From Thalia democratica (taxonomy: Eukaryota): 64,000 bases of DNA. A model generated the notes under the pieces. The model was not told the DNA's origin, made no database searches, and saw nothing but the letters and a program-made list of their open reading frames with translations. Positions 1-64,000 of this stretch are shown here, piece by piece (position 1 is the first letter of the stretch; the number at the start of each line of letters is the position of its first letter). Location: assembly GCA_965202585.1 (NCBI GenBank), contig OZ241829.1, positions 65,658,001-65,722,000 of the forward strand. The letters are read 5' to 3'. The translations under genes were made by a program, and so were the position numbers.

Positions 1-3000
1 AATTGGGAAATAGTTGAAACACACGTCGACAATGAGTATTGGACGTTCACAGAAGTGAACTACACTTGCAATCCCGGCTACACGCTTCTGCCCGGAGAAG
101 TTAGAACGCGTGTTTGCGGTGCCGAAAATGAGGACGATGTTTGGGATACTCAATCACCTCCAGTTTGCAAACCTGGTTTGACTGTTTATCTAAAGCTATG
201 ATATCATTTTTTTTTTGTAAACTGCTTATTCAATCTAACAAACATCACACCAGTTTTTTTGTATTGAAACTATAAGTTTCATTTTACTCATCAATTTTGA
301 AGCTAAACGACAAGCAAACAGCTTGCATTTTTCAGATTGCGGCAGACCGCCTGACGTAGCGAACCGAACTTACGACGATGACGTCATACTGGGCAAGTAT
401 TTTTACAACTCGGTGCTGAATTTCACTTGCGATTACGGTTTCGAAGATTCGAGCTCGGTGATTACGGGATCAATCAAGTGTGATGGCGGAAATTGGACTG
501 AGGGTGATACCGGGTGCCCCGGTTACACTTTAACAGGTTAGCTTTAGAGTTTGATGCAAGCTCAAAACAACTAACTTTATCAAAATTATTTTATACAAAT
601 TGAAAATTGTTAAAGCGTGCAGTTATGTGCATAAGTGGTCAGAATTTGTGGTCTTTTTTAACGGTTTAAAGTTAAAACAGTAAATTTGAAGACAGTATTT
701 TAGTTATACGGTTAAGCTTAAACAGTCTAAATCTTTTTCTTGTCAGAAAATAAGTTGTTTAAAACAAAAATAAAATCAATTAAACAATTTCAATTTTAAT
801 AAATAAAGAATCGAATTTAAAACGGCAACGTTGTAGAACAAAATAAAAGAACTATTATCATAAAATATTTTTAAACAATTTTTTTTAAATTAGTTAGTGC
901 AAATCATATTTATAGTTTTGTCGAAACAAGTGCATGAAACTAAAATAAAAGCAAAATTAAAAATGTAATTAGTCCTCGTATAATAATTACTAACAGTTTT
1001 TTTTAACTTACTAAAATAAAATGTAATGTTTAAACTTTATTTCTTTAACAGAATGTGAAAGGCCACCAAGGTCAAGTCGCAATTTTTACGAGATCATCAA
1101 GGAGCCTTTCAAGGATCCGTTGTCAACAGAAGTTTGGCCGGGATCCCAAGTTGAATTTTCTTGCTTGGAGTTTTACGAGTTCAGCCCGAAAGTGGAGTTT
1201 TCAGTTCTGACTTGCCAACGAGACGGAAATTGGATTCCTGAGCTGCCACCTCCTTGCTTGCAAAGTTTGTCAGAATAACTATTAGAGATCAGTAAAAAGT
1301 CACTTTGTACGCTTTTACCACAAACGGTGGTTTCTATTGAGAATACAATACATAGTCAGGCGCATTACACCACAGTGACTATCTGGTGAGTTGAAGGAAA
1401 CTCATAACTTTTATTTTGTTTCAGTTTGCACGATTTTTCCCTACGTGGACCATGCGATTCGCACCATCGAAAACTACGTACAGGACGATGAGTACGAGTT
1501 CTTGTACATCCAGCTGAAGTTCACTTGCAAAAATGGTCACTCCTACGAGCAAAACCGCGCCAACAATCTGGTCGACTGCGAGATTGAAAGGGGATTTCCG
1601 GATTCCTCGCTGCTTCCCGTCTGCACGCAAGGTGAGACTCCGATAAAACTAACATCTAAACAAAAATAACTTAAGTTTAGTTATAAGTTACAAAACTATA
1701 AACCAGAAACATTATTAGGTTGAGTGTACAAAATTAACATTTTAAATTAAAATCCAGGGTATAAAACATTATTACTGATTTGCTGCCTAATACTTATATC
1801 AATGTGTGGATAAAAATATTTACGAGTTGTTGTGGATAGTTAATTAAAATATTCAGTGTGCAGCCCTATACCGGAAGTAGAGAACAGCGCCAGCTACAGA
1901 GTGTATTCGGATGTATATCCTCATTCAAATGAAAGCAACCCGTTCATTGGAAGCTCGGTTGAATATTTTTGCGAAAATCATTACGTGTCCTTGCAAACTT
2001 TCGCAAAATGTCTTCCGAACGGTACTTGGGACACCATTGTGCAATGCTATCCAGGTTTGAAATTTTTATTGCTGTTATATTTTAATATCTTTAGACAAAA
2101 AGTTTTGGAAGCAACGTTGTGTTGAATATATATATTACTGTCATGGAAGTTGTATTAGCTTTTCAAAGTTGTCATTTGTTGCATTCTACCTTATCTGTTC
2201 TGAAGACGAAAGCTAAGTATTTTATTCTTATTAAACTATAATTACTCTTTTTTTGTAAACAATCAAAAAGTAATTTCAAGTAATACTCTCAGTAGTTTTC
2301 GTTTTAATGAAGACTAAATAAAAATAAAATGTACCATCTAAACGAATCTACTCAAAAGTAACTTAAAAGTTGTAACTAAATGTTGTTTGACTTTTACGTA
2401 CATAGTATCTTTTAAATAATTAATTTTGCTCATGGGAATGTCAGACTAAATCAGTAACTTCATAAAGTTAAATACTTTTTGCAGATTGTGGACAATCTCC
2501 AACGATTCTGAATGCAATCAAAAGTGTTACTTACCTTCAATTGAATGAAACCTTGAGCTTGGAATCAGAAGCGACGTACACTTGTGAGAATGGCTATTGG
2601 AGCGTGCCTGCCATCAAAAATGTCACTTTCACGTGCCAAGAAGCTCCCTTGTGGAAGACTACTGAGTTTATATGTTCAAAAGGTGATACATAAATAACAA
2701 CTTTAACTAAGCAATTACTTCTAAGTGTAATAAATTAGTTCACTAAAAAATACTATTGAAAAAAAAGACAAACTTGTTAAAATTATCAAGCTTAAATTTC
2801 AGCTAAATTAAGTTATATAAGCTTAAGTTTTCAACAAATATATTAAGTTTAGTTATAGTTTATATAGCTATGAGTAAAAAAAAGTTAAGTGGTCAAGTAT
2901 GTAAAATTCGTATTTCAAAGTAAAAATCCAGTATATAAAATTTTTAACATATATTTTAAACAAACCATGTCTACTGTAAATATGTCTTTAAAAAAAATGC

Positions 3001-6000
3001 TGTTACAAAACTTTTTTTACTCTTTTAAGCTAAGTACATTTTAACAAACTATGTGATAAACTTGTTTTATTCAATCAACCAACGTTCACAATTCAGAATG
3101 CCCAAAAACTGAACCGTCAACCGGTGTGATAGCCTCACTAGAAAATCTTGCTTACGACGACTTGTTCGTAGCAGGCAGTAAACTCACGTTTTCATGTGGA
3201 AACAATGGAGTTTTGATTGGTGAGGAATCAGTAGAATGCCATGTCAATGGAAGTTGGAACTCTGCTTTTCCATCTTGTTACAGTCGTTAGTTTTAACTTA
3301 CTTTTACTACACTAATGAAAAATCAAATAAAGAGAAATTTTAATGACTTCATAAGTTCTTTTTTGGAGATACAGTATGTGTTCAGTTAATATTTTTGACA
3401 TAAGAACTTTTTTTTATTCAAATAAACTAAATTACAGCTAAAAGAAAACTTAAATTTAAAACACATCTATATATAAAAGGATTTTTTTTTAACTTTTTTT
3501 TTTCGCTGGAAATAACTTTTAACTAAGTAGTTAAATATACAGTTCTTGTTTTCAAACTTATTGTTTAAAAATAATTGCATAAAGTCATCTAAAAAGTAGT
3601 TAAGTTCACATTAAAATTCACAAGTTTATAGCTACAAAACGCTTGTAAGAATTCAAGTAATAAAAACACGTTGTTTTTAGCTATTTATCTATTTTTAAAT
3701 AAAACAGAGTGTCCATCCATGGATCTGGAACTTGCCAACGGCTACGTTTACTTCACCAACCCGCTTCGACGGGGCTACTTTCTCGCCAGTGACGTGTTGA
3801 GTTACGAGTGCAAGGAAGGTTATTTTTTCCTGGAGGGAGTCAAAGAAGATTACGTGTACGAGTGTGCGGAGAATGGCGCGTGGAACAACACAAAAAGTCC
3901 CTTCTGTGTCACCGGTACGTTGACGCCAATAGTCGTTCACCAACTGCATATTTGTATTAAGGATTTATTTTCAAAGCAATAAGATTAATAACCTTTTTAT
4001 GTTTCTTAGTTTATAAGTTAGTAAAAAAAAGTTATTTTACATGTTTTGTTGTGTGAAATTGATTTGCACGTGATTACAAAAGCCTTATGTATCAGATACA
4101 ATTCTCAGAGTTCAAAAAAAAAAAATACAGTTGAAAATTTAAAAAACTTATGCATGTGTCTAGCTTTTTTCAACTGCTGCAAATAAACTGACTTAGATTG
4201 TAAGCACACATCTGTTCATCTATAAAGAGCACAGAAAATAGTTAGCCAAATGTATTTTAACGTATCAATAGTAGCTTTAAAAACAAGGTGTACATAGTTT
4301 TTAGCTGAAATTGTAACGATTCAAGTATTTAAGCAAAAACTTTAAAAAACTTGGAATTATAAAAAAACTAAAAATTTCCACTGTTAAGTTTTAAATTGTA
4401 GAACAAAAATATTTTTGAAATTTATTTCAATAAGTAGTTATTAGCAGAGAGATACTTGAAACTTTAAACCTGAGCAACTCAAAAATGCTAACATCTAAAA
4501 GTGTTTTTTACACACATAGATTGCGGCGACCCACCCGAAGGTGACTTGGTTTCTTGGAATGTCACTGACGGTCCGGCCGGAGACAAGCTGTGGAGCGGCG
4601 TGGAAGTCACCTACGAATGCAAACCCGACCACGAGCTGAAATGGGGGGAAGCGGCAGTTGTGGTTTGCGGGAGCGACGGAAGTTGGAGCGAAGGTACCGC
4701 GCCTACATGCGCTCCCGGTACAGTTAACAAACTAATATCTAACACAGCTTGTTGTGTAATTATTTGTGTTGACTACAAAAAAGCTTAACTTACATAGTAA
4801 AGAGCTTTTTTAAATATTAACAATTACGAAAGTTCGAATTAACTATTACTATTAGGTTTCGGTGAGAAAAATTCCGACCTTATCAAATACTAATAAAGTA
4901 GTAAACTGCACTATAGAGTGTTGTTTATGTAATGAGACCTGGTAACAAATAGAATAACTAAATCGCATTTTTATTATAACTATTTACTAACACAGCTTTT
5001 TAAAATATTTTGTTCTCTTCCTGTTAGTGTGCGACGTGCCACCCATGGTCGAGCATTCCACCACTTCCAACGACACCGTGGCGCTTGAAGCGGAGAGCTT
5101 GGCGTTGAGCGCGATCGAGTACCACTGCGACAGCGGGTACCACATAAACGACGAATCGCTGAGAAGAATCAACTGCGAGTCCGGACCTGTTTGGAAGTAC
5201 ACGCGGCTGCCTACGTGCTTAAAAGGTGATAACATTAAACGTTTAGGTGATTTTTAAAACGCGACGACCATAAACTACAGTACATGTGACATTCTGAGTA
5301 ATAGTTTTTGCGGGGCAGTTTACTGCTTATTGGCTGATGGCGAAAACAGCATTCCAGCTTTGCTGAACTTAGCCGAAATAACAACTAATTTTTGTAACTC
5401 AAAACAGATTTTAAGTACAGTTTTAATATTTCACAGTTTGTGATGATGTACCCGACGTACCTAACGCCAGATCAACTAATTTTACTAACGTTGAAAGAAT
5501 AGAGGATGATTATGTAAATGGTACTACGGTGGAAATAATTTGCAGTGAAAATTACACACAAATCGAAACACAGACGGTGTGTGGCGTCGACGGCAAGTGG
5601 ACACCAAAAATGAATTGCTACCCAGGTCTGAAACTATGTTTAGTTTTTATAAAAAAAAATCTTATTTAATTATATCTACAAACATATTTCTGTGCTAATC
5701 TTATCCAAGCTCAAAAAGGCATATGTTTTAAATAAAGTTAAGAGGTATGATATCTAAGTAACTAAGTTAATAAAATTTCATCAAATATATTTTTTTTCAG
5801 AATGCGAAGCATTAAAAGACCGTGACCATGCAAACAAAACTGTAATAAAGTCAGTGGTGATCAACGAAAATAAAACGCTTGAGTACGTAGTCAGCTACGC
5901 ATGCGACGAAGGTTACAGAACTGAACCGAGAAATACTGACACGATCCACACCTGCGACAACGGCAAATGGAGCTACAATGAGTTTGAATGCGTGGAGGAT

Positions 6001-9000
6001 CTTAAAAGTTGGTAGTGTTACGTATAAGCATAGATTAACAATCTTTAATGTTATTTGAATACTTACTTGCTTTTTTCGTTAGCTTTTAATAGCTTTCATT
6101 ACAAACAGTTTGCCCGGATTTACCGTTAGATGATCCGAACAGGGAGTTTAAGTTTTTAACTGAAGTTGAAAAAGGGTATTTGGTTGCTGGAACTGAGGTT
6201 ACTGTGACCTGTAACGGCTTTACAGTTGTTAGCAACACGGATCTGACATACAACAAGTGTCTTCGAAACGGAATATGGCAAAATGTCTTTCCTATTTGTT
6301 TTCCAGGTTAAAAATTTAGATTTTGACTTTTGTTTTATAATTATTTAAATTACAGTAAGATAACTCTGTTTTAATTTGTATTGGTAAAAGTTATTTAGAG
6401 GTATTTATCTGTTAATCAGTGTAAAATCTTAATAAAATTTTTATCGATATATATTTTTTTATTTACTAATCTACTTTTTTTTCAGATTGTTTGGATTTGA
6501 ACACTTGGTCTTCTTCTGCTATTATGGTGAATATTATTAACTATGATCATAACTACCAACAAAACAGTGGACGTTTGTATCCCACTCGAATTGAATACGA
6601 CTGCTCACATGGTTATACGCCACTAAACCCTCACGACACAAATATTTATTGCAACCCGGAAACTGGCAAATACGAACCGGAACCAAAATGCCTTATTTGT
6701 AAGTAATTTCCTATGTTATTAAGTATGTTTCTCTCAATGAAAAATTATTGAAGATTATGTATATCAACCTAATTAAAAACTACATTTATTTTAACAAAAC
6801 ACTAATGCGCATCTATTTTTAAACTTTGTTTTAATTTTTGTTTTTTTAAATTTTTCTATACTTGTTTTTTAGCTAAACGAGGTTGTATAAACAAAGTAAA
6901 ACAAAAAATTTGTGTAATTTCTTATGTAACCAACAAAGTTGTACAAACAGATAAATAACAAACAACCTTTTTATGTTTCAGTCTGCCAAGGTGTACCGTC
7001 GTTCGACGGAGCAACGACCCACATCGTCCACCAGCGGCAGCCCCAACTGTCCAGTTTCGTCTACGGCGACGTGCTGACGTTTTCCTGCGACGGCCACAAA
7101 CGGTTTCTTCCTTCCAACCCGTCGCTGACTTGCCAGGAAAACGGAAGGTGGGGACCCGACACGCTGATTGGCTGCGTTGAAGGTAAGAAAAAAATCCCCA
7201 AAAGTATGAGTACAATCTAATTTGACTTTTTTTTTTACAGATGACGTGTGCCCGTCTCCACCGCAAATCGCCTTTTCCTCGCACCACGACTACTACAGGC
7301 CTCCGACTCCGGCAAACTCTACCGACTCGATGTGGCTTCCGGAAACGATCCTGCATTACGAATGCAACGATCAGTACCCGATAACCGTTCCCGACGACTT
7401 CTTCGGGGCGAAATGCACCAGCAGCGGCGCGTGGGTGGGCGCGTATGGAAAATACCATCCTTCGCATGAAAAACCTCACGATATTAAAATGGACGACAAG
7501 AAGTTCAAGGAAAAGTTTGGAAAATGCGTCACTGGTATTTTTAATTTTTAATGTTTAGTCAACCTTTTTGTGTTTATAATTCACTTGAAGTAAGCTAGTA
7601 GCAGTTTATAGTTTTTTAGTTAGAAATTACGTTCGAAAAGGTACATGATGTCAATTTCAAGTTATTTTGATTTAAAAACTAAACTACCACCAGTACCTTT
7701 GAAATATATTGTTCCTAGGTTAACAATTACCACTTCTAATTAAGTTTTTAGCAAGCCTTTATGTTTCCAATTTTAGTTTATTAAAACTTTTTTTACAATT
7801 GTCTATATTAACCTATGTACGACTCTGTTTTCGGCATGCTTTTTAGAAATTGCGTGGGATTTTTAAAAGGTTTAAAAAATAAGTTTATTTAAAAAATGCA
7901 AAACTTATTTCAGAGTGTGAGTTTCCCGATCCACATAACTCAATAAAAACTGTGCTAAAATATCTTGAAGTCAATGCGTCATACTCCATACCTTCAGTCG
8001 TCAGGTACACCTGTAACGAGGGTTACCATTGGACGCGGGTGGCAGTTGTGAGCTGTCGCCACCAAGATATTCAAGATAAAGGTCCTTTCGGAAGATTAAA
8101 CACGCCGCTTGGATTCTGTGCACCCGGTTAGCTTCATTTAGGTTCAAAGATAAATTTTTGTAAACAAATTATAAAACAACTAATTGTTTTTAAATTAACA
8201 ACCGTAAGTATTTATCTTTTTTGTTTTTTGATATGTCGAATAGTTTTAGTATTGTTAAATCCTTTCAGCGCAAAGTATTGCTACTGAAGTTTGTACATAA
8301 GTTTAAGGTAAAATAAAAAATTACTAATAACTTTTAGCTTGCCCGCCACTCCCATTTTTAATACGAAACGGGGTTAAGCGAGTTATTAGGCAACCGAATC
8401 GAAGGAGCTTGGTTTCCTTCTCGACAACCATACACTACTTTTGCAACCAAGGATTCACTCCGACTTTTGTAAACAGCCGATACAGTTGCAACTACGCTGG
8501 GAGCTGGCAAAATTCAGAGCTGAACCCTAGGTGTTTGAGGCGTAAGTTGTAACAATATTGATAAGTGTTTGTTTATCAGTCCACCTACTATTTGACTTTA
8601 AGGCTGCCCTAACCTGCAAAACGATCCGTACGGAAGTCTTGAAGCATCTGTACAAGCTCGGACTAATTTCTATCTGGCCGGTGACCGAGTTGAACTAAGC
8701 TGTGATGATGACTACGTGTTGAGCTCAGACTTAACAGCTTCAAGTACAACTTTGTCCTGCCTGTCAAACGGAAGGTGGAATTACGAAAAAATACCGGTTT
8801 GTATTAAAAGTGAGTTACGCAAATCAAAAGCTTTTATTCTTATTCTGTTGAACTTTCATTTATGTAAGAAAAAAATTTAAGACGTTCTTTTATTTTGACA
8901 CCTACACTTGTTTTAGAAGTTTTTAAGCACTAAAATTAGTGAACTTACAAGTTTAGTTGATTCGTTTTTTCATTAGTTTAAATGCATTTAAACTAATTTA

Positions 9001-12000
9001 TTAACTTAATTTTATCTACAATATACTTCTTTTCTATTCAATTTGTTTATTTTAAGGATGTGACGACCCTCCTCGAGGCGACTTTCTAAATTCCACGATA
9101 AAGTTCAGTCACGCGCAAGGAGAATACTGGTCGTACACCGTAGTGGAGTACGTATGCAAGGAAAGACACACTTTTAAATATCCCGATGAGGACGGGACTC
9201 GCACTTGTGAAGGAGACGCAAACTGGAGCGATGACTCCCCTCCTGAGTGTGCTCCCGGTTAATAAATGATGAAAATATTATCACTATCCCAACAAATACT
9301 TTTAGTTATATTTAAATCTGTGTGTAAGAAATAACAAATAAACTACACTTAACAGAATGTGAAACTCCTCCAGCCGTTGAAGGCTCAACAATTAATATTT
9401 TAAACGACTCATTTATTGAATACGAATGTTTAGACGGTTATCACATTGACAACGAGTCGAACAGCGTTTTCGAGTGCAGGCTCGGTCCTGTTTGGTTTCC
9501 CTTGGAAACTCCTGTCTGTCTAAAAGGTAAATAAATACCAGTTTTTACTGCAAACTGTTTGTTAGACAAATTTCAAGCGTCTAAAAAGATCCTCTCAGGC
9601 TCAAATCAATTTCCTACTCTAAAATTTTTTAACGGACTATTTTTAAGTGTCTTGAAATGTTATCAAATTTATTACGAGTTTATCTTTTCTAGAATGCAAC
9701 AGCATACCCGTGTACGATAAAACGTTGCCCGCTGTTGTTACAAAGAATGTTTCAAGGGAGGGCAAGCTTATAACCGGATCATCGTTGAATTTCAGCTGTC
9801 AACCAAACTACGGCCTGATCAACTCGATATCGAGTTGTGGCCTCGACGGCAGATGGACGCCCGAGATCACGTGTGTTCGAGGTATGTATATTTGCACGTG
9901 AAAAAATAAATTAAAAACAACTCATTTTTTTGTTTTTAAAGATTGCGGGAATCCAGACGAGATCGACAACGGATCTTTCCTGGTCAACGAAGAGTCGGAT
10001 GAGTATCCTGAAGGTGAAGAGGAACTGTACAGCAGCAAGTATCCGCACCAGGTGACTTATTCTTGCAACCCGTTTCACTCGACGGTTCCCGGAAGCGAGA
10101 TGGTGTTGAAATGCTCGAATACCAGCTTCACGTTTGAACCTGAGTTGCCGGTCTGCTTGCCAGGTGACCAAGTCGTATACAAATGTTTAAGCTCATGATT
10201 TGTACTAAATTTTATTAAAAGTTTTAATCGGTTTTTTAAAGTTTTAATGTTTCAATTTATTTTAAAACCACAGAGTGTTCAACCCCGCCAACCAACAATT
10301 ATTCCACGTTTGATTTTTTCATGAGCACTCACCGTGTCTACCTACCGCCGAACAGAATAAAGTACACTTGCGAAGCCGGCTACAGAACTTTGCCTTCAGG
10401 TCTCAGCGTGCTGCAGTGCGGTGATGACGGGGAATGGACATTTGATGATTTCAAAAGCTGCTACACTGGTTAGATTGTTGACTAGGTTTATTTTGATGGC
10501 TTAAAAGTTAAAGTAAAACGGTCAGTTAAAAATATTGCTTAAGTAGTTATAGTATATTTTTATTCTACTAAAAAGTGATTACAAAACTTAATATTATACT
10601 GCTTTAGTAATAATAAAAACATTTTTAAACAACGTTTTTGTAATTGGAACTATAAAAGATTACTTTAATTACATTGCGTTTAAAAAAAGTATATTTCTAA
10701 AAGCTTTAATACGTCATTCACAATACTTTGAGCAGAGTGTAAACTTTTTTCATAAGTTTTTATATTTAAATAATACTAAACAAATTTAAAACAGTTAAGC
10801 AAAAATTACGGAAAAAATATACAAATACTAATTAAAGTACATTAGTATAACTTTTTCCACAACTTTAATAGAAACAGAATGCAATTCTGCGCCCCCACAA
10901 TTAGACAATGCAACTCAGCATTTCAAATGGCAGTATGAAGGGGTGCATCTTCCAGGCACGCAAGTCAATTATGTTTGCCAGAACGGCTTCATCATGGCCC
11001 CGCAGTTTTTCCAGGGATTTGAATGCAGCGAAAATTCGTTAGAATACGACATTCCTCTCACAACCAGAGAGTCGTTTACTTCTGGTGCTTGCTATCCGGG
11101 TTAGGTTTCAGAATATATATATATTAATTAAAACTTCTTTTTTGCTTTTTTATTTTGTTTTTAAGTTTTTTCCCATTTTGAATTAACAAAATTAACTGGA
11201 AATCTTCAGACTGTGGCGACTGGCCAGACATCCCGAATGGCAAACGGTTCACTGCGGATTCACAGTTTCTATCGGACTTGGTAGGAGAAAGACACGTTTT
11301 GATAATTTCATCCAACTATTTGTGCAACACAGGATATCTTTACACGAGCGCAAATAGCCTTGTAACATGCACTGATTCCTCAAAACCACTAGATGTTAAA
11401 AGTTGCTCTAGAGGTAATATTTTGTTTATAACTATTTATGAACAAAAACATAAACGTAACTAAAATTAAAAAAATAATATTTAAAAATCTAAACAAAGTT
11501 GAAAAGTGTATGTATTCCAGAATGTAAAAGTTTGCCAATTACAAGTATGGACTTTGCAACCGTCGAATATTACAAAAGGCCAAGGACAGATATTAATGTG
11601 GGAGGAACAGAATTCAGATTTGTTTGCGACCAAGGGTACTTCCTCGTGGACCGTCCTGGCTCGTTGCGTGTGAGCTGTGAAAAGCTACGCGACGGTTTTC
11701 AAGAAGATCTAGGAATATGCGGAGTCATTGGTTTCAGGTGTGATCTTAATGGTATCTGGCACTCTTTGGAAAGATCGCGCTGCATTACAAGTAAATTTAA
11801 CGTACCACTTTGAATTAAACACTAGTATTTTTTGCATCAAACTAGTTGGCATGTTTAGTAGTTGAGTGAAACGTGTTCCATGAATTTAATTTAGGTTGTC
11901 TGACACCACCAAGCGACGATTTGGCAACTTGGAAAATTACCAGCACATATTGGGAAGGAAGACTGTTCACCGACACGGTTGTAGAGTACACTTGTCCTGA

Positions 12001-15000
12001 AACCCACACGCTGACCAACTTCACTGATTCAACTCGTATATGTGGAAGAGACGGAAGTTGGAGCGATCCTGTTGCACCCAGCTGTATCCCTAGTAATATT
12101 CGTTATTATTTTTAGTGAACTCTAGATTCCAGAGCTTTAGCTTATAGTTTTACCTCATTAAATACTTTTAAAGTAACGTGTTACAATACACATAAAACTA
12201 TTTTTCTTAGCTGTTAAATCTCACGTACGATGAAAATAAAAGTTTATGAACACTTTGGACACGCTACCAAAGTAAATTCTAAGGAGTGATATAGCTAACG
12301 TGTACTAAGTAATGATAATTATTGAGTATTTAATTTTCAGTTTTAAACCTTTATACTATCAATACTTCTTATGACAATCACTTCTGCATTAAAACATACA
12401 TATGGGAAATCAACTACTTTTTTTTGTAAAACTTACTAATTTACGCAGCTTAATGAGTTTAAGGACGTCTGCTTAAGTTTTGTGTTCAATTTAGCTAACT
12501 TTAAGTCTTTTGCATAAAAATTTGGCTTTTAGATGGAAGACAATATATCAAAAAAACTTAATTACTGTTTACAAAAAGTTTGCCTTCTTTGGCAACAAAT
12601 ATAACTGTACCAAATATTGATTAGTTATAAAAGTTTTGAAAATTTCAACAAATTTCAGTTTGCGAACTGTTGCCAACTTCCATCGAGAACGGTCAATTCC
12701 ACCAGTTGACCGATCAGCATGCCAGCATGAAAGATGTAGAAGGAACAAGGAAGAGTTACGTTTGCGACGAAGGCTACCACCTGCTCATATCCTCTTACTT
12801 TCCAGCTTCTTTTACATTCCACTGCAACCAACAAGTACCTCCGAATGCTGTGCAGTGGAATGAAGTCAGTTCTGGGAGCCAAGTGGCAAAACCGTTGTGC
12901 ATTAAAAGTTGGTGTTTTTTTATTAAACGTTGTATATGAAAAGCAATATACGCCTTATTGATAAAAAATTTTCAGGACAATGTAAAGCGTATCAAATAAT
13001 AACGGATGCTCATTCGTACGATGAGGCAGTTGAAAAGTGCGACAATTTGTCTGCAGACCTTCTTGGACCAACCCTTGACGATGTAGATTATGAAAAGTTT
13101 GTTTTAAAACACTTTGCTAACCCTACTACTTTTCTAGTTACGTTTTATAAAAAGAAAAAATTGCATTCAAAACGGTGATTGTTTATTTTCTATAACATTA
13201 AAAATGTAAACTTATACAACAGGTATTTGAAGGCTATAACTCAGCACATGAGTGATGAAAACTTCGAGTACACTTACATCTACGGAAAGCCAGAATTGAG
13301 CGACACCTTTTTAAACTGGTGTTCAGGCTTCCCAAAACCTTCCGCCTCTTCGATCTGCTATTTCATCCGCACAAACGGCTTCTGCGTTGTTAATTTAGAC
13401 TGTGAAAGCAAACGGCCGATTGTATGCGAAGTTGACCGCTTCGAGCTTAGGCCAAGAGAAGAGTCAAACTCATACCAGTTTGCCGACGATGCTTGCAGAT
13501 CGGTAGAAGGTACCCTGATGTCTACGACTTTTTTCATCCCTGCTTATATGCCGTAAGTACTTTAGAGAAGTTATCTTTGTTTTTCTTGTTATTTGCATTG
13601 ACAAATTTCGGTACTTGAATAGTAGAAAACGGTAAGTTAAAACATTTTCAAACTGAAATGTTTATTTTTATTAAAGTTCACCTGAGTTGACAAGTCGAGC
13701 AAAAATAATAATAAGCCGTATTTTGAAAATAGTTATATGAACATCTTTAAAATTTTACCACATTCATAGAGAACAATAATAAAAAACAAGGGTTTATGTT
13801 GTCACAAAAACATTTTCTCAGGTCAAAATAGTTTTGCTAAACTTTTAAAAACTATACAAATAACTAACTTCTGGAGGTAAAATTAAGCACTTAAAATCTA
13901 CATGTATTATACTATACCCAAATTACAGTCGAATAAAGAAGATCATAGACACATTACCAGGAAGCAAGATGTGGACTGGTTTGCAGCGGCCCGGGTCCGA
14001 TTATTCCGCAAACGACTTCGTCACCCTGCCCGACGGTAAAAGAATTCTGATATCTCAAATATCGCAGTTCTGCCGGCGCGAACCCGACAACTTCCAAAGC
14101 ATTCAGCATTGCGTGGACTACAACCGAGATCGCGGCTGTTTGAGCGACTTCGGGTGCTACCAATCCTACCAGGCTTCAATCTGCGAAATTGCCGTCTGCT
14201 CAGCTCGAGACGCCAAAGTGCCAAATCTTCCTTACACGAGATGCAGCAGAGGAAGCTGGTACGTTTCAGCTGACAGATCAGAACGACTTGTCTGTTACGC
14301 AGGTACAACAACTGTTTCAAATATCGTTTTAGTATTTTTTACTATCAATTTTGATTCTTCAGATGTTCAGCATTTGTTTTCAGACTTGTATACTACAGTA
14401 GAATTATTTTAAGACTAAAAAACATGTTACTATGTAAATTTTTCTATATCGTTTTTCAACTTAATGTTTTTAAATTTCCGTAATTACTTAAATGACAACT
14501 TATAATTTTTTACAATTTAGTACAATTTAGTAAATATATACACGTTTTCGTAAGTTAATTAGGATAAAAGTAAAGTTAAAAGTTGCTTAAAGCTTTCATG
14601 AGTTCATTCATGAGTTTAAAACTTAGAAAATATATTCAAATAGATAAGTATTGCTACCTAAGCTAAAATAAAAGTCAAACTGAATTAAGACTCAAGTAAC
14701 AAATTGTATGAGTTTTGTCTACAATTATTTGTAATTGGACTATAAATGCAAGAAAAATAAGTACCGTTTTGAACTAAAATTATAATAACAGTATAATAAG
14801 TGTATTTGCCACAAGCTCATATCAAGTGCTTTATATAAGTAATTAAAAGCTTATGATAAAAATTACGCACAAATTCTATTCAAAAAAGCCAAGCAAAGAC
14901 TTTAAGCATGTAGCATTCTGTTTGTACATTTGTAGACAAACTACTTATTCAAAAAGAGATGAACTGATCCTTCTCTATATACAATTCATCAACGACATTA

Positions 15001-15703
15001 CTTTATAAAACAGGATTTGACATCAAACTGACAACGGAAAAAGGAAGTTGGGAAGAAACAAGAGACATGTGCGAAGATATGGGAGGTCAACTGGTCCACA
15101 ACACTTTGAAGAGATACGTTGGAAGACTTCGTACATCGTATAAGGAGTAAGTAGCTAAAGAATTTACTCAAGTTAAGTTGTGTATTGCTACTGAGCAAGT
15201 ATAATGAACAAGTTTTTAAAATTTGGTATTATCCATTCAAGCTCATTAGATTGATTATTTTTATAAATCTTTTGATAAAACGTGTTTTGGACGTGGAATA
15301 AAACATGACACTTTAAATTTTTTTTTACCATTTCAAAATCTCATTGAGCATAAGTTTTTTCTACATTAATAAAATCTTAAATTAAATATTAAATAATAAA
15401 AATTTTGAAATTTATCACTTATTCAGTTTGGTGGAAGAAGCGATTGACAGCAACGATGTTTGGATCGGATGCCAGCGGGCCAAGGACAAAACTTTGAACA
15501 GCGAGTTCCAACTGTTGAACGGCGAATATTTGTTCGCTTCCCGCGCAAACCCGTTTGAACAGCTGCTCTACTATTGGTCGGCTTCAGTGCCACGTGACAC
15601 CGAGCTCGATCAAGCCGTTGTCATAAGGCACGAGAAAAAAGCGCTCGAAAACTTGCCCAAGTCACAAGAACTTTACGGGCTTTGTGAAATTGGACATTAT
15701 TGA
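1..15703 (+). CDS. Large multi-exon sushi/CCP-repeat plus C-type lectin protein (5' end outside window); at least 29 CCP domains then 3 CTLDs
   Basis: Hand-spliced at AG/GT, all in frame. CCP exons (phase 1-1): 1-175, 336-536 (or 521), 1052-1264, 1425-1631, 1857-2054, 2485-2682, 3097-3285, 3708-3914, 4520-4717, 5028-5225, 5437-5625, 5801-6007, 6109-6306, 6486-6698, 6982-7182, 7241-7534, 7914-8126, 8338-8541, 8603-8809, 9057-9257, 9356-9526, 9693-9881, 9942-10163, 10274-10468, 10878-11099, 11210-11413, 11521-11790, 11895-12092, 12659-12907. Each shows the C-x-x-P...Y/F-x-C...C...W...C sushi pattern. Lectin exons: 12976-13096, 13223-13552, 13929-14302, 15014-15146, 15427-15703 (TGA). Confidence 0.92.
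12976..15703 (+). other. C-terminal block of three C-type lectin domains of the CCP gene
   Basis: Motifs SYDEAVEKC, MWTGLQR...EPDN...HCV...LSDFGC...ICE, SWEETRDMCEDMGGQL, VWIGCQR...GLCE. Each CTLD is split by a phase-2 intron. No hydrophobic tail before the stop. Confidence 0.85.
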
Positions 15704-18700
15704 TTTATTCTGTTTTTATTTTTTTTTATAAGTTAGTGTTTTCTATAAAATTCAAACTTGTATCAAATGATTTCTTCTAAAATTGTATAAGATTTAAATT
15801 TTAAATTTAGATTTTATAACGATATTTATCGTTTATATTTTGTCTAGTAGTATGTTTGATATATTAAGATATGGATAATTCAACAAATTAGAAATGTTCT
15901 GTTTTATTATATTTCAATTTTATTAAGCTTTGCATTTTGTTAAACTCCCGAAAACTAAATTTTATTTGTCAAACTTTCAAGTATTGGATTATAACAATTT
16001 TATTATTGTGTACTTTGAAAAGTTTCACTTGAAACAAAAGTTGTTTTTTTACTTCGTTGTTTACTTATTATACTTTAGTTTTAAAGGTTTGATTTATAAT
16101 ACTAAAGTTGTGGAGTGTATTAAGCAAAATTATATTTTTTAAATAATCATAAGTATTTCAAGTTTCTAATATAAACTATAAGCAAATATAAGACTTAAAA
16201 TAGTTTTCTTAAGGACGCTACAGTTTAAAATAAAAAAGACAATTTTCTATAATCAAATTTACCCAAGGTAAGTATTAAATTTTAATATATGTTTCTTAAC
16301 ATTTTTAAGCTACTTAAAAATGTAGCAGTAAGTAAAGTTTTTGTATTAGAAAAACAAAAAAGACCTTGTGAGTAATTTTTGTGATAGTTTGTTTTAACTA
16401 TGACTTAGCATGTTTAAAAATATCACGAAGCAGCAAATATGTATAAATGTAATGAATAAAAACATAAAAAATTAATTGATCTTTTAGGTCAAAAAAAAGC
16501 TATGCTGTTTTCTTTAGTCTTAATAAAAAGTGTAATATGTAAAAAATCAAAAAAAAAAAAACTTAAGACTTTTTTAAATTGAATAAAAAATAAAAGTTTC
16601 TCTAAATTTATTCGAAACGTTTTGAACTTTATAAATAATAGAAAAGTAGAAAAATAAGTTGACTTTTAAGATCATGAAATTATTTTTTAATGTTTTGATA
16701 TAATCGAAACAAAAAACTTATTATCTATAAAGCAAAAATAAACGTTTAAAATGTTTTTTTAACTGAATACGAACCTTAGGCTCAACTCCTTTATATTATC
16801 TCAAAAATGTGTTTAATATTATAAAGAATACCCATGTAATAAAAATAGATGGGCTCTTATATACAAAAAAATGTAGTTTTTGTTTAATCTTAATAAAAAT
16901 TATTATACCTATGAAGTTAGATTATAATGTTTTTTATCTAAACTTGTTATAAATCATAAGCTCAATTAAATTTTTTTGAAACGTGTTTATTCTTATAGAT
17001 ATAAACAATTAAAAAATAATTGAACTTTAGGTCACAAAGTTTTTTTTGATAACTCTATCTAAAAAAATTTGGTACTGAAAAACCAAGAAGTTTGAGCAAG
17101 ATCTTGTTTGTTAAAATTGAAAAAAATTATAAGTGTAACAGATTAAATTAAAACTGAGTAAAAGTTAAAAAAAAGTTTTCAAAATGCACGAATATCTAAA
17201 AGCTTCTCTTTCCCACTATAATAATATTAAAAGTTGTTTATACTCCACCAAGTCGAAAACTACTTAAATTTGTTATAAAATCATGTAAACTTTTCCTTTT
17301 AAAATAAAGTTTTACAAAAAAAAAGTTTTTTTATTTTAAGGAAAATTAATATATCTTTTGAATATTGAAAATATAAAATACTCGATATGACAACATGCAA
17401 GAAATAAAAATAAATAAATTCATCAATTTTGTTGTCTACAAAATGTTGAATTGAATTAACAAAATCTTAATTAATGTTTAAAAAAAAGAAAATTTAAACT
17501 TATTAATGAAAATATAAGTAATCAAACTAAATAGTAACGCTAAAAAAAATAAGGAATTTTTCTTACCATGACGAAATATACCGATTGAATAAGCAATTAG
17601 CAAGGCCTTATAATCGTTCTACATAATGAAAATATGACAAACAATGTTGTTTGCTGTTTTTTTTTTTACTTTGAAGTATTTCAAACAACTCATATAGATA
17701 TTATGAATATGCTTGCGGTACGTTATAAAAAAGTAGAACGAAAAATATAAATTTTTAAAACTTTACATCGGAAAGCTACGAGAATTAGAATATGGTGTAA
17801 GCCTAGCTTTAAATGATTTAGTTTCTTAAACTTAGATCGTACATCTTAGAAAATAATTTAGTTAGTGGAACGTCATATACAATGTTTTTTCTAACAAAAA
17901 TTCCAGCACGGACCAAAAGTTATTTGATTTCGTAGGAAGAGTACCAGAATTAGTTTACTAAACCGCCTCAAATCTACTTGAACATAACGTTTTAATAAAA
18001 AAAATGTTTTAGATTTAAAACTCTTTATTTCTGGAAATCTAGCAATTCTGCTGGAAGGAATTATTTAAGCTTCACGCCAAATTCTTGCGATTCAAAACGA
18101 ATGTTTACAATCTAAATACTTCAACAAACGCCGACACGTATTAAAAAAAAAGATTACTGAGGATTAACTAAGAAGTTCATTGTAACTTTAATTGAAAGTG
18201 ATATACAAACTAGTTTTTTAAAAACGACATTTTATTCTTACGAAAGATAAAATAGAAAAACGACTTTTAAGATAGTTATTGAAAAAACTTTGGTCAAAAT
18301 ATATTTATGAGTTATGTGAAAAAACATTTATTTTAAGCTTCTAAGTTTCGAAAAATAACTGTTACATGTTAAATAATGGTTTCAACTGCTGAGCTGATTT
18401 TAGTAACAAGTTTAGTTGGGTTACAAGTTGTTGAATATTTTATAACATTTTTTGTTTATTATTACGATTATTTTCAGGAAAAAAAAAACTTTTCATTAGT
18501 TTTTATAATTTTACACTTGAAATTTTATGCTTACTTTGCTAATTTTATTTTGTAACCCAAGACACATTTTACCCAATCTGATTTTTTCTATAGATAGTAC
18601 ATTATATTCATTTTAGTTTTTAAAAAACAACAAATTGAAAACTAAAATAAGTGATAGTTATATAAAACTTATAAACTTTTAAGTTTATTGAAAACGACAA

Positions 18701-19122
18701 AAAAATTGACATTCGGTAATATGGTCAAGGGAACTGATTTATGCTCAAACCTTTAAAAATATCAAAGAACTAAATTAATTAATAAACTCTAAAAATTTTT
18801 ATACTGTTGATAAATGATTAGAAGAATATCTACACAAGTAACTTGTTGCATTTGCATAAATAATCTGAGTAACTTTTTATTTCTTTTATAACTGTGTTTC
18901 TAAAAGTTGGTATAATAGCTTTTAAGAATTTATTTTACTGTATAAGTGCTGGTTAAACTTTTTTGTTAAACGTGTTTAAAATAGAATTTCTATAACTTTT
19001 TTTTTGGGTAAATCTCAACGCTTATAACATAAAAAAAGTATTCAAACTAACAAAGTCATAAAAATAAGTTCATAAAAAAATAAACACAAAACTGTTAAAT
19101 ATTTTTAACATAATTTATTTTT

Positions 19123-19938
19123 TCACCATTCCTTTATGTTCTTTTCCGAAGAAACGAATTCACCGTTCGGGGACTCCACCCCGACCGGAAGCGTCGCCAG
19201 GTAAACCGGGGCTTCGGCGCCCTGATCGGGCGTCCTCGAGGCCTTCTCCCCGCCCAAGTCCGTCTTCACCCACCCGGGGCACACCGCGTTGATTATGACG
19301 TCACTACCCTTCAGCTTCCTGGCCCACACGAAGGTGAGCGCGGACATGCCGACCTTGGACATTCCGTACGGCTGCTCCACGAACCCGTCCTCCTTGCAAG
19401 TCCCCCTCCGGCAGCTCTCGACGAACTCCTCCATCTTCCCCGTCAGCTCCTCCTCCGTCAGCGTCTCCCTCCTGAAGAACTTTTGGTTCTCCTCGCTCAA
19501 CTGCTTGAGGTACATGATGCTCAAAGTGCTGGACACGTTGACGATCCTGCCACCCTTCCTCACAATAGGAAATAGGATCCTGCTGATGTCGACGGTTCCA
19601 GTGTAGTTCGTCCTCACGCAGTCCTCCGCCTTTTTCACTAGCGGCGTCGCGTCGGTCGAGTCGTACGCGATGCCCGCGTTGTTCACGATGACGTCGATGC
19701 CCCCGTACTGTGACGTCATGAAGCTTTTGAGCCGCTCGATGCTCTTGACGTCGCAAACGTCCAATTCGTGGAACTGGGGGTAGAGTCCCTCTCTCTCAAG
19801 GGTCTTCACCGCCTCCCTGCCGCGCTGCTCGTTCCTGGACAGAATGAAGACGTCCCCGTCGAACTTCTGGCACAGCCCCCTGACGATGGCGAGCCCGATG
19901 CCCTTGTTGGAACCTGTTACTATGGCAACCTTTGTCAT
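19123..19938 (-). CDS. CBR1: NADPH-dependent carbonyl reductase (CBR1-like SDR), 271 aa, intronless
   Basis: TGSNKGIG Rossmann motif, NNAG, catalytic YGMSK, CPGWVKTDLGG, and the CBR-specific helical insertion (TEEELTGKMEEFV). CBR1-like; orthology not tested. Confidence 0.93.
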   Translation of the reverse strand: MTKVAIVTGSNKGIGLAIVRGLCQKFDGDVFILSRNEQRGREAVKTLEREGLYPQFHELDVCDVKSIERLKSFMTSQYGGIDVIVNNAGIAYDSTDATPLVKKAEDCVRTNYTGTVDISRILFPIVRKGGRIVNVSSTLSIMYLKQLSEENQKFFRRETLTEEELTGKMEEFVESCRRGTCKEDGFVEQPYGMSKVGMSALTFVWARKLKGSDVIINAVCPGWVKTDLGGEKASRTPDQGAEAPVYLATLPVGVESPNGEFVSSEKNIKEW

Positions 19939-21337
19939 ATTTAATTGATGTTTAATATTAATCTGTCTTAATTTAAATTTTTTGATATTACATTTATTAA
20001 TAATAATATTTTAATTTTTTACCTTAGTATGTAATACTAAATACTTTAAAAAAAAAGAAAAGCAAAGTACATGTTGGAAAAATATATTATTTAACATGTT
20101 TTACTAACTAGTATGCTAATTAAATGTTTTATACTATTGTTTCAAAAAGGAACAAAATTTTCAAAAGTACTGTGAATAGTCAGTTTGACTGTTAAAATAT
20201 TACATCATATAACTTTTTTATGTAAAGTTACTAATTTTCGCGCAAATGAAAGTTACTATGAATAAAAATTTGTGCATAAAGCATTGAGTTCAATAAACCT
20301 GTAAAGAAGTGTTTATACTTAACACATACTATTTATTTAAATATGTAAAATTTTGAAATTTATGCTACAACAAAAAAGAGTTGTTTTATTTTTGTATTAA
20401 ATATAAATATTAAAACAGTTGTGAATAATTTTGAGATTTGTTCAGCATAGTTAGTTTGTTTTCAGGCAAAATTGTAATCTAACTGAATTTGTATGTAATA
20501 TATGTATTTTATAAAACTTTTTACGAACCGTCTCAATTTTACACACAAAACACTTTGAAAGGTCTTCTGTTTATTTATATAAACATTGTAAATCGTGTTT
20601 GAAAAATAAACTACGAACTGATGGTAAAACTAACTAAGTTAATTAAGTTTGAACTTTAACCAAAAAAAGCTTAGTTTACTTAACTTAAAAACTTGTAAGT
20701 CACTTTCATGTGTATTTGTTTACAACTATTGTCAATATATAAAAATGAAAAGGCAGCACTTGTTGGTTATAAGTAAAGAACTTAAAACCAGTGAATGTTG
20801 GTGGATCATAAACTAAATGTTCTGTTTAGTCTTGCTGTCTGAAGCCAGATTGTCAGTCAGACTTTTCTATACGCTTTACATTAAGAAGGGCAAACACTCT
20901 AGGGTTTTTCAAATATATAGTTTTATCATTTATGTTAACTTTGCGTAACAAAACACAAACTAATTTTTTATTAAAGTAAGTATTATTAAAAGCTTGTAAA
21001 CTAGACACTATTTAAATTTGAAAAGTAGATACAAATAAATAAAAATCAGAGTCAATACGCTCAACGATTTAATTATAAAAAATTGATTTACTTTTTTGTA
21101 ACTAAAAAAATATTCACTTAACTAGTCTAAACGGCAAGTGCAAAATAAATAAGTTGTGAAGCTGCCTAGCTAACCAACTTTCGGTTATAAACGAAATAAA
21201 AACAAGCAAGTCGAGTAAATTAATGTTACATCTTTTACTGATCTAAAGAACTTTCTGTTGTAATTAAAAGGTTTTTTTTTAATAAAAAATTTCTTCACAA
21301 TTTTCCAACACAAACTACCATGCAAATGTTAAAAATA

Positions 21338-21407
21338 CGCTACCGACTGGATTCGATCTAGGTCCACTCGAGTGGGAATTTTTGTTTTAACCACTCGACC
21401 ATCTAGG
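21338..21407 (-). pseudogene. Degenerate tRNA-like sequence (tRNA pseudogene or SINE head)
   Basis: The minus strand reads ctagatggtcgagtggttaa...gatcgaatccagtcggtagcg, with A-box-like and B-box-like motifs at tRNA spacing. Anticodon arm and acceptor stem are not well formed. Confidence 0.45.
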
Positions 21408-23952
21408 TTCGTTTAAATTAATCTTGTAACGTTTATATCCTTAATTTTTATCATCATGTTATGAATATTTGTTGCTTTACTATCACATAAAACCCATTAG
21501 AAAATGAACAATTTTCTATGATACAAGGAGATTTTTTCAAATAAGAACTCTTATTTTGTGAAATAAAGCGACATTAAAAAAAGTATTTAAGCACAGACTA
21601 AACTCCTCTAAGTTAAGCCAGTTAATGTTATTCTTTTGAAAACTTAATATACGTGTTTACAATAAGAAGTTTTGTATACAATTATTTTTTTGTTTACAAT
21701 CATATTCTAAACTGAGAAAACAAAATACTTAACTTTTATAGTATAAAATAAAAGCCGAAAAAGTGGTTGATGGCTACAGCGAACAAACAACTTTGTGGTT
21801 GTTGCAATATAAACATAACAATTGAAATACATACTGAAATATGGAATTACAAGTAAAAACTAAACAGATTACTAATTGGTATAACAATTATAATAATATA
21901 TAGTGTAATTGTTGCTCGACACTTCTTTTACAAATAGTCAAAGAACATCTTTCTTCAAGTGTTAATTAATAGAACTCTGTCTTAAAACTACATTAGCAAA
22001 TTCACTAACAGTATAAATAGCATATAAGAATGTAAACTTTCTTTAATTTCAAAATTGTTTGTTATGATTCTATTAACAATAATATGAATGTGTTGAAAAC
22101 TAAGTTTAGTAGGTTTATCTTAGTTATGGTAATGAAAACTTTATTTTAAGGTAATTATAAAGTTGAATTCTTTAAAAAAATAAACTTATACTTTTCAAAA
22201 CTTCATAAAGAAAAAAAAAAGTTTTTTACAGATGAACTAAAGCTTTGTCAAAGGTTAATAGACTAAAACAGAAACGATTTACTACTTGCGATTTTTTAAA
22301 AGCTGAAAATTAGCTTAAGTTATGTAGTAAAAACAGTTTGATATAAGTAATTTTACTTTGATAAAGTTGTTTTTTACCTTGAGACAAATACTTCTAAACA
22401 AATAGATAACTTTAAGTGTAAAACCAGTACTTAATCAAAAATAAAACAAAAGCTTTATTCATTTTATTGAGTTTTTTTTTGAAAACTTGTAATCTAAAAT
22501 TTAATAAAAATATCAACTTTCTTTGCTTTAAGTTCTTGAACTTTTTGTTTTAAACAATTAATCAGCTTGAATTCATACTATATTATTTACAAAATAAAGT
22601 AATTTATTTTAGGCAAGTGATACAGAGTCAATTTTTTAATAACACAGCTTTTTTCGTTTTGTTTTATTTCATGTTTGAGCAATGTTTTTGTAATATTGAT
22701 TTTCGTAAGGACTTATTTTGCAATAAACTTAAAACTTTTATAATGTTTGGAAATCTCCTTTGAAAATATTTTTCCGTGGTGAATTTAAAAATTAAAACTA
22801 GTCTAATGTTTTTTTTCTTAAAAATAAATTGCTTTTTAAGCTTATCAGTGGAAGAATTTTTTTAAGAAAGTTGTTAAAGTGAAAATGTTGTTAAAAAATA
22901 CTTTCAAAAAATTCTCTACAATAGTAAGTAACTTAAAAAAAACTTATAATGAAAATGCAGTTTGTAAGCTATTAAATAAACTAAGCAAGGAAAAATATGT
23001 CTCAAACAATATTATAAAAATAACTATATTTTTTGATCTTAAGTAATGTTGTACTTTACTAAACTTATTTAACTAGTAACTATTACTTTTTGTTTTAAAA
23101 CTTTATCGTAAAAGAGATATTGTTTTAAATAAATTACAAATGAATTAACATTAATTTTAATCAAATATTTTAAACTCTACTTACAAGGAAAATGATTTTA
23201 AAGAACTTTTTGAAAGTTTTTTTTGTTTTTTGACTTTAAAAATGATTGTAAAATATTTTTGCTGTGTATTAGTAAAAACCGTTAGCTTAAACAACTTTGT
23301 TTAACTATTTAATTACAAATCTAGAATATCAATTAAAAACTAAATGCCACAAGGCTAATTTTTTCGTAAAAAATATCTAAAAATTTTAAATGCTCGTTTT
23401 GACCTAAAACTATGTAAAAAATCGTTTTAAAGGGTGTGCTTTTTTTTAAATTTATATTTCTTTATCTTTTTTAATATTAAATTTAGAGTAGAATATTAAG
23501 TTATCGTCATTATTATATTTATCGTTATTTTAAGAAAAAAATATTTTACCTTATAGTAAATAAGATTCATACCAAAGATAGTTATACAGTGTTAATTAAC
23601 TTCTAAATTTATAGTTGTTTGAATTAAGATACGATAACTCAGTTTTAAGAAATATTCTGTTAATTTATAAAATACTTTAAGATTACGAGAATCTAATAAA
23701 AAAAACAAAGATTTTATAGTGTAAGCTTTACGCGGTTAAACTTTACAGATTCTATTTCATTTTAACATTTTTATAAAAAATGAATTAAGTCTCTACTAAA
23801 TAGTTTTTTGGACCTGGTTTGAAATTATAAAGTTTTAAAATTCTGAAGTTGACTCAAGCTTGACAAAGATAAACACAAGTTTGTAAACAATTGGAGGGAA
23901 AATTTATAAGAACTGAAGAAACAGGTCTGTAATTTTATATTATTTATATTTA

Positions 23953-24350
23953 CAGGGTTGCAACTTTACCTGGAAACCTGGAATTTGACAATTTAGGCAA
24001 CAAAACCTAGAATTTGAGAATTTTTGAAAAAAACCTAGAATTTTGAAAAAAAATCACTAAAAAACCTGGAATTTTAAACAATTTTTACATGTTAAGTAGA
24101 AAAATCTAGATTTGACAGAAAAATTCTACCCTAAAAATAAAAGTTTTTTGTCATTATCAAATTTTTTTTATTCAAAAGAACATTTAAATTAGCTCTACCA
24201 TATCTTTTCAATATTTTTTACTATTTAAAACATTTTTTACCTCAAACTTAATTTTAAACTAAAAATAGACTCTAAAAAGTGTACTTTTAAAAAACTGAAG
24301 GAAGTTTTGAAAACCTTGAAAAAATTTTGAAAAAAAAAGTGGCAACCCTG
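23953..24350. mobile_element. hAT-like MITE (family A), about 400 bp
   Basis: Ends cagggttgcaac / gtggcaaccctg (11/12 inverted match); internal aaacctgga(a)tttt subrepeats; no clear TSD. Confidence 0.7.
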
Positions 24351-24646
24351 AGTTTAAAAAAAATGGTCATGCTTAACTTTAGGTGAGGACACTTTGGTTC
24401 AATATACAGGAAATTCTCAGCATTATTTTCAATGATATTCAATTTTATTTTAAAATTTATTCATATTAATTATTTATATTACTGAATGTAATTTTAGCTG
24501 GCACTTTAGGTGGCTTTTCAACAATGCAACTTTCTAATTACAAAGTTTTTGTATGTTTTTTTGTATTCTAATGACAAAAATTTTATTAAAGTTAGCTTGA
24601 ATTAAAACATCAAAATCAACTTTTTCTGTGAAATAATTGGTAGTTA

Positions 24647-25078
24647 CCTGGCATGATGTTGCATTAATATCGAACTGAATCTATTTATTGAAAATAACCA
24701 TAGTTTTAGGCTAAATATGACATTAAAAAAAAAAAAAAAAAAATCAAACTTTTTATTTATCATAAAGTAATAAAAATTGATTATGCAATGATGCTATGAG
24801 CATGATATTGCTATGATTTAACATTATAAATCGATCATATAAATACAATGTTTATTTTTTATATCACTACAAATCTAAAAAAAAAATGACTAAATGTTTA
24901 GTTTTATTAGTTTATTAAAAACAAATTTAATTCAACTTATGTATTTATAAAGCTTGGTTAAAATAAAGTATTTTTTCAGAATATATTAAGCTTTAAACAT
25001 AGTTTTCAGCCTAAAATTATGGTTAAAATGAACATTGAAATTAATTTATTTTCAGTTCGATATTGGTGCGACAGTAAA
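24647..25078. mobile_element. TA-flanked MITE (family B), older copy
   Basis: Inverted ends share aatatcgaactgaa; homologous to 25802-26435 and 26947-27365. Confidence 0.55.
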
Positions 25079-25801
25079 TAGTTACTAAATATTTTTACCT
25101 ATTTTAAATTCCTAATGTTATGATCTTTTAAAGTATACAAGATTATTTAAAAGTATTTTTACAGTTTTCACCTTTTAGTACATAAATTTTCAAGTTTTGA
25201 TAATCTCAGGCTGAATCATAAAGATATTGAGTAAAATTTTTCAGGCTAGTTAAAACATTTTTGATAGTGTTTGCTTACATAATTATAGTAGAATTACATT
25301 ATCTTTTTATTAATATAGCATTGTTTGAAAAAACATCTTTTATTTTAGATTTAAAGTTATATAAATAAAGACAAGAAAATTTTTAAAATCCTGGCAGAAT
25401 ATTTAAAAACTTAAAACATAGTTCTAAAAAGCCAGTGGCCATCCTGTTAAGACATAAATTTCAGACATTTAAGGGTTTAAACATTTTGTCATTAGGTTAT
25501 TTTTAGTAGCTTTTTTCATTATACAGTTTTTATGATAAGTTTCTAATTTTAAACAATATATTAATACTATCAATTGCTTAATATTTAAACTACTGCAGAT
25601 CCACTGCTCTAATACCATTTATGACTAATAATTTAAACGAATTTATTACTATATAATTTTAGACTTAAAATAAAGGTTGATGACAGTATTAATATTTAAA
25701 TAAGTTAAAAAAAAAGGGTATAAAAGAATAATGTAATTACATAGAGTTGCACTGTTGTTTTGTATTTTGTTTTCATCTGTCTTTACTAGTTTTGGTAATT
25801 A

Positions 25802-26435
25802 CCTGGGATGATGTCCACCAATATCAAGCTGAAATTGTATTGTATTCGATGTCTTTTAAAAACAATTTTAAAATAAGAATTTATATTTTATACATACAAA
25901 AAATCATTTAAACTTATTTATCATAAACTAATAAAACTGAAATATTTGAACACTTTTATTTAAAATGTAAAGCGATTATATAAATGAATTAGTTTATATC
26001 GATTACAATAATACTGTGATATAAAATCTATAAATATTATAGTATGTAATAAATTTAATTATTTCTAATAAATAATGTAACTAGTTCAAAACAAAGTATC
26101 TTTTTAGATTAAACATAATAGGTTTGAAACATTGATATTTAGCTTAAAAGTATGGTAAAATAGATATCGAATATAGTATAATTTCAGCTTGATATTAGTG
26201 CGACATCACCCTAGGTCAGGGGTTGGCAGATCAAAAAAGGAACGTTTTTTATGTGGTTTCAAAAAACACATTTAAAGATAATTTTTTGATCATTAAAAAT
26301 TTAGGCGATAGATAATCCTTTAAAGATAACACTGTAATTTATTTTTTGTTTTTTGAGAATGTTAATATATCAAACAAGTTGAAAAAAAAGCTTAATGCGG
26401 ATCGCGGACCGCAGTTTGCCAACCCCTGCCCTAGA
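25802..26435. mobile_element. TA-flanked MITE (family B) interrupted in its right TIR by a hAT MITE
   Basis: Left end TA|cctgggatgatgtccaccaatatcaagctgaa; right end ttcagcttgatattagtgcgacatcaccctag. Confidence 0.65.
26217..26428. mobile_element. hAT MITE (212 bp) with 8-bp target-site duplication
   Basis: Perfect 12-bp TIR caggggttggca/tgccaacccctg flanked by ccctaggt and ccctagat (7/8). Confidence 0.88.
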
Positions 26436-26946
26436 TAGTTACTCATATTTATAGTAGAATTTCATTATCTTTTTATTAGTATAGCACTGTTTAAAAAATA
26501 ATTTAGTTTTAGATTTAAAGTTATCTAAAAATGACAAGAGAAGTTTTAAAATCCTGGCAGAAAATCTAAAAACTTAAAAGATAGTTCTGTAAAGCTAGTT
26601 GCAATCCTGTTTAGACATAAACTTGGATTTTATTTGTCATTAGGTTATTTTAGGTAGCTCTTTTCATTAAATAGTTTTTATGATAAGTTTCTAATTTTAA
26701 ATAATATATTAATATTATCAGTTGCTTAATATTTAAACTACTGCAGATTCACTACTCTAATACCATTTATGACTAATAATTTAAACAAATTTATTACTAT
26801 ATAATTTTAGACTTGAAATAAAGGTTGATGACAGTATTAATGTTTAAATAAGCTAAAAAAAGGAATAAAAGGATAATGTAATTACATAGAGTTGCACTGT
26901 TGTTTTGTATTTTGTTTTTATCTGTCTTTACTAGTTTTGGTAATTA

Positions 26947-27365
26947 CCTAGGATGATGTCCACCAATATCAAGCTAAATTTATATTACATTCGATGTCTT
27001 TTTTAACTATAATTTTTACATAAAAGTTTCTACTTTACATACACAAAAATATAATCTAATTTATTTATCATCAAATAATAAAACTAAAAAATTTGATCTT
27101 TTTTATTTACAATATCAAGCGATTATATAAATGAAATAATTTGTATCAATTAAGATGTTGTGAGATGAAATCGATTAAATATTTAAGTATGTACTAATTT
27201 ATTTTTATTCATACTATTAATTTTCGTAGCCAGTTTGAAACAAAGTATCTTTTTAGATTAAACATAATAGGTTTAAAACATTGGTTTTTAGCTTAAAAAT
27301 GTAGTTAAAAAAACGTCGAATATAGTATATATTTCAGCTTAATACTGGTGCAACATCATCCTAGG
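26947..27365. mobile_element. TA-flanked MITE (family B; Tc1/mariner-type TSD), 419 bp
   Basis: TA|cctaggatgatgtccaccaatatcaagct...agcttaatactggtgcaacatcatcctagg|TA; TIRs of about 35 bp. Confidence 0.7.
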
Positions 27366-27721
27366 TAGTTACCCTTATTTCATTTTACTAATTTTAAAAA
27401 TTTAAAGGAATATTTAAGATTTGTTAGAATAAATTAAAAAAATTTAATTAGTTGCTTTAAAAAAACTCAAAATGAAAGTATAAATCTGTGCCAACAAGGT
27501 ATTTGAAATTTAGTTACATAGACTATATTTGTGTTTTAAATGATTTTATTAGTTTAGAAAACATAATAACACGTACAGAAGTTTTAAAAGTCATTTGCTG
27601 ATTAAATATAAAACCAATAAAAATTCATTTTGAACGAATTTGTAATCTTGCCATTGTGTACTAATGGTTTAATAAATTGTTAGTACAGTCTGGCTCAAGT
27701 AAAACACCTTAATACTAACAG

Positions 27722-27860
27722 CCTGAAGGAATTGAGCAGTGCTTTTTGGAATCAGTTATATTCATGAATGAAGACGATGAAGCACTTTCGGACGCATTCG
27801 AGATAATTTACCCTAAAAATGTTGTACCAGGATGCGAAAGAGCGTCGCTGTACATTTACG
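27722..27860 (+). CDS. TEP/alpha-2-macroglobulin/CD109-like exon, unit 1
   Basis: 139 nt between ctaacag and gtagga; reads PEGIEQCFLESVIFMNEDDEALSDAFEIIYPKNVVPGCERASLYIY(G). Matches from memory the A2M/CD109 motif (P/A)EG(L/I)EK...P.N.V.(G/E)S.R....GD before the thioester domain. Confidence 0.72.
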
Positions 27861-28247
27861 GTAGGATTGGTTAAATACAGAACTTTCCATAAAATTTTGG
27901 ACAAATTACTTATTTAAAAAAAATAATATATAGTATGGTCTGTTACAAAAGATAATTCTTTATAGTTTTAAATATATAAACCAAAGTTAACTATTATAAC
28001 TATCCTGAAATAAGTTAATAACAAATACATTTAAAACATATAAATTAAATTACCACACTAGATAGTTTTGTATAATTATTTATTTTTCGGTTGTTTACGA
28101 AAGACTTTTGTTAACTTTTTTGATTAGTTTTGCTCAATAAAACAGCAGTTTTTTATTGATTACAGCTTGATACTTTTAATATCCCTAACTCTTTATTTCT
28201 TTTTAACATTTGTTATTGCTTGTAATCAAGTACTCTAAATCTACTTA

Positions 28248-28594
28248 CAGGGTTGTCACTTTACCTGGAAACATTGAAAAACCTGTAATTTTGAAGAAAA
28301 TCACTAAAAAAATTAGAATTTTAAACAATTTTTACATGTTATGTCGAAAAATCTTGATATGACGCAACAAATTTATCATATATATAATTTTTTTGATCAT
28401 CATCAAAAATTTCCATTCAAAAACACATTTAAAGTAGCTTAACCGTATATTTTTAATGTTTTTATACTATTTAACACAGTTTTTACCTTAAACTCAATTT
28501 TAAACTAAAGATAAACCGAAAAATGTGTACTTTTCAAAACTTGGAGGAAATTCTGAATACCTGGATATTTTTTTTTAAATGACTGATAACCCTG
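28248..28594. mobile_element. Family-A hAT-like MITE inside array unit 1 (homologous remnants in units 2-5)
   Basis: cagggttgtcactttacctggaaac...gactgataaccctg, similar to 23953-24350. Confidence 0.65.
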
Positions 28595-28830
28595 TACTAA
28601 CTAACTATTAGCTCATCCAGATTCGCCTTAACTGCGTTGTTAAACTAAGATGGTTTTTATATCGTTAGTGATTGTTTCAAAATTTATTCATTAAGAAAAA
28701 GCCGTTTGCTCATTGATAATGTAATAAATGATGAAAACTTTGTGGGTAAATTATTAGACAATTTATTTTAGAGCTCTAAAGCTTTTTTGATTGAACAAAA
28801 TTAATTAACTGTCTGAAAGAATATTAACAG

Positions 28831-29004
28831 AAATTTGTTCTGATCCCGGATGTACGGCTTACTTGAATTTATTCATCTACTTTAAGGTATAATTGGTTTA
28901 GTTAAATACATTTTTGTGATGTCACAATTCAGAATACTTCCTCAGTTTTCGATATCAGTCGTTTTCTAATTGGGACTTGTATCATTTTTATGGTGTCATT
29001 TTAA
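28831..29004 (+). CDS. Two small terminal exons, unit 1 (28831-28886 and 28933-29004): Cys motif plus GPI-signal-like tail
   Basis: Reads (E)ICSDPGCTAYLNLFIYFK | NTSSVFDISRFLIGTCIIFMVSF*, with canonical AG/GT and a 46-nt intron. Confidence 0.55.
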
Positions 29005-29482
29005 TGGTGTTGTTTTCAGAATAACAAATTATTTTTATTCTATCTTTCAGAAAATTCAAAAATGTATATAACTAAGAATAAGTTTTTGAATAATTTTGTA
29101 GTTACACTGGTTTTTGCATTTTTAAACATTTGTCTGTGTTTTTTAATCAACTGTAATTGATTGTACATACAAGACACGGCTTAATTGCATTTTATAAAAA
29201 TAAGTTTTCAAATTTAAAAAAAAATCTAAATTGAAGAATAAACCTTTTCCAACAAAGTATTTGAAATTTAGTTACAAAGATTACTAGATTTGTGTTTTAA
29301 ATGATTTTATTAGTTTAGAAAACATAATAACCCGTACAGAAGTTTTAAACGTAGTTTTCTGATTAAAAATAAGACCAGTATCAATTCATTTTGAACGAAT
29401 TTGTAATCTTGCCATTGTATACTAATGGTTTAATAAATTGTGTGTACAATCTGGCTCAAGTAAAACACCTTAATACTAACAG

Positions 29483-29621
29483 CCTGAAGGAATTGAGCAG
29501 TGCTTTTTGGAATCAGTTATATTCATAAATGAAGACGATGAAGCACTTTCGGACGGATTCGAGATAATTTACCCTGAAAATGTTGTACCAGGATGCGAAA
29601 GAGCGTCGCTGTACATTTACG
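29483..29621 (+). CDS. TEP/CD109-like exon, unit 2
   Basis: 139 nt, open frame, splice sites intact; carries M>I and A>G relative to consensus. Confidence 0.72.
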
Positions 29622-30630
29622 GTAGGATTTGTTAAATTCAGAACTTTCCATTAAATTTTAGATAAATATCTTATTTAAATAACGTCTAAAACCTTAAAAT
29701 AATATATTATTTAGTATAACCTATTACAAAAGATAATTGTTTATAGTTTTAAATATATAAACCAAATTTAACCATTATAACTATCCTGAAATAAGTTAAT
29801 AAAAAATACATTAAAAACATATAAATCAAATTACCACACTAGATAGTTTTGTATAATTATTTATTTTTTGGTTGTAAACAAAAAACTTTTGTTCGCTTTT
29901 TCGATTAGTTTTTCCCAATAAAACAGCAGTATTTCACTGAGTACAGCTTGATACTTTTTATCTATCTTGCTCAATATTTCTTTTTAACGTTTGTTATTGC
30001 TTGTAATCAAGTACTCTCAAATCTACTTACAGGTTTGCCACTTTATCTGATAATATAAAAAAACCTGGAATTTTGAAGAAAAATCACCAAAAAACCTGGA
30101 ATTTTAAACAATTTTTTAATGTTATGTCGAAGAATCTTGATATGACGCAAAAAAAATTATAATATAGAATTTTTTTTGGTCATCATCAAAAATTTTCATT
30201 TAAAAACACATTTAAAGTAGCTTAACCGTATGTTTTTAATGTTTTTATACTATTTAACACAGTTTTTACCTTAAACTCAATTTTAAACTAAAGATAAACC
30301 GAAACATGTGTACTTTTCAAAACTTGGAGGAAATTCTGGAAACCTGGATATTTTTTTTTAAATGACTGATAGCCCTGTACTAACTAACTATTAGCTCATC
30401 AAGATCCGTCTTAACTGCGTTGTTAAACTAAGATGGTTTTTATATCGTTAGTGATTGTTTCAAAATTTATTCATTAAGAAAATGCCGTTTGCTCATTGAT
30501 AACATCAATAAATTATGAAAAATTTGTGAGTAAATAGTTTGGTTTGTATTTTATTAGACAGTTTATTTCTGAGCTCTAAAGCTTTTTTGACGGAACAAAA
30601 TTATTTAACTGTCTGAAAGAATAATAACAG

Positions 30631-30804
30631 AAATTTGTTCTGATCCCGGATTTACGGCTTACTTGAATTTCTTTATCTACTTTAAGGTATAATTGGTTTA
30701 GTTAAATACATTTTTGTGACGTCATAATTCAGAATACTTCCTCAGTTTTCGATATCAGTCGTTTTCTAATTGGGACTTGTATCATTTTTACGGTGTCATA
30801 TTAA
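30631..30804 (+). CDS. Two small terminal exons, unit 2 (30631-30686 and 30733-30804)
   Basis: Reads (E)ICSDPGFTAYLNFFIYFK | NTSSVFDISRFLIGTCIIFTVSY*. Confidence 0.55.
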
Positions 30805-31283
30805 CGGTGTTGTTTTTGAGAAAAACATAAATTATTTTTATTCTATCTTTCAGAAAACTCGAAAATGTAAATAATTAAGAATAAGTTTTTGAATAATTCA
30901 GTAGTTACACTGGTTTTTGCATTTTTAAACATTTGTCTGTGTTTTTTAGTTACTGTAATTGATTATACATACAAGACACGGCTTAACTACATTTTATAAA
31001 CATTAGTTCTGTAATTAAAAAAAAAATCAAAGTTGAATAATAAACCTTTTCCAAAAAAGTATTTGAAATTTAGTTACATAGATTACTATATTTGTGTTTT
31101 AAATGATTTTATTAGTTATGATAAGATAAAAACCCGTACAGAAGTTTTAAAAGTAATTTAATAATTAGAAATAAGACTTATAAAAATTCATTTTGAACGA
31201 ATTTGTATTATTGCCATTGTGTACTAATGGTTTAATAAATTGTGTGTACAATCTGGCTCAACTAAATACCTTAATACTAACAG

Positions 31284-31422
31284 CCTGAAGGAATTGAGCA
31301 GTTCTTTTTGGAATCAGTTATATTCATGAATGAAGACGATGAAGCACTTTCGGACGCATTCGAGATAATTTACCCTGAAAATGTTGTACCAGGATCCGAA
31401 AGAGCGTCGCTGTACATTTACG
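31284..31422 (+). CDS. TEP/CD109-like exon, unit 3
   Basis: 139 nt, open frame, PENVVPGSERA. The downstream terminal exons are deleted in this unit. Confidence 0.7.
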
Positions 31423-32505
31423 GTAGGATTTGTTAAATACAGAACTTTCCATTGATTTTTAGACAAATAACTTATTTAAATAAAATATTATATAGTGTGG
31501 TCTATTACAAAAGATAACTCTTTATAGTTTTAAATATATAAATCAAAGTTAACCATTATAACTATTCTGAAATAAGTTAATAACAAATACAAACATGTAT
31601 ATAAATTACCACACTAGATAGTTTTGTATAATTATTTGTTTTTCGGTTGTTTACGAAAAACTTTTGTTAGCTTTTTCGATTAGTTTTGCTCAATAAAGTA
31701 GCAGTTTTTTATAGATTACAGCTTGATACTTTTCATCTACCTTACTCTTTATTTCTTTTTAACGTTTGTTATTGCTCGTGATCAAGTACTCTCAAATCTA
31801 CTTACAGGTTTCCCATTTTACCTGGAAACATGGAAAACCCTGTAATTTTGAATAAAAATCACTAAAAAACCTGAATTTCCAATTAATTTTTACATGTTAA
31901 GTAGAAAAATTTATCACTTAAATAATTTTTTGGTCATCATCAATTTTTTTTATTCAAAGACACATTCAAAGTAGCTTTACAGTATGTTTTCAATGCTTTT
32001 ATACTAGTTGACAAAGTTTTTTTTACCTTAAAATTAACTTGAAACTAAAAGTACACCCTAATATGTGTACATTTAAAACCTGTAAAAATTTTGTTAAATG
32101 CGGCTGATAACCCTGTACTAACTAACTGTTAGCTCATCAACATTTTTAAGATTTTTCTGTGTTTTTTAATCAACTGTATTTGATTTTACATACAAGTCTC
32201 GGCTTAATTACATTTTATAACTATAGCATTACTAATTAAAGAAAAAATTAAAATGGAAGAATAAACCTTTGCCAACAAGGTTTTTGAAATTTAGTTACAT
32301 AGATTACTATATTTGTGTTTTAAATGATTTTATTAGTTTAGAAAACATTGTGACACGTATAGAAGTTTTAAAAGTAATTTGCTGATTGGAAATAAGACCG
32401 GTAAAAATTCATTTTGAATGAATTTGTAATATTCCTACTGTACACTAATGGTTTAATAAATTGTGTGTACAATCTGGCTCAAGTAAAACACCTTAATACT
32501 AACAG

Positions 32506-32644
32506 CCTGAAGGAATTGAGCAGTGCTTTTTGGAATCAGTTATATTCATGAATGAAGACGATGAAGCACTTTCGGACGCATTCGAGATAATTTACCCTGA
32601 AAATGTTGTACCAGGATCCGAAAGAGCGTCGCTGTACATTTACG
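32506..32644 (+). CDS. TEP/CD109-like exon, unit 4
   Basis: 139 nt, open frame, PENVVPGSERA. The acceptor of the downstream Cys exon is mutated. Confidence 0.7.
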
Positions 32645-34060
32645 GTAGGATTGGTTAAATACAGAACTTTCCATTAATTTTTAGACAAATAACTTATTTA
32701 AATAAAATATTGTAAAGTATATTCTATTACAAAAGATAATTTTTTTAGTTTTAAATATATAAACCAAAGCTAACCATTATAACTATCCTGAAGTAAGTTA
32801 ATAACAAATACATTAAAAACATATAAATTAAATACAACATTAGATAGTTTTGTATAATTATTTATTTTTTGGTTGTTTACAAAAAATTTTTACATGTTAT
32901 GTCGAAAAATCTTGATATGACGCAAAAAAATTATCATATAGAATTTTTTTTGGACATCATCAAAAATTTCCATTTAAAAACACATTTAAAGTAGCTTAAC
33001 CGTATGTTTTTAATGTTTTTATACTATTTAACGCAGTTTTTACCTTAAACTCAATTTAAAACTAAAAATAGACCGAAAAATGTGTACTTTTAAAAACTTG
33101 GAGGAAATTCTGAATACCTGGATATTTTTTTCTAAATGACTGATAGCTCTATACTAACTAACTATTAGCTCATCCAGATCCGCCTTAACTGCGTTGTTAA
33201 ACTAAGATGGTTTTTATATCGTTAGTCATTGTTTCAAAAATTATTCTTTAAGAAAATGCCGTTTGCTCATTGATAATGTCAATAAATGATGAAAACTTTG
33301 TGAGTAAATAGTTTGGTTTGTATTTTATTAGACAGTTTATTTCTGAGCTCTAAAGCTTTTTTGATTGAACAAAATTATTTAACTGTCTAAAATTATAATA
33401 TTTGGAATTTGTTCTGACCCCGGATTTACGGCTTACTTGAATTTCTTTATCTATTTTAAGGTATTATTGGTTTAGTTAAATACATTTTTGTGATGTCATA
33501 ATTCAGAATACTTCCTCAGTTTTCGATATCAGTCGCTTTCTTTTTGGCACTTGTATCTTTTTAATGGTGTCATATTAACGGTGTTGTTTTTCAGAATAAC
33601 AACTTATTTTTATTCTATCTTTCAGAAAATTCGAAAATGTATATAACTAAAAATAAGTTTTTGAATAATTTTGTAGTTACACTGGTTTTTGCATTTTTAA
33701 ACATTTGTCTGTGTTTTTTAATCAACTGTAATTGATTTTACATACAAGTCTCTGCTTAATTACATTTTATAAAAATAAGTTTTCAAATTAAAAAAAAAAA
33801 AATCAAAATGGAAGAATAAACCTTTTCCAAAAAAGTATTTGAAATTTAGTTACATAGATTACTATATTTGTGTTTTAAATGATTTTATTAGTTATAATAA
33901 GATAATAACCCGTACAGAAGTTTTAAACGTAGTTTTCTGATTAAAAATAAGACCAGTAACTATTCATTTTGAACGAATTTGTAATCTTGCCATTGTATAC
34001 TAATGGTTTAATAAATTGTTCGTACAGTCTGGCTCAAGTAAAACACCTTAATACTAACAG

Positions 34061-34199
34061 CCTGAAGGAATTGAGCAGTGCTTTTTGGAATCAGTTATAT
34101 TCATGAATGAAGACGATGAAGCACTTTTGGACGCATTCGAGATAATTTACCCTGAAAATGTTGTACCAGGATGCGAAAGAGCGTCGCTGTACATTTACG
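34061..34199 (+). CDS. TEP/CD109-like exon, unit 5
   Basis: 139 nt, open frame. The downstream Cys exon (from 34981) has a premature TAA. Confidence 0.7.
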
Positions 34200-35899
34200 G
34201 TAGGATTTGTTAAATACAGAACTTTCCATTAAATTTTAGACAAATAACTTATTTAAATAAAATATTATATAGTGTGGTCTATTACAAAAGATAACTCTTT
34301 ATAGTTTTAAATATATAAACCAAATTTAACCATTATAACTATCCTGAAATAAGTTAATAAAAAATACATTAAAAACATATAAATCAAATTACCACACTAG
34401 ATATTTTTGTATAATTACTTATTTTTTGGTTGTAAACAAAAACCTTTTGTTCGCTTTTTCGATTAGTTTTTCTCAATAAAGCAGCAATATTTTACTGAGT
34501 CTAGCTTGGTACTTTTTATCTATCTTGCTCAATATTTCATTTTAACGTTTGTTATTGCTGGTAATCAAGTACTCTCAAATCTACTTACAGGTTTGCCACT
34601 TTATCTGATAATATATAAAAACCTGGAATTTTGAAGAAAAATCACCAAAAAACCTGGAATTTTAAACAAATTTTACATGTTATGTCGAAAAACCTGGATT
34701 TATTATTTTAAATGACTGATAGCCCTGTACTAACTAACTATTAGCTCATCAAGATCCGCCTTAACTGTGTTGTTAAACTAAGATGGTTTTTATATCGTTA
34801 GTCATTGTTTCAAAAATTATTCTTTAAGAAAATGCCGTTTGCTCATTGATAATGTCAATAAATGATGAAAACTTTGTGAGTAAATAGTTTGGTTTGTATT
34901 TTATTAGACAGTTTATTTCTGAGCTCTAAAGCTTTTTTAATTGAACAAAATTATTTAACTGTCTGAAAGAATAATAACAGAAATTTGTTCTGACCCCGGA
35001 TTTACGGCTTACTTGAATTTCTTTATCTAATTTAAGGTATCATTGGTTTAGTTAAATACATTTTTGTGACGTCATAATTCAGAATACTTCTTCAGTTTTT
35101 GATATCTATAGTTTTCTTTTTTGGTTTTAAATCTTTTCTAAGATGTCGTTTAAATGGTGTTGATTTTCAGAAAAAAATTATCTTCTTTTTCAGGATGAAT
35201 GTGAATTTTTATCCAATATCCTTATTTTTCTACGTTTAATTTTCGATAATATATCCCTTTTTCTACAGTATTTGTTTTTAACGTAGTAATCTAGTTCAAG
35301 TTTTTTATTATAGAACCAACTAACACGTTTGATGTACTTTTAGTTTATATTAGTGATGAAAGAAACTTTTGTTACTCAAGTTTTTGTAGTTTTATATGGT
35401 TGTCTTAACTCAGTGAATACCGCTTGTTCTGTATTTATTTCCTTTCAACAACAACAAATAATATTTCTCTATTGTATTTGGTTAGAATCTTTTACAGAAC
35501 CTTGAAATTGATCTTTATTTGACTTTTGTTCTTCTTAAAATTATTTTATATAGTTCTAAATTTATGCAAAGCTGGTTTGTGTTGACCTATCAATTTTACA
35601 TTTTTGTACGTTTCTTCATTAGCAAACCAAAATGTATTTTTAATTAAGTTAATAGTTGTTATGTTTCGCGATAAAAATCCACGATTTTCAAAAATGAATT
35701 TTGTTATGTTATTTAAATAAGTTTATAATTTAGCTTTGGTTGCAGTGCAGTTTGTACTTTGCTTTATTTTAAATAAGATTTTTTTTTTGACATTAAACAA
35801 ACAATATTTAATTCTAGTAAGTACGTCTCTTTTTTAAACAGTGCTCTAAGTAGACTAATTGATTCATTATAATAATATTCAATATAATTCATTATGATA

Positions 35900-36023
35900 A
35901 TAAGTTTTTATACTATTTAACACATTATCTTACCTTAACCTTAACTTTAAATTAAAAATAGACCCAAAAAAGTGTACTTTTAAAAACCAGGAAAAAATTT
36001 GCCAACAGTATTTGGCAACCCTA
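35900..36023. mobile_element. Right-hand fragment of a family-A hAT-like MITE
   Basis: aaaaatagacccaaaaaagtgtacttttaaaaa...tggcaacccta matches the right end of 23953-24350. Confidence 0.55.
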
Positions 36024-37260
36024 TTTTATGCTATAAACTAGTGTTTTAAATATAAAACTAATATTTTTGATTAAAGGGAAAGAAAATTAAACACATTGAA
36101 ACTGTAAAGTAAGTTGAACTAAAACTAGATAACACTTAACTAATTTTAAGTTGAATTTCTCGAATATGTGATTGCTTTTGTGTTAACAATATAAGTATAT
36201 ATTTCGAAACGCTACTTTTAATTTTGATGCTTTCAAATTTCTTAGTTTTTACTTATGTAATTAAATAACCAACATATCAAGATAGCAAGTTAATCTCAAA
36301 ATAAACGTTCTCTAAGGTAAATCTATGGTAAATTTTTACAGCTTCAGCTTAAAAGTTCAACGTTAGTAAAATAGAAATAATAATTTAATATAAAAGCAAG
36401 TACTAACTAAATTTTTGAATAAAAGCAAAACTAAATGAACACTTAATTGAATGAAAATTTTAAACCATTTGTATTTTTGCTGTCATTTTTAAATTTTGTG
36501 ATGCGCTAAGTTGCAAACTAAGATTTTTATTGAGTTTCTAACCTATAACCGTTCATAAAATAAGTGTTTGACAAAAGTGTGCACATTGAGCAGTAAACTT
36601 TGAGAAACCAACTTTAAACTACTTTATTTCTGTTTAATTTTGTATCAAACCGTTTCTGAAATTATAAAATTACTGAAGTATTTCTAGAGTATCGAGTTCT
36701 TAATTTGTTAAACCTAAATTCTTCGTATATTTTTTAGCTTTAAAGTTAATATCAAAAGTAAAAGAACAAAAACGTTATGTGTTATCATTAAAATTTTATT
36801 TATAAATCTTTTGTTATCCGATTTTTATTTATTTTTCATTCCAGTTTTGTACCTCAAGTCGTGCTTGTGGCCTCCTTTTCCTGACGCATCTTGTTAGTGT
36901 TATTTTACCCATAAAAACAGAACATACTATTAACAGACGAACAATTTTATAATTTTACGAAATAGAAACTAAAACTATTTATTATATTTAAAATGTGTAA
37001 TTTCATAGGTGATTATGAAGAATGACCGAGAAGACGCAAAAAGGACCCGAGAACCAGAGGCGAAGCAATTAAGAGATACTGCAAATTTGTTCCTACGTCA
37101 TAGTGTTTCTTACTTTAATAGGTGAATATTGTTTGTTTTAGTTTATAATTTATAGTTATAGTTGTTAAAATTAGTTGTATTTTAATATTTAAGCATACAT
37201 TTCAATGTAATTCAGTATAATACAAGTCAAAAGGTAAAATACATTTTAAAGTAAAGTTTT

Positions 37261-38086
37261 TTACCATTATTACGTCATTAAATTATTTGGAATGAAGCAG
37301 GACCTGACCACAAGGATAGCCTAAACCAGAGGTCGCAGTGAAATTAAAAAAAAAATGTTGTCCACACTTAATTAAAAAATTATAAAAACAAAAATGGGAT
37401 AAAATATACTATGATAAAGCACTCGTAAATAGTTTTATTATGAACATTCAAGTTCTTTTGTTTTAAAGTAGTGCTTAATTTTATCTGCTATTGAAACTGT
37501 CGCTCTACAAACGAAATTTGATTAAATGTTTAGTTATACATAAAAGTTAAGTGAGCTATCAATTAATTAGCTTCACGTGCAAATCTGATGATACTCCTTT
37601 AACTTAATAGCTTAATACTCAATAAGAATTAAAAACCGCAGTCATATCATTCCAGGGCAAAACTAGTTTTTAACTATTATTACGTCATTAAATTATTTGG
37701 AATGAAGCAGGACCGGACCACAATGGTAGCCTAAACCAGAGGTCGCAGTCAAATTAAAAAAAAACGTTGTCGCGGTCCACACTTAATTAAAAAATTTAAA
37801 AAACAAAAATGGGATAAAATATACTATGATAAAGCACTCGTAAATAGTTTTATTATGAACATTCAAGTTCTTTTATTCAAAGTAGTGCTTAATGTTATCC
37901 GCCATTGAAACTGTCGCTCTACAAACGAAATTTGATTAAATGTTTAGTTATACATAAAAGTTAAGTAAGCTATCAATTAATTAGCTTCACATGGCGTCAG
38001 GTACAAATATGTTGATACTCCTTAAACTTAATTCCTTAATACTCAATAAAAATTAAAAACTGCAGTCATATTATTCCAGGGCAAAA
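37261..38086. repeat. Tandem repeat of about 410 bp, 2 units
   Basis: Units start at 37261 and 37671 (attattacgtcattaaattatttggaatgaagcaggacc...ttccagggcaaaa). Confidence 0.9.
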
Positions 38087-39179
38087 TTATGAGTTAACAG
38101 TAGCTTTAAAAGGTCCTTACAGTTCAAAAGAAAAACTTATGGAATATTTGTTACATGTCGTTTTGTAGTAGTAGAAAAATGTAAAAGTTTAAATTACTGT
38201 GTACATCATATACACAGCTGAATATTTATTTATATTATTTCGAACATAACCTTTAGAGTTGTACAACTCAGTACTGTTGACTAAAAAGTTTATTTAAGCT
38301 TTTTATTTTATAGGTGTTTCGTACTTTTATAAACTAAAAATACATACTCAGCTTGAATACATTTAATTATATCATTAATTGTTTAAAAACACAGTAGTAA
38401 TAAAATTAAAGTTTGCTTTACAGTGTTAAGCTTATTAACTGTACCACAAATTTCAAGTAATTTATTTTTTGATACGCAAAGTTTATGGTAATTTTTAGCT
38501 TTGATGATGTTGTTAAAAGTAGTTTTTTGTTGAGAGTTACTTTTATTATTTACTTTAAACTTAGAGATTAAAACAAATACAATAATCAAACTTACTATCG
38601 AATTTGTAACAACTCAATGAGTAAAAAATGTATTATGTTTATAAAGTTTTCAAAATAGTATAGTTATTAATGAAACTTTAAGTACTTGCTATTCTTTAAA
38701 ATAAAATATTAAAGTCAAAAACAAAAATAGTGTTGAAGTAAACTTATAAACTGCAGTAATTGTTATAAACGAAATTACAAAATGTTAAAAGTTAAATGTT
38801 ATTAAACTTGTATTAATACTTGATCTTTGAAAAATAATAGTTTATCTTAACTTAGATTTAAAAGTTGCGCAATATTTATATTCTATACAACATTAATTAA
38901 ACAATTTAAAATTTGAGTTTTTATTCTACACAGTGTTTAATGCGTAATGCAATGATCACGAACTAAAAGCTGTTTAAAGTAAGACTGACAAAGCTATATA
39001 TACTAAATTATATAAGTCTGTTAAATTGACAAAAATTTCAAAGTCTTAATAACGAATTGAATAACTACTATAGAGCTATCATTCAAGTTATTATGAGTGT
39101 TAAATTAGTTTTTTATACAAAAAACTTATTGGATACAGCTTACAATGAAATAAAAATATAAAATACCAATACGATATAA

Positions 39180-40600
39180 ACACAAGCATAAATGCAACAA
39201 ACTTAGAAAATGGTAAAGTATGCAATTACGGACACGAAAATGTTATGATTTTAGATATTTAGCGAAGTATCTACATTTACCAATTAACTCAGTTCTTGAG
39301 TTGAGAGAGGAGTTTTTGTCAGCGATCGCTATTTCCAATTTTTCAATATTACACAGAGTGCATATTCTGCTCGGTTTGCGTTGATTAATTTTATGCATTA
39401 TCTTCCATTTAACATTGTTCTTAATCATATCTTCATTGAACTTAGCGGCGTGAAAAAATTAGCTGAATTTTGTGGATTCTTTCAGATTTTAATTTCTGCA
39501 GCTATGTATATTTTCTTTGTATCTTGTTTTAAAGTTTTTTGCAGTGTATCCAAAATAAAGCTGTTCTTTGTTATTATATGTGACAGTAGCTTTGTATATG
39601 AAACGTCTGGAAAGGCATTTACCTTCCACTGGGCATGAGATTCTAATTCTACAATTGAAACTTGTTTCATTTTTCTTTTTGTTTTTACTTTCCTCTATGA
39701 TTTTAGACTTGATTTGCTGATTTCGGATTCTATGTTGGGCATACATGAATAACCTATTTTGATTGCCTCTCTGTTGAGAATTTTATATATATTTGTTTTT
39801 AGGGAAATGCTTATCTACTGATTTAATTTTTTTTTTCCTATTTTGGTCTTTAATGTTGCTCTAAAAGGAAGGTTGTAGTATAACACTTGTTTTTTTTTCT
39901 TTTTCTATCGCCCCTACCATCATTTTGATTTGAGTATTCTAAAACTTTATTAAAACCACTGTTTTTTAACGCTTTCTCGTATGATTTCTTGTAATTATCA
40001 GACATAGTCTTGTTTTTTGATAAATCAAATAGTATATTTTGTTTCATATTAGATGGCTCTCTTTTGACGCTTGGTTAGATTTTATATTTATGTTTTTTTT
40101 TCTTTAGCGTTTGGTTTTCTGTGGGGATGATATATCATTCTGTAGATCAAGTAATACATCCAGGAAGTCTATGTTACTGCTGTCTAATTCAATCTTATTT
40201 TTTGAGTTTTGTTCAGAGAAAACCGCTCTAATTTCTTTTCTTGTCTTTTCTATGACTCTTTTTGATCGCTTTTTAATTATAGAAATTCCATCATCGCGCT
40301 ACTACTCGAAGTTATCTTTAGATAAAAATTAGTTTAGGTTATTCAATTGGAACAAAACGATTAACTTGCAAACTTCAGCGCCATGGTAGCTTCCCATCGG
40401 AACGTCAAATAGGTCTTCTTTTGCATTCTTTTTGATCCAAACTTCGTTGACATGCCTGAGAACTGTCTTGCACGAGTGTAGTATAGTATATATGTCTGAG
40501 TTTGTTATTTTCATATATTTTTTGCAAGTTCGATCGATTTTTTTAGTAACAGATTTTTCGAGATACTTGGGTAGGATTCTTCTATATTAAATTTTATAAA
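39180..40600 (-). mobile_element. Decayed Penelope-like retroelement (RT plus GIY-YIG endonuclease)
   Basis: Minus-strand fragments FNIEESYPSIS, FDVPMGSYHGAEVCKL, *RDDG (YRDD with Y to stop), NIDFLDVLLDL, CPVEGKCL..IYKATV....YFGYTAKNFKTRY, KWKI...CTLCNIEK...LNSRTELIGKCR. Multiple stops and frameshifts. Confidence 0.85.
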
Positions 40601-41516
40601 CGTGTAACTACTCTTGTTGTTGATTTTATTAGACCATTTTGTAACATTATCAATTTTTATCCATTGCTGTAACTTAGTTTTTTTCTTTAACTTTATTCTA
40701 AATTCTTAACAATAATTTTATATTATAAACAATCAAATAGTAAGTTAAACGCTTGTGCAACAGCAAACAATTAATGTATATGTTATAATACACAACATAA
40801 AGGTAATTTTAAAGTAAATAAGATAACTGGTCACTCTTCTTAACATTCTTAAAGCTATTGAAAAAATCAAAGACCTTATGTAAACACAAGAAATTTTTTC
40901 TTCAATTAAAATATATTGCATTTGGTTTAAATTGTATATTTGTACAAAGTGTTTACATCCTTCTTTTTATTCAAAATTTCATTGCTTGCCTAAGCTTACC
41001 GATTTTCTGCTATAAGATTCTATTTTTGTTTTGTAGTAACAACTGCCAGAAGTTTTTAAGCAATGGACATTAATTAAAACTGAGGATGTTTCTTAAAATC
41101 ATGTCCATCATACTAACTTTAAACCTCATAACAGTTTATACTGAAAATTCTCTATTTATTAAAAATAAGTAAAGTATTTCAACTAAAACATTAAAAGACT
41201 TTAAATTAAAACAGTAATGATAAAACAGAAGCGTTTAAATTTGTGTTAATTTTATCACACATGTTTTAATGAATTCACCTTGTTTATATCATAGTTTTAA
41301 TTATAACTGTATAAAACTATTCGTTTAACTTACAAAAATAACTATTATATGCTATAACTTTTACTAACAACTAAAAAAGGACTTGGTAATTTGAAACCCT
41401 AGGTGATTTAAAATTTTTACAATTATTTTTGTGCAAAAAAAAACGATGCTCACCTTTTATAATTTAAGACGAACTTTCTATAAAAAATAAATAGTCATTC
41501 TTATGGAAAAAATTAG

Positions 41517-42455
41517 AAAATTTTGACTCTCTTGAGGTAGCTTACTTAGTAATTTTTGATAAAAAAAAAAGACCTTTCGTCTTTCGACGAAAAGCCTTTA
41601 GAAAAAAAAAGGGAGAAAATGAAAAAAAAAATGGCGCAAAAAAGCCCCCGACGAGCCGCGGCTCGTCGGGGGCTTTTTTGCGCCATTTTTTTTTTCATTT
41701 TCTCCCTTTTTCTCTACCAACCGTTCCTTCAACCTCTCTTTTTTTTTTTCTCAATCCACAATTTTTGAAAAAGCAACCCTCCCCCGCTTACTTATAATTG
41801 TTTTTTCGAAGCTCCTGCTTCCCTTTCAATATATTTCGCTTCTACTCACCTCTATCTTTTAAAGCGACCATGAGAATAAGCCGCTTTTTCACATGTACTA
41901 TTTTGAGTGCTTCGCCTTCGCATTTTCTAGTATTTCGCCTACTCCGCTTCTGTCGCCCCGGCCGAAGCTTCACCTGTAGAAATGCTTTAGTTAATATCAC
42001 TCAAACGTACTTTTAACTGGGCTGAATCATGTCAGAGCTCGTTCATATACTGCTACGCCTTCTGAGAGAGCGGCTTCTTTGCTCAACGGCTTGCTTAGGA
42101 CGGCACGTGCCTTGCTCTCGCTTTACCTTCCCTTGGTGCTTATTCAATCGGCTCTGTTTAATCGCCTAGCTGCGGTCTTTCGACTCCAGCTCGAGTCGAC
42201 GGCCACGTCGACTGAAGCTATATGCCTGCAAAAACACTAACACACAACCCGCCTTCACCACGCCTACCCGCTTAGACGTCTAGGGATTTATTCATTACAG
42301 CTTTACATTGTAAAATCCCTAAGCTGACTAGGTCGTCAGCTCGCTTTCTGGCACACTACAAGTGCCTCTCTTAATAGTGTAACATTAAGCATACGCGTAT
42401 GATGCCGAAATGTACGTGTTGAAAAATTTGGCTACCCCAAGAGAGTCAAAATTTT
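41517..42455. mobile_element. Unclassified element of about 940 bp bounded by 25-bp inverted repeats, GC-richer than flanks
   Basis: aaaattttgactctcttgaggtagc at 41517 and gctaccccaagagagtcaaaatttt at 42431 (one mismatch); no long ORF and no TSD recognised. Confidence 0.55.
41606..41711. repeat. 106-bp perfect palindrome with no spacer
   Basis: Checked base by base around the centre gagccg|cggctc (41658/41659), out to aaaaagggagaaaatg / cattttctcccttttt. Confidence 0.95.
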
Positions 42456-43935
42456 TCTTTCTTTCATAACATTACATTTTTACAATATTACTTAACTTAT
42501 ATGTGATGCACTTTATATTATCATGTTAACCAACTACACTATACACATCTATAAGGACACTAAGAGGTACGCATTTGCGTAAAGTACGCACTTACATTAA
42601 TAATGAGTTAATTTATTAAGTATAAATGTGAAAGTTTTTGCCTTTTTCAAACTTAAATAATGTGTAACTATATATTATCTTTACTTTATAGCCAAGTACA
42701 GTTTTTTTTTCAGTTAAACAGCTATGACGTTTTAGTTGTAACAAATATGGTTCATTTGCATTGCTAGCTGTTTTAAATATTACAAAGTTACATAAATAAG
42801 AAGTTTTTTTTTTAATTAAAACTGAACAAAGATTTTTTATCACATATACATGTTCCTCCTTATAACAAACTTAATAACTACATGTGCTTTTATATAACTA
42901 ACAAGTTTCTAATATAAAATTTTGTTTTATTAATATTTTATTATCTATTAATTAAAAATTAATATTTTAATATCTATATGATTTGATTCTTTTAATTTAT
43001 TTTAATAACATTTTTGAATGTGTGATTATTTTTGAAATTATTATTGTCACTCAGAAAAATTAAAAAAAAAAATCCTAAAGCTTGTTAGCATTTTCATATT
43101 AATTAACTTAAATTTCATAACTTAAAACTTATAAGTTTTCTTATTAATAATTAATTACAAAACTTGTAAACTGACTATTTCAATTAAGAAAACATAACCA
43201 AACCAGTTTATAAATGATGTATTTTTTATTAAAATTAAATTTTGACATGTTATTACTTACTTGTGCTTTGTGTCATGTTATTCTTATCATGTTCAACAGG
43301 GAAAATGTCCATATTCAATTTGCGTCCTCACTGCGGGGAAGCGGGTCCGGCTCACCGCCTTGTGACCGGTTTCGTGCTGGACGAAAACATCAGTACTTCT
43401 GTTAAGAAAAGTTTGCCCTGTTTGTATGTATATTGTATAATATTATCAGTGAACTTTCATAGATATTGCTGAATTCTACAAATAAAAACAGTTGTGTATT
43501 GTTGACATTTTTTTAATTTTCTTTAATGTTAATTACTTTAAAACGATTACTCATCTAAAACATGTGGATTTATAATCTTTTCATTGGATAAAACTTAATG
43601 AAAGTAGTTGCTTCCTTTTGTTAATAAATAATTTAATTTTTGTATTTTACCCTAAAAAGAATTCAGAGAGAGCTCTTTTTTATTTTTTCTTTTTATATGA
43701 ATTTCATTCAGTTATTAAGATTATGTATATTAACCTAATTAAAAACTACATTTATTTTAACAAAACACTAATGCGCATCTATTTTTGAATTTTGTTTTTT
43801 TAAATTTTTCTATACTTGTTTTTCAGCTAAACGAGGTTGTATAAACAAAGTAAAACAAAAAAATTGTGTAATTTCTTATGTAACCAACAAAGTTGTACAA
43901 ACAGACAAGTAACTAACAACCTTTTTACGTTTCAG

Positions 43936-46900
43936 TCTGCCAAGGTGTACCGTCGTTCGACGGAGCAACGACTCACATCGTCCACCAGCGGCAGCCCCAA
44001 CTGTCCAGTTTCGTCTACGGCGACGTGCTGACGTTTTCCTGCGACGGCCACAAACGGTTTCTTCCTTCCAACCCGTCGCTGACTTGCCAGGAAAACGGAA
44101 GGTGGGGACCCGACACGCTGATTGGCTGCGTTGAAGGTAAGAAAAAATCCCCAAAAGTATGAGTACAATCTAATTTGACTTTTTTTTTCACAGATGACGT
44201 GTGCCCGTCTCCACCGCAAATCGCCTTTTCCTCGCACCACGACTACTACAGGCCTCCGACTCCGGCAAACTCTACCGACTCGATGTGGCTTCCGGAAACG
44301 ATCCTGCGTTACGAATGCAACGATCAGTACCCGATAACCGTTCCCGACGACTTCTTCGGGGCGAAATGCACCAGCAGCGGCGCGTGGGTGGGCGCGTATG
44401 GAAAATACCATCCTTCGCATGAAAAACCTCACGATATTAAAATGAACGACAAGAAGTTCAAGGAAAAGTTTGGAAAATGCGTCACTGGTATTTTTAATTT
44501 TTAATGTTTAGTCAACCTTTTTGTGTTTATAATTCACTTGAAGTAAGCTAGTAGCAGTTTATAGTTTTTTAGTTAGAAATTACGTTCGAAAAGGTACATG
44601 ATGTCAATTTCAAGTTATTTTGATTTAAAAACTAAACTGCTACCACCAGTATCTTTGAAATATGTTGTTCCTAGGTTAACAATTACCACTTCTAATTAAG
44701 TTTTTAGCAAGCCTTTATGTTTCCAATTTTAGTTTGTTAAAACTTTTTTTTTACAATTGTCTATATTGACCCATGTACGACTCTGTTCTCGGCATGCTTT
44801 TTAGAAATTGCGTGGGATTTTTAAAAGGTTTATAAAATAAATTTATTTTAAAAATGCAAAATTTATTTCAGAGTGTGAGTTTCCCGATCCACATAACTCA
44901 ATAAAAACTGTGCTAAAATATCTTGAAGTCAATGCGTCATACTCCATACCTTCAGTCGTCAGGTACACCTGTAACGAGGGTTACCATTGGACGCGGGTGG
45001 CAGTTGTGAGCTGTCGCCACCAAGATATTCAAGATAAAGGTCCTTTCGGAAGATTAAACACGCTGCTTGGATTCTGTGCACCCGGTTAGCTTCTTTTAGT
45101 TTCAAAGATAAATTTTTGTAAACAAATTACAAAACAACTGAATGTTTTAAATTAACAACCGTAAGTATTTATCTTTTCTGTTTTTTAATATGTCGAATAA
45201 TTTAGTTTTGTTAAAGCCTTTCAGCGCAAAGTATTGCTACTGAAGTTTGTACATAAGTTTAAGGTAAAATAAAAAATTACTAATAACTTTTAGCTTGCCC
45301 GCCACTCCCATTTTTAATACGAAACGGGGTTAAGCGAGTTATTAGGCAACCGAATCGAAGGAGCTTGGTTTCCTTCTCGACAACCATACACTACTTTTGC
45401 AACCAAGGATTCACTCCGACTTTTGTAAACAGCCGATACAGTTGCAACTACGCTGGGAGCTGGCAAAATTCAGAGCTGAACCCTAGGTGTTTGAGGCGTA
45501 AGTTGTAACAATATTGATAAGTGTTTGTTTATCAGTCCACCTACTATTTGACTTTAAGGCTGCCCTAACCTGCAAAACGATCCGTACGGAAGTCTTGAAG
45601 CATCTGTACAAGCTCGGACTAATTTCTATCTGGCCGGTGACCGAGTTGAACTAAGCTGTGATGATGACTACGTGTTGAGCTCAGACTTAACAGCTTCAAG
45701 TACAACTTTGTCCTGCCTGTCAAACGGAAGGTGGAATTACGAAAAAATACCGGTTTGTATTAAAAGTGAGTTACGCAAATAAAAAGCTTTTATTCTTATT
45801 CTGTTGAACTTTCATTTATGTAAGAAAAAAATTTAAGACGTTCTTTTATTTTGACACCTAAACTTGTTTCAGAAGTGATTAAGCACTAAAATTAGTGACC
45901 TAACAAGTTTAGTTGATTCGTTTTTTCATTAGTTTAAATGCATTTAAACTAATTTATTAACTTAATTTTATCTACAATATACTTCTTTTCTATTCAATTT
46001 GTTTATTTTAAGGATGTGACGACCCTCCTCGAGGCGACTTTCTAAATTCCACGATAAAGTTCAGTCACGCGCAAGGAGAATACTGGTCGTACACCGTAGT
46101 GGAGTACGTATGCAAGGAAAAACACACTTTTAAATATCCCGATGAGGACGGGACTCGCACTTGTGAAGGAGACGCAAACTGGAGCGATGACTCCCCTCCT
46201 GAGTGTGCTCCCGGTTAATAAATGATAAAAATATTATCACTATCCCAACAAATACTTTTAGTTATATTTAAATCTGTGTGTAAGAAATAACAAATAAACT
46301 ACACTTAACAGAATGTGAAACTCCTCCAGCCGTCGAAGGCTCAACAATTAAAATTTTAAACGACTCATTTATTGAATACGAATGTTTAGACGGTTATCAC
46401 ATTGACAACGAGTCGAACAGCGTTTTCGAGTGCAGGCTCGGTCCTGTTTGGTTTCCCTTGGAAACTCCTGTCTGTCTAAAAGGTAAATAAATACCAGTTT
46501 TTACTGCAAACTGTTTGTTAGACAAATTTCAAGCGTCTAAAAAGATCCTCTCAGGCTCAAATCAATTTCCTACTCTAAAATTTTTTAACGGACTGTTTTT
46601 AAGTGTCTTGAAATGTTATCAAATTTATTACGAGTTTATCTTTTCTAGAATGCAACAGCATACCCGTGTACGATAAAACGTTGCCCGCTGTTGTTACAAA
46701 GAATGTTTCAAGGGAGGGCAAGCTTATAACCGGATCATCGTTGAATTTCAGCTGTCAACCAAACTACGGCCTGATCAACTCGATATCGAGTTGTGGCCTC
46801 GACGGCAGATGGACGCCCGAGATCACGTGTGTTCGAGGTATGTATATTTGCACGTGAAAAAATAAATTAAAAACAACTCATTTTTTTGTTTTTAAAGATT

Positions 46901-49900
46901 GCGGGAATCCAGACGAGATCGACAACGGATCTTTCCTGGTCAACGAAGAGTCGGATGAGTATCCTGAAGGTGAAGAGGAACTGTACAGCAGCAAGTATCC
47001 GCACCAGGTGACTTATTCTTGCAACCCGTTTCACTCGACGGTTCCCGGAAGCGAGATGGTGTTGAAATGCTCGAATACCAGCTTCACGTTTGAACCTGAG
47101 TTGCCGGTCTGCTTGCCAGGTGACCAAGTCGTATACAAATGTTTAAGCTCATGATTTGTACTAAATTTTATTAAAAGTTTTAATCGGTTTTTTAAAGTTT
47201 TAATGTTTCAATTTATTTTAAAACCACAGAGTGTTCAACCCCGCCAACCAACAATTATTCCACGTTTGATTTTTTCATGAGCACTCACCGTGTCTACCTA
47301 CCGCCGAACAGAATAAAGTACACTTGCGAAGCCGGCTACAGAACTTTGCCTTCAGGTCTCAGCGTGCTGCAGTGCGGTGATGACGGGGAATGGACATTTG
47401 ATGATTTCAAAAGCTGCTACACTGGTTAGATTGTTGATCAAGTTTATTTTGATGGCTTAAAAGTTAAAGTAAAACGGTCAGTTAAAAATATTGCTTAAGT
47501 AGTTATAGTATATTTTTATTCTACTAAAAGGTGATTACAAAACTTAATATTATACTGCTTTAGTAATAATAAAAACATTTTTAAACAACGTTTTTGTAAT
47601 TGGAACTATAAAAGATTACTTTAATTACATTGCGTTTTAAAAAAGTATATTTCTAAAAGCTTTAATACGTCATTCACAATACTTTGAGCAGAGTGTAAAC
47701 TTTTTTCATAAGTTTTTATATTTAAATAATACTAAACAAATTTAAAACAGTTAAGCAAAAATTACGGAAAAAATATACAAATACTAATTAAAGTACATTA
47801 GTATAACTTTTTCCACAACTTTAATAGAAACAGAATGCAATTCTGCGCCCCCACAATTACACAATGCAACTCAGCATTTCAAATGGCAGTATGAAGGGGT
47901 GCATCTTCCAGGCACGCAAGTCAATTATGTTTGCCAGAACGGCTTCATCATGGCCCCGCAGTTTTTCCAGGGATTTGAATGCAGCGAAAATTCGTTAGAA
48001 TACGACATTCCTCTCACAACCAGAGAGTCGTTTACTTCTGGTGCTTGCTATCCGGGTTAGGTTTCAGAATATATATATATTAATTAAAACTTCTTTTTTG
48101 CTTTTTTATTTTGTTTTTAAGTTTTTTTCCCATTTTGAATTAACAAAATTAACTGGAAATCTTCAGACTGTGGCGACTGGCCAGACATCCCGAATGGCAA
48201 ACGGTTCACTGCGGATTCACAGTTTCTATCGGACTTGGTAGGAGAAAGACACGTTTTGATAATTTCATCCAACTATTTGTGCAACACAGGATATCTTTAC
48301 ACGAGCGCAAATAGCCTTGTAACATGCACTGATTCCTCAAAACCACTAGATGTTAAAAGTTGCTCTAGAGGTAATATTTTGTTTATAACTATTTATGAAC
48401 AAAAACATAAACGTAACTAAAATTAGAAAAATAATATTTAAAAATCTAAACAAAGTTGAAAAGTGTATGTATTCCAGAATGTAAAAGTTTGCCAATTACA
48501 AGTATGGACTTTGCAACCGTCGAATATTACAAAAGGCCAAGGACAGATATTAATGTGGGAGGAACAGAATTCAGATTTGTTTGCGACCAAGGGTACTTCC
48601 TCGTGGACCGTCCTGGCTCGTTGCGTGTGAGCTGTGAAAAGCTACGCGACGGTTTTCAAGAAGATCTAGGAATATGCGGAGTCATTGGTTTCAGGTGTGA
48701 TCTTAATGGTATCTGGCACTCTTTGGAAAGATCGCGCTGCATTACAAGTAAATTTAACGTACCACTTTGAATTAAACACTAGTATTTTTTGCATCAAACT
48801 AATTGGCATGTTTAGTAGTTGAGTGAAACGTGTTTAATGAATTTAATTTAGGTTGTCTGACACCACCAAGCGACGATTTGGCAACTTGGAAAATTACCAG
48901 CACATATTGGGAAGGAAGACTGTTCACCGACACGGTTGTAGAGTACACTTGTCCTGAAACCCACACGCTGACCAACTTCACTGATTCAACTCGTACATGT
49001 GGAAGAGACGGAAGTTGGAGCGATCCTGTTGCACCCAGCTGTATCCCTAGTAATATTCGTTATTATTTTTAGTGAACTCTAGTTTCCAGAGCTTTAGCTT
49101 ATAGTTTTACCTCATTAAGTACTTTTAAAGTAACGTGTTACAATACACATAAAACTATTTTTCTTAGCTGTTAAATCTCACGTACGATGAAAATAAAAGT
49201 TTATGAACACTTTGGACACGCTACCAAAGTAAATTCTAAGGAGTGATATAGCTAACGTGTACTAAGTAATGATAATTATTGAGTATCTAATTTTCAGTTT
49301 TAAACCTTTATACTATCAATACTTCTTATGACAATCACTTCTGCATTAAAACATACATATGGGAAATCAACTACTTTTTTTTGTAAAACTTACTAATTTA
49401 CGCAGCTTAATGAGTTTAAGGACGTCTGCTTAAGTTTTGTGTTCAATTTAGCTAACTTTAAGTCTTTTGCATAAAAATTTGGCTTTTAGATGGAAGACAA
49501 TATATCAAAAAAACTTAATTACTGTTTACAAAAAGTTTGCCTTCTTTGGCAACAAATATAACTGTACCAAATATTGATTAGTTATAAAAGTTTTGAAAAT
49601 TTCAACAAATTTCAGTTTGCGAACTGTTGCCAACTTCCATCGAGAACGGTCAATTCCACCAGTTGACCGATCAGCATGCCAGCATGAAAGATGTAGAAGG
49701 AACAAGGAAGAGTTACGTTTGCGACGAAGGCTACCACCTGCTCATATCCTCTTACTTTCCAGCTTCTTTTACATTCCACTGCAACCAACAAGTACCTCCG
49801 AATGCTGTGCAGTGGAATGAAGTCAGTTCTGGGAGCCAAGTGGCAAAACCCTTGTGCATTAAAAGTTGGTGTTTTTTTATTAAACGTTGTATATGAAAAG

Positions 49901-52657
49901 CAATATACGCCTTATTGATAAAAAATTTTCAGGACAATGTAAAGCGTATCAAATAATAACGGATGCTCATTCGTACGATGAGGCAGTTGAAAAGTGCGAC
50001 AATTTGTCTGCAGACCTTCTTGGACCAACCCTTGACGATGTAGATTATGAAAAGTTTGTTTTAAAACACTTTGCTAACCCTACTACTTTTCTAGTTACGT
50101 TTTATAAAAAGAAAAAATTGCATTCAAAACGGTGATTGTTTATTTTCTATAACAACAAAAATGTAAACTTATACAACAGGTATTTGAAGGCTATAACTCA
50201 GCACATGAGTGATGAAAACTTCGAGTACACTTACATCTACGGAAAGCCAGAATTGAGCGACACCTTTTTAAACTGGTGTTCAGGCTTCCCAAAACCTTCC
50301 GCCTCTTCGATCTGCTATTTCATCCGCACAAACGGCTTCTGCGTTGTTAATTTAGACTGTGAAAGCAAACGGCCGATTGTATGCGAAGTTGACCGCTTCG
50401 AGCTTAGGCCAAGAGAAGAGTCAAACTCATACCAGTTTGCCGACGATGCTTGCAGATCGGTAGAAGGTACCCTGATGTCTACGACTTTTTTCATCCCTGC
50501 TTATATGCCGTAAGTACTTTAGAGAAGTTATCTTTGTTTTTCTTGTTATTTGCATTGACAAATTTCGGTACTTGAATAGTAGAAAACGGTGAGTTAAAAC
50601 ATTTTCAAACTGAAATGTTTATTTTTATTAAAGTTCACCTGAGTTGACAAGTCGAGCAAAAATAATAATAAGCCGTATTTTGAAAATAGTTATATGAACA
50701 TCTTTAAAATTTTACCACATTTATAGAGAACAATAATAAAAAACAAGGGTTTATGTTGTCACAAAAACATTTTCTCAGGTCAAAATAGTTTTGCTAAACT
50801 TTTAAAAACTATACAAATAACTAATTTCTGGAGGTAAAATTAAGCACTTAAAATCTACTGTATTATATTATACCCAAATTACAGTCGAATAAAGAAGATC
50901 ATAGACACATTACCAGGAAGTAAGATGTGGACAGGTTTGCAGCGGCCCGGGTCCGATTATTCCGCAAACGACTTCGTCACCCTGCCCGACGGTAAAAGAA
51001 TTCTGATATCTCAAATATCGCAGTTCTGCCGGCGCGAACCCGACAACTTCCAAAGCATTCAGCATTGCGTGGACTACAACCGAGATCGCGGCTGTTTGAG
51101 CGACTTCGGGTGCTACCAATCCTACCAGGCTTCAATCTGCGAAATTGCCGTCTGCTCAGCTCGAGACGCCAAAGTGCCAAATCTTCCTTACACGAGATGC
51201 AGCAGAGGAAGCTGGTACGTTTCAGCTGACAGATCAGAACGACTTGTCTGTTACGCAGGTACAACAACTGTTTCAAATATCGTTTTAGTATTTTTTACTA
51301 TCAATTTTGATTCTTCAGATGTTCAGCATTTGTTTTCAGACTTGTATACTACAGTAGAATTGTTTTAAGACTAAAAAACATGTTACTATGTAAATTTTTC
51401 TATATCGTTTTTCAACTTAATGTTTTTAAATTTCCGTAATTACTTAAATGACAACTTATAATTTTTTATAATTTAGTACTGTTTAGTAAATATATACACG
51501 TTTTCGTAAGTTAATTGGGTTTAAGTAAAGTTAAAAGTTGCTTAAAGCTTTCATGAGTTCATTCATGAGTTTAAAACTTAGAAAATATATTCAAATAGAT
51601 AAGTATTGCTACCTAAGCTAAAATAAAAGTCAAACTGAATTAAGACTCAAGTAACAAATTGTATGAGTTTTGTCTACAATTATTTGTAATTGGACTATAA
51701 ATGCAAAAAAAATAAGTACCGTTTTGAACTAAAATTATAATAACAGTATAATAAGTGTATTTGCCACAAGCTCATATCAAGTGCTTTATATAAGCAGTTA
51801 AAAGCTTATGATAAAAATTACGCACAAATTCTATTCAAAAAAGCCAAGCAAAAACTTTAAGCATGTAGCATTCTGTTTGTACATTTGTAGACAAACTACT
51901 TATCTAAAAAGAGATGAACTGATCCTTCTCTATATACAACTCATCAACGACATTACTTTATAAAACAGGATTTGACATCAAACTGACAACGGAAAAAGGA
52001 AGTTGGGAAGAAACAAGAGACATGTGCGAAGATATGGGAGGTCAACTGGTCCACAACACTTTGAAGAGATACGTTGGAAGACTTCGTACATCGTATAAGG
52101 AGTAAGTAGCTAAAGAATTTACTCAAGTTAAGTTGTGTATTGCTACTGAGCAAGTGTAATGAACAAGTTTTTAAAATTTGGTATTGTCCATTCAAGCTCA
52201 TTAGATTGATTATTTTTATAAATCTTTTGATAAAACGTTTTTTGGACGTGGAATAAAACATGACACTTTAAATTTTTTTTTACCATTTCAAAACCTCATT
52301 GAGCATAAGTTTTTTCTACATTAATAAAATCTTAAATTAAATATTGAAAATAAAAATTTTGAAATTTTTCACTTATTCAGTTTGGTGGAAGAAGCGATTG
52401 ACAGCAACGATGTTTGGATCGGATGCCAGCGGGCCAAGGACAAAACTTTGAACAGCGAGTTCCAACTGTTGAACGGCGAATATTTGTTTGCTTCCCGCGC
52501 AAATCCGTTTGAACAGCTGCTCTACTATTGGTCGGCTTCAGTGCCACGTGACACCGAGCTCGATCAAGCCGTTGTCATAAGGCACGAGAAAAAAGCGCTC
52601 GAAAACTTGCCCAAGTCACAAGAACTTTACGGGCTTTGTGAAATTGGACATTATTGA
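43936..52657 (+). CDS. 5'-truncated copy of the CCP/C-type lectin gene (CCP 15-29 plus 3 CTLDs)
   Basis: The 20 exons match copy 1 with intact frames and AG/GT sites. CCP exons 1-14 are absent upstream. Confidence 0.85.
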
Positions 52658-55600
52658 TTTATTCTGTTTTTATTTTTTCTATAAGTTAGTTTTTTCTATA
52701 AAATTCAAACTTGTATCAAATGATTTCTTCTAATGTGTATAAGATTTAAATTTTAAATTTAGATTTTATAACGATATTTATCGTTTATATTTTGTCTAGT
52801 AGTATGTTTGATATATTAAGATATAGATAATTCAAAAAATTAGAAATATTCTGTTTTATTATATTTCAATTTTATTAAGCTTTGCATTTTGTTAAACTCC
52901 CGAAAATTAAATTTTATTTGTCAAACTTTCAAGTATTGGATTATAACATTTTTATAATTGTGTACTTTGAAAAGTTTCACTTGAAATAAAAGTTGTTTTT
53001 TTACTTCGTTGTTTACTTATTATATTTTAGTTTTAAAGGTTTGATTTATAATACTAAAGTTGTGGAGTGTATAAAGCAAAATTATATTTTTTAAATAATC
53101 ATAAGTATTTCAAGTTTCTAATACAAACTATAAGCAAATATAAGACTTAAAATAGTTTTCTTAAGGACGCTACAGTTTAAAATAAAAAGGACTATTTTTT
53201 ATAATCAAATTTACCCAAGGTAAGTATTAAATTTTAATATATGTTTCTTAACATTTTTAAGCTACTTAAAAATGTAGCAGTAAGTAAAGTTTTTGTCTTA
53301 GAAAAACAAAATAGACCTTGTGAGTAATTTTTGTGATAGTTTGTTTTAACTATGACTTAGCATGTTTAAAAATATCACGAAGCAGCAAATATATATAAAT
53401 GTAATAAATAAAAACATAAAAAATTAATTGATCTTTTAGGTCAAAAAAAAAGCTATGCTGTATTCTTTAGTCTTAATAAAAAGTGTAATATGTAAAAAAG
53501 CGAAAAAAAAAACTTAAGAACTTTTTAAATTGAATAAAAAATAAAAGTTTCTCTAAATTTATTCGAAACGTTTTGAATTTTATAAATAATAGAAGAGTAG
53601 AAAATTAAGTTGACTTTTAAGATCATGAAATTATTTTTTAATGTTTTGATATAATCGAAACAAAAAACTTATTATCTATAAAGCAAAAATAAATGTTTAA
53701 AATGTTTTTTTAACTAAATACGAACCTTAGGCTCAACTCCTTTATATTATCTCAAAAATGTGTTTAATTTTATAAAGAATACCCATGTAATAAAATTAGA
53801 TGGGCTCTTATATACAAACAAATGTAGTTTTTGTTTAATCTTAATAAAAATTATTATACCTATGAAGTTAGATTATAATGTTTTTTATCTAAACTTGTTA
53901 TAAATCATAAGCTCAATTAAATTTTTTTGAAACGTGTTTATTTTTATAAATATAAACAATTAAAAAATAGTTGAACTTTAGGTCACAAAGTTTTTTTTGA
54001 TTACTCTATCTAAAAAAATTTGGTACTGAAAAACCAAGAAGTTTGAGCAAGATCTTGTTTGTTAAAATTGAAAAAAATTATAAGTGTAACAGATTAAATT
54101 AAAACTTAAAAAGTTAAAAAAAAGTTTTCAAAATGCACGAATATCTAAAAGCTTCTCTTTCCCACTATAATAATATTAAAAGTTGTTTATACTCCACCAA
54201 GTCGAAAACTACTTAAATTTGTTATAAAATCATGTAAACTTTTCCTTTTAAAATATAGTTTTACAAAAAAAAAATATTTTTTTATTTTAAGAAAATTAAT
54301 ATATCTTTTAAATATTGAAAAATATAAAATACTCGTAATGACAACATGCAAGAAAAAAAAATAAATAAATTCATCAATTTTGTTGTCTACAAAATGTTGA
54401 ATTGAATTAATAAAATCTTAATTAATTGTTTAAAAAAAGGAAAATTTAAACTTATTAATGAAAATATAAGTAATCAAACTAAATAGTAACGCTAAAAAAA
54501 ATAAGGAATTTTTCTTACCATTACGAAATATACCGATTGAATAAGCAATTAGCAAGGCCTTATAATCGTTCTACATAATGAAAATATGACTAACAATGTT
54601 GTCTGCTGTTTTTTTTTTTACTTTGAAGTATTTCAAACAACTCATATTGATATTATGAATATGCTTGCGGTACGTTGTAAAAAAGTAGAACGAAAAATAT
54701 AAATTTGTAAAATTTTACATCGGAAAGCTACGAGAATTAGAATATGGTGTAAGTCTAGCTTTTAATGATTTAGTTTCTTAAACTTAGATCGTGCATCTTA
54801 GAAAATAATTTAGTTAGTGGAACGTCATATACAATGTTTTTTCTAACAAAAATGCCAGCACGGACCAAAAGTTATTTGATTTTGAAGGAAGAGTACCAGA
54901 ATTAGTTTACTATATCGCCTCAAATCTACTTGAACATAACGTTTTAATAAAAAAAATGTTTTAGATTTAAAACTCTTTATTTCTGGAAATCTAGCAATTC
55001 TGCTGGAAAGAACTATTTAAGCTTCCCGCCAAATTCTTGCGATTCAAAACGAATGTTTACAATCTAAATACTTCAACAAACGACGACACGTATTAAAAAA
55101 AAAGATTACTGAGGATTAACTAAGAAGTTCATTGTAACTTTAATTAAATTCATATACAAACTAGTTTTTAAAAAACGACATTTTATTCTTTCGAAAGATA
55201 AAATAGAAAAACGACTTTTAAGATAGTTATTGAAAAAACTTTGGTCAAAATATATTTATGAGTTATGTGAAAAAACATTTATTTTAAGCTTCTAAGTTTC
55301 GAAAAATAACTGTTACATGTTAATTAATGGTTTCAACTGCTGAGCTGATTTTAGTAACAAGTTTAGTTGGGTTACAAGTTGTTGAATATCTTATAACATT
55401 TTTTGTTTATTATAACGATTATTTTCAGGAAAAAAAAAAACTTTTCATTAGTTTTTATAATTTTACACTTGAAATTTTATGCTTACTTTGCAAATTTTAT
55501 TTTGTAACCCAAGACACATTTTACCCAATGTGATTTTTTCTATAGATAGTACATTATATTCTTTTTAGTTTTTAAAAAACAACAAATTAAAAACTAAAAT

Positions 55601-56070
55601 AAGTGATAGTTATATAAAACTTATAAACTTTTAAGTTTATTGAAAACGACAAAAAAATTGACATTCGGTAATATGGTCAATGGAACTGATTTATGCTTAA
55701 ACCTTTAAAAATATCAAAGAACTAAATTATAAACTCTAAAATTTCTTATACTGTTGATAAATGATTAGAAGAATATCTACACAAGTGACTTGTTGCATTT
55801 GCATAAAAAATCTGAGTAACTTTTTTATTTCTTTTATAACTGTGTTTCTAAAAGTTGGTATAATAGCTTTTAAGAATTTATTTTACTGTATAAGTGCTGG
55901 TTAAATTTTTTTGTTAAACGTGTTTAAAATAGAATTTCTATAACTTTTTTTTCGGGTAAATCTCAACGCTTATAACATAAAAAAAGTATTCAAACTAACA
56001 AAGTCATAAAAATAAGTTCATAAAAAAATAAACACAAAACTGTTAAATATTTTTAACAAAATTTATTTTT

Positions 56071-56886
56071 TCACCATTCCTTTATGTTCTTTTCCGAAGA
56101 AACGAATTCACCGTTCGGGGACTCCACCCCGGCCGGAAGCGTCGCCAGGTAAACCGGGGCTTCGGCGCCCTGATCGGGCGTCCTCGAGGCCTTATCCCCG
56201 CCCAAGTCCGTCTTCACCCACCCGGGGCACACCGCGTTGATTATGACGTCACTACCCTTCAGCTTCCTGGCCCACACGAAGGTGAGCGCGGACATGCCGA
56301 CCTTGGACATTCCGTACGGCTGCTCCACGAACCCGTCCTCCTTGCAAGTCCCCCTCCGGCAGCTCTCGACGAACTCCTCCATCTTCCCCGTCAGCTCCTC
56401 CTCCGTCAGCGTCTCCCTCCTGAAGAACTTTTGGTTCTCCTCGCTCAACTGCTTGAGGTACATGATGCTCAAAGTGCTGGACACGTTGACGATCCTGCCA
56501 CCCTTCCTCACAATAGGAAACAGGATCCTGCTGATGTCGACGGTTCCAGTGTAGTTCGTCCTCACGCAGTCCTCCGCCTTTTTCACGAGCGGCGTCGCGT
56601 CGGTCGACTTGTACGCGATGCCCGCGTTGTTCACGATGACGTCGATGCCCCCGTACTGTGACGTCATCAAGCTTTTGAGCCGCTCGATGCACTTGACGTC
56701 GCAAACGTCCAATTCGTGGAACTGGGGGTAGAGTCCCTCTCTCTCAAGGGTCTTCACCGCCTCCCTGCCGCGCTGCTCGTTCCTGGACAGAATGAAGACG
56801 TCCCCGTCGAACTTCTGGCACAGCCCCCTGACGATGGCGAGCCCGATGCCCTTGTTGGAACCCGTTACTATGGCAACATTTGTCAT
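56071..56886 (-). CDS. CBR1: Carbonyl reductase (CBR1-like), second copy, 271 aa
   Basis: Same motifs as copy 1; differences K3N, S66C, F73L, D93K, E231D, V252A. Confidence 0.93.
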   Translation of the reverse strand: MTNVAIVTGSNKGIGLAIVRGLCQKFDGDVFILSRNEQRGREAVKTLEREGLYPQFHELDVCDVKCIERLKSLMTSQYGGIDVIVNNAGIAYKSTDATPLVKKAEDCVRTNYTGTVDISRILFPIVRKGGRIVNVSSTLSIMYLKQLSEENQKFFRRETLTEEELTGKMEEFVESCRRGTCKEDGFVEQPYGMSKVGMSALTFVWARKLKGSDVIINAVCPGWVKTDLGGDKASRTPDQGAEAPVYLATLPAGVESPNGEFVSSEKNIKEW

Positions 56887-57528
56887 AGTTTTCTCGTGTT
56901 TAAAATTTATCTGTCTTAATTTAAATTTTTTGATATAACATTTATTAATAATAATATTTTCATTTTTTTATCATAGTATGTAATACTAAATACTTAAAAA
57001 AAAAGAAAAGCAAAGTACATGTTAGAAAAATATATTATTTAACATGTTTTACTAACTAGTATGCTAATTAAATGTTTTATACTATTGTTTCAAAAAGGAA
57101 CAAAATTTTCAAAAGTACTGTGAATAGTCAGTTTGACTGTTAAAATATTACATCATATAACTTTTTTATGTAAAGTTACTAATTTTCGCGCAAATGAAAG
57201 TTACTATGAATAAAAATTTGTGCATAAAGCATTGAGTTCAATAAACGTGTAAAGAAGTGTTTATACTTAACACATACTATTTATTTAAATATGTAAAATT
57301 GTGAAATTTATGCTACAACAAAAAAGAGTTGTTTTATTTTTGTATTAAATATAAATATTAAAACAGTTGTAAATAATATTGAGATTCGTTCAGCATAGTT
57401 AGTTTGTTTTCAGGCAAAATTGTAATCTAACTGAATTTGTAAGTAATATATGTATTTAATAAAACTTTTTACGAACCGTCTCAATTTTACACACAAAACA
57501 CTTTGAAAGGTCTTCTGTTTATTTATAT

Positions 57529-57796
57529 TAGTGATGTACCGGACCCACAATTTTGGGTCCGGCCGGACCCGGATCCGGACTTTTTTTTCAAACTTGAATC
57601 CGGCCGGAACCGGATCCGGACTTTTTTTTCAAATTAGAATCCGGTCGGAACCGGATCCGGACTTTTTTTTCAAATCAGAGTCCGGCCGGAACCGGATCCG
57701 GACTTTTTTTTCAAATTAAAATCCGGCCGGATCCGGATATCAGACAAAAATGGCAATATCCGGCCGGACCCGGATAGTGAGTCCGGTACATCACTA
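57529..57796. mobile_element. 268-bp non-autonomous hAT-like element with CCGG-rich internal subrepeats
   Basis: Perfect 16-bp TIR tagtgatgtaccggac/gtccggtacatcacta. About four internal units (atccggccggaaccggatccggacttttttttcaaa). The flanks atttatat and gaataaac are not a TSD. Confidence 0.8.
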
Positions 57797-59066
57797 GAAT
57801 AAACTAGCCTGAGTCAGAATGAGGTTTTTAAAAACTGAAAAAAAAGAACTTTAATCTAATAATAAGTAGAACAGCTAGCCACAAGTTTTACAAATTTAGG
57901 TGTTATTTACAATTAAAAATCTGAAATCAAGTTCTTGAACAAAATACACTAGAAAATTACAAAATATTGAAAACTGGATCAGCTCAAACTCATTCAAAAT
58001 CTAAAAGAAAACTAGCCTGAGTTTTTATAAAAAACTAAACTAGCCTGAGGCAGTTCAAGATTTTCTAAAATTCCCAAAAATTTTCAAACTAGTAGGGTTG
58101 CCACTGTTTAAGTCAATAAAACTAGCTAGAGTGAGTATAAACAAGTCTGAGTCAGAATGAGGTTTTTTAAAAATGAAAAATTACTTTAATCTAATAATCA
58201 GTAGAACAGCTAGCAAAGGTTGACAATTTGGTAGTAAAGTTGTGGACTGATTGTGGTACACTTAACTTATTAGTACTACCCATCATAATTAAATCCTACC
58301 TTATTTAATTAATATCTAACAAATACTAAATTCTAACTGAGACTACTTTATATAATCAGACACGACAGTTTTGAGTGATGAATCTTTTTTATAAAACACA
58401 ACAAGAAATACTAGCATATACAAAATTATTAATTACTTTGGTAACACTTTAAAAACTGGAAGCTATTTAAATCTATATCAAAAGACTTAAAACAATAAAC
58501 TAAAAATTAAATAAAACTTTTAGTAAAGAAGAAACTGTAAAAATTTTAATAAACTGTTAAACTATAAACCTGGCTTATATATTTAAACGATTAAACACCT
58601 GTTGAAATATTCACTTTTAGGACAAAACACTACTTACAATAAGCATTCACAAAAACGTTCAAGATATTCTGTTGCTTCAAGCTACACACCAAACTAACTA
58701 ACTGCTTACATATAAACTGCCTGTCATGTTCTGATGTTTTGTTGCATCAGTATTTAGTTAGAAACATTTCGTCATATGATTCTCATTGGCTCGTACATTC
58801 AACCGTACTAACTCTAAATATTCTCTGAGCTCAACTTTATACAATAAATAATGCAAGAATTCATTCCAAAGTTTTTAATTTTACAACATATTTAAAGAGT
58901 TGCATTTCATGAAATGTTAATGTAAACAAATGTAAATTAGTCACGTGTACAAAATGAGCCAATCACGGTAGGTGTTTAATTTTAACTGACGAAAATGACT
59001 CTTATTAATTTTCACAGGGTTTGTTTTTGAAAAAATACTTTTCAGTATGCTCTTTTTTACTAACTA

Positions 59067-59171
59067 GATCCGGGTCCGGCCGGATCTCTGTTAGGATCCG
59101 GCCGGACCCGGATCCGGACTTTTTTTTCAAATCAGAATCCGGCCGGAACCGGACCCGGACTTTTTTTCAAA
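59067..59171. mobile_element. Internal fragment of the same CCGG-rich element
   Basis: Same atccggccgga(a/c)ccgga(t/c)ccggactttttttcaaa units, no TIR. Confidence 0.7.
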
Positions 59172-59322
59172 TATATTGTTCAATATAATATTGTTTGTTT
59201 TCATTTATAAATTATAGTTATAGTTGTTAAAATTAGTTGTATTTTAATATTTAAGCATACATTTCAATGTAATTCAGTATAATACAAGTCAAAAGGTAAA
59301 ATACATTTTAAAGTAAAGTTTT

Positions 59323-60554
59323 TTACCATTATTACGTCATTAAATTATTTGGAATGAAGCAGGACCTGACCACAAGGATAGCCTAAACCAGAGGTCGCAG
59401 TGAAATTAAACAAAAACGTTGTCCACACTTAATTAGAAAATAAAAAACAAAAATGGGATAAAATATACTATGATAAAGCACTCGTAAATAGTTTTATTAT
59501 CAACATTCAAGTTCTTTTGTTTTAAAGTAGTGCTTAATGTTATCCGCCATTGAAACTGTCGCTCTACAAACGAAATTTGATTAAATGTTTAGTTATACAT
59601 AAAAGTTAAGTGAGCTATCAATTAATTAGCCTCACGTGCAAATCTGATGATACTCCTTTAACTTAATAGCTTAATACTCAAAAAAAAATTAAAAACCGCA
59701 GTCATATCATTCCAGGGCAAAACTAGTTTTTTACCATTATTACGTCATTAAATTATTTGGAATGAAGCAGGACTGGACCACAAGGATAGCCTAAACCAGA
59801 GGTCGCAGTGAAATTAAAAAAAAAACGTTGTCCACACTTAATTAAAAAATTATAAAAACAAAAATGGGATAAAATATACTATGATAAAGCACTCGTAAAT
59901 AGTTTTATTATGAACATTCAAGTTCTTTTGTTTTAAAGTAGTGCTTAATGTTATCTGCTATTGAAACTTTCGCTCTACAAACGAAATTTGATTAAATATT
60001 TAGTTATACATAAAAGTTAAGTGAGCTATCAATTAATTACCATCGTGCAAATCTGATGATACTCCTTTAACTTAATAGCTTAATACTCAATAAAAATTAA
60101 AAACCGCAGTCATATCATTCCAGGGCAAAACTAGTTTTTTACCATTATTACGTCATTAAATTATTTGGAATGAAGCAGGACCGTACCACAATGGTAGCCT
60201 AAACCAGAGGTCGCAGTGAAATTAAAAAAAAACGTTGTCGCGGTCCACACTAAATTAAAAAATTTAAAAAACAAAAATGGGATAAAATATTCTATGATAA
60301 AGCACTCGTAAATAGTTTTATTATGAACATTCAAGTTCTTTTATTTAAAGTAGTGCTTAATGTTATCCGCCATTGAAACTGTCGCTCTACAAACGAAATT
60401 TGATTAAATGTTTAGTTATACATAAAAGTTAAGTGAGCTATCAATTAATTAGCTTCACATGGCGTCAGGTACAAATATGTTGATACTCCTTAAACTTAAT
60501 TCCTTAATACTCAATAAAAATTAAAAACCGCAGTCATATTATTCCAGGGCAAAA
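59323..60554. repeat. Tandem repeat of about 410 bp, 3 units
   Basis: Units start at 59323, 59731 and 60139. Confidence 0.9.
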
Positions 60555-61647
60555 TTATGAGTTAACAGTAGCTTTAAAAGGTCCTTACAGTTCAAAAGAA
60601 AAACTTATGGAGTATTTGTTACATGTCGTTTTGTTGTAGTAGAAAAACGTAAAAGTTTAAATTACTGTGTACATCATATACACAACTGAATATTTATTTA
60701 TATTATTTCGAACATAACCTTTAGAGTTGTACAACTTAGTACTGTTGACTAAAAAGTTTATTTAAGCTTTTTATTTTATAGGTGTTTCGTACTTTTATAA
60801 ACTAAAAATACATACTCAGCTTGAATATATTTAATTATATCATTAATTGTTTAAAAACACAGTAGTAACAAAATTAAAGTTTGCTTTACAGTGTTAAGCT
60901 TATTAACTGTACCACAAATTTATAGTAATTTATTTTTTGATACGCAAAGTTTATGGTAATTTTTAGCTTTGATGATGTTGTTAAAAATAGTTTTTTGTTG
61001 AGAGTTACTTTTATTATTTACTTTAAACTTAGAGATTAAAACAAATACAATAATCAAACTTACTATCGAATTTGTAACAACTCAATGAGTAAAAAATGTA
61101 TTATGTTTATAAAGTTTTCAAAATAGTATAGTTATTAATGAAACTTTAAGTACTTGCTATTCTTTAAAATAAAATATTAAAGTCAAAAACAAAAATAGTG
61201 TTGAAGTAAACTTATAAACTGCAGTAATTGTTATAAACGAAATTACAAAATGTTAAAAGTTAAATGTTATTAAACTTGTATTAATACTTGATCTTTGAAA
61301 AATAATAGTTTATCTTAACTTAGATTTAAAAGTTGCGCAATATTTATATTCTATACAACATTAATTAAACAATTTAAAATTTGAGTTTTTATTCTACACA
61401 GTGTTTAATGCGTAATGCAATGATCACGAACTAAAAACTGTTTAAAGTAAGACTGACAAAGCTATATATACTAAATTATATAAGTCTGTTAAATTGACAA
61501 AAATTTCAAAGTCTTAGTAACGAATTAAATAACTACTATAGAGCTATCATTTAAGTTATTATGAGTGTTAAATTAATTTTTTATACAAAAAACTTATTGG
61601 ATACAGCTTACAATGAAATAAAAATATAAAATACCAATACGATAGAA

Positions 61648-63068
61648 ACACAAGCATAAATGCAAAAAACTTAGAAAATGGTAAAATATGCAATTACGGA
61701 CACGAAAATGTTATGATTTTAGATATTTAGCGAAGTATCTACATTTACCAATTAACTCAGTTCTGGAGTTGAGAAAGGAGTTTTTGTCAGCGATCGCTAT
61801 TTCCAATTTTTCAATATTACACAGAGTGCATATTCTGCTCGGTTTGCGTTGATTAATTTTATGCATTATCTTCCATTTAACACTGTTCTTAATCATATCT
61901 TCATTGAACTTAGCGGCGTGAAAAAATGAGCTGAATTCTGTGGTTTCTTTCAGATTTTAATTTCTGCAGCTATGTATATTTTCGTTGTATCTTGTTTTAA
62001 AGTTTTTTGCAGTGTATCCAAAATAAAGCTGTTCTTTGTTATTATATGTGACAGTAGCTTTGTATATGACACGTCTGGAAAGGCATTTACCTTCCACTGG
62101 GCATGAGATTCTAATTCTACAATTGAAACTTGTTTCATTTTTCTTTTTGTTTTTACTTTCCTCTATGATTTTAGACTTGATTTGCTGATTTCGGATTCTA
62201 TGTTGGGCATACATGAATTACTTATTTTGATTGCCTCTCTGTTGAGAATTTTATATATATTTGTTTTTAGGGAAATGCTTATCTACTGATTTAAATTTTT
62301 TTTCCCTATTTTGGTCTTTAATGTTGCTCTAAAAGGAAGGTTGTAGTATAACACTTGTTTTTTTTTCTTTTTCTATCGCCCCTACCATCATTTTGATTTG
62401 AGTATTCTAAAACTTTATTAAAACCACTGTTTTTTAACGCTTTCTCGTATGATTTCTTGTAATTATCAGACATAGTCTTGTTTTTTGATAAATCAAATAG
62501 TATATTTTGTTTCATATTAGGTGGCTCTCTTTTGACGCTTGGTTAGATTTTATATTTATGTTTTTTTTCTTTAGCGTTTGGTTTTCTGTGGGGATGATAT
62601 ATCATTCTGTAGATCAAGTAATACATCCAGGAAGTCTATGTTACTGCTGTCTAATTCGATCTTATTTTTTAAGTTTTAATCATAGAAAACCGCTCTAATT
62701 TCTTTTCTTGTCTTTTCTATGACTCTTTTTGATCGCTTTTTTAATTATAGAAATTCCATCATCGCGCTACTACTCGAAGTTATCTTTAGATAAAAATTAG
62801 TTTAGGTTATTCAATAGGAACAAAACGGTTAACTTGCAAACTTCAGCGCCATGGTAGCTTCCCATCGGAACGTCAAATAGGTCGTCTTTTGCATTCTTTT
62901 TGATCCAAACTTCGTTGACATGTCTGAGAACTGTCTTGCACGAGTGTAGTATAGTATATATGTCTGAGTTTGTTATTTTCATATATTTTTTTGCAAGTTC
63001 GATCGATTTTTTTAGTAACAGATTTTTCGAGATACTTGGGTAGGATTCTTCAATATTAAATTTTATAA
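61648..63068 (-). mobile_element. Second copy of the decayed Penelope-like retroelement
   Basis: Near-identical to 39180-40600, with the same RT and GIY-YIG motif remnants. Confidence 0.85.
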
Positions 63069-64000
63069 ACGTGTAACTACTCTTGTTGTTGATTTTATTA
63101 AACCATTTTATAACATTATCAATTTTTATCCATTGCTGTAACTTAGTTTTTTTCTTTAACTTTATTCTAAATTCTTAACAATAATTTTATATTATAAACA
63201 ATCAAATAGTAAGTTAAACGCTTGTGCAACATCAAACAATTAATGTATATGTTATAATACACAACATAAAGGTAATTTTAAAGTAAATAAGATAACTGGT
63301 CACTCTTCTTAACATTCTTAAAACTATTGAAAAAATCAAAGACCTTATGTAAACACAAGAAATTTTTTCTTCAATTAAAATATACTGCATTTGGTTTAAA
63401 TTGTATATTTGTACAAAGTGTTTATCTCCTTCTTTTAATTCAAAATTTCATTGCTTGCCTAAGCTTACCGATTTTCTGTATAAGATTCTATTTTTGTTTA
63501 GTAGTAACAACTGCCAGAAGCTTTTAAGCAATGGACATTAATTAAAACTGAGGATGTTTCTTAAAATCATGTCCATCATACTAACTTTAAACCTCATAAC
63601 AGTTTATACTGAAAAAACTCTATTTATTAAAAAATAAGTAAAGTATTTCAACTAAAACATTAAAAGACTTTAAATTAAAAAAGAAATGATAAAACAGAAG
63701 CGTTTAAACTTGTGTTATTTTTATCACACACGTTTTAATGAATTCACCTTGTTTATATCATAGTTTTAATTATAACTATATAAAACTATTCGTTTAACTT
63801 ACAAAAATAACTATTATATACTATAACTTTTACTAACAACTTAAAAAGGACTTGGTAATTTGAAACCCTAGGTGATTTAAAATTTTTACAATTATTTTTG
63901 TGCAAAAAAAAACGATGCTCACCTTTTATAATTTAAGACGATCTTTTTATAAAAAATAAACAGTCATTCTTATGGAAAAAATTAGAAAATTTTGACTCTC

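Follow-up and report, generated by a model that had tools for sequence, protein, structure and literature searches.

A salp gene model combining 59 predicted CCP modules with three C-terminal C-type lectin-like domains

Selectins are built in the order CTLD-EGF-CCPn-TM and, like Drosophila Furrowed, they combine a CTLD (C-type lectin-like domain) with CCP (sushi) modules in one extracellular chain in which the CCPs serve as a spacer arm. The regulators of complement activation are long chains of phase-1 CCPs, each encoded by one exon, with higher-order internal duplication; factor H has 20 CCPs and CR1 about 30, which derive from long homologous repeats, and neither of them carries a lectin domain. 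Several CTLDs in a row, most without a sugar site, are typical for the mannose-receptor family (MRC1, MRC2, DEC-205/LY75), whose members have an N-terminal ricin-type domain, FNII, 8-10 CTLDs and a TM anchor, and no CCPs. A C-terminal CTLD adjoining a CCP is found in the G3 region (EGF-CTLD-CCP) of the lecticans; these are matrix proteins that are secreted and in which one CTLD precedes one CCP, a link/Ig region lies at the N-terminus and the core bears glycosaminoglycans. The oyster protein CgCLec-CCP is a secreted invertebrate CCP and CRD protein without a collagen stalk, which has one CCP, one CRD and an experimentally shown function (PMC8605247). Finally, the oikosins of Oikopleura are secreted pelagic-tunicate proteins with the same module types, CCP or C-lectin, and the portion of the published account considered here describes no oikosin in which CTLDs come after a long array of CCPs (PMC3390340).

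Compared to selectins and Furrowed, the module order of the Thalia democratica protein described here, which is known from sequence, is reversed: its three CTLDs (instead of one) are C-terminal, its CCPs number 59 (instead of 2-10), no exon yields an EGF match, and there is no TM segment. It differs from the complement regulators by its lectin tail and by having about twice as many CCPs. With respect to the mannose-receptor family, exon scans gave neither a ricin-type nor an FNII match, a TM segment is absent, and the similarity of the tail is weak (best E 4e-4). We found no sequence relation to the oikosins. If the full-length product exists, it would be among the longest CCP chains described, with its lectin end opposite to that of selectins.

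The gene model extends over G000:C5:65644594-65673703 (+), and positions 1-15703 (+) of the window (the whole stretch of 64,000 nucleotides that was analysed) represent the 3' half of what is modelled as a single large gene. Here 29 single-exon CCP/sushi modules are followed by a CTLD, a second CTLD, a mini Cys module, a third CTLD and a stop codon, a succession already read in the preliminary description and now borne out by exon anatomy and RNA junctions. Its count of at least 29 CCPs holds for the window, where positions 1-12907 contain exactly 29 CCP exons, the first one cut by the window start, but these are merely the back half of a 59-CCP protein. Extending the model upstream and looking for a signal peptide, as had been suggested, added 30 further CCP exons and a candidate signal-peptide exon, judged by hydropathy, in the 13.4 kb before the window. 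The gene thus comprises approximately 65 exons over 29.1 kb, which predict about 4,440 residues (59 CCP exons, tail and candidate exon 1 sum to 13,323 nt from ATG to TGA, or 4,441 codons) and a product that carries 64 N-glycosylation sequons and weighs approximately 490 kDa without its glycans. The frame is kept across all 64 introns and is free of stops through 13.3 kb.

As CCP/Sushi modules we regarded units of about 60 residues with the pattern C..C..C..C, a Trp between Cys3 and Cys4 and a profile match (PF00084); sequence searches were run exon by exon or with database proteins. All 59 CCP exons have a length that is a multiple of 3, phase-1 borders flanked by ag and gt, and no stops. Exactly four Cys are present in 58 of them (28 of the 29 in the window), the exception being CCP57 with six, and 45 of the 59 show the Trp between Cys3 and Cys4. 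In Pfam Sushi scans, 44 of the 59 scored above the gathering score and nine were sub-threshold, five had no match and one was untested; for the window the corresponding figure is 25 matched exons out of 29 (20 above the gathering score and five below), with four unmatched. Sushi was the only above-cut-off match in the exon-by-exon scan, which also gave sub-threshold Lectin_C matches in two tail exons.

Within the window, all on the + strand, the array begins with CCP31 (1-175; Sushi 25.9 bits), whose exon starts at L006:9969, 32 nt before the window, and is intact in a paralogue on contig C1. Exon borders and the Sushi scan define CCP32 (336-521), CCP33 (1052-1264), CCP35 (1857-2054), CCP36 (2485-2682), CCP37 (3097-3282), CCP38 (3708-3914), CCP39 (4520-4717), CCP40 (5028-5225), CCP41 (5437-5625), CCP42 (5801-6007), CCP43 (6109-6306), CCP44 (6486-6698), CCP45 (6982-7182), CCP47 (7914-8126), CCP48 (8338-8541), CCP49 (8603-8809), CCP50 (9057-9257), CCP51 (9356-9526), CCP52 (9693-9881), CCP53 (9942-10163), CCP54 (10274-10468) and CCP55 (10878-11099). 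CCP34 (1425-1631) and CCP56 (11210-11413) have four Cys and no Pfam match, as is the case for CCP59 (12659-12907); CCP46 (7241-7534), also without Pfam match, is long, with a Cys3-Cys4 gap of 37 residues and predicted borders. The array is completed by the long CCP57 (11521-11790) and by CCP58 (11895-12092).

Transcripts corresponding to the 3' end were found in a marine metatranscriptome (X1). Its contig 1 covers 11586-11790 and 11895-12069, confirming donor 11790 of CCP57 and acceptor 11895 of CCP58, and contig 2 joins the CCP59 exon, whose acceptor 12659 is the first base of the contig, to all five tail exons (12976-13096, 13223-13552, 13929-14302, 15014-15146 and 15427 onward). All joints seen in RNA, i.e. 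CCP57/58 and the five joining CCP59 and the tail exons, are GT..AG and lie exactly where predicted, and in a close relative a spliced ORF, P0010, has its exons joined in the same way. Past the stop the RNA runs unspliced as 3'UTR (15704-16475), extending approximately 675 nt beyond 15800, with an AATAAA at 16455. In the RNA the lectin exons are spliced onto the last CCP exon. This rules out that they form a gene of their own, one of the findings that according to the preliminary description would have overturned its view of one gene with a long CCP arm and C-terminal lectin-like domains. We also dismissed a division into two tandem genes at CCP30/31: these modules are separated by an ordinary AT-rich intron of 260 nt that holds no start exon, and the paralogue on contig C1 preserves the module order 29?-30-31-32-33-34, which indicates that this junction is internal to a gene. 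The RNA contigs span CCP57 to the tail, interrupted at the CCP58/59 junction, so that a single 13-kb mRNA is what we infer from the exon series. Variants in the 3'UTR of the RNA contig (a deletion at 15719, T at 15738) agree with the truncated copies described below and differ from the copy at 1-15703, and an A at 15587 is absent from every assembled copy; the contig is therefore not traceable to one particular copy. Contig depth was low in this one RNA data set, and depth does not permit a ranking of expression.

The five tail exons encode CTLD1, CTLD2, a 3-Cys module of about 38 residues and CTLD3. Exon 1 (12976-13096) contains the N-terminal third of CTLD1; exon 2 (13223-13552) its remainder and the N-terminal third of CTLD2; exon 3 (13929-14302) the remainder of CTLD2 and the mini module; exon 4 (15014-15146) the N-terminal third of CTLD3; and exon 5 (15427-15703) the remainder of CTLD3 and the stop TGA at 15701-15703. 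CTLD3 reaches 34.3 bits against the Lectin_C (PF00059) cut-off of 22.6 bits, measured in P0010, pieces of which match the window exons at 85-91%. CTLD2 is supported by phmmer searches of the whole library (E 1e-9 to a 5-CTLD coral protein, 1e-7 to a clam multi-CTLD protein). On single exons CTLD1 and CTLD2 stay below the cut-off with 17.7 and 17.4 bits; for CTLD1 there is in addition a match to the SP-D CRD (E 0.12), and Lectin_C accounts for 24 of its 30 nearest Atlas clusters. Pieces of CTLD1 did not align with those of CTLD2 and CTLD3 in BLASTP, and AlphaFold2 run on P0010 without an alignment returned a pLDDT of 31. Judged by the C-type lectin-like core (a WIGL-type motif and disulfides C1-C4 and C2-C3), CTLD2 has MWTGL, all four Cys of both conserved disulfides and one extra Cys pair, CTLD1 shows the Cys pattern together with YIYG, and CTLD3 has VWIG and C1/C4 and lacks C2/C3.

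In a Ca-dependent sugar site one would expect a triplet reading EPN or QPD, a Glu downstream of it, and WND; in motif readings this canonical site is incomplete in all three CTLDs. The triplet position is FPK in CTLD1 (where EPN is expected) and VPR in CTLD3, leaving both without a Ca/sugar motif. CTLD2 retains part of the site, with EPD, Gln for Glu, Ser-Asp for Asn-Asp and Cys for Trp; the corresponding domain of the close relative has EPN, Glu and Ser-Asp, and that of a distant relative QPD, Gln and His-Asp. The carbohydrate recognition originally attributed to the lectin domains is thus not upheld by these motifs.

The absence of a membrane anchor claimed earlier holds: no exon contains a TM-like stretch (maximum 19-residue Kyte-Doolittle hydropathy 1.33), the C-terminus is polar without a GPI-type segment, and the 3'UTR is unspliced after the stop. 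Among the ORFs in the 5 kb upstream of CCP1, only the candidate signal-peptide exon (L004:6594), which has weak donor sites, starts with ATG, is strongly hydrophobic and has a phase-1 donor. Judged from these features, the product is probably secreted.

Two layers of duplication are superimposed in this one gene. CCP32-57 run collinear to CCP2-27, showing that an old 30-module block was duplicated; periods of 11 and 19, which are weaker, are also present. The second layer is very recent and concerns the 3' third, which was amplified 12-fold: the unit from intron 44 onward (CCP45-59 and tail) occurs in 12 near-identical copies on the contig, in an array of approximately 460 kb mapped with short probes. 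Its left breakpoint lies at 6743-6761 within intron 44, where 10 of the 11 other copies on the contig start. One of these copies, 5'-truncated and comprising CCP45-59, tail and 3'UTR, is located in the window at 43712-53450 (+), with 98.6% identity to 6745-16498. Missing from the amplified copies are the gene's 5' two thirds. Tail exons differ among the 12 copies by 0-2 nt per exon, and we therefore rejected the idea that the copies carry diversified lectin heads. Divergence between the copies is 5-10 times lower in exons than in introns, and seven of the 14 exonic changes are synonymous, which favours constraint over decay.

The explanation we prefer, and hold to be somewhat more probable than not, is a secreted, very long and flexible CCP rod with a lectin-like cluster at its far end that acts as an extracellular tether or cross-linker. 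A CCP module measures approximately 3.6 nm, and the rod could thus reach about 200 nm when extended. The chain would supply reach and many protein-binding surfaces, and the head, chiefly CTLD2, may bind a glycan or another ligand. The 59-CCP frame might, however, not correspond to one protein but to shorter products that begin at internal starts or derive from the truncated copies, or to a decaying amplified region. The RNA, which reaches from CCP57 to the tail, and the 3'UTR variants shared with the truncated copies are compatible with this, and upstream of the copy at 43712-53450 only weak, unconvincing candidates for a signal-peptide exon were found. We nevertheless consider it very unlikely, because the frame survives all introns of the model, the C1 paralogue preserves module order across the block junction, the divergence of the copies points to constraint, and a rare mRNA of 13 kb would be expected to yield coverage only at its 3' end.

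The protein could serve in immunity or in an extracellular matrix, and at the molecular level both immunity and secreted filters of pelagic tunicates are almost uncharacterised. As an immune molecule, i.e. a soluble pattern-recognition lectin, an opsonin or a lectin-targeted complement regulator, its head would bind microbial or altered-self glycans while the CCP chain, by analogy with factor H and CR1, would recruit or regulate C3/MASP-type partners. Complement regulators are built from CCP modules, the EPN/EPD/QPD variation between relatives at the ligand-determining triplet fits a changing specificity, and oyster CgCLec-CCP, which binds microbes and activates C3 via a MASP-like protease, is a precedent for an invertebrate CCP and CRD lectin acting through C3 (PMC8605247). 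Yet no C3- or MASP-binding feature is readable in the sequence, and the near-identical heads of the 12 copies are unlike the diversification expected of a recognition repertoire, so that we judge an immune role to be unlikely. A structural or adhesive protein of the tunic or mucous feeding net, in which the rods are cross-linked to a polysaccharide (cellulose or mucus glycans) via the head and the 3' amplification reflects a need for dosage, is a possibility that we put forward tentatively. It is in line with the large size, the heavy glycosylation potential, the lack of an anchor and the amplification in tandem, in which coding sequences stay nearly identical. Filter-house proteins of another pelagic tunicate, which carry CCP and C-lectin domains, offer a precedent, and the authors propose that the lectin domains bind to the cellulose scaffold (PMC3390340). 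The secreted adhesive mucus of limpets likewise contains proteins with C-type-lectin-like domains, one of them also with sushi modules (PMC7333891). However, as the amplified copies lack the 5' two thirds, they may not raise dosage. More specifically, and in our view distinctly unlikely, this protein and its sister genes would be a structural fibre or cross-linker of the salp mucous net or tunic and the 12-fold amplification part of its supply. Lectin-tipped rods of the estimated length might then tie polysaccharide strands together, with the copies either providing extra 3' cassettes for splicing to the one 5' part or being expressed on their own as short forms; if true, this would give molecular access to the way in which sub-micron filters are made by pelagic tunicates.

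The layout is genuine and lacks a named relative, yet its parts are common and freely shuffled in invertebrate genomes; with no assigned function, it deserves note as a gene model but does not amount to a new principle. A literature search retrieved no description of a protein in which a long array of CCPs precedes C-terminal CTLDs. The lack of a named orthologue noted in the preliminary description persisted for the tail in a search of 1.84 billion representative proteins, and no relative came to light when JGI metagenome contigs were scanned with an alignment of the tail. The only close kin of the tail are unnamed marine fragments, and the family seems to be restricted to pelagic tunicates. 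The nearest named kin of the tail are generic tandem-CTLD proteins, and in PDB and Atlas its best neighbours come from the CTLDs of the mannose-receptor family. CTLD2, the mini module and CTLD3 are retained at 28-49% identity in an older paralogue located at C5:29.9 Mb, so that the layout of the tail is conserved.

The forward strand of the window carries the 3' half of a giant gene of CCP (sushi) modules, numbered here from the gene start, so that CCP31 to CCP59 lie in the window. The preliminary description had given 29 CCP exons followed by two C-type lectin-like domains (CTLD1 and CTLD2), a short cysteine module, CTLD3 and a stop codon within positions 1-15703, and this proved to be correct. 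Each of the 29 exons at 1-12907 (the first cut by the window start) encodes a single module, with an ag acceptor ending 2 bases before the codon of the first cysteine (a few codons further upstream in CCP33 and CCP46) and, in most exons, an N/gt donor 7 bases after the fourth. The exon lengths are all divisible by three, which puts all CCP introns in phase 1. Exactly four cysteines are present in 28 of the 29 exons. In an exon-by-exon scan 25 of the 29 matched Pfam Sushi (20 above the gathering score and 5 below it), and the four exons lacking a match nevertheless show the four-cysteine pattern.

The earlier figure of at least 29 CCPs describes the window but only about half of the gene: 30 further CCP exons with the same anatomy were found in the 20 kb upstream (loci L004 and L006), the first at L004:7212, which brings the total to 59. 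Among the 29 upstream exons that could be scanned whole, 24 exceeded the Sushi gathering score, 4 were sub-threshold and 1 had no match; for all 59 exons the figures are 44, 9 and 5, with one exon straddling the two loci. For a signal peptide there is now a candidate exon, proposed from hydropathy and phase only. Just one ATG-led, strongly hydrophobic frame that has a phase-1 donor occurs in the 5 kb before CCP1; it lies at L004:6594, about 620 nt from CCP1, and comprises about 24 residues with a core rich in leucine, isoleucine and phenylalanine. From ATG to TGA, this candidate included, the exons total 13,323 nt (4,441 codons) and are separated by 64 introns, with no stop in frame. The predicted protein contains 64 N-x-S/T sequons and has a polar C-terminus, and no exon encodes a transmembrane-like stretch (maximum 19-residue hydropathy 1.33), in agreement with the absence of a membrane anchor noted before.

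The tail consists of five exons on the forward strand, predicted manually on the basis of splice sites and phase (12976-13096, 13223-13552, 13929-14302, 15014-15146 and 15427-15703), the last of which ends with a TGA stop codon at 15701-15703. They encode, in this order, CTLD1, CTLD2, a three-cysteine module of about 38 residues, which looks like a CCP without its middle, and CTLD3. Since introns interrupt the CTLDs and each exon was searched singly, the exon-level profile evidence is handicapped. CTLD1 is the weakest-supported of the three: its Pfam Lectin_C score of 17.7 bits is below the cut-off of 22.6 bits, and BLASTP detected no similarity to CTLD2 or CTLD3. Its C-terminal half matches the SP-D CRD in register (E 0.12), and Lectin_C is found in 24 of its 30 nearest Atlas clusters. 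Read from the sequence, the N-terminal parts of all three domains show the usual serine, aromatic residue and, about six residues on, cysteine. A search of 1.84 billion representative proteins with the CTLD2 exon (13929-14302) gave only eight matches, including two unnamed fragments (86% and 45% identical), a coral "C-type mannose receptor 2-like" protein with five Lectin_C domains (E 1e-9) and a clam protein with six (E 1e-7). The 90%-identity cluster of the former fragment contains P0010, a 274-residue spliced ORF from a close relative in which exons 61 to 64 are joined in the same way; its CTLD3 scored 34.3 bits (residues 146-270), above the Lectin_C cut-off. Among PDB and Atlas entries P0010 lies closest to CTLDs of MRC2, MRC1 and DEC-205; for P0010, AlphaFold2 without an alignment reached a pLDDT of only 31. 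No named orthologue of the tail was present among the 1.84 billion proteins, and the preliminary description had recognised none.

At the position of the calcium- and sugar-binding triplet CTLD1 has FPK, CTLD2 EPD and CTLD3 VPR. The site of CTLD2, which has an extra conserved cysteine pair, is degenerate, with glutamine for the downstream glutamate and Cys-Leu-Ser-Asp for Trp-Asn-Asp. When 14077-14095 is compared with the relatives P0010, P0001 and P0011, the triplet is EPD here, EPN in a close relative (which over the CTLD2 exon is 86% identical and retains the downstream glutamate) and QPD in a distant one (about 45% identical), while every cysteine is conserved. Sugar binding by CTLD2 is therefore possible at most.

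RNA contigs, derived from an individual other than that of the assembly, came from two runs of a marine metatranscriptome of 2016. One contig of 2,255 nt covers the CCP59 exon (12659-12907), the first four tail exons and the sequence from 15427 onward, extending about 675 nt beyond 15800; an AATAAA at 16455 is consistent with its end. All of its joints are GT..AG and fall on predicted exon borders, and a contig of the other run shows the last two again. One RNA therefore contains the last CCP exon together with all lectin exons, which supports the earlier assignment of CCPs and lectin domains to one gene and rules out a separate lectin gene. In a second contig 11586-11790 is spliced to 11895-12069, which places the CCP57 donor at 11790; exon 1 to CCP56 and the CCP58/59 junction have no coverage in these contigs. 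The start of the 2,255-nt contig coincides to the base with that of the CCP59 exon; instead of marking where transcription begins, it may reflect an assembly-graph branch caused by unspliced RNA or by alternative exons further upstream.

The array itself contains an old duplication. All 59 module peptides were aligned against each other, each exon singly, and significance was assessed by 20,000 order shuffles. At an offset of 30 modules the mean score was 94, compared with a background of about 37 +/- 4, and none of the 20,000 shuffles reached this value; CCP2-27 are collinear with CCP32-57 at 29-53% identity. Thus, an old block of 30 modules was duplicated, and the 29 CCPs of the window make up its second copy. 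Each block also shows weaker periods of 11 and 19, and an ordinary intron of 260 nt separates the two blocks. A paralogous giant CCP gene on another contig (G000:C1:35147122-35169284, reverse strand; locus L003) has exons about 74% identical; modules 30-34 follow one another there as in the gene studied here, and the module before them most resembles CCP27 and CCP29. Since this paralogue keeps the module order, the block duplication is older than the gene duplication and the junction is intragenic. The distance from CCP1 to CCP31 is 22 kb in the paralogue and 13 kb in the gene studied here, and a P0010-like tail was not found near the paralogue.

In addition, the 3' third of the gene has been amplified. 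There are 12 tail copies between 65.67 and 66.12 Mb of the contig to which the window belongs (G000:C5, window at 65658001-65722000) and 6 more on four small contigs, whereas the 5' part, from the signal exon through CCP33, is single-copy. One copy begins at the equivalent of window position 1298; all remaining copies begin at one breakpoint within intron 44 (6743-6761) and span CCP45-59, the tail and the 3'UTR. The truncated duplicate in the window (43712-53450, forward strand) is 98.6% identical to the original at 6745-16498. Only 14 of 4,475 exonic sites differ (0.31%; seven synonymous, seven not), compared with about 1.6% of non-exon sites in the tail loci (substitutions only) or, with indel columns counted, about 2.3% of non-exon sequence across the entire 9.7-kb copy, the exons being about five times less diverged than the introns. 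Across eight copies substitutions amount to 0.07-0.34% in exons and 0.4-2.1% outside, and the tail exons differ by only 0-2 nt. Because exons are less diverged than non-exon sequence, the copies appear to be, or to have recently been, under constraint. A convincing start exon was not found upstream of the window copy; the copies may be expressed, may provide alternative 3' cassettes or may be dead. In the 2,255-nt RNA contig a deletion at 15719 and a T at 15738, both in the 3'UTR, match the truncated copies and not the original, and an A at 15587 occurs in no gene copy of the assembly. Four tail copies lie at an exact spacing of 41,758 bp (G000:C5:65904294, 65946052, 65987810 and 66029568); in these four, the match to the CTLD2 exon is 360 nt long instead of 393 nt (33 nt less). 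This points to a deletion in frame, a higher-order repeat or a duplication in the assembly. In an older paralogue at 29.9 Mb of this contig, CTLD2, the cysteine module and CTLD3 follow each other as they do here, with 28-49% identity.

The gene product combines two extracellular module types that are both very common, but a literature search retrieved no described protein in which C-terminal CTLDs follow a long CCP array. It does not belong to the selectins, since the domain order is opposite and EGF and transmembrane segments are missing; unlike RCA proteins it has lectin domains, and it is neither a lectican nor a member of the mannose-receptor family. We consider it probable that the product is a secreted rod of 59 CCPs, about 200 nm long if extended (from known CCP module dimensions), with three lectin-like domains at its C-terminal end. 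Such a rod would act as a tether or cross-linker, with a ligand at the head and partners along the CCP chain; because the predicted protein has no anchor, it would have to bind at both ends or along its length.

Within this tether reading, a role in a matrix or mucous net is a tentative possibility. It is favoured by the near-identity and amplification of the copies and by the CCP and C-lectin domains of house proteins in another pelagic tunicate (PMC3390340). A role in immune recognition or complement, for which an oyster lectin combining CCP and CRD is a precedent (PMC8605247) and with which the change of the CTLD2 triplet between relatives would fit, is likewise a tentative possibility; on our assessment these two roles would be about equally likely.

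Inside the amplified unit an intact, intronless ORF on the reverse strand (19123-19938) encodes a 271-residue short-chain dehydrogenase similar to carbonyl reductase 1, which was presumably copied together with the unit. Unnamed marine relatives are 91% and 83% identical; the highest-ranked tunicate matches, from the ascidian Clavelina lepadiformis (51-54%), are the most identical of the top named matches, and vertebrate carbonyl reductases score about equally. Taken with the presence of the gene's transcripts in RNA of marine plankton, these matches are in keeping with a pelagic tunicate. The intron between CCP39 and CCP40 contains an interspersed repeat of about 190 bp (4749-4937), of which more than 40 copies with 71-87% identity are distributed over many contigs.

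Follow-up and report, generated by a model that had tools for sequence, protein, structure and literature searches.

A tandem array of a 139-nt exon-like frame in a pelagic tunicate, probably a gene-fragment macrosatellite

In a 64-kb stretch of Thalia democratica DNA (the window), five near-identical copies of a 139-nt exon-like open frame recur in a head-to-tail array in which every unit carries one such frame inside 1.2–1.8 kb of repeated DNA. We consider it rather probable that the array is a gene-fragment macrosatellite: an amplified fragment, most likely of a CD109/TEP-like gene, in which the exon was homogenised by exchange between copies, and not a gene. Self-BLAST and repeat families gave unit lengths of 1761, 1801, 1222 and 1555, followed by a truncated last unit. 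The first-pass annotation of this DNA had placed the array correctly and its limits slightly too narrowly, the true extent being ~27456 to 35181. The array and its exon-like frames, the latter from the copy alignment, are:

27456..35181, forward strand: tandem array of ~4.9 head-to-tail units (self-BLAST and repeat families)
27722..27860, forward strand: exon-like frame, copy 1 (K32)
29483..29621, forward strand: exon-like frame, copy 2 (M15I, A25G)
31284..31422, forward strand: exon-like frame, copy 3 (C7F, C38S)
32506..32644, forward strand: exon-like frame, copy 4 (C38S)
34061..34199, forward strand: exon-like frame, copy 5 (S23L)

Relative to copy 1, copies 2–5 differ by two to three bases each and by no indels, and the encoded 46-aa peptides are 93–98% identical in protein. 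The five indel-free copies with AG/GT borders and a ctaac motif that had been described earlier are present in all five units, with ctaacAG before and GTAGGA after the frame in each. Only the +1 frame is open; stops bound it at a distance of one codon from the AG on the 5' side and of 11 nt from the GT on the 3' side, and the G+C content of the frame is 41–42% versus ~25% in the surrounding DNA. Considered as a general acceptor signal, CTAACAG was uninformative, with 10 matches against 6.5 expected, five of the 10 being the array itself.

The frame coincides with a sharp conservation peak. Pairwise divergence is 1.9% in the frame and 12.1% in the rest of the unit (6.5-fold lower in the frame), variable columns number 6/139 in the frame versus 168/657 in the ungapped flank (Fisher p = 8e-10), and no other window of 139 columns in the unit is as little divergent as the exon-like frame. 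Gap columns, 0 in the frame against 1024 in the flanks, bear out the reported contrast between an indel-free exon and indel-rich surroundings. All six changes among the frame copies are nonsynonymous, and two affect cysteines; the probability that six changes include no synonymous one is 0.006 at an omega of 0.2 and 0.24 under neutrality, which argues against coding constraint. Six substitutions are too few for excluding weak constraint or diversifying selection, and selection on a used exon would also produce a divergence minimum that coincides precisely with an open frame whose splice signals are intact.

The history of the units is one of exchange and decay. Two-versus-three splits among the five units group units 3 and 5 nine times, 1 and 3 eight times, 2 and 5 eight times, 1 and 4 seven times, and 3 and 4 four times; these splits are interleaved and mutually incompatible, and the units are therefore mosaics, from which it follows that the exon copies probably stay similar through exchange among units. 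Independent deletions mark units 3, 4 and 5. The tandem arrangement also appears in independent sequence data: a contig of a public run (run X3) holds a unit-to-unit junction in which 29271 is joined back to 27541, going back 1731, and public-run contigs also hold a form with a 502-nt deletion (28617 to 29120) that resembles unit 3. We judged the public runs mapped on the unit to be DNA because they comprise 7 million contigs with a total size of ~1 Gb and cover the spacer evenly, exon and spacer being covered alike. Every unit further contains a very abundant short repeat, recognised from contig depth and from reading the sequence:

28248..28594, no strand assigned: very abundant short repeat, putative MITE, present in every unit (coordinates of unit 1)

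Summed contig depth reaches 1e5–1e6 at 28232–28551 versus 1e3–1e4 over the remaining unit. The ends of the putative MITE are CAGGGTTGTCAC and the reverse complement of TGACTGATAACCCTG; this terminal repeat was noticed by eye, and the computational check did not report it. The repeat was already inserted prior to the amplification.

Downstream of the frame, two short frames had been proposed as tail exons (B and C). They and their counterparts lie as follows:

28831..28886, forward strand: 'exon B' of unit 1 (EICSDPGCTAYLNLFIYFK)
30631-30686, forward strand: exon B counterpart in unit 2 (intact, C to F)
33405-33460, forward strand: exon B counterpart in unit 4 (acceptor TG, not AG)
34981-35036, forward strand: exon B counterpart in unit 5 (in-frame TAA)
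28933..29004, forward strand: 'exon C' of unit 1 (NTSSVFDISRFLIGTCIIFMVSF, then stop)
starting at 30733 and at 33507, forward strand: exon C counterparts
starting at 35083, forward strand: exon C counterpart in unit 5 (early stop after 15 codons)

We confirmed that the short frames B and C of units 1 and 2 exist and join in frame. Both are deleted in unit 3, and overall three of the five units have B and C in damaged form or lack them, with a divergence like that of the spacer; the units are decaying, around a coding part apparently free of protein-level constraint. The CSDPGC motif occurs in unit 1 only. A 13-residue hydrophobic C-terminal end is encoded in units 1, 2 and 4, whereas in unit 5 a stop shortens it and in unit 3 it is deleted; hydrophobic tails of this kind arise readily in DNA of 25% G+C. 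The first-pass annotation had offered, as one option, a mini-TEP anchored in the membrane, lacking the thioester domain and using alternative 3' cassettes, a proposal left unsupported by the unconserved B and C, the missing upstream exon and the six nonsynonymous changes out of six. The junction 27860^28831 that it predicted is not among the joints listed on public-run contigs, nor is any splice joint at the exon donor 27860 among those joints, the contigs being judged DNA; no RNA run was identified that contains the exon.

Within the window, the genomic setting offers no host gene for the frame. The upstream neighbours are a CCP/C-type-lectin gene and, on the opposite strand, a short-chain dehydrogenase gene, and the 7 kb before the array yielded no candidate for an upstream exon, start or signal peptide. 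Six-frame searches of the 64-kb window for GCGEQ, CGEQ or G?C[GA]EQ were empty, in agreement with the earlier reading that the window lacks GCGEQ. Within the same window we found no other TEP-like frames or further exon copies, no MG-domain or receptor-binding exons beside the array, and no constitutive exons flanking it on either side. The G+C islands at 20.5–27.4 kb and 35.2–37.3 kb consist of repeats or of short frames without relation to it, and Rfam and tRNA scans of 20–43 kb gave no match. The array sits in 16.5 kb missing from the second copy of a segmental duplication whose copies are 98% identical; at that place the second copy has 1.66 kb of unrelated DNA, so the difference could reflect either an insertion or a deletion.

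The origin of the frame was sought by homology. A Pfam scan with the 46-aa peptide returned 0 families and a PDB search no A2M-family chain, both at E up to 10; chance matches in these searches (peroxiredoxin-type, tryptophan synthase) had E of 0.14 or more. phmmer gave 0 matches at E up to 0.001 among 1.84 billion representative proteins, a word-indexed search of a 5.8-billion-cluster protein set gave no match (matches being confined to 0.55–1.75 times the query length), and the peptide is absent from the proteins and short ORFs of the databases searched. Its ESM Atlas neighbours, with scores of 0.62 or less, belong to unrelated bacterial families and are noise. AlphaFold2 modelling of the peptide alone (pLDDT 55, pTM 0.19) was too poor for a fold search. 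In JGI metagenome contigs, a 19-mer of the exon occurred at ten loci, which we regard as chance matches because none of the ten is similar to the unit by BLAST. The asserted TEP/A2M homology, for which a significant match had been set as the test in advance, fell by that measure, as no search returned one, for a 46-aa query of low power. The annotation's other option, a TEP pseudogene amplified in tandem, fared better: the data agree with a gene remnant that was amplified or with an array of pseudogenes, while the TEP origin stays without a significant match.

That the frame probably derives from a CD109/TEP-like parent gene is suggested at the level of motifs. PEG, ~27 residues, P-x-N-V-V-P-G-S-E-R-A, six residues and a split codon starting with G form a succession which we take to match A2M/CD109 just before the thioester, and CSDPGC of unit 1 resembles CSD..GC near the GPI site of CD109. 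The likeness to CD109 is confined to the motif level (PEG...P.N.V.GSER before the thioester site; CSD..GC and then a hydrophobic C-terminal tail), whereas the array has no thioester domain, MG domains, signal peptide or significant similarity, and its tails are broken in most units. A macrosatellite whose frame came from another or unknown gene, or from a mobile element, with the PEG...P.NVVPGSERA likeness a coincidence, would agree with the lack of any A2M-family match in Pfam, PDB, the 1.84 billion representatives or the word-indexed set, and with language-model neighbours that are noise. We consider such an origin unlikely, as the motif, in its residues and their spacing, seems to match A2M/CD109 and the CSDPGC of unit 1 resembles a CD109 feature, and 46 residues offer low search power in a segment for which we know of no Pfam model.

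The five copies might instead be live alternative exons, mutually exclusive or cassette, one per transcript, of an unannotated gene, either a mini-TEP or a larger TEP-like gene with its other exons outside the window. As such a cluster would require, they are tandem homologues that agree in length and phase, all five keep AG and GT intact, and the conservation peak of the unit is the exon. The length of 139 nt cannot be divided by three, and a transcript that included two copies would therefore change reading frame, as in many mutually exclusive clusters. Snail, scallop and fly TEP genes do have tandem mutually exclusive exons (12 over 30 kb in BgTEP2, six in CfTEP and five in Drosophila Tep2), in genes of 35–43 exons (PMC7016707). 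Those clusters lie within complete TEP genes, encode strongly differing versions of a variable, bait-like region and are found in transcripts (PMC7016707). The array shares with them the tandem equal-phase exons, the kilobase spacing and supposedly the protein family, but lacks a host gene within the window and has near-identical copies and, supposedly, a pre-thioester segment in place of the bait region. Copies 93–98% identical in protein would offer almost no variety; moreover, no constitutive TEP exon lies on either side within the window, the upstream genes are of the CCP/C-type-lectin and dehydrogenase kinds, most units have a damaged B and C, no spliced joint is among those listed, and no database protein or short ORF holds the peptide. 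Live alternative exons are, on this balance, decidedly improbable. Nucleotide conservation free of protein-level constraint, with all differences nonsynonymous, and mosaic units would also suit silent copies maintained as unspliced DNA, either a gene-conversion donor library for an expressed TEP gene or a source of small RNAs. Such copies would differ at six variable sites only, no acceptor gene or tie to an expressed locus was identified, and homogenisation alone accounts for the pattern, leaving this reading with hardly any weight. The broader proposition that arrays of this exon are kept for an immune TEP gene, as long-distance alternative exons or as silent gene-conversion donors, is likewise very improbable; the silent-donor reading, if true, would supply an invertebrate analogue of pseudogene-templated antigen-receptor diversification.

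Taken together, a model for the gene-fragment macrosatellite emerges. A genomic segment of ~1.8 kb, comprising one exon, most likely of a CD109/TEP-like gene, its intron flanks and the abundant short repeat already inserted, would have been amplified head to tail through unequal exchange. With their partner exons absent, the copies would not constitute a gene, and we infer that the array has no function. The spacers, supposed tail exons included, are decaying via deletions, lost splice sites and stops, while the exon would be kept near-identical by recombination or gene conversion between units and not by selection on the protein, exchange perhaps being most efficient in the indel-free, G+C-richer exon core.

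Gene-fragment macrosatellites are tandem arrays built from kilobase units, each of which includes a gene, whole or in part; human examples are D4Z4/DUX4 and RS447/USP17. The array resembles them in its kilobase head-to-tail units, in the joint amplification of coding and non-coding DNA, in the independent deletions of its units and in copies made mosaic through exchange. It departs from them in that the unit holds a single 139-nt internal exon and not a whole ORF, and in that divergence within this exon is 6.5-fold lower than in the spacer. If the array is only one of decaying fragments, it would be one more gene-fragment macrosatellite, in the genome of a pelagic tunicate, and a warning that a gene cannot be read from undamaged splice signals and in-frame joins in AT-rich DNA. 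The one feature of lasting interest is the sharp peak of exon conservation, apparently free of coding constraint, which could help to measure how far local composition and the absence of indels govern exchange between the copies of a repeat.

Repeat finding together with self-BLAST delineated approximately 4.9 units arranged head-to-tail over 27456-35181, with start-to-start spacings of 1761, 1801, 1222, and 1555 nt. Each unit carries one copy of a 139-nt exon-like frame encoding a 46-residue peptide:

starting at 27722, + strand, exon of unit 1 (copy 1)
starting at 29483, + strand, exon of unit 2
starting at 31284, + strand, exon of unit 3
starting at 32506, + strand, exon of unit 4
starting at 34061, + strand, exon of unit 5

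Relative to copy 1, the others show 2-3 base changes and no indels, and all five are preceded by ctaacAG and followed by GTAGGA. Frame +1 is the only open frame of the exon; it closes one codon upstream of the AG and 11 nt past the GT. The G+C content of the exon is 41-42%, as against ~25% for the DNA around it. Among the five units, 6/139 exon columns are variable compared to 168/657 ungapped flank columns (Fisher p = 8e-10), gap columns number 0 in the exon and 1024 in the flanks, and the exon copies diverge pairwise by 1.9% (26/1390), compared to 12.1% (1481/12208) for the rest of the unit, of which the exon is the lowest-divergence 139-column window. The five-copy exon array is real and well beyond chance, and the indel-free copies with intact AG/GT amid indel-rich flanks described in the first-pass annotation are present in all five units.

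Independent sequence data confirm the array. Two run searches returned exon-bearing runs of unstated kind from three organisms, as well as marine metagenomes; none of the runs found was marked as RNA. Contigs of four runs were aligned to unit 1. In runs X1 and X3, exon and spacer are covered alike; one contig crosses a tandem junction (29271 joined back to 27541), and another lacks 28617-29120, a form resembling unit 3 and without the downstream frames B and C described below. The aligned runs look like genomic DNA (7 million contigs, ~1 Gb in total, many 90-95% variants), and the listed joints include none at 27860, the exon donor, nor any of the proposed-intron form. In X1, exon depth is 5,600-13,600 and a contig across the left array edge has depth 588; if the latter is the single-copy depth, the genome would hold very roughly 10-23 exon copies. 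A relative in run X14 matches 27695-27833, including the intron end, with six differences, followed by 12 letters unmatched in the window. A short repeat also recurs in every unit (28232-28594 in unit 1; partial copy at 35930-35999), with putative terminal inverted ends recognized by eye (CAGGGTTGTCAC... and ...GTGACTGATAACCCTG-like). Summed contig depth in X1 and X3, both public runs, is 1e5-1e6 over 28232-28551 and 1e3-1e4 over the remaining unit, a difference of about a hundred times; the repeat probably represents a highly abundant MITE in this genome.

Two downstream frames, B (28831..28886 in unit 1) and C (28933..29004), had been proposed as subsequent exons of the same transcript, C being the last. 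Both frames are intact in units 1 and 2 only. The entire segment bearing them is missing from unit 3, the acceptor AG of B is replaced by TG in unit 4, and in unit 5 a TAA interrupts B in frame and C stops after 15 codons. The CSDPGC motif occurs in unit 1 alone, with F at the second cysteine in other units. Identity of B and C among units (0.82-0.95) is that of the adjoining spacer; they behave as neutral DNA.

The window itself is dominated by a segmental duplication, in which 6745-20580 corresponds to 43712-57528 (98.2% identity) and 37255-41531 to 59725-64000 (97.9% identity). It contains part of a long CCP/C-type-lectin gene (+ strand) and, in both copies, an intact intronless gene:

19123-19938, - strand, short-chain dehydrogenase, 271 aa
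56071-56886, - strand, short-chain dehydrogenase, 271 aa

The array lies within the 16.5 kb separating the two duplicated blocks of the first duplication copy; the second has an unrelated 1.66 kb in its place. The exon is an orphan in the window, without a surrounding gene, because no GCGEQ-like motif (as the first-pass annotation had reported), additional PEG or GS.RA frame, or diverged sixth copy occurs anywhere in it, and the few G+C islands within the 7 kb upstream and 2 kb downstream of the array consist of short repeats or of unrelated frames. Several other features were observed. Directly upstream of the array is a two-copy tandem repeat of ~0.93 kb (25278-26216 and 26444-27366, 85% identity); a 224-nt element bounded by terminal inverted repeats of 18 nt (26211-26228 and 26417-26434) lies between its copies. 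Short - strand ORFs (39243-40514 and 61711-62982), duplicated along with their segment, have no Pfam match; one possesses the motif Y..T......YFGYT..FK.R...H, which resembles that of GIY-YIG nucleases, and the set probably represents a mobile element in decay. A 38-codon exon-like frame (37009-37122, + strand, 40% G+C, flanked by AG and GT, no Pfam match) stands isolated just upstream of the second duplicated block, and a G+C island at 21330-21400, tRNA- or SINE-like by eye, received no ARAGORN or Rfam call.

Assignment of the exon to the TEP/A2M/CD109 family found no echo in sequence searches, which have low power at 46 residues: Pfam contained no matching family up to E = 10, PDB gave chance matches only, 1.84 billion representative proteins yielded no match at E up to 0.001, a 5.8-billion-cluster protein set gave no candidates, and ESM Atlas neighbors were noise. 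AlphaFold2 modeled the peptide alone at pLDDT 55. To our knowledge, no Pfam model covers the supposed TEP segment. Since no search gave a result, the TEP/CD109 reading rests on a motif resemblance: PEG, ~27 residues, P-x-N-V-V-P-G-S-E-R-A, another six residues, and finally a split codon for G at the position of GD in TEPs. A TEP origin is plausible, and we consider it fairly probable.

What keeps the exon copies alike? All six variable exon sites are protein-changing (E32K, M15I, A25G, C7F, C38S, S23L), and two of the six affect cysteines. Given 29 synonymous and 109 nonsynonymous sites, six changes would all be nonsynonymous with a probability of 0.24 if evolution were neutral, falling to 0.022 for an omega of 0.3 and 0.006 for an omega of 0.2, which makes ordinary coding constraint unlikely. 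These six sites are compatible with diversifying selection or with weak selection. Exchange between copies has left a trace along the unit: parsimony-informative sites split the units as (3,5) nine times, (1,3) and (2,5) eight times each, (1,4) seven times, and (3,4) four times, and these splits are mutually incompatible and interleaved, so the units are mosaics. Variation falls gradually towards the exon, from 10 to 8, 3, and 3 per 30 upstream columns to 1-2 inside it. Such exchange probably keeps the exon alike, acting most efficiently in its indel-free, G+C-richer core.

Invertebrate TEP genes are known to contain tandem mutually exclusive exons: BgTEP2 has 12 spread across 30 kb, CfTEP six, and Drosophila Tep2 five (PMC7016707). 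These exons sit within complete genes, code for a variable bait-like region, diverge strongly from one another, and appear in transcripts. None of these four features was seen in the array, which has no host gene in the window and whose copies are only 2-3 bases off copy 1; a gene-fragment macrosatellite is the closer match. Of the two alternatives initially advanced, a thioester-less, membrane-anchored mini-TEP with 3' cassettes finds no support, with B and C decayed in units 3-5 and no gene around the exon. The other, tandem amplification of a pseudogene, fits best, and we favor an amplified pseudogene-fragment array, with moderate confidence, as the explanation of this locus.
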